Positions 1 through 64,000 of a stretch of 64,000 nt of DNA are shown here, piece by piece. The translations under genes were made by a program, and so were the position numbers. Location: contig CAVWCX010000024.1 in the NCBI GenBank assembly GCA_963753595.1, positions 64,001 to 128,000 of the forward strand, written 5' to 3'. This stretch comes from Candidatus Methanoperedenaceae archaeon. GTDB lineage: Archaea; Halobacteriota; Methanosarcinia; Methanosarcinales; Methanoperedenaceae. Position 1 is the stretch's first letter, and the number at the start of each line of letters is the position of its first letter. Below the pieces are notes generated by a model. The model worked only from the letters and a program-made list of their open reading frames with translations. It ran no database searches and was not told the DNA's origin.

Positions 1-998
1 TGGCTTCAGTTTACACTGAACGCAGGCAGGCAGAACAGGAACTGCAAATTGCGCTCATAAAGTACAAAACGCTGTTTAACGCCTTCCCATTGGGGATTAC
101 CGTGGCTGACCAGGCGGGTAATATCCTGGAAAACAACCAGATGGCTGAAAAACTGCTTGGCCTGTCACAGGAAGAACAACACCAGCGTAAGATTGATGGA
201 AAAGAGTGGACTATCGTGAGACCGGATGGAACACCCTTAGAGGTCCAGGAATACGCCAGCGTCCGGGCACTCCGGGAAAATCGCATTGTGGAAAATATGG
301 AGATGGGCATCGTAAAAGCCCGCAACGAGATCACTTGGATAAATGTCACCGCTGCCCCTTTGCCGCTGGATGGGCACAATGTGGTGATTACCTATAACGA
401 CATTACCCGGCGCAAGCAGGCTGAAGCCGATCTGCATTTACTGAACGAGACTTTAAAGGCAGCACAGAACATGGCAAAAGTTGGATACTGGACATTTGAT
501 ATTAAGACCAGAATGCCAATATGGTCTGAACAAATGTTCGTGGTTTTTGGATTGGACCCAAGAAATGGCGTGCCGCACTATGACGAGCACAGGAAGATCT
601 GGCATCCCGATGACTGGGAACTGTTCAATAATTCAGTGCAAGAATGCGAAAAAGGCAAATCCTACAATATCGTAGTTCGCGTCATCTTCCCCGATAAATC
701 TACACATTATATCAATACCCAGGGATTCCCCCGTTATAATGAGAAAGGCGAGATATACGAATTATTCGGAACTTCACAGGACATCACAGAGCACAAGATT
801 GCGGAAGAAGAACTGCTAAAACACCGCGAACATCTCGAGGAACTTGTCAAAGAGCGCACCGCGCAAGTGAATCAGAAGAATGAAGAGCTTGAAAAGTTCA
901 ACAAGTTCTTTGTAGGGCGTGAACTCAAGATGATAGAACTTAAAAAGAAGATAGCAGAGCTTGAGAAAAAGATCGCGTCACCTGTAAAGGAGGAATAA
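1..998 (+). CDS. PAS/PAC sensor protein, 5'-truncated by window; no kinase domain, ends in coiled coil
   Basis: Frame of ORF 90..998 is open back to base 3 (ASVYTERRQAEQELQ...). Two PAS/PAC units ending DITRRKQAE and DITEHKIAE; C-terminus ELEKFNKFFVGRELKMIELKKKIAELE. Confidence 0.85.
   Translation, partial: ASVYTERRQAEQELQIALIKYKTLFNAFPLGITVADQAGNILENNQMAEKLLGLSQEEQHQRKIDGKEWTIVRPDGTPLEVQEYASVRALRENRIVENMEMGIVKARNEITWINVTAAPLPLDGHNVVITYNDITRRKQAEADLHLLNETLKAAQNMAKVGYWTFDIKTRMPIWSEQMFVVFGLDPRNGVPHYDEHRKIWHPDDWELFNNSVQECEKGKSYNIVVRVIFPDKSTHYINTQGFPRYNEKGEIYELFGTSQDITEHKIAEEELLKHREHLEELVKERTAQVNQKNEELEKFNKFFVGRELKMIELKKKIAELEKKIASPVKEE
823..973 (+). repeat. ~150-bp direct repeat copy 1 (copy 2 at 2663-2813), encoding a shared C-terminal coiled coil
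   Basis: ACCGCGAACATCTCGAGGAACT...GAACTCAAGATGATAGAACTTAAAAAGAAGATAGCAGAGCTTGAGAAA is near-identical 1840 bp downstream. Confidence 0.9.
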
Positions 999-999
999 C

Positions 1000-2871
1000 A
1001 TGGATAATTTGACTGAATCAAAGAAGGTTATGGTAAAGCATCCACTTCGTATGGCTTTGACTGCCCCCTTCGTGATGATCATTATTGCGACTGTCGGGCT
1101 CACAGGTTATATCGCTTTTATAAATGGACAGGCAGCCGTAAACAATATAGTGGAACAACTTTTCTCCGAAATAGAGATTCGCGTGGAACAACACATGGAC
1201 AGTTACCTGGGCACCGCCTTTATGATCAACCAGTTAAACCTGAATTCAGTATTATCAGGACGGTCAAACAGCAGTGAACTGGAAGATTTGGCTCAAAATT
1301 ACTGGGAAAGGGGGCTATTGTTCCCGGGTTTCGGAACAATGGGTTTTGGAAATGACAAAGGTGAAATCGCCGGGTCTAACGATGTGAACAAAATAATGGT
1401 GATAGCCAATCAATCGCCAACAGGTATAGTCCTTCACCGCTATGCTGTTGGAGATGATGGGAAACGAACTGATAAAATAGTGAGCGAGACGCGAAATTAT
1501 GATGCCCGCACCAGGAGCTGGTATCAAACCGGTGTTAAGGCAAAACAGCCGGCATGGACTGAAATCAACGCTGCTCTGGCAGGACCATGGCTTGCCCTTT
1601 CGGCTGTGACGCCATATTATGGAAAGGATAATGGTCTTATTGGTGTATTTTATACCGATGTTCCACTTTTGCAAATAAACCAGTATCTACAAAATATAAC
1701 CATTAGCCCTCATGGACAGATGTTCATCATGGAGAACAATGGCTTAATTGTAGCATCGTCCACTCCCGAGCAGCCTTACCTCATCACAGGTGACCAGATA
1801 GAAAGGCTTAATGCATCTTCCAGTTCCCAGCCGCTGATCGCTTCTGCTGCGCGGTATCTCACGGGGCAGTTCGATGTGGGCAAAATACCCAACCATTACA
1901 AATCCTCTTTTGACTTCCAGGGAGAGAGACATTTTGTGCATGTCAATTCCTACAATGACGCGCGGGGGTTGGATTGGAAGATCGTAATGGTTGTTCCTGA
2001 GTCGGACTTTATGGCACAAATCACTCAAAACAATCGCAACACCCTTGTGTTCATCATTATATCAGCGCTTTTTTCAGTAATCGTATCGGCTCTCCTGGCT
2101 CGCCGTATCACTCGTCCGATAACAAATCTATCCCGATCCGCAAAAGCACTGGCCAATGGTGATTATGATCAAAAGCTGGAGATAAAAAGTGAGGATGAAT
2201 TAGGGGAATTGACTGGTGCCTTCAATGTCATGGCTGTAAAACTCAAGGAAAATACGGTCTCGCTGCAAGAAAGCGAAGAGCGCTTCCGTGCACTGGTTGA
2301 GCAGGCACCCGAAGCAATACTTGTTCTTGATTGTGATAATTTCATGTTCGTGGATGCCAATAAGAAAGCTGAGGAGCTGTTCGGATGCAGGCGCGAAGAA
2401 CTCCTCAAATCCGGGCCACAACAGTTCTATACCTCAAACCAGTTTGATGAGAAGCCAGTTTCCCAGACGATGCAGGAAAAAACACAACGGGCGCTTGCAG
2501 GAGAAACGGTGAGTTATGAGCGGCTAGTCAAAAGCACCGATGGCAAAGAACATTTATGCCAGGTGTGGCTGACGAGATTACCTTCTGCAGATCGAAAATT
2601 TGTCCGTATCAGTTATATTGATATTACCGAAAGCAAGCGGGCGGAAGAAGAAGTGCGAAAATACCGCGAACATCTCGAGGAACTGGTCAAAGAGCGCACT
2701 GCACAAGTGCATCAGAAGAATGAAGAGCTTGAAAAGTTTAACAAGTTCTTTGTGGGGCGTGAACTCAAGATGATAGAACTTAAAAAGAAGATAGCAGAGC
2801 TTGAGAAAGAGATAGGGGACCTGAAGAAATCTGTGGAAAATGATGTAAAGGAAGTGGGACACAATGATTGA
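1000..2871 (+). CDS. Membrane sensor: TM-Cache-TM-HAMP-PAS, kinase-less, coiled-coil tail
   Basis: Two TM helices; dCache motifs YDARTRSWY and DWKIVMVVPESDF; HAMP (RITRPI...DELGELTGAFNVM); PAS; same tail as the upstream gene. Confidence 0.85.
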   Translation: MDNLTESKKVMVKHPLRMALTAPFVMIIIATVGLTGYIAFINGQAAVNNIVEQLFSEIEIRVEQHMDSYLGTAFMINQLNLNSVLSGRSNSSELEDLAQNYWERGLLFPGFGTMGFGNDKGEIAGSNDVNKIMVIANQSPTGIVLHRYAVGDDGKRTDKIVSETRNYDARTRSWYQTGVKAKQPAWTEINAALAGPWLALSAVTPYYGKDNGLIGVFYTDVPLLQINQYLQNITISPHGQMFIMENNGLIVASSTPEQPYLITGDQIERLNASSSSQPLIASAARYLTGQFDVGKIPNHYKSSFDFQGERHFVHVNSYNDARGLDWKIVMVVPESDFMAQITQNNRNTLVFIIISALFSVIVSALLARRITRPITNLSRSAKALANGDYDQKLEIKSEDELGELTGAFNVMAVKLKENTVSLQESEERFRALVEQAPEAILVLDCDNFMFVDANKKAEELFGCRREELLKSGPQQFYTSNQFDEKPVSQTMQEKTQRALAGETVSYERLVKSTDGKEHLCQVWLTRLPSADRKFVRISYIDITESKRAEEEVRKYREHLEELVKERTAQVHQKNEELEKFNKFFVGRELKMIELKKKIAELEKEIGDLKKSVENDVKEVGHND

Positions 2872-5728
2872 TCTGGAAAACGCAAGGAACGAACTTGTAA
2901 ATGCACTTGAACGGGTCAATGTGCACGATCATCTTTGTTTGATCTACGAATCACTTGAGGAACAGTTGGCAGCAGTCATACCTTTTTTCAAAAAAGGTTT
3001 AAAGGGCAATGAACAATGTGTATATATCGTTGATGACAACACTGCGCAGGCTGTTTTAGATGCAATGCGCGCCGAAGGCATTGAGGTTGGTTCTGCGATC
3101 GGATCCGGCGCATTGAAAGTTATTACAAAACGTGATTCATATCTAAAAGAGGGATATTTCGATCCCGATTCAATGATCCAATTTCTCAAAGAGGCTGTAG
3201 ATTCTGCAAAAAAAGCAGGTTTTCGTGCGCTTCGGGTTACAGGCGAAATGACTCAGGCGCTTGGTAACGATCCTGGCGATGAACGATTGATCGAATATGA
3301 GGCGAAACTGAATTATTTTGTTCATGAAAATGATGTCCTGATAATATGCCAGTACAACCGCAAACGTTTTTCTCCTGAGGTCATCATCAATGTGATCCGC
3401 ACTCATCCGTATGTAATTTATGGTTCTTTAGTGTGTGAAAACTTTTATTATGTCCCCCCTGATGAGTTCCTCGGGCCTAAAAACAGGCAAATTTCCATGG
3501 AAGTTGAGAGGCTGCTGAAAAATATCCAGGATTATGAACGTGCTGAGAAAAAGTTGCGGGAGGTTTCTTCATACACTCGAAGCCTCATCGAAGCAAGCCT
3601 TGATCCGCTCGTTACTATCAGCCTTGATGGCAAGATCACAGATGTGAATAAAGCCACTGAATTAGTGACAGGTGTATCCCGGGAGGAACTTATCGGCAAG
3701 GATTTCTCGGATTATTTCACAACGCCTGAAAAAGCAAGAAAAGGTTATCAGGAAGTATTCGAAAAAGGATTAGTCAGGGATTATCCGCTTGCTATTCGGC
3801 ATATCTCAGGAGGCTTAACTGATGTCCTGTACAATGCATCGGTGTATAGAGATGCTGCAGGTAATATTGCCGGTGTATTTGCAGCAGCAAGAGATATCAC
3901 CGAGCGAAAGAATGCACAAGAAGCACGCTTGCGGCTTGCCTCCATCGTAGAGTTTTCTGAAGATGGTATAATTGGCAAGACAATAGACGGTCTAATCGTG
4001 AGCTGGAATCCTGGTGCGGAGAAATTATACGGTTATAGTGAAAAAGAGGTTATCGGCAAACCGATCTCAATTCTCATTCCACCAGGTCATTTTGATGAAA
4101 TGCCGGCAATTCTTGAAAGAATAAAGTGCACAGAAACAATAGAACATTATGAAGCCGTCAGGATCAGGAAAGATGGAAAAAAGATCGATGTATCTTTAAC
4201 CATATCCCCGATCAAGGATGAAGAAGGCAGGATAGTAGGCGCCTCGACTATTGCCCGTGACATTACAGAAAAAAAGAAAATAGAGAAAAAGTTAAGAAAT
4301 GCATCATTATATGTCCGCAATCTGATCGAAGCGAGTCTTGATCCGCTTGTCACTATCAGCCCTGATGGCAAGATCACGGACGTGAATAAAGGAACAGAAT
4401 TAGTGACAGGTATATCTCGCGAGAAACTTATTGGTAAGGATTTCTCAGATTATTTCACGGAAAAGGACAAAGCAAGAAAAGGTTATCAGGAAGTATTCGA
4501 AAAAGGATTTGTCAGGGATTATCCGCTTGCTATCAGGCATAAATCCGGGAAAATCACAGACGTTCTCTATAATGCTTCCGTTTATAAGAACGAGGCTGGG
4601 GAGGTGGAGGGAGTTTTTGCAGCTGCAAGGGATATCACACAGAGAAAGCTGGCAGAAGAGCAGCTTCGAATAACTTCTCTCTATGCGCGGAATCTTATCG
4701 AAGCAAGTCTTGATCCTCTTGTGACAATCAGTCTTCAGGGTAAGATCATGGATGTTAATAATGCCACTGAACTTGTAACTGGTGTTCCTCGTGAAGAACT
4801 GATAGATAGCGATTTCACAAATTATTTCACTGAACCGGAAAAAGCAGGAAAAGGTTATCAGGAAGTGTTTGAAAAAGGATTTGTCAGGGATTATCCGCTT
4901 GCTATCAGGCATAAATCCGGGAAAATCACAGACGTTCTCTATAATGCTGCCGTGTATAAGAACGAGGCTGGAGAAGTGCAGGGAGTTTTTGCGGCTGCAA
5001 GAGACATAACAGAGCGCAAGAATGCTGAAAATGAACTGCGAAGGATTCGTGACGAATTAGAAATAAGGGTCAGGGAGAGAACTTCAGAACTCATGAAATC
5101 TCTCGCTGAAAAGGAGCTTCTGATAAAAGAAGTTCACCATCGCGTAAAAAACAACCTCCAGATCGTATCCAGTATGTTTGAGCTCCAATCAACATATATG
5201 AAGGATAAAAAGGCCATAATGGCATTCATGGAAGGCCGGAACCGGGTAGCTACAATGGCGCTTATACATGAAAAACTCTATAACTCAGGAGATCTTTCAA
5301 GGATCAGATTTGCCGAGTACATTGAAGAGCTGACATCAAATATTTTCTTTTCATATGGGGTCAATACAGAAAAAATAAAACTGAATATAAATGTCGGGGA
5401 TGTTTTTTTTGATATTAATACAGCGATACCCTGCGGGCTGATAATCAATGAACTTGTTTCTAATTCAATTAAACATGCTTTTACAGACAGGAATAATGGT
5501 GAAATAAACATTGAACTTCATCCTGAAAATAATGACAAATATCTTTTGAAGATCAATGATAATGGCAGGGGATTTCCTCCAGATCTGGATTTTCAAAAAT
5601 CAGATACTCTTGGACTGAAACTCGTAATCACCCTGACAAATCAACTTAACGGGACAATAGAGCTTGACAGGACCGCAGGCACAAAATTTACAATTATGTT
5701 TTCAGAATTAAAATATAAAGAGAGATGA
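2864..5728 (+). CDS. MEDS-PAS(x4) sensor histidine kinase (HisKA_2 type)
   Basis: MEDS (HDHLCLIYE, RVTGEM, CQYNR); repeated PAS units LIEASLDPLVTIS; H-box KEVHHRVKNNLQ; NELVSNSIKHAF; DNGRG; LGLKLV. Confidence 0.95.
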   Translation: MIDLENARNELVNALERVNVHDHLCLIYESLEEQLAAVIPFFKKGLKGNEQCVYIVDDNTAQAVLDAMRAEGIEVGSAIGSGALKVITKRDSYLKEGYFDPDSMIQFLKEAVDSAKKAGFRALRVTGEMTQALGNDPGDERLIEYEAKLNYFVHENDVLIICQYNRKRFSPEVIINVIRTHPYVIYGSLVCENFYYVPPDEFLGPKNRQISMEVERLLKNIQDYERAEKKLREVSSYTRSLIEASLDPLVTISLDGKITDVNKATELVTGVSREELIGKDFSDYFTTPEKARKGYQEVFEKGLVRDYPLAIRHISGGLTDVLYNASVYRDAAGNIAGVFAAARDITERKNAQEARLRLASIVEFSEDGIIGKTIDGLIVSWNPGAEKLYGYSEKEVIGKPISILIPPGHFDEMPAILERIKCTETIEHYEAVRIRKDGKKIDVSLTISPIKDEEGRIVGASTIARDITEKKKIEKKLRNASLYVRNLIEASLDPLVTISPDGKITDVNKGTELVTGISREKLIGKDFSDYFTEKDKARKGYQEVFEKGFVRDYPLAIRHKSGKITDVLYNASVYKNEAGEVEGVFAAARDITQRKLAEEQLRITSLYARNLIEASLDPLVTISLQGKIMDVNNATELVTGVPREELIDSDFTNYFTEPEKAGKGYQEVFEKGFVRDYPLAIRHKSGKITDVLYNAAVYKNEAGEVQGVFAAARDITERKNAENELRRIRDELEIRVRERTSELMKSLAEKELLIKEVHHRVKNNLQIVSSMFELQSTYMKDKKAIMAFMEGRNRVATMALIHEKLYNSGDLSRIRFAEYIEELTSNIFFSYGVNTEKIKLNINVGDVFFDINTAIPCGLIINELVSNSIKHAFTDRNNGEINIELHPENNDKYLLKINDNGRGFPPDLDFQKSDTLGLKLVITLTNQLNGTIELDRTAGTKFTIMFSELKYKER
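3570..5020 (+). repeat. Three near-identical intragenic PAS repeats
   Basis: LIEASLDPLVTIS...FAAARDIT occurs three times with high nucleotide identity (e.g. GGTTATCAGGAAGT.TT.GAAAAAGGA). Confidence 0.85.
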
Positions 5729-5732
5729 TAAG

Positions 5733-6506
5733 ATGGTAAATGAAAAGATCCTGATCGTTGAAGACGAAGGCATTGTTGCCATGCATATACAGAACAGCCT
5801 GAAAAACCTGGGCTATAACGTTGTTGGTATAGCTTCTTCAGGTGAAGAAGCCATTGAAATGGCAAAAAAAAATCGCCCGGATATGGTGCTTATGGACATC
5901 GTATTAAAAGGGATGATAGACGGCATAGAAGCTGCAGACAACATCCGTAACAATTTTAATATCCCGACGGTCTTTCTTACAGCCTATGGTGATGAAAGCA
6001 CATTGAACAGGGCTAAAATAACCGAACCTTTTGGGTATTTGCTTAAACCATTTAAAGAACGGGACTTGCATATTGCCATTGAAATCGCTATATACAAGCA
6101 TAGAATTGAGTCCAGGTTAAAAGCAATAGACCGGTTCCTTTCCACTATACTGAAAAGCATAGGCGACGCAATTATTACCACTGATAAAAAGGGATTAATT
6201 ACGTTTTCTAATTCTGCTGCCGGAGGAATGACAGGATGGGATATGGAAGAAGCAGTAAATAAAAATATTACTGATATATTTAATATTGTCAATGAACGAA
6301 CACATGTTCCATTTGAAAATCTTGCGGACAGGATAATTCGTGATGGAGTTGATCTTGACCTTCCGCCAGATACAATACTAATTTCAAGGGATGGGAAAGA
6401 ACTACCTATTGAGGGAAGAGGAGCCCCCATGATGGATGAAAAAGGCGAAATTGAAGGTATGATATTTAGTTTCAGGGATATCACCGGTCGAGGGAAGATA
6501 AAATAG
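5733..6506 (+). CDS. Response regulator (REC-PAS)
   Basis: KILIVEDE, DMVLMDI, FLTAY, YLLKPF, followed by a PAS domain. Confidence 0.93.
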   Translation: MVNEKILIVEDEGIVAMHIQNSLKNLGYNVVGIASSGEEAIEMAKKNRPDMVLMDIVLKGMIDGIEAADNIRNNFNIPTVFLTAYGDESTLNRAKITEPFGYLLKPFKERDLHIAIEIAIYKHRIESRLKAIDRFLSTILKSIGDAIITTDKKGLITFSNSAAGGMTGWDMEEAVNKNITDIFNIVNERTHVPFENLADRIIRDGVDLDLPPDTILISRDGKELPIEGRGAPMMDEKGEIEGMIFSFRDITGRGKIK

Positions 6507-7169
6507 GAGCTAAATAAACACCGCTGATTTCTTGAAGAGATTTTTTTTCATCCTGACACTAATATTTATAGTCAAAAACCTAATTTATTTTACATATATC
6601 GTTATCATCTTGCGTCCTTTGAAGTGAATGATTTTTGTTCCCTTAAAGTTAGTTTTAATTGTTTGGTTTTTAACTATAATTCAACGGTCTCGCTTTTTAT
6701 GCTCCTCAATTTGTATTCTTGTCATTATAATTATCATTTTTTGTACCAAATATGTATATCAATAATTATGATTATACTAATCATTGACAAAAAGCGTCCG
6801 AGAAAAATGAGAATAAAATCCAGAGAAGATCATGACACAAAACCACACCGAAATGATAAATGAAAAGACTGAAAAAATAAATGAGGAGCAGGAACATAAT
6901 AAGGATAGAACAGGAAGATTTTTGCCCATCTTTTTCTGGACAGATTGAACACAATAAACGAAGGAAATTTATATGAATGAAAATGAAAAACAAAAAACTG
7001 ACAAACAAGATACGGATTCGAGGATCGCCCCGAAATCACTTGATACAGGTTCAAATGGACAGTTCCAGCAATACATGACTTTTTTTGGAATATACCATAT
7101 TCCGAAATAATTTTAAACTCCACTGCGGTCAATCAGATAGATATAATAACTATCTGAAAAATAGATGAG

Positions 7170-9818
7170 ATGACTGACATGGAGTTCAAAGAACACAGTT
7201 CAGCAAAAAATTTCATTGTATCCTCTATTTTCTGGCTCATACTGTTTACTACATTTGGTTTTATTGTTGCAATAAAATTTTTCGCCCCCGAATTCCTCGG
7301 GCAGATTTCAGTTCTCACCTTCGGCCGCATGCGCCCCATGCATGTGAACGGTGTGACGTTCGGATTCCTCTCAACCGGGCTTATAGGAATCGCTTATTAT
7401 ATCATCCCGAAGCTGTCAGGAACGAAATTGTACAGTGAAAAACTGGGGAATCTTACTGTTTTCCTGTGGAATATTGCCGTCACCTGTGGGACTGTACTCC
7501 TGGCGCTTGGATACACGCAGGCAAGGGAATATGCAGAATATATCTGGATAATCGATGTAGCAATAATCATCACGCTCTTATTGATCGGATATAATATTTT
7601 CAAGACTATCCAGAAAAGGACAGAAAGAAAATTGTACGCATCCACCTGGTATGTCATGGGAACATTCCTTTCGTTCCCCATCGTTTACTTCATCGGTAAT
7701 GTAATGTGGCATCCTGATACAGGTTCCCTGCAGGGAGCCGTGGATGGTGTTTTTAACTGGTTCTATGGGCATAATGTCCTGGGATTATGGTTTACAACAC
7801 TTGGAATTGCAGGATGGTACTATTTTATTCCAGTCATAACAAAACGTCCTCTTTACAGCCACCTGCTTTCAATGATCGGCTTTTTTTCAATAGTATTTGT
7901 CTATACAGGTGTTGGAGGACATCATCTTCTCCAGGCGCCCATTCCTGAATGGCTAAAGACCATAGCTATCGTGAATAGCGGCCTGATGATGGTGCCAGTA
8001 CTTGCTTTTATCACGAATATTCTTCTTACCATGCGCGGGAGATGGGATTGTTTTATCGAAAGTATTCCACTGCGTTTTATGCTTATTGGTGTGTTTTTGT
8101 ATTTTCTTGCCTCTTTGCAGGGTACTTTCCAGGCATTTCGCGAAACTAACATGTACCTGCACTTTAGCCAGTGGACTGTAGGACATGCCCATATTGCTCT
8201 CCTTGGGGGTTTTGGGTTCCTGGTTTTTGGCGCTGTATATTTCCTTATCCCCAGGGTCACAGGTAAGGAGATCTATTCAAACAGGCTCATGAGCTATCAT
8301 TTCTGGTTCACCTTTCTTGGTTTCATATCATTTTTCTCTATAATGACCATTATGGGCCTTATCCAGAACTCAGGCTGGTTCCAAAACATCTCTGTTGCAA
8401 CCGTATTGCTACAATTGAAGCCTTATTTCATAGCAAGAGCGCTTGCAGGCGGAGCAATAGTTGCAGGCCAGTATATATTTTTCTATAATATAATTATGAC
8501 TCTCAGGTCACCGGCCAGAGCAATTCCAGAGCCGTCCTTGGCAACGCCCAGGCCGGAAAGAAAATCACAAAAGGTTCAAAAATACAGGGAAAGCGCACCA
8601 CTTTTTGCGATCGGGGCGCTTGGGCTGTTCCTGACCATGTTTTTCATAGTTGTCATTCTTCCGTATCTTCTTATGAATTATCCCCCCTCAGAAATCTCTC
8701 ATCCTTATTCCGGCGACCAGGCACGAGGGCGTGAAATCTACAAAAGCAATGGCTGCCTGTATTGCCATTCCCAGTTCGTCCGCCAGCAGGACTCGGGCAT
8801 GGGAAGGACATCCCTGCCCGGGGATTATTTCTACGACCGCCCTCATCTTCTTGGAACAGAAAGAACCGGGCCTGACCTTGCCCAGATTGGCGGGCAAAGA
8901 CCCCCTTTATGGGATGTCATGCATCACAGGAACCCGCGCTCGGTAAGCCCCGGTTCCATAATGCCTAATTTCTCCTACCTCTCGGATCAGGACTTGCAGG
9001 ATCTTAAAGCCTATATAGACGGGCTCGGGAACCTTAACCTTGAAACACAGGATTTCCAGCCCCTTGTTCCTCAACTATATTCAGGGCGCCAGAACATCTA
9101 TAACGAAACGATCGCAAACGCTAATTCCAGCAACGAATCCATGACTGAATATGCCGGACTGGTAGCGGAAGGGAAAATCCTTTTTTCGCAGCGCTGCCTG
9201 CCATGCCATGGAGCATCCGGCAACGGGCAAGGCCCTTATGCGCGCCATGTTAACCAGCATCCTGCCAATCTTAATGACAGGATATCAAATTTCCCCGGGG
9301 TTGATTATAATTTCTGGCGTGTAATGGAAGGTGTCCCGGGAACAGCAATGCCGCCCTGGAAAATCTCGCTGACCGAAGACGCAATATGGAAGATAATCTC
9401 TTATGAAAAAACTTTCGTTGACGGGGTCGTAAGAGTCATTCCAGGAGATTATTCAGATAGTGAAGCAGAAGATTTCGGGAATCGGGGGATCAGATCACCT
9501 GTTGTCCAGAACGATACGAATTATACCGAAGGGATGAAACTGTTCAATCTCTACTGCGCGCAGTGCCACGGCATTGATGGGCAGGGTGATGGCCCGGCTT
9601 CTGTGTATATTAATCCCGAACCTGCAAACTTTACAGAGACAAATAATGATTTCAAGACGCAGGGACAGTGGTTCTGGAAAATAAGTGAAGGTGTGGAGAC
9701 TACAAACATGCCGCCCTGGAAATATGTACTGACCGAAGAAGACAGATGGAAAGTTATATATTATATACAGAAGAATTTTTCCGAACCAGGCATTTTTGAA
9801 GAGAAATGGAGGTCCTAA
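7170..9818 (+). CDS. ccoNO: cbb3-type (C-family) heme-copper oxidase fusion: CcoN + CcoO + two further c-type cytochrome domains
   Basis: CcoN ligands RMRPMHVN, WFYGHNVLG, YTGVGGHH, WTVGHAH, plus REYAEY. CcoO motifs GCLYCHSQFVR, GTERTGPDLA, NPRSVSPGSIMP. Extra hemes CLPCH...AMPPW and CAQCH...NMPPW. Confidence 0.9.
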   Translation: MTDMEFKEHSSAKNFIVSSIFWLILFTTFGFIVAIKFFAPEFLGQISVLTFGRMRPMHVNGVTFGFLSTGLIGIAYYIIPKLSGTKLYSEKLGNLTVFLWNIAVTCGTVLLALGYTQAREYAEYIWIIDVAIIITLLLIGYNIFKTIQKRTERKLYASTWYVMGTFLSFPIVYFIGNVMWHPDTGSLQGAVDGVFNWFYGHNVLGLWFTTLGIAGWYYFIPVITKRPLYSHLLSMIGFFSIVFVYTGVGGHHLLQAPIPEWLKTIAIVNSGLMMVPVLAFITNILLTMRGRWDCFIESIPLRFMLIGVFLYFLASLQGTFQAFRETNMYLHFSQWTVGHAHIALLGGFGFLVFGAVYFLIPRVTGKEIYSNRLMSYHFWFTFLGFISFFSIMTIMGLIQNSGWFQNISVATVLLQLKPYFIARALAGGAIVAGQYIFFYNIIMTLRSPARAIPEPSLATPRPERKSQKVQKYRESAPLFAIGALGLFLTMFFIVVILPYLLMNYPPSEISHPYSGDQARGREIYKSNGCLYCHSQFVRQQDSGMGRTSLPGDYFYDRPHLLGTERTGPDLAQIGGQRPPLWDVMHHRNPRSVSPGSIMPNFSYLSDQDLQDLKAYIDGLGNLNLETQDFQPLVPQLYSGRQNIYNETIANANSSNESMTEYAGLVAEGKILFSQRCLPCHGASGNGQGPYARHVNQHPANLNDRISNFPGVDYNFWRVMEGVPGTAMPPWKISLTEDAIWKIISYEKTFVDGVVRVIPGDYSDSEAEDFGNRGIRSPVVQNDTNYTEGMKLFNLYCAQCHGIDGQGDGPASVYINPEPANFTETNNDFKTQGQWFWKISEGVETTNMPPWKYVLTEEDRWKVIYYIQKNFSEPGIFEEKWRS

Positions 9819-9820
9819 AA

Positions 9821-10018
9821 ATGCTTCCCGACCATGCTATGACAGACGCTGTGATGTCCATTGACCCTGCCGACTATACGATAATCCTGATTGCCAGTAT
9901 CATAATTCTCCTGGTATTTCCGGCTCTTCTTTATTGGGGCTGGAAAAAAGGCCAGTTCAAGGATATTGAAGATGCAAAATACAGGATGATAGAAATGGAG
10001 ACCGAAAATGCCCATTGA
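9821..10018 (+). CDS. ccoS: cbb3 oxidase maturation protein CcoS/FixS
   Basis: TM helix followed by WGWKKGQFKDIEDAKYRM, matching the CcoS pattern W...GQFDD.E....RIL; directly follows the oxidase gene. Confidence 0.8.
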   Translation: MLPDHAMTDAVMSIDPADYTIILIASIIILLVFPALLYWGWKKGQFKDIEDAKYRMIEMETENAH

Positions 10019-10262
10019 AATATCGCAGGGGCAGTTGCCTTCACTTCTCCTGTTATCCGTGCTTCTTGCAGCATTTATGATCGCGTTATATTTGAGTTTA
10101 AAGAGCGGGGATAAATATTCGGTAGAAGATGCACAAAGGGATGCAGTAAGTTTTGCAGATGTGGTCGAGGAAGCGGATGGCCCTATGACAACATTCCTTA
10201 TTGCCGCATTTATAGTATTAATTATCTGGGCTGTTGCCTACCTGGTCCTATACCTTAAATAA
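10008..10262 (+). CDS. Small membrane protein resembling the CcoP/FixP N-terminal anchor, without hemes
   Basis: DVVEEADGPMTTFLIAAFIVLIIWAVAYLVLY resembles FixP_N DGIEEYDNPLP.WW...F...II.A..YL; no CXXCH. Confidence 0.65.
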   Translation: MPIEISQGQLPSLLLLSVLLAAFMIALYLSLKSGDKYSVEDAQRDAVSFADVVEEADGPMTTFLIAAFIVLIIWAVAYLVLYLK

Positions 10263-10294
10263 TAAAAAAAAACGAAAAAATCCAGAATCGAATT

Positions 10295-10723
10295 CTATTT
10301 CTTCTTGCGGTTCTCAATCTCTTTCTTGATCCATGGGCCTACATCAAGTCCATGAACAAGGCCTTTCAGGTCATCCTTCAGGTTGCTTGGCTTTATTTTG
10401 ATCAGCCAGCCTTCTCCATAAGGGTCTCCTTTTAAGAGATCAAGATCATCCTCGATATTTTCATTGACTTCTGTTATAATACCTGTTACAGGCATCAACA
10501 GGCCTCCTACCCATTTTGCTGATTCAAGCGACCCGAAGGCCTCTCCTGCCTCGAATTCGTCATCTTCAAGGGGAAGGTCAATAAATTCAATATTTCCTGC
10601 TGCTTTTGCTCCATAGGCATCAAGACCAACTGTAACAGTACCATTGTCTTCGATCCTTGCCCATGTGTGATCTTTAGTATAATACAATTCTTCCGGAAGT
10701 TTATGTCCCTCTATTTCGACCAT
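10295..10723 (-). CDS. gcvH: Glycine cleavage H-like lipoyl carrier protein
   Basis: YYTKDHTWA, VGLDAYG, lipoyl site GSLESAKW, DPYGEGWLIKI. Confidence 0.9.
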   Translation of the reverse strand: MVEIEGHKLPEELYYTKDHTWARIEDNGTVTVGLDAYGAKAAGNIEFIDLPLEDDEFEAGEAFGSLESAKWVGGLLMPVTGIITEVNENIEDDLDLLKGDPYGEGWLIKIKPSNLKDDLKGLVHGLDVGPWIKKEIENRKKK

Positions 10724-10766
10724 TATTTTTCCTCTTTATTTGGTTATTACATTGTTATATATAAAG

Positions 10767-11189
10767 TTAATTATCCGCATATCGTTCGCGTTCTTTAGCG
10801 ATCAATCCGGTATAGTATCCTGCTGCTTCTTCAACTTTCATTACCTTGTTTTCATCAAATTTCCCTTTTACTTTCACGATCCACTCATTGTAAGGGTCAC
10901 TGTTGATAACATTCGGGTCATCCCAGAGTTTTTCATTTACTGAAATGACTTTTATATCAAATGGAACTGATATCTGGGACACTGCCTTTATGGTTTCATA
11001 TGCCACAAGCATGTCCCCCTGTTTAATTGATTCTCCTGTTTCAGGAAGATCAATGTGTACTATCCCTTTGGATAATGATTGGCCAAGTTCGGTTATTCCT
11101 ATGAGGATCTCTCCATTTTCAGGCTTTAGCCATACATGATTTTTCATGTAATACCGATCCTCAGGGAAATCAAACTCATAGGCCTTCAT
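10767..11189 (-). CDS. gcvH: Second glycine cleavage H-like protein
   Basis: Likely start MKAYEFDFPEDRYY at 11189; GITELGQ, lipoyl-type YETIKAVS, INSDPYNEW. Confidence 0.85.
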   Translation of the reverse strand: MKAYEFDFPEDRYYMKNHVWLKPENGEILIGITELGQSLSKGIVHIDLPETGESIKQGDMLVAYETIKAVSQISVPFDIKVISVNEKLWDDPNVINSDPYNEWIVKVKGKFDENKVMKVEEAAGYYTGLIAKERERYADN

Positions 11190-11426
11190 ATTGCCTACAA
11201 TCGAAAGATAGGTATAAAATACTTTTGCATGGATTTTTAGCCCTGGTGAGCATTGAAGAGTATTGTCCCAGAGTTGGTTCGTGTTCGTCTGGTTCGTGGT
11301 TAATTTATTTCCTATGGGCGTGCTTGTCATAACAAACGCAAACTTAACTATTAATAGACAAGTTTAAGTATTTAGTAGTTTAATATATGGATATGGTGAA
11401 CAATAAGTGGAGATAAAATATGAAAC

Positions 11427-12973
11427 CATTGGTCATCGGTTAAGCCCACCAGTCATCCCTGAACCGATGTCTACTGACATGGGGATCAAGTGCCTGACTT
11501 GAATAGACATTCATAACAGTCAGAATAGTTCTTTCAATCCCATAATACCGAAGTATCAGAGTAAGCTGTTTATCAGCATTTTCGGCAAAAATCGTACTCC
11601 ATCGCAATTGTGTAAAACGAGAACCAATATCTTTTGGATTATACTTCCGAACTAACGAATATATTCTCCTGCTTACTAAAAGGGTAAGAATCGATATCCA
11701 GATAAAGGCTTCGATAATTTGTGTGTTCTTTGTATTCACAACATCAAGAGCGTATCTGCTTTTCAGTTCTTTAAAGATCAGTTCAATATCCCATCTTGCT
11801 CCATAGAGTTTCGCAACATCCTCAGCCTCCAAAACATCTTTTGCAATATTAGTAAGATAGACATGATACTTTTCTTCATCTTCATTAAAAACCGCTACCA
11901 ATCGGAACTGTTCAGTATCCATTCTTGTCTTACTTTTCCCATTATAATTCGGTTTCTTGAATGAGACCTCAACTTCAACATCGAGTACTTGTCTTTTTAA
12001 CTTGGGGAGAATTTCACTGATATATTTCCCTTTCACATCAATACTATTCCCCCGACACGTATTATGCACATCAACAATAAGAGGATCCGCACTTCCTTTC
12101 AATCTGGACACGAAGTAACCGCCATTCTCCTTGATTTTAGCAAAGAGTAGATGTTTGTAGAAACCAAGATCGATAAGAAGAATTCTATCTTTTATCCATG
12201 GACCTATTCGCAGAGTCTTCAATTCATTTGTACTTTCAGGATGAATAGTGATGCTTTTTGGGCTGTTTGCCACGGCACTTACCAACAAACTCACTTTAAC
12301 GCCAGCTGCTACCGTTCTGGAACGTGCTGCCGGGAATTTTTTAGCAAGAGACTTATGCAATCTGATAATTGTGCTGTCCTGTATCATTACATCCTGGAAT
12401 TTAGCTATTTTTTCATTGAGAACTTTGGTTTGTTCCTTAGCAAGCTGTTCAATTCCATGAGTTACACATAGCCTCAGGAATGCAACAAGTTCAGGTGTGA
12501 ATCTTTCATACCAGCTGCTGTCGCTCAGTTTTTTATTGGAAAACTTTTCATAATTCCGTTTGACAAAGGCTAGATTTCTTGCAAGGCGAACACCATAACT
12601 ATTGACAAGAACCCAAAACATTTCTACGGCTGTCACTTTTCTCTCTCTTTCTATGAGGCCGGTTTCTTTTGCTGCTTGTTTCAGCCATTCTGGAGGGAAT
12701 AGTGTGTAGAGGTCTTTTTCAATTATATCGGGGTCATAAGATGGGATTTTTGTGTTTGGTTCTTTGGGCTTTTTCATGCTACTGATCCTCTTTCTAATTT
12801 TAATACAGTAAAATTAGAATTTTTAAGTAATATATGCATGCTAAGACGATAAATGCTTCGCTATATAACGATTATTTCAACTGGAAACCCAAAGCTATTG
12901 ACTAAAAACGAGTAATTCTGCAATCTTTTTTGAGATAATTCATTGAGCAGAATTCCTTAACCGATGACCAATG
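11427..12973 (-). mobile_element. IS4-family insertion sequence, copy 1 (1547 bp)
   Basis: Terminal IR CATTGGTCATCGGTTAAG / CTTAACCGATGACCAATG; 10-bp TSD AATATGAAAC at 11417-11426 and 12974-12983. Confidence 0.95.
11440..12777 (-). CDS. IS4-family DDE transposase (445 aa)
   Basis: IQDST, LIDLGFY and the YREK motif LYGARWDIELIFKELKS. Confidence 0.95.
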   Translation of the reverse strand: MKKPKEPNTKIPSYDPDIIEKDLYTLFPPEWLKQAAKETGLIERERKVTAVEMFWVLVNSYGVRLARNLAFVKRNYEKFSNKKLSDSSWYERFTPELVAFLRLCVTHGIEQLAKEQTKVLNEKIAKFQDVMIQDSTIIRLHKSLAKKFPAARSRTVAAGVKVSLLVSAVANSPKSITIHPESTNELKTLRIGPWIKDRILLIDLGFYKHLLFAKIKENGGYFVSRLKGSADPLIVDVHNTCRGNSIDVKGKYISEILPKLKRQVLDVEVEVSFKKPNYNGKSKTRMDTEQFRLVAVFNEDEEKYHVYLTNIAKDVLEAEDVAKLYGARWDIELIFKELKSRYALDVVNTKNTQIIEAFIWISILTLLVSRRIYSLVRKYNPKDIGSRFTQLRWSTIFAENADKQLTLILRYYGIERTILTVMNVYSSQALDPHVSRHRFRDDWWA

Positions 12974-12976
12974 AAT

Positions 12977-13123
12977 ATGAAACAGGATATGATCTATAAA
13001 TTAAGGATCCTGATTCTTGAAACATATGTCAGGATCACGATGATCGGGTATGAATCAAAACATGAGAAAAATTTAAATGCGGGATCGGTATCCAGGCAGT
13101 TTCTAAAGGGGAATAAAACATGA
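12977..13123 (+). CDS. Small hypothetical protein (48 aa); its upstream RBS-like GGAG is now separated from it by the IS
   Basis: MKQDMIYKLRILILETYVRITMIG...; the ATG lies inside the TSD; stop overlaps the next start (ATGA). Confidence 0.45.
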   Translation: MKQDMIYKLRILILETYVRITMIGYESKHEKNLNAGSVSRQFLKGNKT

Positions 13124-13302
13124 ACCCGGCCATCCCTGAAGTTGATGCGGATTCTGTCAAAAGGATGATCGATTGCTCAAGGCAGTCTAAAACAAGTACT
13201 GTTTTCGATATCAGTTTTTCAGATGTTAAAAATAATGGGACTATCGTGGACCTGCTTGAATATTTGACCTTGCTGAAAAGGAATAATGAGAATAACAGGT
13301 AG
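13120..13302 (+). CDS. Small hypothetical protein (60 aa)
   Basis: ATG start overlapping the upstream stop; preceded by AAGGGGAAT. Confidence 0.5.
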   Translation: MNPAIPEVDADSVKRMIDCSRQSKTSTVFDISFSDVKNNGTIVDLLEYLTLLKRNNENNR

Positions 13303-13311
13303 ATCACAAAG

Positions 13312-13461
13312 ATGAATCGAAAAGATGATGATAAGGAAGAAACCGCTGTTGAATGTAGTGACGTTGATGAAGAAATGGCTGAAAAGAAAAAGTCAAATGC
13401 TTCGAATGATAATGACTTTGCGTTCTTGTTGAATATATTTGATTTCATGACATGGCCTTAA
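13312..13461 (+). CDS. Small acidic hypothetical protein (49 aa)
   Basis: MNRKDDDKEETAVECSDVDEEMAEKKKS...FLLNIFDFMTWP*; sits 9 bp after the previous ORF and 2 bp before the next ATG. Confidence 0.4.
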   Translation: MNRKDDDKEETAVECSDVDEEMAEKKKSNASNDNDFAFLLNIFDFMTWP

Positions 13462-13463
13462 AA

Positions 13464-14571
13464 ATGAAAAACGCTACTGATACTGAGTTTCCTCTTTATC
13501 CGGAATCCAAAATAAACATACAAAATATTGTAATAAACAGTTTTAAATTTTTGATATTTGAATGGAAACTTTTTGCTATTGTCCTGGCTTTTTATATTTT
13601 TAAAAGTTTCATATTTGACCAGAATTCTTCCATAAATAATGATCTTACTCTTACCCGGCAATATTTTGGATTTGTTTTGATGCAACTGCCTCGAATCATT
13701 TTCGATTTATTGTTCTGGATTGCCATTATTCCACTGATCATACTTTCCGGAAAGGAATACCTGACAGGACAGCAAAAATTAAGGTTCGAGGAACATTCCA
13801 TATGCATATCATTCATATATAAAATCAATATTGGTTTCTTCCAATTCTGGAAAGAGATGATGGGTAGATATTTTGTACCCTTAATTTGACAGAAGCATAA
13901 ATTTTATAATGATGAAATGTATCAACCATAGCTGTTTCTCAAATAAATTATAGATTATATAACTTTATAAATACGTGTGGTGTTATACATTCTGCTAACA
14001 ATAATCAGTTGAAGCGATGTGATTTTCATAAATATGAACCTTCTGAATTTTCTGAATCTGTCAGACTAAGGTTGTACCGCTTTTTCAATATAAATCCATA
14101 TTTTCTGTGCTGGGTTTTCTAATGATATGCTTTTCCACTCTTTCGATGTTTAATATTACATTAATGCCTGAACCTGATCTCAAAATAATTGCAGGCTTTA
14201 TCAGCGCTTTTGAGATGATCCTTGGATTCATTTTATTCCTGGCGCCTGTTATAATTGTGCTGGAAAACAAGACATTTGCAGATGGAGCAAAAAAATCCAT
14301 CCATATCGTCAGGAACAAGTTGAAGGAATGTATCATTTTCAATATAATATTAGTTCTTATAAATCCATTTAATATACTTTTTTTGGCTATGATAATAAGC
14401 CATTATGCTGCAATTCCCTGGTTTAATTACCTTCAATTAACCCAAATTCCTGGATTTGAATTCTTTCAATTAATCCTGGCCAGCGGATGGTTCATATTTT
14501 GTAATGCCGCTATCATAGGATTTTATTTGAGCCTTTTAGAGGAGAGAAAATTAATACAACAAACCAAATAA
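13464..14571 (+). pseudogene. Probably split integral membrane protein (ORFs 13464-13889 and 14107-14571)
   Basis: Both parts are hydrophobic and AT-rich. The second carries ILFLAPVIIVLENK...GAKKSIHIVR, typical of C-terminal halves of generic membrane proteins. They could instead be two genes. Confidence 0.4.
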
Positions 14572-14756
14572 ATACACAATAATGGTGGTAAAAATATGAC
14601 AAGAAAAAAATTGATCATAGACCTTACGATCAGGCGAAATATGAGAAAATAATCACCACTAAACTTGTGTTAGATGTTTATCAATAATATTCCCCATAAA
14701 ATTTGAGCAGTATTTATATACGGACAAAAGAGAAATTTAAGATAGGGACGATTAGA

Positions 14757-15932
14757 ATGAACTCAAGAAAATCAGGATTTTCCACACGCGCCATCCATTC
14801 AGGAGAAAAACATGAAGATACGGGCTCAGTCACAACCCCGATATACCAGACGGCGCCTTTTAAATTCAAGAGCGCAGCAGATGCATCCGACCTGATGGGG
14901 GGGCGTAAAAAAGGATATGTATATTCACGCGGCCTGAATCCAACGACTGAAGTGCTTGAGGAGAAAATGGCAGACCTTGAGGGCGGGGAGGCTGCCCTTG
15001 CACAAACAACAGGGATGGCAGCGATTTCCGCAGCTGTTTTTACATCTGTCAAGGGTGGCGACCATGTGATTGCCGATGAAGTGATATACGGAAGCACATA
15101 CGACCTGTTCGTTGAACTTAAAGATTATGGCGTTGATGTTACTTTTATCGATACATCAGATCCGCATAATGTGGAAGAGGCATTTCGACCGAATACAAAA
15201 CTTGTTTTTTTTGAATCTCCGGCAAATCCTACGATGAAACTTACGGATATCAAAGCCGTAAGCGATATTGCTCATGAAAAAGGCGCATCTGTGATGGTTG
15301 ATAATACATTCCTGACGCCTTATCTCCAGAAGCCGCTTACACTTGGCGCTGATGTGGTCGTGCATAGCGCCACAAAATACCTGAATGGCCACGGGGATAC
15401 TCTTGGCGGGATAATCGCAGGTTCTTCGGATTTCATAAAATCAGCAAGGCACAAGGCAAAGAACTTTGGCGGCTCCATCACCCCGTTCTCGTCATGGCTG
15501 ATCATCCGGGGCATAAAGACACTGCCCATCCGTATGGACAGGCATAACCAGAATGCAATTGCAGTGGCAAAATTCCTGCAGGGACATGATCTGGTTAAAA
15601 GCGTAATTTATCCGGGACTTCCGGAGCATCCGCAGTATGAACTCGGAAGAAAACAGGCAAGTGGCGCCGGCGGCATGATCGCATTCCTGCTGGAAGAGGC
15701 AAAAGATGTGCCTCTTTTTCTTGATTCCCTCAAGCTTTGCACGCTGGCGGTAAGCCTTGGTGAGACCGCAACGCTTATCCAGCATCCTGCAACGATGACC
15801 CATGCAGTTGTTCCGCGGCAGGACAGGCTAAGATACGGGATTTCGGATGAACTTATTCGTCTTTCAGTTGGCCTTGAAGATGTAAGTGATATTATCAATG
15901 ACCTGGAACAGGCGCTTCATGGTATTCATTAA
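14757..15932 (+). CDS. PLP-dependent trans-sulfuration enzyme (methionine gamma-lyase / cystathionine gamma-synthase family)
   Basis: GFSTRAIH, YSRGLNPT, ESPANP, DNTF, PLP lysine HSATKYLNGHGD, SLGETATLIQHP, LIRLSVGLED. Confidence 0.93.
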   Translation: MNSRKSGFSTRAIHSGEKHEDTGSVTTPIYQTAPFKFKSAADASDLMGGRKKGYVYSRGLNPTTEVLEEKMADLEGGEAALAQTTGMAAISAAVFTSVKGGDHVIADEVIYGSTYDLFVELKDYGVDVTFIDTSDPHNVEEAFRPNTKLVFFESPANPTMKLTDIKAVSDIAHEKGASVMVDNTFLTPYLQKPLTLGADVVVHSATKYLNGHGDTLGGIIAGSSDFIKSARHKAKNFGGSITPFSSWLIIRGIKTLPIRMDRHNQNAIAVAKFLQGHDLVKSVIYPGLPEHPQYELGRKQASGAGGMIAFLLEEAKDVPLFLDSLKLCTLAVSLGETATLIQHPATMTHAVVPRQDRLRYGISDELIRLSVGLEDVSDIINDLEQALHGIH

Positions 15933-16279
15933 GAAGCCCTGAGAATTAAATTAATTTTGATCATTGCCACGATAATCGCAATCATAAAAACGATCAGTAG
16001 CAGCATTAATCTCTTGAATATGGTTTCCTGCAGTTTTTTTCTCCCTTTTAGTGTTATCCATGAATCTGCCGGGACTTCATGTGACTTTGCGCCATCCGGA
16101 TATACAAAACAAGTACGGTTGATATCCACTAATCCCTTAAATTGCAGGTCTTCTAAAAAAACTATGTCTCCGGGATTATGCCCCAATTGCGCAAGTAAAA
16201 CTTCATAAGACAGGCAATTGGGAAATATATTATTGAGACAACTGAGTATCTGCTTCTGCCTTTTGTTAATTGTCACCAT
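15929..16279 (-). CDS. Hypothetical protein, possible winged-helix plus C-terminal TM
   Basis: INKRQKQIL...LQFKGLVD...WITLKGRK then a hydrophobic tail. Confidence 0.5.
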   Translation of the reverse strand: MVTINKRQKQILSCLNNIFPNCLSYEVLLAQLGHNPGDIVFLEDLQFKGLVDINRTCFVYPDGAKSHEVPADSWITLKGRKKLQETIFKRLMLLLIVFMIAIIVAMIKINLILRAS

Positions 16280-16467
16280 TTCTATCCAAAACGAGATAAA
16301 CCTTTATCGTGTAAATACTTTCCGCTTACACGACCTGCCGGATTTGTTTTTGTCATCCTGTCAAGGCGCAGTCCAAACATCCGGAAGTCCGGAAATATCC
16401 TGCAAAGCACCTTTACAGAGGGTCTTGCCTTGATTTTAAGAGTTATGGGGTTTCTGTATTATGAATA

Positions 16468-16670
16468 CATTTGTCATCGGTTAAGAGAGAAATCATCAAA
16501 TAGAACACGGATGACGCAGATGATACGGATGCGCACGGATCCGTGAAAATCCGCGCGATCCGTGTCATCCGTGTTCTATTCAAACTAAACCTGAAAAGCA
16601 TGGAAAATTAACAACTCTTTGAACAATTGTATAGTACAAGCATGTTGAATTCCTTAACCGATGACCGATG
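16468..16670. mobile_element. Non-autonomous MITE (203 bp) related to the IS4 elements
   Basis: Ends CATTTGTCATCGGTTAAG and CTTAACCGATGACCGATG each differ by 1 base from the IS IR; 10-bp TSD ATTATGAATA at 16458-16467 and 16671-16680. Confidence 0.9.
16499..16580. repeat. 9-bp-periodic palindrome (CACGGAT core) inside the MITE
   Basis: AATAGAACACGGATGAC ... GTCATCCGTGTTCTATT form perfect 17-bp arms, with internal ~9-bp units. Confidence 0.9.
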
Positions 16671-16671
16671 A

Positions 16672-16872
16672 TTATGAATATGATTCTACTGCACTTTCCT
16701 GACTTATGGTAGTGCAATTGCTTCTTCCCTGAATATTCATATCTACCTGCTTGCTAAACACAGGATTTCCCACTATCTTGAAATTGTTGTATATGATATA
16801 AAGTTCTTCTATTTGTTTGCCGGTGATACCTGACTTTAATAGTAATATTCTATCTTGTGCAGTTTCTAACAT
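16672..16872 (-). CDS. Small hypothetical protein (MLETAQDRILLLKSG...)
   Basis: ATG preceded by GGAGA; stop lies in the right TSD of the MITE. Confidence 0.55.
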   Translation of the reverse strand: MLETAQDRILLLKSGITGKQIEELYIIYNNFKIVGNPVFSKQVDMNIQGRSNCTTISQESAVESYS

Positions 16873-17022
16873 TGACTCATCTCCCATCAATGAAACCGTT
16901 TTCCCTGTTTTTCCCTATGATATATTATAAACTATGGAGTTAATAAACATTTCTGGATTTACGGTCTATTTTATAAACACGATTAAACTGCGAATTCCTG
17001 ACTTATGGTAGTGCAATTGCTT
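16696..17022. repeat. 28-bp direct repeat (16696-16723 and 16995-17022)
   Basis: TTCCTGACTTATGGTAGTGCAATTGCTT occurs twice; the second copy duplicates the 3' end of the 16672-16872 ORF. Confidence 0.9.
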
Positions 17023-17038
17023 GTTCTCTCTGCTGTCG

Positions 17039-17335
17039 CTAACCCCAGATAGGAAATATCGGAATTACAATTCCCAATCCTATACGCCGTTGAAAGTGAA
17101 TTCCGAAAGAGATTACGATAAATCCCATTCTACCTATTGCTATTCCTGGAGTAAAAGTAAATCCGAATGTTCTGAATATCCCAAATGTCCATCCAAGCAT
17201 AATTGCTAAATCGATGCCTAATGGAGAAATAAGTCCACTACCGCCCTTTTGTTTATCTTTTCCCCCTCCAAGAGTGCCTACTATCAAACCTATGGCAGGA
17301 GCATTAAAGAATATTGATTCCCCATGTTTGGTCAT
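17039..17335 (-). CDS. Hypothetical Gly/Ile/Phe-rich protein (98 aa)
   Basis: ATG start 37 bp downstream of the hydrolase stop on the same strand; no recognisable motif. Confidence 0.4.
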   Translation of the reverse strand: MTKHGESIFFNAPAIGLIVGTLGGGKDKQKGGSGLISPLGIDLAIMLGWTFGIFRTFGFTFTPGIAIGRMGFIVISFGIHFQRRIGLGIVIPIFPIWG

Positions 17336-18124
17336 ATTTATATCATTTTTTTAGCGCTACTTCAATGTACTCCTAATTTCTCTTCAGGTTAAGCTCCAGG
17401 AATCCAAGGGTCTTATTCCAGGCGTCGATAGCCTGCTCCTTTCGAAATGCCGCAGAGTTTGTCGGGTTTGAAAAAGCATGGCCTGCCCCTTCATAAATAG
17501 AGATATTCACACTTGTTCCCTGTTCTTTCAGAATTCGTTCGAACTCACGGATATCTTTTACCGGAAGGCTCGTATCCTCAACTCCATATAACCCCAGGAC
17601 TGGCTGTTTCATCTTCATGAGAATAGCCTTATCTGTCGAAACCTGACCGTAATATATTACCGTAGCCTGCAGGTCATCATTGACGCCCAGCTGGAATGAC
17701 TGGCCGCCGCCGTAGCACCAGCCCAGTGAAGCGATTTTACTTTTGTTCACGTTCGTCATATTACGCAGATACTTTACTGCTGCCTGCATCTTCGGGATCG
17801 TTTCATTATTCGGATTATTTCTAAGATTAGCCTGGGCACCCTCTATAGTCGTTGCGACATTTCCTTTGAATAGATCAATCGCAAAAACCACATACCCTTC
17901 ACGCGCCGTTATATCAGCCATGCTTTTTACCTGATCGTTCAGTCCCCACCATTCATGGATCATGACAATACCCGGATATTTGCCTGCATTAACTGGCTGG
18001 ACGAGGAACCCTGAAAGCCTGACACCATCAATATTGACATCAATATTACTCGTTGAAACGTTTGCTCCGGCCTTTCCTTTGAAAACATCCGAAAGACCCA
18101 GATAACTCATATTAGGTTCTCCTC

Positions 18125-19665
18125 CATTGGTCATCGGTTAAGCCCACCAGTCATCCCTGAACCGATGTCTACTGACATGGGGATCAAGTGCCTGACTTGA
18201 ATAGACATTCATAACAGTCAGAATAGTTCTTTCAATCCCATAATACCGAAGTATCAGAGTAAGCTGTTTATCAGCATTTTCGGCAAAAATCGTACTCCAT
18301 CGCAATTGTGTAAAACGAGAACCAATATCTTTTGGATTATACTTCCGAACTAACGAATATATTCTCCTGCTTACTAAAAGGGTAAGAATCGATATCCAGA
18401 TAAAGGCTTCGATAATTTGTGTGTTCTTTGTATTCACAACATCAAGAGCGTATCTGCTTTTCAGTTCTTTAAAGATCAGTTCAATATCCCATCTTGCTCC
18501 ATAGAGTTTCGCAACATCCTCAGCCTCCAAAACATCTTTTGCAATATTAGTAAGATAGACATGATACTTTTCTTCATCTTCATTAAAAACCGCTACCAAT
18601 CGGAACTGTTCCATTCTTGTCTTACTTTTCCCATTATAATTCGGTTTCTTGAATGAGACCTCAACTTCAACATCGAGTACTTGTCTTTTTAACTTGGGGA
18701 GAATTTCACTGATATATTTCCCTTTCACATCAATACTATTCCCCCGACACGTATTATGCACATCAACAATAAGAGGATCCGCACTTCCTTTCAATCTGGA
18801 CACGAAGTAACCGCCATTCTCCTTGATTTTAGCAAAGAGTAGATGTTTGTAGAAACCAAGATCGATAAGAAGAATTCTATCTTTTATCCATGGACCTATT
18901 CGCAGAGTCTTCAATTCATTTGTACTTTCAGGATGAATAGTGATGCTTTTTGGGCTGTTTGCCACGGCACTTACCAACAAACTCACTTTAACGCCAGCTG
19001 CTACCGTTCTGGAACGTGCTGCCGGGAATTTTTTAGCAAGAGACTTATGCAATCTGATAATTGTGCTGTCCTGTATCATTACATCCTGGAATTTAGCTAT
19101 TTTTTCATTGAGAACTTTGGTTTGTTCCTTAGCAAGCTGTTCAATTCCATGAGTTACACATAGCCTCAGGAATACAACAAGTTCAGGTGTGAATCTTTCA
19201 TACCAGCTGCTGTCGCTCAGTTTTTTATTGGAAAACTTTTCATAATTCCGTTTGACAAAGGCTAGATTTCTTGCAAGGCGAACACCATAACTATTGACAA
19301 GAACCCAAAACATTTCTACGGCTGTCACTTTTCTCTCTCTTTCTATGAGGCCGGTTTCTTTTGCTGCTTGTTTCAGCCATTCTGGAGGGAATAGTGTGTA
19401 GAGGTCTTTTTCAATTATATCGGGGTCATAAGATGGGATTTTTGTGTTTGGTTCTTTGGGCTTTTTCATGCTACTGATCCTCTTTCTAATTTTAATACAG
19501 TAAAATTAGAATTTTTAAGTAATATATGCATGCTAAGACGATAAATGCTTCGCTATATAACGATTATTTCAACTGGAAACCCAAAGCTATTGACTAAAAA
19601 CGAGTAATTCTGCAATCTTTTTTGAGATAATTCATTGAGCAGAATTCCTTAACCGATGACCAATG
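18125..19665 (-). mobile_element. IS4-family insertion sequence, copy 2 (1541 bp)
   Basis: Same 18-bp IRs as copy 1; 10-bp TSD GGTTCTCCTC at 18115-18124 and 19666-19675. Confidence 0.95.
18138..19469 (-). CDS. IS4-family transposase (443 aa)
   Basis: Identical to copy 1 except A->V (ELVVFL) and a 2-aa deletion (MDTEQ->MEQ). Confidence 0.95.
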   Translation of the reverse strand: MKKPKEPNTKIPSYDPDIIEKDLYTLFPPEWLKQAAKETGLIERERKVTAVEMFWVLVNSYGVRLARNLAFVKRNYEKFSNKKLSDSSWYERFTPELVVFLRLCVTHGIEQLAKEQTKVLNEKIAKFQDVMIQDSTIIRLHKSLAKKFPAARSRTVAAGVKVSLLVSAVANSPKSITIHPESTNELKTLRIGPWIKDRILLIDLGFYKHLLFAKIKENGGYFVSRLKGSADPLIVDVHNTCRGNSIDVKGKYISEILPKLKRQVLDVEVEVSFKKPNYNGKSKTRMEQFRLVAVFNEDEEKYHVYLTNIAKDVLEAEDVAKLYGARWDIELIFKELKSRYALDVVNTKNTQIIEAFIWISILTLLVSRRIYSLVRKYNPKDIGSRFTQLRWSTIFAENADKQLTLILRYYGIERTILTVMNVYSSQALDPHVSRHRFRDDWWA

Positions 19666-20185
19666 GGTTCTCCTCCCTGTTCATGACCTGTTGGAGTGGA
19701 TACAGGTTTCTGTGAAGGAGTTGAAACCGGTGTCGGTTCTGTTGTTGTTTCTTTCCCGGCACAGCCAGCAAAAAACACAATAGATGCGATAATTAATACG
19801 AAAATCAAATTTCTAATAGTTTTATTCATAATATTCCCACTTTATTACAAATTAATGTTCTTGCCATTTATAAATTCCTGTAATTCATGTCTTTTTGAAT
19901 TGCGAGTGTGCCTGGGCTGAGGTTTGTTCCTCAGTCTATTCACATTTTCAATTTTATAATTCCAGCAACACCATTCACAGGCACTGATGTATAGGATTAT
20001 ACATGTATGGTCATAATTGTACATAAAAAATAATATATTATTCCACTGGAAATAATGGGGTAGTATTAATAATGGTTGCCTGGAATGATATGATTTTCAG
20101 GGTCATTTTACCGGGAAAGTTTCTGCAGGATGAGATGAAAGGTTTAAGTTCATAGATGCAACATACGATATTTATTGGGGCCAAA

Positions 20186-20431
20186 ATGAAAATAGAAAAA
20201 TTGAGTTTTGCAGAAATGAAGAACAGGATAAAAGAACATTTACAACTGGCGCTAAATATTGAAGATTTTTCGATTAACTTCGCCAAACAAGAGGGGGATG
20301 TCTGGAAGGTTAATGTAGAGTTCAAAGAGAAGACTGGTGCTATAGATATGCCTACAACAGCGTTATTTATTTTAGATGCAATGACAGGGGAAGTAAAAGA
20401 ATTTAAAAAGGGTTATATCTCGACTTTTTGA
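20186..20431 (+). CDS. Small hypothetical protein, PepSY-like pattern
   Basis: W.V.V.F...F.LDAMTGEV motif. Confidence 0.6.
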   Translation: MKIEKLSFAEMKNRIKEHLQLALNIEDFSINFAKQEGDVWKVNVEFKEKTGAIDMPTTALFILDAMTGEVKEFKKGYISTF

Positions 20432-20530
20432 CGAATGAATCCTGCATATCTTTGGTTTTTCCCAAAACTTTACCTACCGCTTTTTAAAATATAGTTAAGA
20501 ACCTAATTTTCAATACTAATTTCTTGAATA

Positions 20531-20598
20531 CTTTGCGTTCTTGGCGTGCTTTGCGGTGTTTGATTTTATTCACCGCAGAGGACGCAAAGATCGCAAAG
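20531..20598. repeat. 9-bp-periodic palindrome (CGCAAAG core)
   Basis: CTTTGCGTTCTTGGCGTGCTTTGCGGTG ... CACCGCAGAGGACGCAAAGATCGCAAAG; a single arm recurs at 25423-25441. Confidence 0.85.
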
Positions 20599-20706
20599 AT
20601 AAGTTCAAAACGTTTAGTTTTTAACTATAAATCCAATAATCGTGATATTTCATTGTTAAGTAAAACTTATATCCCAAAAGATAATGTAGAAAATAGGGAA
20701 AAAACG

Positions 20707-21120
20707 ATGATTAAGACAATTGACCATATTGGGATTCTAACAAATGACTTACAGCGATCAGTTGAATTCTATACTGATGTGCTTGGTTTTTCTATTTCCG
20801 CCAAGATCGAAATGGATGATGCAGGTTTTTCTGCAATTTTTGTCGAAAAAAACGGCAGCAGGATAGAACTTATGGGATATAGGGGCGCAATTCCGGAGCG
20901 TTCAGGGGGTATTGAAATTAAATTGGGTGGAGGTTTGATCCCCATAAACGACCACATTACTTTTTCCGTTGATGACATCGAAGCGACAGTAACCGGGCTT
21001 AAAGAGAAGGGAGTCAAATTTAGCCTGGAGCCGGTACAAATAGAAGGAGGAATGAAAATCACTTCCTTCAAAGACCCGGACGGTGTGCTGATCGAACTGG
21101 TGGAACATCCTGAACAATAA
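20707..21120 (+). CDS. VOC/glyoxalase family protein
   Basis: IDHIGI...SVEFYTDVLGF, IELM, DHITFSVDDIE, FKDPDGVLIELVE. Confidence 0.9.
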   Translation: MIKTIDHIGILTNDLQRSVEFYTDVLGFSISAKIEMDDAGFSAIFVEKNGSRIELMGYRGAIPERSGGIEIKLGGGLIPINDHITFSVDDIEATVTGLKEKGVKFSLEPVQIEGGMKITSFKDPDGVLIELVEHPEQ

Positions 21121-21172
21121 AACAAATGCATAGAAGATATAAAAGTATAGAAATCCAAACAATAAATGGCCC

Positions 21173-21556
21173 ATGGTTAAAAAAACATATTACGAAATAT
21201 TAGAAGTCGATAAGAAAGCATCCCTGAAAGATATAAAGTCCGCTTACCGCAGACTGGCTATTCTATATCATCCCGATAAAAACAAGTTACCGGAAGCCGA
21301 AGAAATGTTTAAAGGGATCGCAGAGGCTTATTCAGTATTATCAGACCCGGGAAAACGGAAACAATATGACCTGGACAATGAACCAGGAAATGTGCTAAGA
21401 AATAAACAAGAAAAGATGTGGGAAATAATAAGAGAGCAAAGACAAAGAGAAGCCAGAGCAAACCAGATGATATGGGAATTCAATCAGTACATGGAAAAAG
21501 AGCGTATCAAAGATAAACAAAGGGAACAAGAAGCTATGAATATTATGTATGCGTGA
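21173..21556 (+). CDS. J-domain (DnaJ-like) protein
   Basis: [19 protein letters not shown] motif, AYSVLSDP; no zinc finger or C-terminal domain. Confidence 0.88.
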
Positions 21557-21796
21557 ATATAAAAAGCTCTTTCGGCGGAAATGGAACTCAATGTTATTAT
21601 TATTTTTTAAGCGTATCATCTTTCAAGGAACGGGCGCGCCTGACGGCGGAAAAATGGGGCTAAAGCCCGATCAGGGAATGACCCTGCGCCGCCTGCGGGC
21701 GGATGGATGATCCGGGATTGTTTTAAATAAAAGTTTGGGATTATATTGTTTTTTATAGGTAAACTTTTTATCTATGTAAATTGTGTATATGATTAT

Positions 21797-22582
21797 ATGG
21801 AAAATAATTTAAAACTTTCCACAAATTACATCATAAAATCGTTATTTGAGCAGGAATATTACTATTTCACAGTGCGTGAGCTTGCGGGTTTATTAAAAGT
21901 CCCTGTTGAAAAAGCATATACTATTGTTGCAAGGCTAAAGGACAGAGGGTTTATTAAACCCGTAGAGAGGGGTAAGTATCTCTTGCTTGGTTTTGAACCA
22001 GAACACGTTCTTTCCAATCCGCTTTTTATAGCATCAAGGGTTGTTTATCCTTCATATGTGAGCTTCTGGAGCGCCCTGAATTTCTACGGCTTTACAGAAC
22101 AGGTTCCGATCATGGTTTTTCTTGCATCTGCCAGGAAAAAGAAAGAGTTAGAGTTCAACAATTCCAGGTTCAAATATGTGCTGATGAATCCGGAGAAGTT
22201 TTTCGGATACAGGAAAGAGAGAATAGGAGAACTTGATTTCCTGATCGCAGAAGAAGAAAAGGCAGTCATTGATAGTCTTTACCTCCCTGAGAATGCAGGC
22301 GGAATGGCTGAGGTGATAAAAGCGGTTTATAATGCAAAAGATAAAGTTGATCCTGAGAAACTATTTGCGTATGCATCAGCTATGAAGAACAGGAGCCTGT
22401 GCTCAAGATTAGGGTACCTGCTTGAGAGATTCGGCGCTGATGCAGGGATGTTATTGGAATGTTCGTCGAATGAGTACGTCAAGCTTGATCCGGCAAGAAA
22501 GAAGAGCAAGGTCTGGGATAAAAAGTGGCATGTTAATGTGAATATGAACGAAGAAGAGCTCCTTGGATGGAGGGAGACTTAG
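21797..22582 (+). CDS. abiEi: Type IV TA AbiEi-family antitoxin
   Basis: N-terminal wHTH (RLKDRGFIKPVERGKY), SYVSFWSALNFYGFTEQVP, AEEEKAVID, RLGYLLE, KKWHVNVN. Confidence 0.85.
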   Translation: MENNLKLSTNYIIKSLFEQEYYYFTVRELAGLLKVPVEKAYTIVARLKDRGFIKPVERGKYLLLGFEPEHVLSNPLFIASRVVYPSYVSFWSALNFYGFTEQVPIMVFLASARKKKELEFNNSRFKYVLMNPEKFFGYRKERIGELDFLIAEEEKAVIDSLYLPENAGGMAEVIKAVYNAKDKVDPEKLFAYASAMKNRSLCSRLGYLLERFGADAGMLLECSSNEYVKLDPARKKSKVWDKKWHVNVNMNEEELLGWRET

Positions 22583-23880
22583 GGATTGCCGAAAAATAAC
22601 TTATCTAAATTAATTCCCTTCCTCTTTTGGGGAAAGAGAATAATTCCATTTTGGGTGTAAAGAATGGTATTCTATCTTCAATCTTGCCATATCTTCATCA
22701 GAGAATTTAACTCCTTTATTATATTCCTTTTCATCTAATAGCGATGCCACAGTAAGACCTTTGTTTGTCTTTGTGCCACTGATCAGTTCAATAATTGTTT
22801 CAAAACTAACGAGCGGTTTCCCCTTCCAATTCATTGTAATGAATGAGAACATGCGATGTTCTATCTTGTTCCATTTGCTTGTCCCAGGAGGGTAATGGCA
22901 TACGGTAATAGGTATTTTTATTTGGTTCACCAATTCTTGTAAATGAAATTTCCAGCCTTTATTGCGACTTCCATTGCTCCCCCCACCATCTGCACATATC
23001 ATCAGACCTTTTGCATCTGGATAATTATTTCTTCCAAACATAAGCCACCATTGCCTTATGCTTTCAACGGCAAATTCGGACGTATCATAACTCATTCCCA
23101 CATTTACCATTCCTTCATTTCTCTTAAGATCATAAATCCCATATGGTGTCGCCCTTCCAATCCCAAGTGAAGGAAAATCATACACATTTACTTCTTTTGC
23201 CTTGCCTTTTTTCTCCCATGTTCTTCCAGGATTTTTGAATTCTCCTACATTTTCTTTCTTTTTTGCATCAACTGATATTACGGGATACTCCTGATTTATA
23301 AATTCTTTAGCTTTTTCGTTTATATACCTGAACTGGGCATCTCTTTCGGGAACTGAAGAACCTTCGATGTTTTTCTTATTGGCCTGAAGCGAGTAATCGT
23401 TTTCCTTCAATAAACGTCCTACTGTATCTGGATCGATTTTATGTTTTAGCTTTTTCAATTCATCAGCGATCTTGTAGGTTGATTTGTTTGTCCATTTCAG
23501 CAGGCTCATTGGGTCGCCTGAGGTGTTTTCATCCATTATTTTTTCAAGATCTCCAATTATTTCGGGATCTTTTATTTCTACCTTTTTTCTTCCTCCTCCA
23601 AGTGCTCGAAGTCTTTCTGGAGGTTTAAGTTTCTCTGACGTTTTGAGTTCCTCTATCCCTTTATGGATAGTCGAATGGGACATGCCTGTTAATTCTTCAA
23701 CTTTTGAGACTCCACCCCACCCAATTTCAAGTGCTATGGCTCCTGCAAAACGTCTTGCTTGAACTTCATCCGCTCCTGATAGGGCTTTTAGCCACCATGT
23801 GTACTCCTTGTTAGTATCCATGCCACTATATATGATGGCTTAGATTATATAATTTACTAATTTATTTTTAGGTATTGCCT
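22581..23880 (-). mobile_element. ISAzo13-family insertion sequence between abiEi and abiEii
   Basis: Imperfect IR AGGGATTGCCGAAAAATAA / TTATTTTTAGGTATTGCCT; TTAG at both junctions (22579-22582, 23880-23883). Exact ends are uncertain by a few bp. Confidence 0.8.
22610..23821 (-). CDS. ISAzo13-family transposase
   Basis: GDPMSLLKWTNKS, YSLQANKK, RDAQFRYIN, ISVDAKKKE, ADGGGSNG, HYPPGTSKWNKIEHRMFS, HPKWNY. Confidence 0.93.
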   Translation of the reverse strand: MDTNKEYTWWLKALSGADEVQARRFAGAIALEIGWGGVSKVEELTGMSHSTIHKGIEELKTSEKLKPPERLRALGGGRKKVEIKDPEIIGDLEKIMDENTSGDPMSLLKWTNKSTYKIADELKKLKHKIDPDTVGRLLKENDYSLQANKKNIEGSSVPERDAQFRYINEKAKEFINQEYPVISVDAKKKENVGEFKNPGRTWEKKGKAKEVNVYDFPSLGIGRATPYGIYDLKRNEGMVNVGMSYDTSEFAVESIRQWWLMFGRNNYPDAKGLMICADGGGSNGSRNKGWKFHLQELVNQIKIPITVCHYPPGTSKWNKIEHRMFSFITMNWKGKPLVSFETIIELISGTKTNKGLTVASLLDEKEYNKGVKFSDEDMARLKIEYHSLHPKWNYSLSPKEEGN

Positions 23881-23884
23881 TAGC

Positions 23885-24676
23885 ATGCTGACGAGGAAGC
23901 AAATTGAAAAGATCGCCCTGAAGAACAGGGTGTCGCTATTTACCCAGGAGAGGGACTATGTACAGGCAGTATACCTTAGCCTTCTGTATTCGAAGACAAT
24001 CGGTTTAATATTCAAGGGGGGCACCTGCCTTCGAATTGCTTACAGTTCACCGAGATATTCTGAGGATCTGGATTTTAACTCAAATCTTGATGAAGATGAG
24101 GCATATAAAATGCTGGAAACAGCAGTAAAGGAGCTTGAGTATTTCGGCATCAGGGCACAGATCAGGAACAAGAGGATGTCCAGGTCAGGATTTGGCTTTG
24201 CCCTGAGTTATATGGGGCCCCTATACGAAGGAAGGGATATTACCAAAGGTATGGTAAGAATTGATGTCAGTTTGAGAGGGGAGAACGTATCTGAAGAAAG
24301 AGTAATGGTGCGTACAGAATACGATGATGTAAAGGCATTTGTTATCAGTGCGGCAAGCTTTGACCATATATTTGCGCAAATGGTGAGGGCGCTGCTGGTG
24401 AGAGGAATGGCAAGAGATCTTTATGACCTGTGGTTCCTGCTGGAAAGAGGGGTAAAACCCGACATTGAGTTAATAAACAGCAAGCTTGCTCTTTATGATA
24501 AGAGTTATTCCAGCAAGGAAATGAATGAGCGCATAGCGCAGCTTGAGAAAGGCTGGAGCAAAGACCTTTTACCGCTGCTTGGTGTGGTGGTTCCCTATGA
24601 GGTTGCGACGAAGAGGGTGGTTGATGGGTTGATGTCTATAAGTAAATCTTATCATGGTGGTCGTAATCTTCAATGA
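23885..24676 (+). CDS. abiEii: Type IV TA AbiEii nucleotidyltransferase toxin
   Basis: ERDY, FKGGTCLRIAY, RYSEDLDF, RDLYDLWFL. Confidence 0.88.
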   Translation: MLTRKQIEKIALKNRVSLFTQERDYVQAVYLSLLYSKTIGLIFKGGTCLRIAYSSPRYSEDLDFNSNLDEDEAYKMLETAVKELEYFGIRAQIRNKRMSRSGFGFALSYMGPLYEGRDITKGMVRIDVSLRGENVSEERVMVRTEYDDVKAFVISAASFDHIFAQMVRALLVRGMARDLYDLWFLLERGVKPDIELINSKLALYDKSYSSKEMNERIAQLEKGWSKDLLPLLGVVVPYEVATKRVVDGLMSISKSYHGGRNLQ

Positions 24677-24899
24677 TTACAACTTTATTCTGTTCATCAA
24701 TTGAATAAGTTAAAACAAAGCTCTTATCAATTTGAACTCTTCGTAAATGCTGCATTGGTGCTCTCAATGGTTTGAAATGTGATGGCTTTTCACAAATCTG
24801 TTTTATCTTTTTTTCGATTATCTGCATCTGCTTTGGATTTTTCTTTGCAAGCTTGGAAAATATCTCATCAACGCTTTTTCTTACTTCAAGAGAATACAT
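24636..24899 (-). CDS. RelE/ParE-superfamily toxin
   Basis: MYSLE, KPLRAPMQHLRRVQIDKSFVLTY, DYDHHDKIY. Confidence 0.8.
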   Translation of the reverse strand: MYSLEVRKSVDEIFSKLAKKNPKQMQIIEKKIKQICEKPSHFKPLRAPMQHLRRVQIDKSFVLTYSIDEQNKVVIIEDYDHHDKIYL

Positions 24900-24900
24900 G

Positions 24901-25134
24901 CTATTTTAAACCATAATGGCTTCCAAAATTCGTGATTTTTACAGTTTTCTCTTTTTGCCGTGTTTTCATTTTTTCTATAAATTCAGGCCGAAGTTCAGGT
25001 TCAAGAAGTAATTTTCCATATTCATTTACCACTATATTGATCGCCTCTGATTTTGTCCTGAGTCCGTGTTTTGCCTTGACTATATTTAAAACCCTATTGG
25101 CTTCATCATTTATGTTTACTATTGCTTGTACCAT
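24901..25134 (-). CDS. Antitoxin (DUF2683-like)
   Basis: MVQAIVNINDEANRVLNIVKAKHGLRTKSEAI...EPELRPEFIEK; 1 bp upstream of the toxin gene. Confidence 0.75.
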   Translation of the reverse strand: MVQAIVNINDEANRVLNIVKAKHGLRTKSEAINIVVNEYGKLLLEPELRPEFIEKMKTRQKEKTVKITNFGSHYGLK

Positions 25135-25204
25135 ATTAATGCAATAGTAATAGAATGTTAATATCGTATATACTTTTCAGTTAAATCCAAACTTATTTTC
25201 CAAA

Positions 25205-25290
25205 CTATTCTGCCAGCATCCTCCCCACAACCGCTTCCATCAACCTCTCGCTGTCCGCCTGCGAGCACATGAGTCCGGCTTCAAGTTCAT
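25205..25290 (-). repeat. hsdS 3'-end fragment, copy 3
   Basis: Translates ELEAGLMCSQADSERLMEAVVGRMLAE*, matching the HsdS C-terminus. Confidence 0.9.
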
Positions 25291-25346
25291 GATTTTTTTT
25301 AAGGCGCCGATGTTTCCGCAATAATGAGGAGATATCGGCTTTATTT

Positions 25347-25376
25347 AACCGCAGATTAACGCAGATGCACGCAGAT
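25347..25376. repeat. Single arm of CGCAGAT-core periodic repeat; reverse-complement arm at 31591-31621
   Basis: AACCGCAGATTAACGCAGATGCACGCAGAT versus AATCTGCGTTCATCTGCGTTTATCTGCGGTT. Confidence 0.8.
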
Positions 25377-25468
25377 AAAAATCGACATTTCGGCGCAAAT
25401 ATATGTCCAAAAAGCGCTCATGCTTTGCGTTCTTTGCGGTGAAAACATAAGCAGAGTCAATCTGCATC

Positions 25469-25554
25469 AAATAGAACGCGGATGACACGGATTGCGCGGA
25501 TTTCCACGGATACGAAATCTGTGCGTATCCGCGTCATCCGCACAATCCGCGTTC
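25469..25554. repeat. 9-bp-periodic palindrome (CACGGAT core), near-identical to 31755-31844
   Basis: GAACGCGGATGACACGGATTGCGCGGATTTCCACGGATACGAAATCTGTGCGTATCCGCGTCATCCGCACAATCCGCGTTC. Confidence 0.9.
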
Positions 25555-25561
25555 CCATAGT

Positions 25562-25700
25562 TTATTCCCCCGCCAGCATCCTCCCCACAACCGCCTCCAT
25601 CAGCTTCTCGCTGTCCGCCTGCGAGCGCATGAGTCCGGCTTCAAGCTTATCGCAGAGTGACATGAGCTGTTCGACCCTGGCGACGATGCGGCGATGGTTT
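25562..25700 (-). repeat. hsdS 3'-end fragment, copy 2
   Basis: Translates HRRIVARVEQLMSLCDKLEAGLMRSQADSEKLMEAVVGRMLAGE*. Confidence 0.92.
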
Positions 25701-25740
25701 TCAACATTCAATCCGTGAAATATAAATCCCATAGATATTT

Positions 25741-28296
25741 TCATGAGATCTTCATCTTTCTGATATTCTTAATGCTTTTAATGACTTTATTCGAGTCCAT
25801 TGGTGTTTGAACTTGTGGAGATTTATGCACAAGATCAAAATCCGCTAAAATAATTCCTTCAAATCCTTTTTCAAGGTCGCACAACTTGGATGAATTATCA
25901 CCATCTCTCTTGCATCCGCTTTCTACTAAACGCCCGTAATAATCTCTGTGAAGCTGTCCGAATATTGATGTTCCTCCAAATAGTGCTGTGTTTGAAATTA
26001 TGATGTATGAAGGAATATTTGTAACATGGGCGTTAGCATATTCATGGAATCTCTCAATCCCTTTTGTTTCAGTATAAGATGGGCAGAAAATAATGTCTGT
26101 CTGATCACAAAATCTGGCATAATTTAGAAAATCTATGCATAAAAGTACCGAGAATGTTCCAAGATGAGTTTCATATCTGAACAGTTTATCACCGGATTTC
26201 ATTCCCCTGCCTGTTATCTCAGGGTCCTCAGGACGGGAGGGAGATTTCTTTAATTGGGGTGGCACTTCCAGGTTCATTATTACAGGACATTCATTAAAGT
26301 CGTTCTTATAATAACTCCCTCCAATAATTATCATATCAGGGTATCGATCCCTGATATCCTGCACCCATCCTTCACACATACAAAGCTCAGGCAAGCATGC
26401 AATATTAGTGCCGCAGCTTTTTGCTGTGTCAAGAGCTGAAATGATTTTCTGTTTGCACTCATCCTTTTTCTCAAGAGAAGGCGGGAAGGAATTTGTCAAT
26501 TGAAAACCGAACTGGATAGCAGCGATCCTGACAATATCTTGCTTTTGCTTATTCTCTTTATTGGCAGGCACAGTAATTATTGGCGGAATCTTAAAATTTT
26601 TATAAATTTCATTTAATTTGTTAAGTGTTGTTTCAAACATCCCCTGACTATCAAGATACTTTGCTTTTTTAAGGTCTTCAAGTATCTGAGCTCTTTTTTC
26701 TTCTGGAACATATTCACAGAATTTATTGAGAATTCCATTCATCTGCTCCAGGCTTTTGTCCTTTTTCAATTCATTTGATGAGGACAATTCATTGGCTTGT
26801 TTTACAGTCTCAAAACCCATTTCTTCAAGAGAAGTACCCCTTGTCTTCTTGCACAGCGCCTTTGCCTTATCTTGTATCTCTTCTGTTATCCCCTTATTCT
26901 TCTCGTCGATAATCGGCAGCCCCTTCCTGATCAATCTCGATGCACCCGGGGCTTTATTTTCAGTCGTTTTAAGCAGTTCACAGGCGCGGTCGCAGTACCG
27001 CCTGTATGCGTTGAGGTCGGATTTCGAAGCGTCGAAATCCCGCAAATTTTGCCCTTCCTTCAGCGCATTTCCAAGGTTCTCCACGGCTTCAAGCAGTTTC
27101 TCTTTGCTCTCCGAGCCTTCTACAGCGTTTTTTGCCTCTGCGAGATATTTATTCACTTCAGCCTCAGCTTCCTCTTTCTTGAAAGTCAAAGTGTAAAAAG
27201 AGCGGTAAAAAGGGAGGCAGAACTTTGCAGGGTTAAAAAAAGACGTCTCCTGTGAAGCTTTTTCAAAATATTGTATGGCTTCTTCCATATCCTTCTTGAA
27301 AACGTCTTCTTTTTCAGCGCCTTCAGCCCTGAATATAGAGACTTTGCCCAAAGAAAAATATGCCAATGCTCTGACATGGCCTTCTTTATCCCTTGTGAGC
27401 CAAATCAGGTCATCACATGCCTCTTGTTTGTGTTCATCAGGGATGTGGGGATATGCAGCACCGATGGCTTCAGTAACGTGCCATCGCACAAAAATGTCTT
27501 TGTCCTGCGTGAGCCGATGTAGGTCATCCCATGCCCGATTTTTATCAGGCATATTCGGGAAAACTGCACCAAGAGCCACAGCTACGCTCACCCGCGCCCC
27601 ACTATCTTCGTCCATAGCAAGGTGGTGCATGTCATCCCATGCCTGATTTTTATCTAACATCTGCAAAAATGCCGGGCCAATTGCATATACCACACTATCT
27701 ATCACATCGCTATCATCGTCCTTAGTGAGTCGTCGCAAATCGTCCCATGCCTGATTCTTATCAGGCAAATCCGAAAACACTGCCACCAGTGTATATCCAG
27801 CCTCCTCTCGCACACCGCTATCTTCGTCCTGAGTGAGATTATGCAGGTCGTTCCATGCCTGCTTTCTTTCAGGCACAAGTGAAAACGCTACACCAAGCGC
27901 TTCTGCTGCACTCTCTCGCGTTCCACTATTTTCATCCTGCGTGAGCTGGTGAAGGTCATCCCACGCCTGATTTTTATCAGGCACGTGTGAAAATGCTGCT
28001 CCAAGAGCACTTGCTGCACCTCCCCGCACAAAATTATCTTTGTCCTGAGTTAGCCGGTGCAAATCGCCCCACACCTGATTTTTATCAGATACGTATGAAA
28101 AAGCCACTCCAAGAGCACTTGCTGCACTTACCCGCACACAGCTCTTTTCATCCATAGTGAGCCGATGTAAGTCATCCCACCCCTGATTTTTGTCTGGAAA
28201 AGTTGTAAAATCATGGTAGAGTTGGTTCGCTGCCTCTTGCCGCTCCTCAACATCCTCGCTCCACGCCATCCTGTGAATTTCAGCTTGATCTTCCAC
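25741..28296 (-). CDS. HEAT-repeat protein fused to a C-terminal carbon-nitrogen hydrolase (nitrilase) domain
   Basis: About eight 39-aa repeats DKNQAWDDLHRLTQD.D..VR..AA.ALG.AF; helical linker; nitrilase IAAIQ, LPELC (E), QLKKSP (K), LLCIDF (C). Likely GTG start at 28296 after GAGG. Confidence 0.8.
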   Translation of the reverse strand: MEDQAEIHRMAWSEDVEERQEAANQLYHDFTTFPDKNQGWDDLHRLTMDEKSCVRVSAASALGVAFSYVSDKNQVWGDLHRLTQDKDNFVRGGAASALGAAFSHVPDKNQAWDDLHQLTQDENSGTRESAAEALGVAFSLVPERKQAWNDLHNLTQDEDSGVREEAGYTLVAVFSDLPDKNQAWDDLRRLTKDDDSDVIDSVVYAIGPAFLQMLDKNQAWDDMHHLAMDEDSGARVSVAVALGAVFPNMPDKNRAWDDLHRLTQDKDIFVRWHVTEAIGAAYPHIPDEHKQEACDDLIWLTRDKEGHVRALAYFSLGKVSIFRAEGAEKEDVFKKDMEEAIQYFEKASQETSFFNPAKFCLPFYRSFYTLTFKKEEAEAEVNKYLAEAKNAVEGSESKEKLLEAVENLGNALKEGQNLRDFDASKSDLNAYRRYCDRACELLKTTENKAPGASRLIRKGLPIIDEKNKGITEEIQDKAKALCKKTRGTSLEEMGFETVKQANELSSSNELKKDKSLEQMNGILNKFCEYVPEEKRAQILEDLKKAKYLDSQGMFETTLNKLNEIYKNFKIPPIITVPANKENKQKQDIVRIAAIQFGFQLTNSFPPSLEKKDECKQKIISALDTAKSCGTNIACLPELCMCEGWVQDIRDRYPDMIIIGGSYYKNDFNECPVIMNLEVPPQLKKSPSRPEDPEITGRGMKSGDKLFRYETHLGTFSVLLCIDFLNYARFCDQTDIIFCPSYTETKGIERFHEYANAHVTNIPSYIIISNTALFGGTSIFGQLHRDYYGRLVESGCKRDGDNSSKLCDLEKGFEGIILADFDLVHKSPQVQTPMDSNKVIKSIKNIRKMKIS

Positions 28297-28342
28297 GGAA
28301 CCTCTTGTTCTCAAACAGTATGAGATTTTAAAACAGTTTCGA

Positions 28343-30079
28343 TTATTCAGCGTCGGGAATTATTTTCTCCTCAACTCTATCTCCATCAGCCAGCATCCTC
28401 CCCACAACCGCCTCCATCAATTTCTCGCTATCTGCCTGTGAGCGCAAGAGTCCGGTTTCGAGCTTATCGCAGAAGGACATGAGCTGGTTTATTCTAGCAA
28501 CGATCCGGCGCTGTTCGGCGAGGGGAGGGAGAGGCAAAATAAGATTCTCAATGTACTTAAGAACCAAGTTTTTATTTCCAACCCCCATAGTATTCTTTTT
28601 GGATTGTGCTTTGACGAAAGGGGAATTTAATACCAATTCCAGATAATAAGGTGAACAAAATTGCTTAGAGAACTTTAAGAGCGATAAACTAACGAAAATG
28701 CTGAAATCTACTTCTACGTCAATTACTTTTGCGATTCCAGTAGTACCAACTTTTGTGAATAATACGTCATTGAACTCTGGTTTACATCGTTTTATAAGCT
28801 CTTCGTGTTCCTCTTTTGATATGTACCTTGTATTGGTCAAATCGATTTTTCCACTTGATATATCTTTTACAGATAGAAAAGGAACGCCGGTTGAAGTGTA
28901 AGTTGGTGTATGATGAGTCCCGTCTGTAATTTGGTTACAAATGGCATCAAGTCTTATCCATTCCCAACCTTTTGGAGCAATATAAGGTACATCCTCTGAT
29001 TCTATCGTTTGTAATGGTTTTATCTTCTTAATTTTCTTTTCTTTAATTAAGCGCTCTTTTTCAGCCAAAATCTTTTTGAGTAGAACTCCTGCCGGTTCAT
29101 CCTTTTCATCCTGCACTACAAGCTTTCCCATTACAGCAAGCTGCAATATCGCCTTCCGAAACTCACCGACATTCTCTGGCACATCATACAGCAAATCAAA
29201 ATTATCGCTAATGCACCGCCAACCCTCTGTAAACTCATCCAAGGCGCGGGCAGCGAACAACCGGTCAAGAGCGGCGCTGTTCAGGTATGTATGGCTTTCG
29301 TGCTTCTTCTGCTGGCACGCCTCAAGTTCATCGCAGAGGGACATGAGCTGATCGACTTTGGTGACGATGCGGTGCTGTTCATTAGAAGGCGGAAGCGGCA
29401 CTAAACCCAAATAGAGCTTTCCATCATTGATGGCTGGATATGCCACCCCTGTCATTTCTGATTCAACAAAAGCAATGAAAGGTTTACTCCGAAGATAATA
29501 ATACAGATATTTATTTAAAACCCCAGATAATGGATGTAATACTGCAAAAGCAGTGCTTACTATTGGTTCTGGTTCGATTTCTTTATCAACGACTGCAATA
29601 TTTAAAAGATAAGGACGAACAGTTGCATAAATTACTGTCCCTTTAGAAACAATCTTCCTTGCTCGCGAAGGAGCTTCATTTGGCTTTAGAATCTGTACAT
29701 CATCGGATATTATTCCATGCTCTTTATCAATAGCGGATACATCAATATAAGTAAACTCCACATCAGGTTTTTTTTGCCCCCAATCATGGCATAAATCACC
29801 AAGGCGAACCCATTCCCATACTTTAGGCAGGTTGTATGGGATTTTAGTTTCATCGACTGTTGGCAATGCCCTTGCATTATTAATTTTTTTCTCTTTAACC
29901 AGACGCTCTTTTTCTGCTTTAATATTTTTAATCAGAGTCGATGCCGACTCATCCTTCTCATCCTGCTCCACCAGCTTCCCCCTCACAGCCAGTTGTAATA
30001 TCATCTCACGCAGCTTCTTTACCCCGTTCGGCGCCTCTGCCAGCACATCAAAATTATCGAAAAAAGTCTCAAACTTCAT
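28343..30079 (-). CDS. hsdS: Type I RM specificity subunit
   Basis: Two TRDs with conserved LP..WEWVRL and PLPP..EQ.RIV repeats; ILQLAVRGKLV. Confidence 0.95.
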   Translation of the reverse strand: MKFETFFDNFDVLAEAPNGVKKLREMILQLAVRGKLVEQDEKDESASTLIKNIKAEKERLVKEKKINNARALPTVDETKIPYNLPKVWEWVRLGDLCHDWGQKKPDVEFTYIDVSAIDKEHGIISDDVQILKPNEAPSRARKIVSKGTVIYATVRPYLLNIAVVDKEIEPEPIVSTAFAVLHPLSGVLNKYLYYYLRSKPFIAFVESEMTGVAYPAINDGKLYLGLVPLPPSNEQHRIVTKVDQLMSLCDELEACQQKKHESHTYLNSAALDRLFAARALDEFTEGWRCISDNFDLLYDVPENVGEFRKAILQLAVMGKLVVQDEKDEPAGVLLKKILAEKERLIKEKKIKKIKPLQTIESEDVPYIAPKGWEWIRLDAICNQITDGTHHTPTYTSTGVPFLSVKDISSGKIDLTNTRYISKEEHEELIKRCKPEFNDVLFTKVGTTGIAKVIDVEVDFSIFVSLSLLKFSKQFCSPYYLELVLNSPFVKAQSKKNTMGVGNKNLVLKYIENLILPLPPLAEQRRIVARINQLMSFCDKLETGLLRSQADSEKLMEAVVGRMLADGDRVEEKIIPDAE

Positions 30080-31539
30080 GTTTTCTTCACTTCAAGCGCA
30101 GCCTTAAGCTCATTTTTAAGCGCGTTGCGCATCTCTGCAATTCCCGCAAGCAGCGTGCGATACTCAGCCAGCAGCTCTTCAGGGTCGCGATGTGCGTTGT
30201 TCACCACGCTTGGATTCTTGATATCCAGATTGTACCCACCGGCTTTTATCTCATCAATCGAAACCTTCCATGCTCGTTCATTCTTCTCGCGCTTGTGCCA
30301 CCATGCCTTCTCAGGCTCAAACTCTTCGATGCGGATGGGCTTTGTCTTGTTGTAGGATTTTACCCCGTTCGGATAGGGATGCTCGTAAAACCATATCTCC
30401 TTTGTCTTAGCGCCTTTTGTGAAAAAGAGCAGGTTTGTCTTGATGCCCGTATATGGGCTGAAAACACCATTGGGCAGGCGCACTATTGTATGAAGGTTGC
30501 ACTCCTCAAGCAGCTTTTCCTTTATGCGCGTCTTCACACCCTCGCCAAACAGCGTGCCGTCAGGAAGAACGATGGCGCCGCGTCCTGCGTCTTTCAGGAG
30601 ATGCGTAATAAGGATAAGGAATAGGTCTGCGGTCTCCCGTGTGCGGTATGTTGCGGGGAAATTGGATTCAATGCCGTCCTCCTCCATGCCTCCGAATGGT
30701 GGATTTGTTACTATGACGTCCACCTTATCCGCAGAGCCATAATCGCGAAGCGGTCTTGCAAGGGTATTATCATGCCGTATCTGGGAAGGCACCTCGATGC
30801 CATGGAGCAGCATATTGGTAACGCACAGAAGGTGAGGAAGCGGCTTCTTCTCTACACCAGAAATGGAGCGCTGGAGCTTTTCTTCATCCTCTACGCTTTT
30901 TACATATTTCGTGCGGATATTGTTGATAGCGCAGGCGATAAAACCGCCTGTGCCGCATGCGGGATCTAGGAATTTTTCGCCGAGTTTGGGATCGACTATA
31001 TCCACCATGAACTGGGTGACTGCGCGCGGGGTATAGTATTCACCCGCATTGCCCGCGCTCTGGAGATCTCGCAATATTTGCTCATATATGTCCCCGAACA
31101 GGTGTCGGTCTTCTGCTTTGTTAAAATCTATCTCATTGATCTTGTTGACGACCTGTCTGATGAGCGTGCCGTTTTTCATGTAGTTGTAGGAATCCGTGAA
31201 TACTTCTCGCAGAACAAAGCCTCGCCTGTCATTCTCTGAATTCAGGGATAGGTCTTTTAGCGTTTTAAAAAGGTCATTATTCACAAAATCCAGCAGTTCC
31301 TCGCCAGTGATTCCTTCAGGATTAGAAGCCCAATTGCGCCAACGTAACCGCTCAGGTATAGAAGTGTGATAGTCATCCTTCAGCAATTCATATTCCTTCT
31401 CCCTGTCATCGAATATCTTCAGGAATATCATCCATCCAAGCTGGCTGATGCGCTGGGCGTCGCCATCCACGCCAGCGTCTTTTCTCATTATATCTTGAAT
31501 AGTCTTGATTGTCGTACTGATAGCCATTATTTTTCCCAT
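30076..31539 (-). CDS. hsdM: Type I RM N6-adenine methyltransferase
   Basis: GEYYTPR, DPACGTGGF, NPPFGG. Confidence 0.96.
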   Translation of the reverse strand: MGKIMAISTTIKTIQDIMRKDAGVDGDAQRISQLGWMIFLKIFDDREKEYELLKDDYHTSIPERLRWRNWASNPEGITGEELLDFVNNDLFKTLKDLSLNSENDRRGFVLREVFTDSYNYMKNGTLIRQVVNKINEIDFNKAEDRHLFGDIYEQILRDLQSAGNAGEYYTPRAVTQFMVDIVDPKLGEKFLDPACGTGGFIACAINNIRTKYVKSVEDEEKLQRSISGVEKKPLPHLLCVTNMLLHGIEVPSQIRHDNTLARPLRDYGSADKVDVIVTNPPFGGMEEDGIESNFPATYRTRETADLFLILITHLLKDAGRGAIVLPDGTLFGEGVKTRIKEKLLEECNLHTIVRLPNGVFSPYTGIKTNLLFFTKGAKTKEIWFYEHPYPNGVKSYNKTKPIRIEEFEPEKAWWHKREKNERAWKVSIDEIKAGGYNLDIKNPSVVNNAHRDPEELLAEYRTLLAGIAEMRNALKNELKAALEVKKT

Positions 31540-31590
31540 CGTTTATTTTTCAATTTGAATAACCGTATGAAAACAGAATCCGAAGCAATA

Positions 31591-31943
31591 AATCTGCGTT
31601 CATCTGCGTTTATCTGCGGTTTGTATTTGATCTAAACAATATTAACATCGAACTGATACGAACTGGAACGAACTCACAGAAGAGTTCGTTTTGAGTTCGT
31701 CGGAGTGAGTTGTTATCGTTTTTCCATCCTATGTTTTGAGAGTCAGTTTGAATCGAACACGGATGACACGGATGACACGGATTGCGCGGATTTCCACGGA
31801 TACGAAATCCGTGCGTATCCGCGTCATCCGCGCGATCCGTGTTCTATGTCATGATTTTTTCCAACCGTTGATTTTTAGACAGGATAACAGGATTCACAGG
31901 ATACATGATAAAATATTATCCTGTCGATCCTGTAAATCCGGTC
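31591..31943. repeat. Cluster of four different periodic repeats/palindromes in the hsdR-hsdM spacer
   Basis: ATCTGCG arm 31591-31621; CGAACT/AGTTCG palindrome 31649-31700; CACGGAT palindrome 31755-31844; ACAGGAT/ATCCTGT palindrome 31878-31943. Confidence 0.88.
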
Positions 31944-31959
31944 TGATTTTCACAAATAC

Positions 31960-34251
31960 TCAAGCCTCTGCCATATATATTTGCGTTTCCAGTCCACGAA
32001 GCGCCGCAAGATACTTATCTTTTCCTCCAAAGATGCTGATTATCTCAAATGGAGTGCCCAGTTGATTTATAGGCTGGACTTTTAGCACCTCCATATTTTC
32101 AATATTCCCTATTCCTTCATCAGCATATTTATCAAGAAGCGCATTAAGAACAGCTCGCGCTTTCTCGCCATACACGGAAAAGTAGTTCTTCTTTCGAACA
32201 GCAGCCGCTCGTTCCTTGCGGGATAGAGGCGGTTTATCATAAACCACATGGCAAATAAGATCAAAAGGATCAAAGTCCTTTCCAACTTCTTCCTCCAGCG
32301 CATGAAGCAGGAGTCCCTGCCCTTCAAGTTCCTGGATGATCAAGTCCTTTTTCTCTGCTTTGCTCCACCTGGCAAGAAATGAATCAAGCGACGCAAACTC
32401 CTTTCTAACTGTGTTACGAGTGTAATCCTTAAGTGATTCAGTGATCAGTTTTCCTTGCTTGTCATAATACTGTACACGCTCAGCCACAACTTTAACCGGC
32501 ACATCATTAACAAAATATTTTATGCGCTTTGAGCCATCATCCGGCGGCAACGGAGGATCGTGAGGTCCCGGATTATAAACGGAATCAGGAGGCCCATCGA
32601 ATTTCGGGTCAGCAAAAAGCTCGGTCGCTTTCTTAAAATCCATTATCGTAAAAAAGAATTTGTTGAAATCCTCATTAATGCGCGTTCCCCTGCCAATGAT
32701 TTGCTTGAAAACCGTCATTGACTGGATTCGCTGGTCAAGGACAATGAGCTTGCAAGTTTGTGCATCAACGCCAGTATTCATAAGTTTGGAAGTGGTCGCA
32801 ATCACAGGGTAGCGGCTCTCAGGCAGAATAAAGTTATCAAGTTCAGCTTTACCTTCTGCATTATCCCCGGTTATACGCATAACGTATTTTCTATTTTGTG
32901 CCACAAGATCGGCATTTTCGTTAGTTAGCGCCTGCCTCATTCGTTCTGCATGGTCAATATCTTCACAGAACACGATGGTTTTATCAAAACGGTCTGTTGC
33001 TTTCAGGAACTCTGTCACTTTCCATGCCACTAACTGAGTGCGTTGGTCAATAACAAGCGTCCTATCAAAATCCTTCTGGTTGTAAATCCTGTCCTCGATA
33101 TCCTGGCCATACTTATCCTGTTTGCCCTTCTCTGGTCTCCAGCCAGTTAGGTCTTTATCAAGGTCGATCCGTATGACCTTATACGGTGCAAGGAATCCAT
33201 CTTCTATTCCCTGTTTGAGTGAATAGGTATAGATTGGCTCACCAAAATAATGGATATTGGAGATATCTTTTGTTTCTTTCGGGGTTGCAGTCATTCCAAT
33301 TTGCGTGGCGCAAGTGAAGTAATCCAGTATCTCTCTCCATGCTGATTCCTCGGCAGCGCTTCCGCGGTGACATTCATCCACTACGACAAGATCAAAGAAA
33401 TCCCGCGAAAACTGTTTATATATATTTCTCCATTCCTCGGACCCGGAAACAGCCTGGTAAAGTGAAAGATAAATTTCAAATGAAGTATCTACATTTCGAT
33501 TTTCAATCTTTGTCATTGCTGTACCGAACGGCTTAAAATCATTCGTTTTGGTCTGATCTATCAGGATGTTGCGGTCAGCCAGATACAGGATGCGTTTTTT
33601 TGTGCGTGATTTCCATAAACGCCAGATTATCTCAAAAGCAGTAAAAGTCTTCCCGGTCCCAGTTGCCATGACCAATAGAATGCGGTTTTGTCCTTTTGCA
33701 ATTGCTTCAATCGTCCTGTTAATTGCAATAGTTTGATAATACCGCGGAACTTTGCCGCTGCCATCCGAATAATAATTCTGTGTAACAATTTGCTGTTTTG
33801 TTTCATCAATTCCTTTATATGCACAGTAGCGTTTCCACAGAACTTCAGGGGATGGAAAAGCATCGAGATTAAGCTCTTTTTCAACTTGCCCGGATGTTAT
33901 GCTGAAATCATGTTCCAGGAAACCATCTCCGTTGGTGCTATATACAAAAGGCACGTCCAACATCTCAGCATAAACCAACGCTTGTTGCATCCCATCGCCT
34001 ACGATATAATTATTAGCCTTTGCCTCAATTACAGCTATTGGAATATTGAGCTTGTAGTATAATATATAATCAGCTCGCCTCGACTCTCCTCGGCTTATAT
34101 TGGAACCTTTAATTATTATTCGACCTTTTGTGAATGTCACTTCTTCACGAATCTGAGTGTAAACATTCCATCCGGCTCTTAAGATTGCAGGAGTTACGTA
34201 TTTAGTGCAAATATCCCGTTCGCTTAGAGCTTTCTTGTCGATTGTTTCCAT
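31960..34251 (-). CDS. hsdR: Type I RM restriction subunit (EcoAI/EcoEI-like)
   Basis: RADYIL..IEAK nuclease, [27 protein letters not shown], EcoEI-type C-terminus. Confidence 0.95.
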
Positions 34252-34367
34252 TTCCCTCTTAGTCCAGTAAGCAAGAACATCCTGTCATGCGGATACAACA
34301 TATAACTTAGTATATATATATAAGCATGTTGTTTTAAAATCATAGTATCTATCACACTAAACTCCCT

Positions 34368-34500
34368 CCTCTCCTCCCTGAAAACCCGCCAGCTTGAAGC
34401 TATAAAACACACCCGGTCCTACAACTGATCCTCGCAGGCGCAGGCAAGACCAAGACCATTACCGCCAGGATCGCACATATTGTCCAAAAAGAAATGATCT
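34368..34500 (+). pseudogene. UvrD/PcrA-like helicase 5'-end fragment
   Basis: LSSLKTRQLEAIKHT /frameshift/ LQLILAGAGKTKTITARIAHIVQKE, resembling the Q motif and Walker A of SF1 helicases. A degenerate second copy at ~35597-35670 shares CTCCCTGAAAACCCGC. Confidence 0.7.
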
Positions 34501-34562
34501 CGAATACAAAACCTTTATTTATTCAAAAATGAATAAATTGATTCAAAAATGAATAGGTAATC

Positions 34563-35162
34563 ATGAAATTTCACAATATCCTGGATGAAATGCTGGGCAA
34601 TAAGACAAAAGTGAGACTTCTCAGGGCATTCTTCACATATCCTGAAAAAGGATTCACAGAAAGTGAACTTGAGAGGATAGCGGGAATACCGCAGGCAAGC
34701 GTCCACAGGAACGTAAAATCTCTCCAAGACAATGGATTGCTCGACAGAAAGCGGATCGGTAAAGCAAATCTATATTCATTGAACAAAGAACATATTCTTT
34801 ATCTGCTCCTCTATCGCAATTTTGAAGCTGAGAGAAATGTTCTCGTGGAACTCAAAAACATTATTGAAGAATCGGTCAAAAACCTTCCTCAAATTGAGCT
34901 TGTTGTTCTTTTTGGCAGCATCGTAAAAGGGATGGAAAGAGCAGACAGCGATGTAGATATCTTTATAGTCTTCAAAGGTGAAAAGTCAAAATTAGAAGAT
35001 AAATTGACAGTCCTGGCAAATATTTCTCAAAATAAATTCGGCAATCCTGTATCACTGATGATAAAGAACAATGAAGAACTTCAGGACTTGAAAACCAGGT
35101 CAATTTTCAGTGAAATAAAAAACGGAGAAATCATCTTCAAGCGAGAGGGGTTTGAATGGTAA
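34563..35162 (+). CDS. HTH-MNT nucleotidyltransferase antitoxin
   Basis: N-terminal wHTH; VVLFGSIVKG...DSDVDIFIV. Confidence 0.85.
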   Translation: MKFHNILDEMLGNKTKVRLLRAFFTYPEKGFTESELERIAGIPQASVHRNVKSLQDNGLLDRKRIGKANLYSLNKEHILYLLLYRNFEAERNVLVELKNIIEESVKNLPQIELVVLFGSIVKGMERADSDVDIFIVFKGEKSKLEDKLTVLANISQNKFGNPVSLMIKNNEELQDLKTRSIFSEIKNGEIIFKREGFEW

Positions 35163-35566
35163 GAGGTATAGTTACCAAACCTGCAAGGATAGGTTCAGAC
35201 AAAATATATCTAACCAAAGCCAGGGATTTCTTAGAAGGTGCCATAATGGAGACAGAGAAAGAGAATTGGAACTCGGCAGCTGTCCTCTCGATCCATGCCG
35301 TCATTAGTGCAAGCGATGCGATATGTTCTAAATTTTTACAGCTACGCCATGGTGGAGTGGATCATATGCAGGCAGTAGAACTTCTGGGCAATCTTCCTTT
35401 TGAAAGATCTGAAATCGAATCAAAGCTGAAACAAGCAAGAAGGATAATATCATTGAAGAATGCCGCTGAATATGAAGACAGGCTGATCAAACAAACTGAA
35501 GCGCAAGAAATGCTAAAGGATGCCCAGCGACTTGTTGAATGGATCGAAAATAAGCTTGGAAAATAA
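35156..35566 (+). CDS. HEPN-domain protein (MNT-HEPN pair)
   Basis: YLTKARDFL, AVISASDA, LKNAAEYE, AQRLVEWI; overlaps the MNT gene. Confidence 0.8.
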   Translation: MVRGIVTKPARIGSDKIYLTKARDFLEGAIMETEKENWNSAAVLSIHAVISASDAICSKFLQLRHGGVDHMQAVELLGNLPFERSEIESKLKQARRIISLKNAAEYEDRLIKQTEAQEMLKDAQRLVEWIENKLGK

Positions 35567-35742
35567 TATACAAAATAGGGTGATATCTATGTTATTCTCC
35601 CTCTCCCTGAAAACCCGCAAGCTCTCACCCATTAGCCATACCCAGGCCCCCCCAGCTGATATTGGAGGCGGTTGGATTCTATCATGGATGCCTTCTTGTC
35701 CTGGCAATTATAATATGATCAAGATCCCAAAGAAAATCGCAC

Positions 35743-36069
35743 ATGAATATTAATATGACTTTAATTAAAGAATTACTTATTTTAATTATGTTACTCCAGA
35801 TAGTGCCTTTCCTGATTTATGGCATCGATAAATTGTTCGCCAGATTGGGCTTCTTCAGGATACCTGAAAAAGCACTTTTGGCCACTACTTTTCTTTTTGG
35901 GATCATAGGTTCTATAGCTGCAATGATGATCTTCAAGCATAAAACAAGAAAAGCCTCTTTCAAGCATGATTTCACAGTAATTGTGTTATTAAGGATTATT
36001 GTGCTGGTTTCTTTGGGTTTGATTTTGATGAATAACCCAACAGTTCGGCTGTGGAGAACTTTATTCTAA
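35743..36069 (+). CDS. DUF1294 membrane protein
   Basis: FLIYGIDK..A....RIPEKAL.....G..G...AM..FKHKTRK. Confidence 0.85.
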   Translation: MNINMTLIKELLILIMLLQIVPFLIYGIDKLFARLGFFRIPEKALLATTFLFGIIGSIAAMMIFKHKTRKASFKHDFTVIVLLRIIVLVSLGLILMNNPTVRLWRTLF

Positions 36070-36078
36070 CCTTTATTT

Positions 36079-36471
36079 TTAATCCACATGTAACTTTTTC
36101 TTCAATTCCTTTGTCCAATCAGGATGATAACATCCTTTAAATTCAAATCCAAGCGCTTTTGGTTCATCATCTTCCACATCTGATCCAAATACTTTATATG
36201 ATTCGGCCGGTGCGGGCAAAACACCAAGCACAGAGGCCTTAGAAACAAGAGCATCCAGGTCTTCATCATTGAGCAAACCTTCCCAGTTCAATGATACCGG
36301 GGTAACCCACAGAAATTTGGAGGCATCTTCTCTTTCTGCCGCCGAAACAATGAAACCTATTACTGGTTCTTTTATTATTGTAGCTTCAACAATCGAACTG
36401 TCGTCTTTCTGTTCCTGTTTGATCGTCAGTTCAGGTTTTTCTTGTATCGTCTTTTTCTTTGTTTGGGTCAT
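36079..36471 (-). CDS. Hypothetical protein
   Basis: 130-aa ORF with ATG and plausible composition; no motif recognised. Confidence 0.6.
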   Translation of the reverse strand: MTQTKKKTIQEKPELTIKQEQKDDSSIVEATIIKEPVIGFIVSAAEREDASKFLWVTPVSLNWEGLLNDEDLDALVSKASVLGVLPAPAESYKVFGSDVEDDEPKALGFEFKGCYHPDWTKELKKKLHVD

Positions 36472-36769
36472 AAATATCTTCTTTTTTTCATTTTGACTTA
36501 TCTTTAATTATTATAATTTCCAAAGGATTTAATGATTGGATAGACCAGGCACCTGGGAGGTATATTGATTGGAGTGACATTAAAAAATGTCTATTCATAA
36601 TAATTATTATAATCATATAATAAATACATTCCGCCTCTATAAAATGAGCATGATAATAAATATTATTCTACGCATAAAAATATTAAAGCACCCATATATG
36701 CTTTAAAATACCATTTGATTATTGGATAATTAGATGGGTGACCAGAAAAAAGAATACGCTTGATTACAT

Positions 36770-37026
36770 ACGTTCCCTGAAAACCAGTACCGAACTTGCA
36801 GATAATATTGAAAAAACGATGCAGGAAAGAAGAAAAGCAAAACTCAGGAAAGTTGATCTATGACCTGTCTGGATACTGATTTCATAATTGACCACCTGCG
36901 CCATAAACCTGCTGCCGAGAGTAAATTGGAAGAGCTGACAGCAGATGGTGATAAATTAACGACATGCTTACGAAGAATGCAAAACACTTTTCGAAGGTTC
37001 AGGGGCTGGCGGTTGAGAATTATTAA
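36770..37026 (+). pseudogene. vapC: Decayed vapBC: antitoxin 3' remnant and internally deleted PIN toxin
   Basis: MTCLDTDFIIDHLR (PIN start) joined out of frame to MLTKNAKHFSKVQGLAVENY* (PIN end). Upstream ...ELADNIEKTMQERRKAKLRKVDL* overlaps the ATG. Confidence 0.75.
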
Positions 37027-37054
37027 AATTATATCTGTTTTCTAATACTTTTAT

Positions 37055-38503
37055 TTATTCGTTTCGTACATCATCCTTGCCCCGCATAGCCGAAACAATG
37101 ATCGCAGGCACAGTGATAATTGCAGAAAAAATAAAAGCGCTTGTAATACCACTTGTAAAAGCCTCCTGCACAGCCACAGGCATACTTGCTCCTCCTATGA
37201 CGAACATGTTCATCATCTGTTCAAGAGGGATCGTTCCCATAATAAGCGGAAAAGATATTCCCATGCTCAGTACCATTCCAGCGCTGTTGAAAAAAGCCCT
37301 CATTGATGAGGCTACACCGCGGCGCTGCGGTGAAACCGATGACATGATGGCGCTGGTATTCGGAGGCTGGAAAAGACCGGAGCCGAAACTATTGATGAAC
37401 ATCCATACGGCAAGTATCCAGTAAGGTGTATCATAATGCATCGTTGCAAGACCAAGCAGGCCGACAAGGGATATAACAAGGCCGATCGTGCTTATAATCC
37501 TTGAGCCATATTTATCAGACAGGACTCCGCCTATCGGGCCTGTTATCGCAAGACCGATGGCAAGAGGAATGGTCATGACGCTTGCTGTGAGCGGGTCCAT
37601 GCCCCTTGGTCCCTGGAAAAAAAGGATTAGCAGGATCATTACCGCGCCCCTTGCTATTGAATTCAACAGGTTGCTTAACTGTCCGTAGGAAAATATCCTT
37701 ATTTTGAAAAGATCCATATCCATCAATGGATAGGTCGCTCTTTTCTCAACGCGAAGAAAAGATGCAAAACTAATGATCGCGATAACAAGTGACAAGAGCA
37801 TTGGAGGCGATGCCAGGCCAACAATGAACCCTGCCGTGAGGTAAATCATGAATCCTAGAAAAGCGATAGTAAATAAGACCATTCCTTTAAAGTCGAATGT
37901 TTCACCTTTTGGCAGCACTGCAACTTCTTTCAGTTTAAGATGTGCCCATATTGTGACAACTATTCCTATCGGGACATTAAAAAAGAAGTTCAGCCGCCAG
38001 TCTATCAATGTCAGGAAACCTCCCAGTATCGGACCCACAACAAAGGCTGCTGCCATTACCATGCTGAGAATTCCCATTGCTTTACCCAGTTCACTCCGTT
38101 TGAAAGCATCGGTTACTATTATTGTCCCGTTAGCCACAAGCATCGACCCTCCCACAGCCTGAAGCACCCGAAAAGCGATAAGCTGGCCAATGTTGGCAGA
38201 AAAGCCGCAAAGCAGAGAACCGATCGTAAACACGGCCAGCCCATAAACATAGAGCTTCTTGCGCCCATATATATCTGCAAGCCTGCCCCACGCCGGCGCA
38301 AGTATTGTGAGAAGAAGAGTATAACTTATCAGCACCCACATTATCCCGAAAAGGTCTGTGTTCAATTTGACCATCATCGTTGGAAGAGCGATTATAAGGG
38401 TGGTGGCATTCAGTATCCCCACAAGCATTCCGAGGGAGGTCACTGAAAGGGCGGTCCATTTATAGCTATCCGGAGTATTATTTTGTTCGATATTTACAGC
38501 CAT
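37055..38503 (-). CDS. MFS DHA2 (EmrB/QacA-like) efflux transporter
   Basis: WGRLADIYGRKK, RVLQAVGG, GPILGGFL, WRLNFFFNVPIG; multiple TM helices. Confidence 0.93.
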   Translation of the reverse strand: MAVNIEQNNTPDSYKWTALSVTSLGMLVGILNATTLIIALPTMMVKLNTDLFGIMWVLISYTLLLTILAPAWGRLADIYGRKKLYVYGLAVFTIGSLLCGFSANIGQLIAFRVLQAVGGSMLVANGTIIVTDAFKRSELGKAMGILSMVMAAAFVVGPILGGFLTLIDWRLNFFFNVPIGIVVTIWAHLKLKEVAVLPKGETFDFKGMVLFTIAFLGFMIYLTAGFIVGLASPPMLLSLVIAIISFASFLRVEKRATYPLMDMDLFKIRIFSYGQLSNLLNSIARGAVMILLILFFQGPRGMDPLTASVMTIPLAIGLAITGPIGGVLSDKYGSRIISTIGLVISLVGLLGLATMHYDTPYWILAVWMFINSFGSGLFQPPNTSAIMSSVSPQRRGVASSMRAFFNSAGMVLSMGISFPLIMGTIPLEQMMNMFVIGGASMPVAVQEAFTSGITSAFIFSAIITVPAIIVSAMRGKDDVRNE

Positions 38504-38527
38504 AGTAATTTCCTGAATAAAAAACCG

Positions 38528-39004
38528 TTAAAAATGTTTAAAAGATATGCATGTACCTGCAAGTGAAGGGATTTTTTTTACAATGTCCCGGGATTCTTCA
38601 ACTGCCGCGGCACCAGATTTCTTTTGCATAGATGCAAAGAGCGCCCCAAAAGATGATTCCAGCATCTCGTAAAGGTGTGTGCACCCCTCGTTTTTCGGGA
38701 TAAGCTGGTGGATTTTTTTAAGAACTCCACCCTCATAGACTCCTGTACCGGCGAGTCTTTCCAGGGAAGGAAGCGCGCCCCTGCACGATCCAAAAGGCAC
38801 TTTTTCCATGGACGCAGAGATGTCAAGTATTCTGTAGCCGCTATCTGTCGTGAACGCCATTTTTATTTTGTGGAAGTCGTCCTGCATTTCTGTCACAACA
38901 AGGGTTTTTTCATTATCAAGAGAGTATATTTTACATTTTATTTCACGCTCAAACTGAACCGCACATTTCTTTGCCTTTGCCTCTATCCGTTCAAAGCTTT
39001 CCAT
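38528..39004 (-). CDS. DUF2889-like protein
   Basis: DDFHKI, VPFGSC, EGCTHLYEM, GTCISF. Confidence 0.65.
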   Translation of the reverse strand: MESFERIEAKAKKCAVQFEREIKCKIYSLDNEKTLVVTEMQDDFHKIKMAFTTDSGYRILDISASMEKVPFGSCRGALPSLERLAGTGVYEGGVLKKIHQLIPKNEGCTHLYEMLESSFGALFASMQKKSGAAAVEESRDIVKKIPSLAGTCISFKHF

Positions 39005-39010
39005 AATAAC

Positions 39011-39649
39011 CTATCCTCCAAAGGCGATGACAACGCCAGTAATAGCCACACCAATACCCATCATAGTAACACCCGTCCAGAACTCGCTCCTTCCGATATA
39101 TCCTCCCCATCTGTAGCCTATGGCAAAAAGCATGACAAGACCGATAATGCTTGAGAGTCTCATTGCCCAGATGCCGTCAAGAAATAAGAATGGTAAAATA
39201 GGAGGCACTCCTGATACCAAAACAAGCATGCCAGCCGCAATGCCGCCCAGGATATCATCCTTTGTCGCATGGGTGTGGTTTTCGACCGGCTTAAGGTGCG
39301 CCAGGATATGCTGGGCAACCTCATGTTTTTCGCGCTCGCCCAGGGTGTCCACGATAGTGCCTTCAAGCTCTTCTTTTATCTTCCTGAGGTCGCATCCTTC
39401 CCCCGTGCATGTTGTAGCCTCATGCGCAGCCAGCGCAATTCTTCCCCTCTCAAGCAGGCTGCTGTAAACATATATTATGCCATCCACGATCCCCCATGCA
39501 ATGCATGCGCCTATTCCGGCGCTTATTATTGCTTTTTTCGAGCCCGTTTCAAGTCCGACTGTGCCTGTGATAGCCAGCACCATGATCAGCCCGAACAGCA
39601 TTTCAGAATGGCGGTCTGAAGGCGAAAGGATCTCGCGAAATTTCATCAT
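39011..39649 (-). CDS. VIT1/CCC1-family membrane protein
   Basis: SEMLFGLIMVL, AWGIVDG, PPILPFLF. Confidence 0.75.
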   Translation of the reverse strand: MMKFREILSPSDRHSEMLFGLIMVLAITGTVGLETGSKKAIISAGIGACIAWGIVDGIIYVYSSLLERGRIALAAHEATTCTGEGCDLRKIKEELEGTIVDTLGEREKHEVAQHILAHLKPVENHTHATKDDILGGIAAGMLVLVSGVPPILPFLFLDGIWAMRLSSIIGLVMLFAIGYRWGGYIGRSEFWTGVTMMGIGVAITGVVIAFGG

Positions 39650-39655
39650 GATATA

Positions 39656-40417
39656 TTAAATTTCTATTTTCGAAAACAAATAGCTTCCCACTACAAGGAA
39701 CAGCACCGTAACACCTGTTAGCACCGTAAAATCAATACCGAAGCCAAAATGCATCTGACCCCCAAGACCACCTCTTAAGCCATCAACTCCGTAAGTGAGT
39801 GGGTTTGCACTTGCTGCAATGAAAATCGAACCGGGAAGTCCTGCAAGCGGGAACAGGGCGCCTGAAAGGAAAAAGATGGGCATAACAAGGAAATTCATGA
39901 TCATCTGGAACCCCTGCATATCTTCAAGGAGCGATGCTATCGCCGTACCCATAGCCGTAAAAAGCAGGGCTGTCAGTGCCATTATCAGGAAAGCAACGGG
40001 CAGGAACATGAGACTGGTGGGCCGAAATCCCGCAGCGATCGATATAAAAAACACTATGATGCCCTGAAGTGTCGCAACTGTCGCGCCGCCCAGGGTCCTG
40101 CCTATCATGATATTGAACCGCGATACAGGAGCAACAAGCGTTTCTTTCAGGAATCCGAACTGCTTATCCCATATTATCTCCATCCCAGAAAAAATTGCAG
40201 TAAAAAGAATGCTCATGGCAATAACCCCCGGGGCAAGGAATTCAAGGTAATTTCCCTGCCCTGCTTTCTGGAATACTGGACCAAATCCATATCCCAGTGC
40301 AAGAAGGAATAGAAGTGGTTGTCCGAGTGAGCCTATGATCCTTGAGCGTGAACGGACATATCGCTTGAGTTGCCTTAGCCAGAGTATGTAAATTGTTCTT
40401 ATCATTATCTGCTCCAC
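39656..40417 (-). CDS. ABC-2 type permease
   Basis: YLEFLAPG, DKQFGFLKETLVAPVSR, FFLSGALFP, NPLTYGVDGLR. Confidence 0.92.
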   Translation of the reverse strand: MEQIMIRTIYILWLRQLKRYVRSRSRIIGSLGQPLLFLLALGYGFGPVFQKAGQGNYLEFLAPGVIAMSILFTAIFSGMEIIWDKQFGFLKETLVAPVSRFNIMIGRTLGGATVATLQGIIVFFISIAAGFRPTSLMFLPVAFLIMALTALLFTAMGTAIASLLEDMQGFQMIMNFLVMPIFFLSGALFPLAGLPGSIFIAASANPLTYGVDGLRGGLGGQMHFGFGIDFTVLTGVTVLFLVVGSYLFSKIEI

Positions 40418-41220
40418 ATCTTGCGGTTCATCCGCATCTGGTCAATGCTTCCTGACTCTTCTTCGCGTATTTTTTTGCCTGTCAGGGATAGGAAGGCTTC
40501 TTCCAGTGTCTTTGAACCAGTCTTATTCTTCAATTCTTCGGGGCTTCCTTCTGCAACGATCCTTCCGTGGTCGATGATCGCCACGCGGTCGGCAACACGC
40601 TCGGCTTCATCCATATAATGGGTTGTGAAAAATACCGTAATACCCGCGGTGCTGTTTAAATCTTTCAGGTATTTCCAGATGGAATTGCGCGTCTGCGGGT
40701 CAAGTCCGATGGTAGGCTCATCCATGAATAATACTTCGGGAGTATGCAAAAGTCCGCGTGCGATCTCAAGCCTGCGCTTCATCCCTCCGGAAAAATGTTT
40801 AACGATATCATTTTTCCTGTCCCAGAGTTCCACGAAATTAAGAAGCTCTTCGATTTTTTTCCCCAGTATTTTGTCAGGCACTCTGTAAAGTACTCCGTGA
40901 AATTCCATGTTTTCATAAGCTGTAAGCTCCTCGTCAAGGCTCTGGTCCTGGAACACTATCCCGAAAGAGCGCCTTACCGCATCCTGGTTTGTAATTGGGT
41001 CAAACCCGTTTACCTGCATTGTCCCTGTTGTTGGGCGAAGAAGCGTAGTCAGCATCTTTATTGTTGTTGTTTTTCCCGCCCCATTGGGCCCAAGAAATGC
41101 GAATGTCTCACCGCGTTTTACTGAAAAGGAAATATTATCTACTGCAGTAAAATCGGTGAATTTTTTTGTGAGATTCCTGACCTCGATCGAGTAATTTTCT
41201 TTAGTGTCGTTTTGGAGCAT
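40405..41220 (-). CDS. ABC transporter ATP-binding protein (DrrA-like)
   Basis: GPNGAGKT, FSGGMKRR, MDEPT, TTHYMDEA. Confidence 0.95.
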   Translation of the reverse strand: MLQNDTKENYSIEVRNLTKKFTDFTAVDNISFSVKRGETFAFLGPNGAGKTTTIKMLTTLLRPTTGTMQVNGFDPITNQDAVRRSFGIVFQDQSLDEELTAYENMEFHGVLYRVPDKILGKKIEELLNFVELWDRKNDIVKHFSGGMKRRLEIARGLLHTPEVLFMDEPTIGLDPQTRNSIWKYLKDLNSTAGITVFFTTHYMDEAERVADRVAIIDHGRIVAEGSPEELKNKTGSKTLEEAFLSLTGKKIREEESGSIDQMRMNRKMWSR

Positions 41221-41321
41221 ATAATTCTCCTGTTAGATAAATTAATATAGGATATGAAATCATACGATAGTATACTCATATATTTAATAATATCTGCGAA
41301 AAATTCGCAAAAAAAGGAATT

Positions 41322-41777
41322 ATGGATGATACCGATAAGAAGATAATCGAACTGTTACAGCAGGATGGAAGAATGGATGATGTGGAGATAGCCCGCAAAA
41401 TCGGGATTTCCCATGATACGGTTAAGCGAAGAAGGAATAAACTCGAAGATGCCGGTTACATCAAAATACAGGCAAATATCAATCCGCGTAAGCTCGGATA
41501 TACAAGTGTCTTTATCTTAGGGATAACTCTGGCTCCGGGAATTGATATCAGGAAAATTGCAGGAAAACTCGCATCTAAGAAAGAGTTCTTTTTTGTAGCG
41601 CTTTCATTGGGCCCTACTCATTCAATAGTAGCTTCATGCTTTGCGAAAGATCAGATCATTCTTAATACACTGGTTGAAGAATTAAGAACCTGGAAAGAAA
41701 TAGAAAAAATCGAGACCAATATCATTTATGAAGTTTTGAAGTCGGAATACCATGATATTCCTGTGACAACTCTATAG
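41322..41777 (+). CDS. Lrp/AsnC transcriptional regulator
   Basis: MDDTDKKIIELLQQDGR...IARKIGIS..TVKRR..KLE..GYI; divergent from the efflux operon. Confidence 0.9.
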   Translation: MDDTDKKIIELLQQDGRMDDVEIARKIGISHDTVKRRRNKLEDAGYIKIQANINPRKLGYTSVFILGITLAPGIDIRKIAGKLASKKEFFFVALSLGPTHSIVASCFAKDQIILNTLVEELRTWKEIEKIETNIIYEVLKSEYHDIPVTTL

Positions 41778-41852
41778 GTTACAACTCTATAGGGATATAA
41801 TTAAAAATACCCAATATTTCATATCCTCTAAAATCATAAGATTGGAATAAGA

Positions 41853-42320
41853 ATGGCATTATTAGATATATTTGTATATTATGGTATGTTCGGTCTTTTT
41901 ATAGTCAGTTTTTTGTCGTCCATCATACCAATACCTACTGAAGCTGTTGTGTTCGGATTGCTTGGCGCAGGAGGAAATTCCGGATTAATATTTTTAATAT
42001 TGACATCAGGCTCAATCCTTGGAGCATTATTAGGCTATTTCATTGGAAAACATGGACTCACAAAACTTATGCCATCCAGTAAAAATAAGGAAAAACAAGA
42101 ACAGACCCACAGGTATTTTCTGAAATACGGCGCATTTTTAATACTGGTTTCTCCATGGATCCCTTTTGTCTGCAACCTTGCTCCAATAGTTGCCGGAATA
42201 CAAAATTATGACTCAAATCGGTTCTTGATCGTAATTTCAATAGCGAATATTATCAAGTGTTTTGCAATTGTTTATCTATCTATCACAATAATAGACGGGT
42301 GGACGCTATTCATGAATTGA
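41853..42320 (+). CDS. DedA/VTT (YqaA-like) membrane protein
   Basis: FLSSIIPIPTE, GSILGALLGYFIG, KYG, PWIP, AG. Confidence 0.82.
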   Translation: MALLDIFVYYGMFGLFIVSFLSSIIPIPTEAVVFGLLGAGGNSGLIFLILTSGSILGALLGYFIGKHGLTKLMPSSKNKEKQEQTHRYFLKYGAFLILVSPWIPFVCNLAPIVAGIQNYDSNRFLIVISIANIIKCFAIVYLSITIIDGWTLFMN

Positions 42321-42372
42321 ACATTATTGGATAAGTAACTATAAAACACTTCTCTGCCTTTAGATTACTATT

Positions 42373-42588
42373 ATGATACATGGAAGTAAGCAAGAAGATG
42401 ATATGAAAGCGCGTAAAGATGGAACAGTACCACCTTTTAGACCAGATCCAAATTCAGAAAAGCATGTGGTTTGTAAACATTGTGGTGAAAAATATAAGGA
42501 AAATGAGATAAAGTGGAATCCCAAAACCGGTACCTGGGTCTGCAAACACCATCCAAAATGCGATGGCGTGGGCTGGCTTCCGTTTTAA
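42373..42588 (+). CDS. Small Cys/His zinc-binding protein
   Basis: CKHCG...WVCKHHPKCDGVGW. Confidence 0.6.
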   Translation: MIHGSKQEDDMKARKDGTVPPFRPDPNSEKHVVCKHCGEKYKENEIKWNPKTGTWVCKHHPKCDGVGWLPF

Positions 42589-42700
42589 ATGGGTTTTTCT
42601 GTTTTCCTTTGATAATTTGCAAGCATTTATTCCCGATTAAATCCCATATGATGAATTGGTATATGAACGAATCAAAGGTATAATTGGGAGGGTTATCTGA

Positions 42701-43450
42701 TTGGAATCCATTATTCAGGTAAGGGATCTTACCAAAGCGTTCAAATCAAGAAAAGCTAAAATAACAGCAGTGGACCATATCAGTTTTGATGTGAACAAAG
42801 GAGAGATTTTCGGGATGATCGGACCTAACGGCGCGGGCAAATCCACCACATTTGCCATGATGACCACATTAATAAAACCCACAAGCGGCAGTATAAAGGT
42901 TGCAGGTTTTGATGCTGTAAACGAAGATGAGAGGATAAGACCAGTCATAGGTATAGTTCCACAGAAGCAGAGCCTTTACCCGGACCTTACCGCCAGGGAG
43001 AACCTTGAGCTTATGGGCAACCTTTATGATGTTCCAAAAAAACTCATGGAAGAAAGGATCGAGTATTACCTGAAACTGGTCCATCTTGAAACTCATGCGG
43101 ACCGTTTTACGGGCGGCTTCTCCGGGGGGATGAAGCAGCGCCTTTCCGTGATCAGCGCGGTGATACATGACCCACAGATAATCTTCTGGGATGAACCAAC
43201 GACGGGCCTTGACCCGCAAACAAGGCAAGCCATCTGGAAACTTGCACGGAAGTTCAATTCGGAAGGAAAAACCCTTATTTTCACTACACATTACATGGAT
43301 GAGGCAGATAAATTCTGCGACAGGGTCGCGATAATGAATGCCGGTAAACTGATGGCCCTTGACACCCCCGGGAACCTGAAAAAAACATCAAACAGTGAGA
43401 GTCTTGAAGATGTTTTTATTCACCTGACAGGCGAGGAGATACGTGATTGA
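42701..43450 (+). CDS. ABC transporter ATP-binding protein
   Basis: GPNGAGKST, FSGGMKQR, DEPTTGLDP. Confidence 0.95.
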   Translation: MESIIQVRDLTKAFKSRKAKITAVDHISFDVNKGEIFGMIGPNGAGKSTTFAMMTTLIKPTSGSIKVAGFDAVNEDERIRPVIGIVPQKQSLYPDLTARENLELMGNLYDVPKKLMEERIEYYLKLVHLETHADRFTGGFSGGMKQRLSVISAVIHDPQIIFWDEPTTGLDPQTRQAIWKLARKFNSEGKTLIFTTHYMDEADKFCDRVAIMNAGKLMALDTPGNLKKTSNSESLEDVFIHLTGEEIRD

Positions 43451-44564
43451 AATGGATATCAAAACAGAGCTTAGAAAATCCTGGATAATTATGATCAAAG
43501 AGTTTAAACAGATCCTGAGGAAAAAAGCATTCATGATACCGCTATTTTTGTTCCCCATTGTCATGATAATTTTTTTTGGGTACGGCATGGGTGGAACAGT
43601 CAAAAATGTCAATATTCTAGTCATAAACGACGACACAGGTACGGCTTCAAGTTCGCTTGTCCAGGAAATCGGAAACTTCATCCCCAAATATGGCGATGTC
43701 AAAATGTTCTCCATAATTTATACGAAGGATATGGGGCAATCCGAGGCTGAGAAGAAAATAGACGCGGGATTGTATAAAGCAGTTCTCATCATTCCATCGG
43801 ATTACAGCGAGCGCGTGGCAAGAAATGAGAGCGTGACCCTGACGCTCCTGACCGACTCCTCAGATACCACATCAAGCGGCATAATCATTAATTTCATGAA
43901 GCAGTTATTTGCAGGAATATCAAATTCGCGTGTTTCGTTGAAAATTCCCGATATTTACGGCAAACTACAGTACATTGATTTCCTCACACCTGCAATAATT
44001 GCCCTTACGGTGTTCATCGGTACTATCCAGACCATGGGTTATGCGATAGCAGGAGAGAGGCAGGACGGTACCCTTGTTCGCATTATGATGACGCCTGTGA
44101 GCCGTGGAGCCGTAATTCTGGGTAAGACTTTACACCAGCTTGTATTGCAGCTGGCAAGGGCTTTGGTACTGATAGTTGCCGCAATTGTTCTTCTCGGGGT
44201 TAAGATGAACGGGAGCTGGCTGCTTGTTGCCCTGGTCCTGATCATCTTCACATTTGGCGCGGTAGGTCTTGGAATTGCCATATCTGCCGTATCAGAGGAC
44301 ATGATATCTTTCCAGGCGATAAGCATGTTAGTTGCTTTTCCTTCGATGTTTGCAACAGGAGTATTCTATCCTTTAAGCTCTGTTCCGGACTGGATGCGCT
44401 GGATAGCATATTTTGTGCCTCTTACTTACGCTAATGATGCAATGCGTACTATTATGGTCAAGGGGCAGGGTCTGGCCTTTATAGCTAATGATTTGATCAT
44501 ACTTCTTTTCTTTGCGGTTTTTTATTTTGGTTTAGGTGTTTACCTTTTCAGGAGGGAAGCATAA
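43443..44564 (+). CDS. ABC-2 permease with extracellular domain
   Basis: YIDFLTP, ERQDGTL..IMMTPVS, FATGVFYP, PLTYANDAMR. Confidence 0.9.
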   Translation: MIEMDIKTELRKSWIIMIKEFKQILRKKAFMIPLFLFPIVMIIFFGYGMGGTVKNVNILVINDDTGTASSSLVQEIGNFIPKYGDVKMFSIIYTKDMGQSEAEKKIDAGLYKAVLIIPSDYSERVARNESVTLTLLTDSSDTTSSGIIINFMKQLFAGISNSRVSLKIPDIYGKLQYIDFLTPAIIALTVFIGTIQTMGYAIAGERQDGTLVRIMMTPVSRGAVILGKTLHQLVLQLARALVLIVAAIVLLGVKMNGSWLLVALVLIIFTFGAVGLGIAISAVSEDMISFQAISMLVAFPSMFATGVFYPLSSVPDWMRWIAYFVPLTYANDAMRTIMVKGQGLAFIANDLIILLFFAVFYFGLGVYLFRREA

Positions 44565-45572
44565 ATGAAGAAAATAATGAGCATATCATATATTTTACTA
44601 TATATTTCAGTGTATCTTTCAGTCATAATTTCAGGTGCAGCCGGAGCCTATGATTCCCCGCAAACTTATATAATGCCAAGGAGCTTTGAATTCTCAAAAA
44701 ATTACTATAACGTTTATGGGAGTCCGGATATCCAGGCCACGATCATCGGCAGCAATGAATTTGAACGAGGACAGACTGTTACCTTGCTTATCGATCTTAT
44801 GAACAGGGGAAAGTTCCTTGGATTTGATGCAGACAACAGGCCTTCAAATGATAATGAAATATATACCGCAAAGACTGAGATCAAACTTGAAGATAAAATA
44901 GTGGATGCTACAGGGATATCCGCATCGCTGTCGGCATATCCTGGAAGCCCTTTAGAGGTAAAATCCATAAGCCAGCAGGTTGGTTCCATAAGAAGCGGGC
45001 AGAATTCAATTGCGCCCGTGAAATTCGACATTAAGATCGATAAAAAGGCAAAGGCTGGAGAATATACCCTCCTGCTTGACCTCACATACGATTACCAGCA
45101 AAACGTCCAGATAATAGATGCCAATGCCACGCAGCAAACCTATGATGCAAATTACTGGTATGGGATGATGAAGCAGAACCAGACTTTAAAGATCAAAGTG
45201 AAAAAACAGGCACAATTCGAGATCATAAGAGCAAATGGCAGTCTTGTTCCAGGAAGTTCCGGCACAATAGAGATCGCTATCAAGAACACCGGGGAAGAAG
45301 AAGCAAGAGATGTAAAGGCCATAATCACACCTTCTGATCCGATAAGCACCACTGATGATAAGGCATACCTCTATAAAATGGAACCTGGTGACGTGGCTAT
45401 ATCATCATTTACGATCACAGCTGACAGTAAAGCCGTGAATAAAACATATGCTATAGACACAGTCCTTCGATACCAGACACCGGAAGGGGATATCAAATAT
45501 TCCGATATATTGATGGCTCCTGTACCTGTAAGAGAAGTCGGGTTATTTGAAAGGCTGTTCGGATGGATTTAG
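44565..45572 (+). CDS. COG1361-like secreted (S-layer-type) protein
   Basis: Signal peptide; AKAGEYTL.L...Y.YQ; IKNTGEEEARDV; Ig-like repeats; operonic with the ABC genes. Confidence 0.7.
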   Translation: MKKIMSISYILLYISVYLSVIISGAAGAYDSPQTYIMPRSFEFSKNYYNVYGSPDIQATIIGSNEFERGQTVTLLIDLMNRGKFLGFDADNRPSNDNEIYTAKTEIKLEDKIVDATGISASLSAYPGSPLEVKSISQQVGSIRSGQNSIAPVKFDIKIDKKAKAGEYTLLLDLTYDYQQNVQIIDANATQQTYDANYWYGMMKQNQTLKIKVKKQAQFEIIRANGSLVPGSSGTIEIAIKNTGEEEARDVKAIITPSDPISTTDDKAYLYKMEPGDVAISSFTITADSKAVNKTYAIDTVLRYQTPEGDIKYSDILMAPVPVREVGLFERLFGWI

Positions 45573-45673
45573 GAAAAGAATTCGGAAAAGTTATATAGGA
45601 ATTATAACGATTCACCCCATACTTCCCGGCTATGTAATATTTTACTTTAAGGGGAGAAAATGGAGGACAATAT

Positions 45674-46108
45674 ATGAATAATAAAAGAGTAGCTGTATTG
45701 CTTTTGGTTATAATAGTAATTCTAGGAGTATCGGCATCTTTCGCGAAGGTCGAGTATCAGGGAAGTCTTACGCAAGTGTATGGCACAGGTTCATGTGACA
45801 CCTGCCATGTTGATGGTCCAAAGGACGGGCCGCGTACCGCTTATGGAACTTTATTCGAGAACCAGACAAATCACGCTAAAGATTCCGTTGCTGCCCTGAA
45901 AACCATAGGAGCGCCGCCAACAGCAGCTCTTGTGGAAACTGGCACTTCCGCAGCAACAGCAACATTGACAGCAACACCTGAAGTTACTACAGCAGCAGCA
46001 AAAACTACAGAAACAACTACAGAAACTGCAAAGTCACCAGGCTTCGGAATAATAGTCTCTATGGTTGGATTAATTGCCTGGGCTCTTTTTGAAAGGCGTA
46101 AAAATTAA
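45674..46108 (+). CDS. Secreted monoheme cytochrome c with Thr/Ala linker and PGF-CTERM anchor
   Basis: Signal peptide, CDTCH, T/A-rich stalk, KSPGF + TM + basic tail RRKN. Confidence 0.82.
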   Translation: MNNKRVAVLLLVIIVILGVSASFAKVEYQGSLTQVYGTGSCDTCHVDGPKDGPRTAYGTLFENQTNHAKDSVAALKTIGAPPTAALVETGTSAATATLTATPEVTTAAAKTTETTTETAKSPGFGIIVSMVGLIAWALFERRKN

Positions 46109-46112
46109 ATGA

Positions 46113-46146
46113 TTGAGGCAAATATTGCCTCAACTTACTTTATTTT
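46113..46146 (+). terminator. Hairpin followed by T-rich tract
   Basis: TTGAGGCAA-ATA-TTGCCTCAA then CTTACTTTATTTT just after the cytochrome stop. Confidence 0.5.
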
Positions 46147-46192
46147 GTCAGTATCTTATTGATTAATATATATTAAATACATATTGTTATTC

Positions 46193-47056
46193 ATGGCAAA
46201 AGACAGACATGTTATGGAAGCACTCGGAAAAACCCGGGTAGTTGTTGAGAACGGAAAAGTCATTGAAGTCAGTGAACCTCAGACAGAATATTGCCCGATA
46301 TTCGATAAGGTGCGCGGGATAAAGAAATTCACTTCAAAGACCGCAAAGGAAAATATCGAGTTCAGGATAAAGGATTTCGGCCTTTTCACAAAGGACAGGG
46401 CTATTGAAATGGAAATATTCGTCGGGTTCGGGGCAAGCGAGACATTCATGACAGGATTGCGCCGGGGTCTTATTGATACCAGTGTGACCGCATGCGATGG
46501 CGCAGGCACTGTGATCACGAGCAATCCAAAACTGGCGCAGGGTATGGGTTCCCGCATTTCAGGACTGTCAGAGACAACGCCTATTCCGAAGCTTATTGAA
46601 CGGATACAGGAAGTCAATGGAATCGTTCTTAATCCTGCAACGGCTGCTCTTGACCAGGTGGCAGGCGTGAAAAAAGCGATAGAAATGGGTTATAAAAAAA
46701 TAGGGGTTTCCGTAACAAATGCCAGGGATGTCCGGGAAATGAGGGCTCTTGAGAAAAAATATAATGTCCAGGTGATCGCATTCGGTGTCCATACTACAGG
46801 TATGCCTGAGAATGAGGCAAAAGAATTCGTAGACCTTGTGGATATGACCACAGGATGTACTTCAAAATGGATACGCGGCTGCGTGGGCGGAAAAACCATT
46901 GCCCAATTCGGTACTGCGATCCCCATATTTGCAATAACACAATGCGGCAAAGAGATGCTGCTTGAGCGGGCAAAAGAAGTAACTGATCCGATCCTGATAA
47001 ATACGATGAAACTGCCTGTGCAGCCGGATGAGAAGCAGCCAAGGCCGCTGATTTAA
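46193..47056 (+). CDS. Methanogenesis marker protein 8 (DUF2099)
   Basis: DRHVMEALGKTRVVV, YCPIF, FVGFGASE, ACDGAGTVI, QGMGSRISGL, FGVHTTG. Confidence 0.85.
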   Translation: MAKDRHVMEALGKTRVVVENGKVIEVSEPQTEYCPIFDKVRGIKKFTSKTAKENIEFRIKDFGLFTKDRAIEMEIFVGFGASETFMTGLRRGLIDTSVTACDGAGTVITSNPKLAQGMGSRISGLSETTPIPKLIERIQEVNGIVLNPATAALDQVAGVKKAIEMGYKKIGVSVTNARDVREMRALEKKYNVQVIAFGVHTTGMPENEAKEFVDLVDMTTGCTSKWIRGCVGGKTIAQFGTAIPIFAITQCGKEMLLERAKEVTDPILINTMKLPVQPDEKQPRPLI

Positions 47057-47074
47057 AATGAATAGAAAAAAACA

Positions 47075-47128
47075 ACGAACTAAACGAACTGTTACGAACT
47101 CCGGCAGCATGAGTTCGTTTCAGTTCGT
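47075..47128. repeat. Periodic palindrome (CGAACT core)
   Basis: ACGAACTAAACGAACTGTTACGAACTC...GAGTTCGTTTCAGTTCGT; same family as 31649-31700. Confidence 0.8.
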
Positions 47129-47221
47129 ACAAGTTATTTGTTAATTTTTTTTATACAGGGCACAAAGCAGAGCTTGTGTTTTGATGGAGTTTATCGCTTT
47201 TTTGAGCGGAGAAAAGCGATC

Positions 47222-47727
47222 TTAAAAAGATGTATTAAAAATCTCCTTCATTTCCAAAATCTCTTTCATATGCTTTGTATCCAATCCATTTCTTTTACAT
47301 ATACCAAATAATGGAAAGTCATCTGTAAGGACTAAAGCATCATTTTCCTTTGCTGCCATAATAATTGAGACATCGGTAAATCCAAATTTAGCTAATTCTT
47401 GAGAACCAAGAATATCATTCTTAGGAATATATTTTTCACAAACTTTTTCAAGTAGTGCTTTATTTTTTCCAATAATTTCGGAGAACGTATCGGAGTTATT
47501 TTTTAGCTCTTTTGCAAAATTCGATACTTCAGCTAATATTTGCGGCGTTACTATTACTCTCCTTGTCGCCACAAATTGAAATAGCAAATCAAAATCATCC
47601 GAATCATATTTAGAGAGTCTTTTGAAACCTTTTATGATGCTTTTATCATAGGATCCAATTAAAAGTAATAATAATGGACTGGTATCAGTGATAATTGTTT
47701 TTTCCTAGTCTTTAATTTCTTCGACAT
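47222..47727 (-). pseudogene. PIN-domain protein with a one-base frameshift in an A6 run near its start
   Basis: ATG at 47727 after GGAG gives MSKKLKTRK; the PIN frame KTIITDTSPLLLL...TPQILAEVSN...GFTDVSI...LTDD is offset by one base (506 nt in total). Confidence 0.7.
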
Positions 47728-47929
47728 AAAGTATTTCTCCAGTGTCATTAGAGACTCCTATCTCATATGATATTGGTTCTTCGTCGAAGACATTCTGGAC
47801 ATCGCATTCAACAATCCACTCATCTTCTTCTTCTTCATACCTAACATTTCTGACATCAAATATGAACTTGATTTTTTTAATGCTCTCAAAGTATTCTCTC
47901 ACTGCCATAGTGGCTTCTGTTGCGTCCAT
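47705..47929 (-). CDS. Small acidic PepSY-like protein, probable partner of the PIN protein
   Basis: EA...VREYF...W.V.C...YEI.VSNDTGEI; overlaps the PIN start. Confidence 0.65.
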   Translation of the reverse strand: MDATEATMAVREYFESIKKIKFIFDVRNVRYEEEEDEWIVECDVQNVFDEEPISYEIGVSNDTGEILYVEEIKD

Positions 47930-48036
47930 TATATCACCTTGAGTCTTGGATTGTTATTTTGTCGTATATAAGTTCCTAATGGTAAACATCCTTCTGGCAA
48001 TTACTTATTTATTTCTAAAAAACCTATTATCGGCAA

Positions 48037-49281
48037 ATGCCTACCATAAGTGAAAAAATACTTTCCCGCGCTTCAGGTAAACCTGCGCTGGCTGATGATT
48101 TTGTAATAGCTGACATAGATTATGCGATGGCGCATGACGGGACAAGTATCCTTGCCGTGAAGGCCTTCAAGGAAATGGGTGTGAAGAAAGTATGGAAACC
48201 TGACAGGATAATTATTCCATTTGACCACATAGCGCCAGCCAATAATGAAACTGCGGCAAAACTTCACAAAAGCACAAGGCAGTGGATAAAAGAACAGGGG
48301 ATCACAAATTTCTTCGATGTTGGCGAAGGTATCTGCCACCAGGTCCTTCCTGAGCAGGGTTTTGCCATGCCTGGAAAACTCATAATCGGAGCTGATTCGC
48401 ATTCATGCACTTACGGCGCCTTCGGGGCTTTTGCAACAGGGGTCGGTGCTACTGATATGGCTGAGATATTCGCAAGCGGCAAATTGTGGCTGCGTGTCCC
48501 GCAAACAATAAAGATCACGGTGGAAGGAAAACTCGCAAAAGGCGTATCAGCAAAGGACATGACACTTTTCATAATTAAGAATGTTGGGGCTGACGGGGCT
48601 AATTATAAAGCGATCGAATATTACGGAAGCGCTATCAGTGAACTGTCAATGTCAGAACGCATGACCCTTTGCAACATGTCAATAGAGATGGGAGCAAAGA
48701 CGGGCATCGTGCCTGCTGATGAAAAAACGTTTGAATACCTGGAAGGGCGATCTCGTGAAAAATTCGATGCTGTTTATGCAGATAAGGATGCGAAATATTG
48801 CGATGAATATAATTTCGATGCAGGAGACATTGAACCGCAAATTGCAAAACCGCATGAGGTGGATAATGTATCTGGAGTTGGAACACTTCTGGGCACGCCG
48901 CTTGACCAGGTTTTCATAGGCTCATGCACGAACGGGAGATTTGAGGACCTGGAAGTTGTGGCAAATATCCTTTCCGGGAAAAAGGTAAAAGTCAGGACAA
49001 TCGTGCTTCCTGCATCGCGTTCTGTCCTTATAAAAGCAACTGAATCGGGTATCATTTCCACTCTTCTTAAAGCCGGCGCCATTATCGCGCCGCCCGGCTG
49101 CGGACCCTGTCTTGGCGCCCATATGGGTGTAATATGCGAGGGCGAAACATGCCTCTCCACATCCAACCGCAATTTCAAGGGCAGGATGGGGGCTGGCGGG
49201 TTGATTTATCTCTCTTCGCCTGAGACTGCGGCGGCAAGCGCGCTGAAAGGGGAGATCGCAGACCCGAGAGATGTTGTTTGA
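48037..49281 (+). CDS. Isopropylmalate/homoaconitate dehydratase large subunit (LeuC/AksD family)
   Basis: [45 protein letters not shown]. Confidence 0.93.
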
Positions 49282-49293
49282 AATCAGGAAATA

Positions 49294-50067
49294 TTAGCCG
49301 TTTTTCCGTTTTTTGCGATAATCCATAATTACGAGTAGTGCAACTACAAACAGGCATCCAAGAAGGAATAAGAGTCCGGGGTGTGCATTGATCGTGTTTG
49401 CCAGACTTGTGAATATATCCGGCGCTGCCTTGCTTATTGCGCCATTATCCAGGGGCTGTACAGGAACACCAGTAGTAGCATTGGCATCCAGTGCATTTAT
49501 TGATGTAATGGCAGCGACATCTCCACTTTTTACAGTCTCATTGATAATACTTACAGGAGTGGATGTAATAGCAGGTGCCTGAATGGCCTTAGAGGCAACA
49601 GGCAATGAATATGATTCAGTTGTTACTTGCATCTCGTCAGCGTTTCTTCCAATGTTTCTCATGAACAATTCGATCAAACCTGAAGCAAACACTGCTGCCA
49701 ATATTACCCCCAGGTACTTCCTGAGCATATCACCGACAGATTTCCTGTCTGTCTTTTCAGGCAATAAAACGATGAGTTTTCTAACAGGAGCATAGATCTT
49801 TACCTCCCTTCCCTTTTCGCTATATTTTATCTTATCGATCTTTATCAGTCCAACGCTCTCCAGATTCTCAAGGTTGTAAGCGATGGTCGTAAGGGGTATC
49901 TGCAGACTCTGTGCAATATCTGAGGCGGAAAGAGGCGCATCAGCCAGAAGCTCGAGTATCTGCCTTGCTGTATCGTTTGAGATTACCTGCGTCATCTTCC
50001 TGGATTCTTCTCCAAGCGGCAGTATTATGAGCTTTTCGTCACCCGTATATTTTTCATTTTCTGGCAT
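49294..50067 (-). CDS. ArsR-type wHTH regulator with two TM helices
   Basis: ISNDTARQILELL, SASDIA...PLTTIAYNLENL...GLI, YSEKGREVKIY. Confidence 0.8.
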   Translation of the reverse strand: MPENEKYTGDEKLIILPLGEESRKMTQVISNDTARQILELLADAPLSASDIAQSLQIPLTTIAYNLENLESVGLIKIDKIKYSEKGREVKIYAPVRKLIVLLPEKTDRKSVGDMLRKYLGVILAAVFASGLIELFMRNIGRNADEMQVTTESYSLPVASKAIQAPAITSTPVSIINETVKSGDVAAITSINALDANATTGVPVQPLDNGAISKAAPDIFTSLANTINAHPGLLFLLGCLFVVALLVIMDYRKKRKNG

Positions 50068-50216
50068 TGTTATTATTAATAGGCAAGGATATTAAAAGAG
50101 ATTGCTATAACTACGAATGTATTCGTACCAAAAACAGCCTGTTAAATCCACTTCGTTATTTGACGATGCCAGTTTCGTTAGTTTTATATGCCATCAAATC
50201 TATACCTCGGTTTAAT

Positions 50217-51014
50217 ATGACTGAAAAAGCAGATATTGCTTCGACTCCGGTGTCTCCTACTTCTGGTAATCCTCCATTAATGAACGGTTCTTATCATGAC
50301 CTGAAGAACAGACTGGCTGAAAAAATGGCAGGCGAGATAACTTTATCGGATAATCCCGGTGATACATTAAAGAAATGGCGGGCAGGCTTTGATATCTCAC
50401 AATCAGACCTTGCTTCTTTTCTCAAAGTCTCCCCATCCGTTATAAGCGATTATGAAAGCGGAAGGAGAAAATCCCCTGGAATTTTCATTGTAAGCAAGAT
50501 AGTAGAAGCAATACTTGAAATGGATACTGCGCGCGGCGGTGCAAAAATCCGTACTTATGAAGGAATGCTCCGGGGTGGTTTTAGCGCTGATGCCATTTAT
50601 GATATTCATGAGTATCTTTCCCCAATGTCCATAGAAGAACTCATAAAACTCGTGAATGGGGAAGTGGTTTACAGCCCTCCCGCTGAACTTGTAAAACCAT
50701 TGTACGGTTATACAATTGTGGACAGCTTAAGAGCGATCCTCCAGCTATCTTACAATGAATTCCAGAAGTTATATGGCTGGAGCTCCGAAAGGGCCATGAT
50801 CTTCACCCAGGTATCAACAGGAAGATCTCCCATGGTTGCCCTGAGAGTAACAAACCTGAAGCCTGCGTTGGTAGTCATTCATGGAATTCCGGCATCTCAG
50901 GTGGACAAAATAGCAGCAAAGATTGCAGAGATCGAACATGTTCCGCTTATTGCGACGGTTATGCCAATGCCGGACCTGATCCGCGCTCTTGCATCTCATG
51001 ACCTTAAACATTAA
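50217..51014 (+). CDS. XRE-type HTH regulator conserved upstream of archaeal HMG-CoA synthase (COG1709-like)
   Basis: KMAGEITLS, LKKWR, SPSVISDYESGRRKSPG, YGYTIVDS, STGRSPMVALRV. Confidence 0.85.
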   Translation: MTEKADIASTPVSPTSGNPPLMNGSYHDLKNRLAEKMAGEITLSDNPGDTLKKWRAGFDISQSDLASFLKVSPSVISDYESGRRKSPGIFIVSKIVEAILEMDTARGGAKIRTYEGMLRGGFSADAIYDIHEYLSPMSIEELIKLVNGEVVYSPPAELVKPLYGYTIVDSLRAILQLSYNEFQKLYGWSSERAMIFTQVSTGRSPMVALRVTNLKPALVVIHGIPASQVDKIAAKIAEIEHVPLIATVMPMPDLIRALASHDLKH

Positions 51015-51074
51015 TATTATTATCATATTATTAGCAGTATTATTTAATATTTAACAAAAAAAAGGAGTAGAAAA

Positions 51075-52115
51075 ATGAATGTTGGAATCGTTTCATATGG
51101 CGCTTACATACCCAGATACAGGATACGGGTTGAAGAGATAGCAAAGGTATGGGGCGCAAACGCAAATAGTATAATTGATGGGCTTATGGTTTTTGAAAAA
51201 TCAGTGCCGGATCTTGATGAGGACACAATAACGATCGCAGTAGAAGCGGCACGTCATGCAATTATCCGGGCAGGAATTAATCCTGAAAAAATAGGGGCCG
51301 TGTATACAGGTTCGGAAAGCCATCCTTATGCAGTTAAGCCATCAAGCACTGTTGTCGCCGAAGCTATCGGGGCTACACCTGACCTCACGGTCGCTGATTT
51401 TGAGTTCGCATGCAAGGCCGGGACTGCTGCTATCCAGACATGCATGGGTATGGTAGAAACAGGAATGATCGAGCTTGGTATGGCAATCGGTTCCGATGTT
51501 TCACAGGGTGCGCCCGGAGATGCGCTTGAATATACTGCTGCCGCAGGCGGAGTAGCCTATATTATCGGAAAGAAAGACCAGATTGCTAATATCGAAGCCA
51601 CATATTCATACACCACAGATACACCTGACTTCTGGAGAAGGGAAGGAATGCCTTATCCAGAGCACGGGGGAAGATTCACTGGAGAACCAGGATACTTCAA
51701 ACATGTTTCATCTGCTGCCGAGGGCCTTATGAAAAGAATGGGAACAAAGCCTTCAGATTACAATTATGCGATATTCCACCAGCCAAATGGCAAGTTCCCA
51801 ACGCGTGTGGCAAAAATGCTTGGTTTTACCAGTGAGCAGATAAAACCAGGGCTTGTGGTTCCGCGTCTTGGAAATACATATTCAGGTTCTTGTATGATGG
51901 GACTTGCAGCAACCCTTGACATTGCAAAAGCGGGAGACCGGATATTCATGACTTCATTCGGTTCGGGCGCAGGAAGCGATGCTTTCAGCTTTACGGTGAC
52001 AGACAGGATCAATGAAATACGAAATGGAGCGCCGAGCGTTGAAAAATTGCTGGCTGATCCTATATATATCAATTATGCGACCTATGCGAGACATAAAAAT
52101 AAAATTAAGTTATAA
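51075..52115 (+). CDS. Archaeal hydroxymethylglutaryl-CoA synthase
   Basis: [43 protein letters not shown]. Confidence 0.95.
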
Positions 52116-52159
52116 AATTATATTATAATGTCAAATGAATTAAATTATAAGGTGAAAAA

Positions 52160-53329
52160 ATGAGAGATGTGGCAATTATCGGAGTCGGATGCACGGAATT
52201 CGGCGAATTATGGGATAAATCCTTCAGGGAGTTATTTGTAGAAGCTGGCGTGAGCGCGATAGAAGATGCCAATGTTCAGGGCGGGAAGATCGATGCGCTT
52301 TATGTGGGAAATATGAGCGGAGGGCGGTTTATTGAACAGGAGCATCTTGGAGCGCTTATTGCGGATTACTCCGGCCTGGCCAGCCTTCATATCCCTTCAA
52401 CACGGGTGGAAGCAGCCTGCGCCTCGGGCGGGCTTGCATTGCGCCAGGGTATACTTGCAGTGGCATCAGGTTATCATGATATTGTGGTAGCAGGAGGGGC
52501 TGAAAAAATGACCGATGTGGGTGTTGAGACGACAACTGATGCTCTTGCAGCGGCTGCTGACAGGGAATGGGAAGGCATTATGGGTGCCACATTCCCCGGC
52601 CTGTATGCCATGATAGCAAGGCTTCACATGCATAAATATGGTACAACACAGGAACAGCTGGCAGCAGTGGCGGTAAAGAACCACCACAATGGTACAATGA
52701 ATCCAAAAGCACAGTTCCAGAATGAAATTTCAATTGAAACTGTAATTAATTCCCTTATGGTCGCAGACCCCTTGCGGGTCTTTGATTGTTCCCCGATAAC
52801 AGATGGCGCTTCGGCTGTGGTAATTGCACCGGCTGAAATCGCAAAGAAATATTGTGACACTCCTGTCTATGTAAAAGCCTCAGCACAGGCAAGCGGCACA
52901 ATTTCGCTTCATGACAGGCCTGATATTACAACGCTGGATGCGACTGTGGCAGCAGCGAACTGGGCTTATAAAATGGCAAAACTCAAGCCAAAGGATATTG
53001 GCTTTGCAGAAGTTCATGATTGTTTCACGATCGCCGAGATATGTGCTATTGAAGACCTTGGATTTGTCAAGAAAGGAGAAGGCGGACCGGCAACAGAATC
53101 AGGCATGACTGCTCTTGGCGGTAAAATCCCTATAAACCCATCCGGAGGATTAAAAGCATGCGGACATCCTGTTGGAGCTACGGGTGTAAAACAGGCGGTT
53201 GAAATAACACTTCAACTGCGTGGTGAAGCCGGGAAGCGGCAGATAAACGGCGCCGAGATTGGTCTTACGCATAATGTCGGCGGTTCGGGCGGAACTGCTG
53301 TCGTTCATATTTTCGGGAGGGAGAAATAA
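52160..53329 (+). CDS. Acetoacetyl-CoA thiolase
   Basis: [35 protein letters not shown]. Confidence 0.95.
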
Positions 53330-53331
53330 GT

Positions 53332-53733
53332 ATGTCAGTCCCAAGATTTTGGAGAAGACTTAAAAATCTTTATAATCTCATCGGAACGCACTGTGAAAAA
53401 TGCGGTGGTTTTTTCTATCCACCCAGGAACATGTGCCCCAAATGCAGAAGGAACGGTATAGTAAATCCTTTCAAATTCAAAGGGGCCGGTGAAGTTGTAA
53501 CATATACTATCGTGCATACAGCTGCGAAAGATTATGCAAAACTTACCCCTTATATTCTTGCTATAATAAAACTGGATGAAGGTCCAAGGCTTACATCCCA
53601 GGTAATATGTGACCATTCACAGATCCGTATTGGTATGCGTGTCAAGTCAGCTTTCAGGAAGCTCGGCGAGGAAAGTGATAAGGGAATGATATATTACGGG
53701 ACAAAATTTGTCCCGATGGAAGAAAAAGCCTGA
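53332..53733 (+). CDS. DUF35 Zn-ribbon/OB-fold scaffold of the thiolase-HMGCS complex
   Basis: CEKCG...PPR..CPKC; G.V.TYT; YGTKF. Confidence 0.92.
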   Translation: MSVPRFWRRLKNLYNLIGTHCEKCGGFFYPPRNMCPKCRRNGIVNPFKFKGAGEVVTYTIVHTAAKDYAKLTPYILAIIKLDEGPRLTSQVICDHSQIRIGMRVKSAFRKLGEESDKGMIYYGTKFVPMEEKA

Positions 53734-53826
53734 TTATTTCATTTTAATTTTTTTAATGACTCGTTACATCATTATGGTGTAATTACTCGTTACATTCATT
53801 ATAGTGAATAGAGTATATAAGAACAG

Positions 53827-54909
53827 ATGAATAATACTCAAAATGCATCCATGACAGAACAGGAGCTTAGAGAGAAAATAAACCAGGTTTTTTCTATATA
53901 TGATATCCAGCATGTGGATGGCAATATTTATTTTTTTGGCACCCCAAAGGAGGATATTAAGATCATCTTCCAGAAGCTATGGCCGCTCCTTTCTGAAAAA
54001 GGTTTCCAGTTCACAATAAAATATGATCTTGGCGAACACATTCTCATAGCATCGCCATTCTCACCTGCAAAAGAACGCCTCTGGATAAATTATGTACTGG
54101 CTATTGTTACGATCTTCACCACGATGATCGTGGGTTCTTATCTTTATGGCGCGAATCCGCTCCAATTCCCGGCTGATGTCCTGAAAGGATTACCTTTTAC
54201 AATCGCGATCATGACCGTACTTGGCGCACATGAGGCAGGACATTACATTGTAGCAAAAAAGCATGGTATGCAAACGTCTTTGCCTTATTTTATCCCATTT
54301 CCGAACATGATAGGCACAATGGGCGCTGTGATCAAACACCGTGGACCGATACCCAACCGTAAAGCCCTGTTTGATGTAGGTATTTCAGGTCCTCTTATCG
54401 GGCTTTTTGTATCGATTGTCGTAACCATCATTGGTCTGCTTCAACCTCCAGTCCCCCAAACATCAGATTATTTTCAAATTCAACTTTCTAATCCATTATT
54501 ATTTGAATTTATAACTCGCTTTATCCCGTTGAATACTGTGTTGATCTCGTATCCGATCGCATTTGCAGGCTGGGTGGGAATGTTCGTGACAGCCCTGAAT
54601 CTTATTCCGGCCGGACAACTTGATGGGGGTCATGTTCTTCGCGCAATGATCGGTGAGAAAGCAAAAGAAGTGTCAAGAATAATTCCATTCATACTTATTT
54701 CTCTTGGTTTCTATGTTACATATATCCTGAACCACGAGGGTTCTATATGGGTTTTATGGGGTATCTTCCTCTCGTTTTTTGCCGCAGCAGGCCATCCCAG
54801 GCCTCTTGATGACGATATACCTCTCGGGAAAGAAAGGATGGCATTAGGGATAATTACTTTTTTCCTGGGATTGCTGTGTTTTACTATTGTGCCTTTCCAG
54901 TTGGGGTAA
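53827..54909 (+). CDS. Site-2 protease (M50)
   Basis: HEAGH; GTMGAVI; NLIPAGQLDGGH. Confidence 0.92.
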   Translation: MNNTQNASMTEQELREKINQVFSIYDIQHVDGNIYFFGTPKEDIKIIFQKLWPLLSEKGFQFTIKYDLGEHILIASPFSPAKERLWINYVLAIVTIFTTMIVGSYLYGANPLQFPADVLKGLPFTIAIMTVLGAHEAGHYIVAKKHGMQTSLPYFIPFPNMIGTMGAVIKHRGPIPNRKALFDVGISGPLIGLFVSIVVTIIGLLQPPVPQTSDYFQIQLSNPLLFEFITRFIPLNTVLISYPIAFAGWVGMFVTALNLIPAGQLDGGHVLRAMIGEKAKEVSRIIPFILISLGFYVTYILNHEGSIWVLWGIFLSFFAAAGHPRPLDDDIPLGKERMALGIITFFLGLLCFTIVPFQLG

Positions 54910-54984
54910 TTTGAAGAATGATAATAATTAATATTTAAAAAAAAACAATATAATTAAATTAAAAAGAATAATAATAATAATACC

Positions 54985-55833
54985 ATGTCAAAAAACAAAG
55001 ATCTTCAAATTATTGTATTTTTATTAATTTTATTAAATATATTTATATTATTTGAACCTTTAAACAAAACGATCTTGCGACCCCTCCTTGGTATTTCTTT
55101 TATTTTATTCGTGCCAGGATATACTTTAATCGCAGCCCTATTTCCTGGGAAAAACGATATTGACAATATAGAACGTATCGCTTTAAGTTTTGGCTTGAGT
55201 ATTGCGATAGTGCCGTTGATCGGGTTGGGATTAAACTTCACCCCTTTTGGAATAAGACTTATTCCTATTCTATACAGTATCTCCGTTTTTATATTGACAA
55301 TGTGTTTAATAACTTATTTCAGAAGATTGAAATTACCTGAAAATGAAACAGATAAAGTAAATTTTTCAAAACTTATTCACAAACTAAAAGAGACGATAAA
55401 TGGAGAATCAAGGCTTGATAAATTCCTCACAATAATACTTATTCTTTCGATTATCACTTCAGCAATTATATTGATCTATGTGGTAATAACGCCTAGACAA
55501 AGTGAGAAATTTACAGAATTTTATATATTAGGAAATGAAGGGAAAGCAGATAATTATCCAACACAGCTGGAGTATGGAAATAATAACAGTTTGATCGTAG
55601 GTATAGTTAATCATGAATATATTTCAACAAATTATACTTTTAGGATAATGTTGGAAAATAATACTTTGATTTCAAAACACATCCAATTGGAGCACAATTC
55701 AACATGGGAAGAAAAGATTTTTTTCACTCCGGAATTGAAAGGTAATAATCTTAAACTTGAATTATTACTTTATAGAGAAAATAATTTTACAGCGCCATAC
55801 AGGGATCTGCATTTATGGATAAATGTAATTTAA
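54985..55833 (+). CDS. DUF1616 membrane protein
   Basis: LFVPGY, ERIALSFGLSI, LNFTPFGI, FTEFYILG..GKA.NYP, PYRDLHLWINV. Confidence 0.85.
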   Translation: MSKNKDLQIIVFLLILLNIFILFEPLNKTILRPLLGISFILFVPGYTLIAALFPGKNDIDNIERIALSFGLSIAIVPLIGLGLNFTPFGIRLIPILYSISVFILTMCLITYFRRLKLPENETDKVNFSKLIHKLKETINGESRLDKFLTIILILSIITSAIILIYVVITPRQSEKFTEFYILGNEGKADNYPTQLEYGNNNSLIVGIVNHEYISTNYTFRIMLENNTLISKHIQLEHNSTWEEKIFFTPELKGNNLKLELLLYRENNFTAPYRDLHLWINVI

Positions 55834-56579
55834 AAAATTACGAGTTATTATCAATACTTTTGATCATCACAGCAGAAATCTTATTATTCTCGGGACAAAG
55901 GCTCGGCTCAATAGCAGTGCATTCAATAAACCTTATTTTAATAATAATATTAATCATTTCAAGAAAAAGAGAAAATATCATTCAATCTCTTTCCCTGGTT
56001 TCACTTCTTCGCATTGTTAATATATCGCTGCCCATATTTTTTTCCTTTACTATTTACTGGCTTGCGTCTTTATATATAATATTGTTTATTCCTATGATTT
56101 TAATAATAAAAGAACAGCGATTGACCAAGAGATATATTGGATTAACCTTTAAAAACATATATCTATTGCCGCTTTCTATTCTTCTGGGAATAGGGTTTGC
56201 CTTTTTCGAATATATTATTCTTGTACCAAATCCAATGATCCCTGAACCAAATTTTTCTAATTTATTTATTCTTAGTATTATAATGATTTTTTTCATAGGC
56301 CTGTGTGAAGAGTTAATATTCAGGTCGCTGCTCCAGCAAAGTATAGAAGAAAAATCCGGACCAATAATTGGACTGCTTATTGCAGGTCTGATATTTGGTT
56401 TCATGCATTCGGGATATTCAAATTATTCTGAAATCCTTTTTGCATTTCTTGCAGGATTAGTTCTTGGATTTAGCTTTCAGGTAACAAGAAGTCTCCCATT
56501 TGTTGTAATAGCACATGGAGTAAATAATATTGTTTTATTCGGTGTATTACCTTTTATTATAAAATTTCTGAAATCTTAA
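55815..56579 (+). CDS. CPBP (CAAX/Abi) intramembrane metalloprotease
   Basis: EELIFR, FGFMH, AHGVNN. Confidence 0.88.
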   Translation: MDKCNLKNYELLSILLIITAEILLFSGQRLGSIAVHSINLILIIILIISRKRENIIQSLSLVSLLRIVNISLPIFFSFTIYWLASLYIILFIPMILIIKEQRLTKRYIGLTFKNIYLLPLSILLGIGFAFFEYIILVPNPMIPEPNFSNLFILSIIMIFFIGLCEELIFRSLLQQSIEEKSGPIIGLLIAGLIFGFMHSGYSNYSEILFAFLAGLVLGFSFQVTRSLPFVVIAHGVNNIVLFGVLPFIIKFLKS

Positions 56580-56814
56580 AAATAACAATAGATGAAAAGA
56601 TGAGCAGTAATGGTAATATCATTGTATCAAAAACATTTGAAATTTCATCATTCCAGTAACTGCTTGCCGATAATATTTCTTTGGAAGAAAGTAGCAATAT
56701 CAATAAAATGGTTGCCAGAACACCGCCGATGGCCAAGCCAGTTACTGAGGTCATTGATATGGCGCTTGATACTGCACTGCTAGCACTTGAAACTGAGACC
56801 ACCGCACTTATCAT
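56557..56814 (-). CDS. Small hydrophobic membrane protein
   Basis: Ser-rich N-terminus, two TM segments around LSSKEI; ATG start. Confidence 0.55.
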   Translation of the reverse strand: MISAVVSVSSASSAVSSAISMTSVTGLAIGGVLATILLILLLSSKEILSASSYWNDEISNVFDTMILPLLLIFSSIVIFKISEIL

Positions 56815-56864
56815 TAAATGTTAAATAGAAAACTATATGCATATACTTTTCGTAAGGTGGTAAA

Positions 56865-58142
56865 ATGAGAATTGCTCCAAAAATCGTAATATTTTTTTTA
56901 ATAATTCTTCTAACTGCATATTCCGTGTCGGGTGCAGTGTCTAATTTGACAGTAATACCCGAAAATCCATTTGTCGGTGATGAATTGATTATGAAAGGAA
57001 AAGCCGATCCTGGTGATTTGTATCCTTCAATTACTTTCACAAAACAAATAGTTCACACATCAGATAAACGATTTTTCTTTCAAATCAATAACATTTATAT
57101 CCCACCTGAAAATGATGGTTTTTCTATCACTGCAATTGGAGTTGATGATCTTAACCTGAGTATTACATGTATTGTATTAAATATTGAGACAAAGTGCAAA
57201 GAAATATCAAAGAAAGCAGTAAATAATGTAGTCAAGATCACACATGGCCATGTATATGCAATAAGATATTTTACTATTTCAATGAATGGTAATTCCAATA
57301 CCACATCTACCGTCAATCTGACAATAAAAGTAACATCTAAAATAACTGCTGACAGCAATGGATATTTTGAATCCAGATATTCCACTTCGCAACTTTCTCC
57401 TGGCACTTATATTATAAATATAGGTGGAAAAACACAGACGATATTCCTTTCAGATACCGTACCACCGAGTCCGGAAGGTGATGGTATTTCAGAAGCAACG
57501 GGTGGTGGTGGTGTTACATCATCAGAACCATCTGATAATATTAAAAAATCCGACGTTTCAATGATCGACCACATAGCAAACATTCCGGGTAAACACGTAT
57601 TTAAATCATCGGAACTAAATATTTATGAGATCATCAGTACAACAAGCGATGATGAAAAAAGCGTTAGTATGAAGGTTGAATTATTAAAAAGTCCCTCCAA
57701 ACTTGTAACGGCTACAGCACCCAGTATTATCTATAATAATCTTAATATATGGACAAGCACAAAAAAAATTATAAATGCAGTAATTAGATTTAAAGTGGAA
57801 AATTTCTGGATCACATCAAATAACCTTATGAATAACGAAGTAAAGTTATTAAGATGGGACGGCACTAAATGGGTAGGACTTGATACTGCTAAAATATCAG
57901 AGGATCCTGTATATTCTTATTTCGAAGCAGAGACAGATACTTTCTTGCCATTTGCAATTACGGGATTAAAGCCTGAACCCGATAAGGCACCTATCCCGGA
58001 AGTAACAAAAATGCCTCAAACTCCGACAATAGCCATCGAAAAGTCAATCGAGACTAGACCTCCAACAAATTGGGCGCTAATTATCGGTGTGTTTTTAGTG
58101 ATAGGGATAATAGTATTGTACTATTTAAAGAGAAAATCCTGA
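56865..58142 (+). CDS. PGF-pre-PGF domain surface protein
   Basis: Signal peptide, GGGG linker, MKVELLK, IY..LNIW, A.I.FKV...W, L.RWDG.KW..L, FEAET..F.PFAITG; C-terminal TM plus basic tail. Confidence 0.8.
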   Translation: MRIAPKIVIFFLIILLTAYSVSGAVSNLTVIPENPFVGDELIMKGKADPGDLYPSITFTKQIVHTSDKRFFFQINNIYIPPENDGFSITAIGVDDLNLSITCIVLNIETKCKEISKKAVNNVVKITHGHVYAIRYFTISMNGNSNTTSTVNLTIKVTSKITADSNGYFESRYSTSQLSPGTYIINIGGKTQTIFLSDTVPPSPEGDGISEATGGGGVTSSEPSDNIKKSDVSMIDHIANIPGKHVFKSSELNIYEIISTTSDDEKSVSMKVELLKSPSKLVTATAPSIIYNNLNIWTSTKKIINAVIRFKVENFWITSNNLMNNEVKLLRWDGTKWVGLDTAKISEDPVYSYFEAETDTFLPFAITGLKPEPDKAPIPEVTKMPQTPTIAIEKSIETRPPTNWALIIGVFLVIGIIVLYYLKRKS

Positions 58143-58345
58143 TAATAGGATTTTGTCTTTTTTGTAAAAAAATCATGATTTCCTAAATGGGATATTAAAT
58201 TTAATCAATTGTGATTATCATAATTATAATCACTACAACAGAATATTTCGAAAGATTTAAATATAACATATATTAATAATCAAAATATTGGTGGTATTTC
58301 AAAAAATTAATCATTTTTTGGAAATATTTGCAGCCCAAAAGAGGG

Positions 58346-59875
58346 ATGAATATAGTGGATAGACAAAATACGAACAATAATAAAGCAATAACAGCTGTTT
58401 TTCATACTTTTAATAAAGAAGCTACTATTGGTAGTATAATTCTTAAAGCTCGCCAGTATGCAGACCGCATCATCGTTGTCGACAACGGCAGCAGTGACCG
58501 CACGCTACAGATCGCAGAGTTTGCTGGCGCAGAGGTTATAACTCATCCAGTGAATTCTGGCAAGGGAGCGCTAAAGATAGGTCTTGAACTTGCCAGGCAG
58601 AATGGGGCAAACATCGTTGTAATGATGGATGCAGATATGGAACCTGACGGAATACCAGGAATGATCAAACCTATCAGGACTGATGGATATGATTTTGTTG
58701 TGAGTTCAAAAGACAAAACCAATAATTTCTATTCACGGCAAAATGCCCTTTTGTTAAATAAAAGAGAAACTGACAAAAAAGGATGCCTTGCCTTTTCGAT
58801 CGATTGTTTAAGATGTATTGACCTTAGCGATCTCAATGGGTCAGAAGTAAAAAATATCATAAACCAGGTTGGAAAAAACAATCATAAAATAAAATATATT
58901 GAACATGAAGATAAATCCAATTCCAATAGATTCAAAGGTTACAATATCGGGGTGGTCGTACCCGCATACAATGAAGAAATGCTGATAGAGGAGACGCTTA
59001 AAGGCATTCCGGATTATGTAAAAAGGATATATGTGATTGATGACTGCAGCAAGGACAGGACTCCTGATATCCTGAAGGGCATGACTGACCCCAGGATCGT
59101 GGCTTTCCGGCATGAAAAAAATAAAGGTGTTGGTGCGGCGATCGTTACAGGCTATAAGCTTGCGCTTGAAGAAGAAATGGATATTATTGCAGTGATGGCC
59201 GGAGATAACCAGATGGATCCGGATCAGCTTCCAGGTCTTCTTATCCCGATAATTGAAGGAAGGGCAGATTATACAAAAGGGAACAGGTTGATCAGCAAGG
59301 ATTTCCGTCAGGGAATGAGCAAATGGAGATTCCTGGGGAATGCAATACTTACGATGATCACAAAGATAGGCAGCGGCTACTGGCACATAATGGATCCTCA
59401 GAATGGATACACAGCAATATCCAGGCAGGCACTTGAAGTGTTGAATGTGGATGAAATTTTCCCGTATTATGGATATTGCAATGATATGCTCATAAAATTG
59501 AATGCCTATGGGATAAGGGTTGAAGATGTGGTGATGCCAGCTCGATATGGAAGAGAGAAATCCAAGATCAAATATAGCAGTTATATCATGAAAGTCGCCC
59601 CGATGAATTTCAGGGGATTTTTATGGCGATTGAAAACAAAGTATGTTGTGCTTGATTTCCACCCTCTGGTATTTTTTTATCTTGCAAGCATGGCGCTTAT
59701 ACCCGCAGGAGTGCTTTTTAGCATGTGGATATTTATCCAGAAATGGTTTCATCTCCAGGTATCACAAAACTTTCCTCTGCTTGCGGCTTTTATAACGCTT
59801 ATGGGAATCCAGTTACTGTTATTTGCAATGCTTTTTGACATGCAGGCAGATAAGAGCAGGAGTGGAAATGTCTGA
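58346..59875 (+). CDS. Tandem GT2 glycosyltransferase
   Basis: First domain IIVVDNGSSD...MDAD; second VVPAYNEE, IDDCSKD, MAGDNQ, DPQNGYTAIS; C-terminal TMs. Confidence 0.9.
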   Translation: MNIVDRQNTNNNKAITAVFHTFNKEATIGSIILKARQYADRIIVVDNGSSDRTLQIAEFAGAEVITHPVNSGKGALKIGLELARQNGANIVVMMDADMEPDGIPGMIKPIRTDGYDFVVSSKDKTNNFYSRQNALLLNKRETDKKGCLAFSIDCLRCIDLSDLNGSEVKNIINQVGKNNHKIKYIEHEDKSNSNRFKGYNIGVVVPAYNEEMLIEETLKGIPDYVKRIYVIDDCSKDRTPDILKGMTDPRIVAFRHEKNKGVGAAIVTGYKLALEEEMDIIAVMAGDNQMDPDQLPGLLIPIIEGRADYTKGNRLISKDFRQGMSKWRFLGNAILTMITKIGSGYWHIMDPQNGYTAISRQALEVLNVDEIFPYYGYCNDMLIKLNAYGIRVEDVVMPARYGREKSKIKYSSYIMKVAPMNFRGFLWRLKTKYVVLDFHPLVFFYLASMALIPAGVLFSMWIFIQKWFHLQVSQNFPLLAAFITLMGIQLLLFAMLFDMQADKSRSGNV

Positions 59876-59878
59876 AAG

Positions 59879-60388
59879 TTATTTGTTCCTTCGATAAATG
59901 GAAGCTGCAATGAAAACCAGGGTAATAAATCCGATCACATCGGAGATGAAATCAATAGAGAAAACAGGAGTAAAAGAATTTTGAATTATATTCAGGAAAT
60001 AATCCACCCAATACTCCCCTGGTATGCCATGCGGGAACGCAAATCCAAATATAGGCCAGAATAGGGTTTCAGGCGCTGACCACATGCGATCTTCAATAAT
60101 GTGAAGAAAAACGGCGCCGGATATGAAGAATATGTGCGCATCTTTGCTGCGCCTGTAAAGATAAAACCCAACAAGAAAGAGGAGGAAATTAAAAATTATT
60201 GTATGGGCAAAGAGGCGCCCGTTAGCAAGAGAATCAGCAAAAAGGACTCTGCCAATAAGCTTATCGATAATATCGGGCAAAATAGCCCCAAGTCCCACAT
60301 ACCAGTATCGAATGTGAATATCAGGTCGAAGATATCCGAGAATGAAAAATATCCCGATCGTAATTCCGATATGTCCTAAAAGAAACAT
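59879..60388 (-). CDS. Membrane metal-dependent hydrolase (YdjM-like)
   Basis: GHIG, GAILPDIIDK, FAHT, HIIED, LFWP. Confidence 0.82.
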   Translation of the reverse strand: MFLLGHIGITIGIFFILGYLRPDIHIRYWYVGLGAILPDIIDKLIGRVLFADSLANGRLFAHTIIFNFLLFLVGFYLYRRSKDAHIFFISGAVFLHIIEDRMWSAPETLFWPIFGFAFPHGIPGEYWVDYFLNIIQNSFTPVFSIDFISDVIGFITLVFIAASIYRRNK

Positions 60389-60474
60389 GATTATCCAGAC
60401 AGGTTTTATGACTTCAAAAACATTTTCCTTGAATGTGACATATGGGTTATACTTTGCGCGGGGTCAGGGGGTAG

Positions 60475-60690
60475 AGAAAGAAGCAAGCAGAGCTTAATCG
60501 GCTTAGAAAATCATTTGATATATTCCCGTGGGGAAAACCTGAATGGATCAACAAATACGATCAAATGCTTGATTTAACAGCTACAAAAACAGAATATCAA
60601 AAAGAAGTATATGGTCAAGTGCTTCAAGATGTTTTAAAAAGAGGCACAGCGCTACCCCAAACTGATACTGAACACATAAGCCAGGTATAA
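60475..60690 (+). pseudogene. tnpB: Fragment resembling the IS200/IS605 TnpB N-terminal region
   Basis: No start codon; RKKQAELNRL...WINKYDQMLDLTATKTEYQKEVYGQVLQDVLKR resembles the TnpB Y..Q...L...K.....V.SQVLQ..L.R segment. Confidence 0.6.
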
Positions 60691-60871
60691 AGACTTATAT
60701 CTCATATTCGCTTAACCTTTCAATTAAATTTTTTCAAATACTAATCCAAAGAGGTTAAACCCCATCATTTGACCGGATTAACAGGATGGACAGGATCGGA
60801 ATTTATCAATAGTTTGGGGATACCTCCTGCCAATAGTCCGGCGCGCTCGAATTGTGACGTGTACATATATA

Positions 60872-61213
60872 TTAATAGAACAATTCCAAAAGCTGTTTTT
60901 TTATGTCGTTGATTTTTTCTTCTTTTAATCGTGCAACAACGTTTATAATAATACTTTTTTCGACTGCATATATGGAATCGACTTTTACATAACTTGGTTC
61001 AATATCGATAGTCCCTTCTGCCAGGTCATCTCTTAGAATTTCTGACTCCCATACATTATCTCTGCTTCTGGATGTTACTCTCAATACAACTATGTCTATG
61101 GAGTGTTCATTATATTCCGAATTGCTGATTACCAGAGCAGGTCTAAACTTTGCCTCTTTTAAGTTGCTATAGGAAAAATCAACAAGTACAATGCTTCCCT
61201 GTTTTGGTGACAT
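60872..61213 (-). CDS. mazF: PemK/MazF toxin
   Basis: QGSIVLVDFSYSN...KFRPALVISN, RVTS, SYVKVDSI. Confidence 0.88.
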   Translation of the reverse strand: MSPKQGSIVLVDFSYSNLKEAKFRPALVISNSEYNEHSIDIVVLRVTSRSRDNVWESEILRDDLAEGTIDIEPSYVKVDSIYAVEKSIIINVVARLKEEKINDIKKQLLELFY

Positions 61214-61438
61214 TTAATCTTGTTTCAGGGTCAATCTTTTAGCTGTGTATTCTTTCCAAACCGTATCTTCATTTTCCCAATCGATTTTTTTGGGTAGTAT
61301 CTCTACTTTTTGAAGTATAACCTTCCCAGTGTTAATAGTAACGTCTAAATAATCACCAACGCTAATATTTAATTTCTCTCGAATAGACTTTGGAAGTGTT
61401 AATAGCCCTTTTGATGATACTTTAACCAATTCGCTCAT
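61214..61438 (-). CDS. mazE: AbrB/MazE antitoxin
   Basis: VKVSSKGLLTLPKSIREKLNISVGD. Confidence 0.88.
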   Translation of the reverse strand: MSELVKVSSKGLLTLPKSIREKLNISVGDYLDVTINTGKVILQKVEILPKKIDWENEDTVWKEYTAKRLTLKQD

Positions 61439-61750
61439 GTCTTAGATGTTAGAATTCTAAGATATTAAGCTTATCGGATGCACAACAACGTCGAAGGTGA
61501 CCCTTATATGAAAAGAGGTATTTACTACAAATGAAAAAAGGAACTGCAAATGAAGCTCCACATAGTAGAGCGGTGGGGCATATCATTAATTCGACCTGGA
61601 GTTTCTTGAGCCTGCCTTATCCAACACATAGTGGAGTTGGGGGTATACCGATAAAATAAACGCAAAAAGCTTGAATATAAAGGAAGAAGTTTCATGTGCC
61701 TCAATTACTAAGACAAGAAAGGGGAAGTCGTATAGATATATGGAACCTAA

Positions 61751-63718
61751 GTGAAAAATATGAGAAAACTACATCTTTTATTGTTTATATCATGTTTAAT
61801 CCTTCTCTTATATGGGATAATTACCTTCAATAACTCAGGTCAAAATTCTCCAGAGGTCTATATCTCAATTACAGAGCCAAATCTTGATACATTCAAATTT
61901 AATTGGAACGGCACGAACTACAGTTTTTACGACTCTTCTTTAGTATTGGCTATGAACTTCAACAATAATTCCGCAATTGGTGAAAATGCAACAAAGGTTG
62001 TTGATATCTCAAAATATGGGAATAATGGAACGATTAACGGCGCTACATGGACTTCGGATGGACGATTCGGAGGAGCTATGCAATTTGATGGAGTGGATGA
62101 TTATGTGGATGCCGGGAATGGAGCGAGTACGGATCTGGGTAATAATGATTTTACTATTGAAGCCTGGGTTAAATCTATTAATTCCACCAACGGCAGCGGA
62201 ATAGTTTCAAAAGGTTCCTGGGGCAATATTGGATTTTTTATTTCCTATGCCTATAATCCTGCAAATGATTTATATTTTGGAATTCGTGACTCGCAAGGAT
62301 ATAAATCTGCGCTTTTTTTTAAAAGCTCAACCTATAATTGGACTCACCTGGTTGGTATAAAGACAAATAATCATTTAGAGACCTGGGTAAATGGTGTTAA
62401 AATGAACGAATATAATGGTCGGATCGGGTCAATAAGTAATCCGGGGCTAAATCTAACGATCGGAAAAAGTTCCAATGGTTATTATTTTAATGGCTCAATC
62501 GATGAATTGCGGATCTGGAATCGTGCATTATCACCAGGTGAAATCAAAATGCATTACCAGTCAGAATTCCAGAAATACGATTCGACAGAATGGCGTTTCT
62601 ATGATAATATTTCATGGTCGCCCTGCGGCATGGATAAATTTGGGAGTGATGCAAATCCAACAGGAGATCCAATTGGGGGTGGCGAGGGATATTCCAGGAT
62701 CATCAGCGCATCTTCCGCAAAATACATAGTAAACAACAAGAGCGAACTACTTTCGGCATTATCAGCTGCTGTGGAGGGAGATGTGATTTATGTGGATGAC
62801 AATGCTAAAATAAATCTTACTTTTGAACATGATATTATGATCCCTGCTGGTGTTACTTTAGCGAGCGGTCGCGGTAGAGCAGGTTCAAAAGGTGCATTAT
62901 TATATACAGATGAACTAATAAATATCACTGGTTTAGTTCAGATGTTTATTACTGGTGGCAATGGTGTCCGTATAACTGGAATTCGTTTACGAGGGCCAGA
63001 TAATCAGACAAGAAATAGTGCATATGAATTTGCAAATTCTCGCGGTATATATTCGGTGCATGATGTTGAGGTTGATAATTCCGAATTATCAGGCTGGAGC
63101 CACTGTGCGGTGTGTTTGTATTATACTCCCAGATCAGTCACTCCATATATCCATCATAATTTTATTCATCACAACCGCAGATCAGGGCTAGGTTATGGTA
63201 TCGTACATGCCTTTGGTGGAAATTCAATTATAGAAGCAAATATATTTGATTGGAACCGTCACAGTATAGCAGGAGACGGAACAATAAATACGAGTTATAT
63301 TGCACGTTATAATCTTGTGCTTGGAAATGGGAATGGCCATAGCTTTGATATGCATGGGGGGGCTGACCGAAAAGATGGGACCAATATTGCAGGAGAAACT
63401 ATAAACATATATCGTAATACATTTTATAATGTTTTTAATATAAATTATTCGTATCCTGCCGTTGTTATAAGAGGGATTCCCACAAACGGTTCATGGATCC
63501 ATGATAATTACCTTTATTACGATTCCCAGGAATATGCTATACGACAGTCAAACGCGTTTGGAAACATGAATGTTTATCGGAACTGTTATAATAGGTATCT
63601 GGATAATATTGAAAGTGGCTCCTTCACATATTATGCCCTGACGAGTGACTTTTTGGGAAATTCAAATAGTTCTGAAATTAGAACGATCACGATAAAAAGC
63701 AAAAATTTGCCGCCATAA
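61751..63718 (+). CDS. Secreted/membrane-anchored LamG-jellyroll plus right-handed beta-helix protein
   Basis: N-terminal TM; LamG (FDGVDDYV, FTIEAWV, WTHLVG, FNGSIDELRIWNRALS); beta-helix (VRITGIRLRG, IHHNFIHHN, IEANIF). Confidence 0.8.
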   Translation: MKNMRKLHLLLFISCLILLLYGIITFNNSGQNSPEVYISITEPNLDTFKFNWNGTNYSFYDSSLVLAMNFNNNSAIGENATKVVDISKYGNNGTINGATWTSDGRFGGAMQFDGVDDYVDAGNGASTDLGNNDFTIEAWVKSINSTNGSGIVSKGSWGNIGFFISYAYNPANDLYFGIRDSQGYKSALFFKSSTYNWTHLVGIKTNNHLETWVNGVKMNEYNGRIGSISNPGLNLTIGKSSNGYYFNGSIDELRIWNRALSPGEIKMHYQSEFQKYDSTEWRFYDNISWSPCGMDKFGSDANPTGDPIGGGEGYSRIISASSAKYIVNNKSELLSALSAAVEGDVIYVDDNAKINLTFEHDIMIPAGVTLASGRGRAGSKGALLYTDELINITGLVQMFITGGNGVRITGIRLRGPDNQTRNSAYEFANSRGIYSVHDVEVDNSELSGWSHCAVCLYYTPRSVTPYIHHNFIHHNRRSGLGYGIVHAFGGNSIIEANIFDWNRHSIAGDGTINTSYIARYNLVLGNGNGHSFDMHGGADRKDGTNIAGETINIYRNTFYNVFNINYSYPAVVIRGIPTNGSWIHDNYLYYDSQEYAIRQSNAFGNMNVYRNCYNRYLDNIESGSFTYYALTSDFLGNSNSSEIRTITIKSKNLPP

Positions 63719-64000
63719 ATCCATCAAAACTTTCTGCGCTATATTGACACTGAACTAAAACGAACTGCGACAAATTCTTTGAAACCCTGATAGGTCCATC
63801 TTAAATTATATTTTTTAAAAGTCTAGGTGCCTCTGCGATCCACAAAACCCCTAGAACACCAAAAAGCCATCCTGTGAATTTTTTATGCATCACCGAAAGG
63901 ATTAAATTAATGACAGATATCTAAAACGAACAAGATATTGAAAAACAATGGTGGTATTAAAAATCATTGGACACCTGTAACAATGTATCTGGTGAACTAT

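Follow-up and report, generated by a model that had tools for sequence, protein, structure and literature searches.

The locus described here raises the question of what a cbb3-like oxygen reductase gene serves for in the Methanoperedenaceae, archaea regarded as strict anaerobes for which O2 is solely a stressor. The window, i.e., the whole stretch of DNA that was analysed (64,000 nucleotides), had been read in a preliminary description as carrying a cbb3-type operon, laterally acquired by an anaerobic Methanosarcinales host for O2 (or NO) scavenging. We examined if the encoded protein is a C-family O2 reductase, if it belongs to the archaeal host, and what role it would have there. We consider it probable that the locus encodes a complete C-family O2 reductase, that this enzyme belongs to a non-proteobacterial subfamily and came from bacteria by an old transfer, and that it most likely serves to clear trace O2 where oxic and anoxic zones meet.

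Open reading frames and Pfam/NCBIfam profiles resolved positions 7170 to 10262 of the plus strand into a three-gene module and not a ccoN/O/P operon (Table 1). The coordinates and features of the "cbb3 operon" stood, but CcoN, CcoO and the two-haem part proved to be a single fused ORF and not separate genes, so that the operon in the strict sense consists of one fused gene and two small genes. The 84-aa gene, hereafter s84, lies inside the described interval and was absent from the preliminary description. The start of the ccoS-like gene overlaps the end of the oxidase gene by 13 nt, and the s84 and ccoS-like genes overlap by 11 nt. The Cytochrome_CBB3/Cytochrom_C Pfam matches in the fused protein extend to aa 868. 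Its CcoO motifs and three CXXCH motifs, both noted before, were confirmed; the latter read CLYCH (aa 529), CLPCH (aa 676) and CAQCH (aa 796) here, and all 12 full-length copies from archaea keep the three CXXCH motifs. Within the window, three transposase genes and a variable 32-kb segment adjoin the module.

Table 1. Features of the oxidase module and its upstream block (positions within the window).
Feature	Position	Strand	Description
Purine-rich/TATA-like block AGATAGATATAATAAC	7135..7150	+	conserved in upstream alignment, about 25 nt before the ATG
Fused oxidase gene	7170..9818	+	882-aa ORF: CcoN + CcoO + two haem-c domains
CcoN domain	7170..8519 (aa 1-450)	+	Pfam COX1 aa 12-427, E 3e-82
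CcoO domain	8601..9014 (aa 478-615)	+	Pfam FixO aa 486-612, E 7e-33
Two class-I cytochrome c domains	9015..9818 (aa 616-882)	+	Pfam Cytochrome_CBB3, 96 bits, 3 stretches
CcoS/FixS-like single-helix protein	9806..10018 (70 aa)	+	Pfam FixS 32.8 bits, cut-off 23.1
s84, two membrane helices	10008..10262 (84 aa)	+	resembles a detached CcoP N-terminal anchor

The CcoN domain contains H58, H201, H251, H252, H339 and H341 along with Y245 (in YTGVGGHH), that is, all six His ligands and the helix VII Tyr six residues before the HH pair, as first described. Aligned to Pseudomonas stutzeri CcoN (3mk7_A), the histidines fell on H60, H207, H257, H258, H345 and H347, and Y245 fell on Y251. We take H58 and H341 to bind haem b, H339 to bind haem b3, H201, H251 and H252 to bind CuB, and Y245 to be the active-site Tyr; in the C-family, the helix-VII active-site Tyr is the partner in the His-Tyr cross-link. 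The six-His plus Tyr pattern was found in 88 of the 88 C-family rows of our alignment, whereas the Tyr column was Ser in both NorB rows. The reported absence of the NOR-type Glu was also borne out: four residues past the first CuB His stands Gly (G205, in HNVLG), compared to HLWVE in two NorB sequences; among the C-family rows this column is A in one canonical CcoN row. With no FeB Glu and with the Tyr present, the protein does not have the marks of a cNOR or qNOR, and no NorQ/NorD neighbours were seen in the window, unlike the plasmid NorB loci L080 and L081. The AF2 model predicted 12 membrane helices before aa 450 and placed the membrane helix of the CcoO domain at aa 476-501.

Matches to PDB CcoN chains were obtained at E 1e-66 to 1e-68 (9g6b_A, 7e-68; 3mk7_A, 1e-66) and to CcoO chains at E 3e-23 to 7e-19 (6xkw_o, 3e-23; 3mk7_B, 5e-21), the match to PDB NorB being far weaker (E 1.9e-9). 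The seven best PDB fold matches found by Foldseek were all cbb3 CcoN (TM 0.87-0.91), with NorB lower (TM 0.80-0.84). A quick IQ-TREE analysis of 90 rows and 448 columns (88 C-family and 2 NorB rows, with a small outgroup sampling of 3 canonical CcoN and 2 NorB) split the C-family from NorB with support 100. The assignment to the C-family rather than to NOR thus holds by sequence, tree and fold. The independent expert classification in Murali 2024 likewise assigns a C-family enzyme to 6 of 14 Methanoperedenaceae genomes. Canonical NCBIfam cut-offs were not reached for ccoN (TIGR00780, 295.5 bits; cut-off 583), ccoO (TIGR00781, 100.5; cut-off 200.65), PRK14485 (436.8; cut-off 1080) or ccoP (TIGR00782, 51.6 bits; cut-off 179.95), which makes the protein a family member in the broad sense, but one of a divergent subfamily; in the tree, the window sequence fell in a clade separate from the three canonical CcoN rows, which are set apart by a long branch (3.38). 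Clusters in the ESM Atlas are named "cbb3 subunit I family" and mix bacterial with Methanobacteriota members. PDB CcoP chains gave no match to the fused protein at E <= 0.001, and, judged from sequence, the C-terminal di-haem part shows no detectable preference for CcoP over other cytochromes c of class I. These two haem-c domains are fused onto the C-terminus of CcoO and stand where CcoP would supply its haem domains.

The active site also bears on whether NO (or nitrite) could be the physiological substrate, the enzyme detoxifying NO that arises from nitrate/nitrite metabolism. Nitrogen oxides do occur in the surroundings of Methanoperedens, and C-family oxidases are described as reducing NO in vitro in Murali 2024 and PMC8780969. 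However, the site is of the CuB/Tyr type without the FeB Glu of the two NorB sequences, and the gene groups with CcoN and not with NorB in both tree and fold; moreover, 4 of the 6 Methanoperedenaceae genomes (out of 14) scored C = 1 in supplement file 5 of Murali 2024 have a dedicated cNOR too, and the oxidase gene occurs also in MAGs from Fe- and Mn-fed systems. We regard NO or nitrite as the physiological substrate as quite improbable, and prefer O2.

All 13 archaeal rows and all 3 canonical CcoN rows are polar at Y217, S234 and Y311 (P. stutzeri Y223, S240 and Y317), where both NorB rows have A, W and F. We take these positions, together with those of H243 and E323, to belong to the single channel, lined by conserved polar residues, through which C-family enzymes draw protons from the cytoplasm. 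At the P. stutzeri positions H243 and E323 the protein has Gly and Gln, respectively. The whole subfamily has this Gln in place of the canonical CcoN Glu, and therefore its pumping may not be the same. A literature search for the residues that line the proton channel of cbb3 enzymes gave no printed list.

The ccoS-like gene was confirmed by its FixS match above cut-off (Table 1); against NCBIfam ccoS its product scored 20.1 bits, under the cut-off of 28.35. In related loci, the homologues situated 3' of the oxidase gene matched FixS in 14 of 14 cases, 13 exceeding the cut-off, and the product is a putative cofactor-insertion factor. It is the sole member of the ccoGHIS assembly set present in the window; genes for ccoG, ccoH, ccoI or a Cu-chaperone were found neither there nor in the scanned flanks (10-kb, 8 related loci). 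Of 13 Methanoperedenaceae loci compared, 11 have the s84 gene and the other two, L007 and L011, stop short of its position; the three-gene module is conserved across these loci wherever the contig allows. Pfam FixP_N was matched by 11 of the 13 aligned s84 family members (12 Methanoperedenaceae and 1 Bathyarchaeia; best E 7.5e-6), the window protein itself scoring 21.7 bits, under the cut-off of 24.9. CcoP N-termini made up 3 of the 6 matches listed for the s84 profile against PDB, with non-significant E of 0.12-1.1. Against 1.84 billion representatives the profile retrieved 54 relatives, 52 of them of 47-152 aa and two of 1687 and 6111 aa; none was CcoP-sized (~300 aa), though full-length CcoP had been expected, and the link between s84 and CcoP consequently rests on sub-threshold matches. 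Complex modelling with self-made alignments placed s84 against CcoN. The s84 + CcoN-O model scored 0.87 (best control 0.00), a mark that 116 out of 157 solved complexes attained, as did 2 out of 215 mismatched pairs, with between-run contact agreement of at least 77% and partner pLDDT of at least 76; since the structure of a comparable complex, CcoN with the CcoP anchor, is known, this pass may reflect likeness only. Probably, s84 is the counterpart of the CcoP N-terminal membrane anchor, a small subunit with a gene of its own.

We then considered if the module belongs to the archaeon. The proposal of an anaerobic Methanosarcinales host was sustained and narrowed to the Methanoperedenaceae (ANME-2d), based upon the oxidase clade and synteny with named MAG records. 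The methanogenesis marker 8 (354 bits) and the archaeal mevalonate genes previously noted in the window were found again, with archaeal HMG-CoA synthase at 578-603 bits and archaeal thiolase at 671 bits. Among the matches listed, the oxidase gene occurred in at least 14 Methanoperedenaceae species-representative loci; MAGs from Fe- and Mn-fed systems are included among its carriers. Archaeal housekeeping genes surround the module in 8 other MAG contigs from different studies, the flanks of these loci containing RadA, RPA, thermosome, PcrB, CofC/CofH and mevalonate genes. In the tree the 13 archaeal rows formed one clade (SH-aLRT 99) nested in a bacteria-dominated radiation, in agreement with the lateral origin proposed earlier, and the stem of the Methanoperedenaceae clade measured 0.3. 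The GC, GC3 and codon usage of the oxidase gene lie within the range of the window core genes; dN/dS was 0.05-0.12 in all three domains, i.e., strong purifying selection, and none of the 12 full-length copies from archaea has an internal stop.

Upstream regions (186 nt) from the window and from 8 Methanoperedenaceae loci with differing upstream genes were aligned. The TATA-like block was the sole conserved block and held 6 of the 7 invariant columns; we read it as a putative archaeal BRE/TATA promoter, from which the mRNA would start with no leader or almost none. The MEDS-PAS kinase and the PAS response regulator encoded upstream were weighed as possible regulators of the module and set aside, since their adjacency is not conserved in the other loci. 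For K15862 genes of two Methanoperedens MAGs, supplement file 2 of Leu 2020 reports transcripts at 11.1 and 0.33 TPM from an anoxic reactor; these levels are low and were measured under anoxia.

The same data address the suspicion that the gene stems from bacterial contamination or a chimeric assembly, or is a decaying remnant that serves no function in the archaeon. C-family genes are overwhelmingly bacterial, the module is adjoined by the transposase genes and variable segment, and one protein labelled Methanoperedens (P0015) sits within the bacterial clade, all of which might feed such a suspicion; it is already contradicted by the recurrence of the module in archaeal context on 8 other contigs, by the single well-supported archaeal clade, by host-like codon usage and the conserved archaeal-type upstream block, and by the low dN/dS and absence of stops, and we give it almost no credence. 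Shared archaeal context, a single clade, selection, host codon usage and the TATA-like block argue together for an old bacterial acquisition and no chimera, so that the contiguity with archaeal genes questioned at the outset was upheld. Host-like composition and the dN/dS values further indicate a transfer that is old and inherited within the family, not recent and local. The gene is an old acquisition from Bacteria retained by part of the Methanoperedenaceae, and it documents the transfer of a C-family oxidase from bacteria to archaea.

The novelty implied by the preliminary description was overstated, for the gene was already in the supplements of two papers (Murali 2024; Leu 2020), and NCBI names the Methanoperedenaceae proteins cbb3 subunit I; the value as a discovery is limited by this annotation and tabulation. 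The same supplements point to homologues in Methanomethylovorans hollandica and Methanolobus tindarius; these were absent among the 120 matches listed, the 80 loci and the 40 plasmid-search records listed. In the literature searched, no text was found that credits Methanoperedens or methanogens with a cbb3 or haem-copper oxidase, and passages of PMC8470020, PMC8280799, PMC13502194, PMC10542353, PMC7327174, PMC13046784, PMC9012536, PMC12448728 and PMC11264602 were likewise negative. The gene is in public tables, and no discussion of its role in these oxygen-shy organisms was found. M. nitroreducens and nitroreducens_A are tabulated without a C-family gene (Murali 2024); existing physiology from these best-studied laboratory strains is thus uninformative on the oxidase, which may explain why the question stayed unasked.

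The function would most likely be high-affinity O2 reduction with electrons from c-type cytochromes. Electrons from methane oxidation would pass to the menaquinone pool and on to pseudoperiplasmic c-type cytochromes, enter the enzyme via the pair of haems c near the C-terminus (motifs at aa 796 and 676), and move through the CcoO haem c (aa 529) and haem b (H58/H341) to the haem b3-CuB centre (H339; H201, H251, H252) with Y245, where O2 would be reduced to water with protons from the cytoplasm. Removal of trace O2 would shield O2-sensitive enzymes, with some charge separation inherent to the enzyme. Whether nanomolar O2 goes beyond protection and serves as a growth-supporting acceptor in an energy-conserving microaerobic respiration is a further matter. 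The family is established as a proton-motive high-affinity oxidase (Murali 2024), polar residues are kept at the presumed proton-channel positions, and all domains are under strong purifying selection; a 2026 review mentions quinones and pseudoperiplasmic cytochromes c in Methanoperedenaceae and methane conversion altered by trace O2 in enrichments. Yet the same review views O2 as an inhibitor, and transcripts were low (Leu 2020), though this was under anoxia. The chemistry of methyl-CoM reductase and many cofactors are, moreover, O2-sensitive. We hold growth-supporting respiration of this kind to be unlikely; the more specific proposal, that some Methanoperedenaceae couple reverse-methanogenesis methane oxidation to nanomolar O2 via menaquinone, cytochromes c and the fused cbb3, we hold to be slightly less likely still. 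If true, growth on nanomolar O2 would amount to oxygen-respiring archaeal methanotrophy without methane monooxygenase, and at oxic-anoxic interfaces the distinction between "anaerobic" and "aerobic" methane oxidation would become less sharp.

As to the preferred role in O2 removal, a conserved, selected and complete high-affinity oxidase suggests that part of the family can actively consume trace O2. This would affect the habitat range (redox interfaces, rice paddies, aquifers, membrane-aerated reactors), the response of the methane filter to O2 pulses, and the reading of "anaerobic" methane-oxidation rates. The compact layout, with one polypeptide and two small proteins, might ease heterologous expression.

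Compared with known systems, cNOR NorBC (3o0r, 4xyd; Phaeobacter/Azospirillum plasmid NorB L080 and L081) shares the superfamily branch, the six His and a cytochrome c partner, but differs by a Glu at the fourth residue past the first His, by Ser for Tyr, by apolar residues at the three channel-like positions and by its norQ/norD neighbours, consistent with its weak match to our query. Canonical cbb3 CcoNOQP (P. stutzeri 3mk7/5djq; Rhodobacter capsulatus 6xkw) has in common with the archaeal enzyme the CcoN fold, the six His and helix-VII Tyr, the CcoO mono-haem domain, two more haem-c domains, a CcoS-like factor and polar residues at the three positions apolar in NorB. The CcoN identity is only about 28%, however, over the long branch given above, and in the archaeon N, O and the di-haem part are on one polypeptide, CcoQ is absent, the CcoP-anchor-like hairpin has its own 84-aa gene, Gln stands for Glu at the E323 position, and no ccoGHI is nearby. 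Unfused relatives of the same subfamily (40-54% identity) occur in Bathyarchaeia MAGs (L014/L015) and in Chloroflexota/Actinomycetota (L017-L078). The order in L015 is as in Methanoperedenaceae, i.e., CcoN, CcoO + di-haem, a FixS/FixQ-like 52-aa gene and a FixP_N-like 97-aa gene, except that CcoN is a separate gene in these relatives; the bacterial locus L017 additionally has DsbD_2 and a P-type ATPase beside the genes. The Bathyarchaeia copies are nested in the bacterial clade, pointing to a separate transfer. The fused bacterial "cbb3 subunit I/II" proteins (K15862 ccoNO; PRK14485), such as P0036, P0043 and P0089 (919-950 aa; labelled Thermoleophilia, Syntrophales and Pelobacter seleniigenes), have the same COX1 + FixO + Cytochrome_CBB3 order, a similar length and 48-55% identity, and form the sister clade of the archaeal proteins, whereas the Methanoperedenaceae proteins make up a clade of their own whose genes carry the archaeal-type upstream block.

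The preliminary description had called this site a cbb3-type operon. Genes of cbb3 kind are present, but the Pfam and NCBIfam matches give a different layout: one gene for a CcoN-CcoO-(di-haem c) fusion and, after it, two small genes, the ends of all three overlapping. Within the 882-aa protein, Pfam COX1 was matched at residues 12–427 (E 3e-82) and FixO at residues 486–612 (E 7e-33), and cytochrome c domains extended to residue 868; the three CXXCH motifs noticed beforehand were found at residues 529, 676 and 796. The top NCBIfam model was "bifunctional cbb3 subunit I/II" (436.8 bits), then ccoN, ccoO and ccoP, and none of these four reached its curated cut-off. No ccoG, ccoH or ccoI was seen in the window or in the 10-kb flanks of eight related loci.

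Features of the window, with positions and strands
Feature	Position	Strand	Remarks
Sensor genes	1000–6506		HAMP/PAS kinase; 954-aa MEDS + 4xPAS + HisKA_2 kinase; response-regulator-PAS protein
Fused oxidase ORF	7170–9818	+	882 aa, single ORF
ccoS-like gene	9806–10018	+	70 aa; Pfam FixS above cut-off
84-aa gene	10008–10262	+	two hydrophobic helices
Segment between module and trio	10263–42700		about 32 kb
GcvH-like gene 1	10295–10723	-	lipoyl-carrier; converges on oxidase module
GcvH-like gene 2	10767–11330	-	N-terminal extension of about 50 aa; tandem with gene 1
AbiEi-like antitoxin gene	21746–22582
ISAzo13-family transposase	22610–23821	opposite to AbiEi/AbiEii	lies between antitoxin and toxin genes
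AbiEii toxin gene	23885–24676
Trio orthologous to L004/L008	42701–45572		ABC ATPase, ABC-2 permease, NPCBM_assoc-domain gene
Low-GC region	54985–58142		GC 0.29–0.35 vs about 0.42 elsewhere

The oxidase was aligned to Pseudomonas stutzeri CcoN (3mk7_A; E 1.3e-66), and query residues H58, H201, Y245, H251, H252, H339 and H341 fell upon H60, H207, Y251, H257, H258, H345 and H347, positions with established roles in that protein. For a 90-row alignment, annotated plasmids supplied three canonical CcoN/FixN genes and, from within norC-norB-norQ-norD, two NorB genes. The pattern of six His ligands and the helix VII Tyr, as originally described, was common to all 88 C-family rows; the two NorB rows carried Ser in the Tyr column and HLWVE, vs HNVLG in the window, in agreement with the reported absence of the NOR-type Glu. 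Residues Y217, S234 and Y311 were polar in all archaeal and canonical CcoN rows and were A, W and F in NorB, and the canonical Glu at E323 was Gln throughout the subfamily; these four positions presumably line the proton channel. An AlphaFold2 model (mean pLDDT 74.5, pTM 0.67) had 12 helices, a 13th at residues 476–501, and mostly helical soluble domains thereafter; its best seven PDB fold matches were cbb3 CcoN (TM 0.87–0.91), with cNOR NorB (TM 0.80–0.84, E 1.6e-11) and then ba3 oxidases ranking below. In a tree of the CcoN domain, the window gene grouped with the C-family rows and NorB formed the outgroup, so the C-family assignment stood. Sequence, tree and fold agree, and point to a cbb3-kind O2 reductase rather than a NOR. 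Detoxification of NO is less likely as the primary role because most carriers have separate cNOR genes; in the table of Murali et al. 2024 (PMC11214002), cNOR also appears in four of the six Methanoperedenaceae genomes scored C = 1. For an O2 reductase, electron passage to haem b3-CuB and a protective role in removing trace O2 would follow by analogy with the established mechanism of the family. That an ANME archaeon respires O2 to oxidize methane we regard as improbable.

We examined if the module belongs with its archaeal surroundings. Of the 13 closest proteins (74–97% identity), five came from named records: "Candidatus Methanoperedens sp." cbb3 subunit I in three cases, an "uncultured archaeon" in the fourth, and in the fifth a cytochrome c oxidase that bears no label. 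With one genome per species, the gene occurred in 14 Methanoperedenaceae records (L001–L013 and L016; 71–89% identity), some titled "uncultured archaeon" or "Methanobacteriota archaeon" but of the same clade nonetheless, and the order oxidase, ccoS-like gene, 84-aa gene was retained at every locus with sufficient contig. Eight of the 14 loci are flanked by genes for archaeal housekeeping proteins, among them RadA, RPA, thermosome, GGGP synthase (PcrB), CofC/CofH, FEN-1, mevalonate-pathway kinases and menaquinone (Mqn) genes. The window itself holds the methanogenesis marker 8 and archaeal mevalonate genes that had been claimed for it (HMG-CoA synthase and thiolase), along with PGF-CTERM and AglJ-like proteins. 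These archaeal genes and the flanks of the eight related loci exclude, for practical purposes, a chimeric contig.

Lateral acquisition, as proposed at the outset, was upheld for the bacterial origin, but the acquisition appears to be old and not recent. The tree (quick IQ-TREE, LG+C20+F+G4, SH-aLRT support only; 90 rows, 448 columns) left out L011 and L016, which are partial copies, along with most protein-search hits and the even-numbered half of the Chloroflexota/Actinomycetota loci L017–L078, and placed two divergent plasmid rows on long, unreliable branches. The 13 Methanoperedenaceae rows formed one clade (support 99), and its sister (support 99) was a group of 34 rows, mostly unlabelled metagenome proteins, which included Thermoleophilia, Syntrophales and Pelobacter seleniigenes labels, two Bathyarchaeia loci and the protein P0015. 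The next clade out was of Chloroflexota/Actinomycetota, where the genes are unfused, and canonical CcoN lay on a long branch. Pairwise dN/dS between the window and eight archaeal copies was 0.05–0.12 in each of the three domains, with dS saturated in the most distant pairs, and all 12 full-length copies were without a stop and kept all three CXXCH motifs. The GC (0.457), GC3 (0.488) and codon-usage distance (0.116) of the oxidase gene were inside the range of the window core genes. The sole upstream element shared by nine loci with differing neighbours was a purine-rich/TATA-like block of 16 nt, located some 25 nt upstream of the ATG, which we read as a putative archaeal promoter moving with the module. 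Taken together, the tree, dN/dS, codon usage and upstream block indicate an old transfer from Bacteria, then vertical inheritance with losses, with function continued.

The ccoS-like assignment held for the 70-aa protein of the window, and 13 of its 14 homologues downstream of the oxidase at related loci matched FixS above cut-off (the 14th scored 19.9 bits). The 84-aa gene was present in 11 of 13 Methanoperedenaceae loci compared; the L007 and L011 contigs stop short of its place. Among 13 aligned family members (12 Methanoperedenaceae, one Bathyarchaeia), 11 matched FixP_N, the N-terminal anchor of CcoP (best E 7.5e-6), with the window's own copy under the cut-off. Three of the six PDB matches listed for the family profile were CcoP N-termini, at E of only 0.12–1.1. 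At E ≤ 0.001, the profile had 54 relatives among 1.84 billion representatives, of which 52 measure 47–152 aa and none is the size of CcoP. A complex model of oxidase residues 1–620 with the 84-aa protein, run on our own alignments, scored 0.87 (best control 0.00), a score that 116 of 157 solved complexes and two of 215 mismatched pairs also attained; contacts were at least 77% alike between runs and partner pLDDT was at least 76. This pass may reflect likeness only, since a solved complex of CcoN and the CcoP anchor already exists. We infer, with moderate support, a role for the 84-aa protein as a small membrane subunit, probably the CcoP anchor split off.

The DNA around the module differs between loci. 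In the Methanoperedenaceae loci L004 (5305–8152) and L008 (13136–15988), the ABC ATPase, ABC-2 permease and NPCBM_assoc-domain genes lie no more than about 300 nt after the module; the orthologous trio of the window (64–89% aa identity) is separated from it by a segment which seems variable or inserted. Besides the two GcvH-like genes, this segment contains three transposases and a type I restriction-modification system, together with toxin-antitoxin pairs and transporters. The GcvH-like pair was kept beside the module only in L001 and L002 (84–95% aa identity), and there were no other glycine-cleavage genes in the window. It looks as if an insertion sequence landed within the AbiEi/AbiEii pair. 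The sensor genes lie directly upstream of the oxidase, an adjacency not kept in other loci, though L009 does have another RR-PAS kinase upstream; we propose no regulatory link between them and the module. The low-GC region encodes a DUF1616 protein, a CPBP-family protease and a PGF-pre-PGF domain protein and adjoins an AglJ-like glycosyltransferase; the region may represent a cell-surface island with an origin of its own.

The overall interpretation first given was correct: the module is real, intact and conserved, and is already annotated and tabulated. The table of Murali et al. 2024 (PMC11214002) lists 14 Methanoperedenaceae genomes, with C = 1 in six and C = 0 for M. nitroreducens and nitroreducens_A, and gives C = 1 for Methanomethylovorans hollandica. 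Supplement file 2 of Leu et al. 2020 (PMC7082337) lists K15862 "ccoNO" genes with three CXXCH motifs, transcribed at 0.33 TPM in "Ca. M. ferrireducens" and 11.1 TPM in "Ca. M. manganicus"; the best UniRef matches of these genes were from Methanolobus tindarius and M. hollandica. The two supplements both indicate C-family homologues in these cultured methanogens. In the available portions of the literature, including PMC7327174 (comparative genomics) and PMC13046784 (2026 review), no main text discussing the gene in Methanoperedens was found.

Related modules were seen elsewhere. The tree placed a fused homologue of 906 aa (P0015/P0016; 54% identity), whose label is "Candidatus Methanoperedens sp.", inside the bacterial sister clade and apart from the 13 Methanoperedenaceae rows, which reflects either mis-binning of its contig or a second acquisition. 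The Bathyarchaeia MAG loci L014 and L015 (7729–13425 in L015) carry an unfused version in the order CcoN, CcoO + di-haem, FixS/FixQ-like gene and FixP_N-like gene, adjoining a cytochrome c assembly gene; the nesting of these copies in bacterial sequences suggests a separate transfer to another archaeal lineage. Sinorhizobium meliloti pSymA (L079, 3438–8371) has, in addition to fixNOQP-type genes, a divergent cbb3-like pair, made up of subunit I and a 554-aa protein in which FixO is fused to a di-haem part; DsbD_2 and a P-type ATPase come next, and the pair too has Gln at the position of the canonical Glu.
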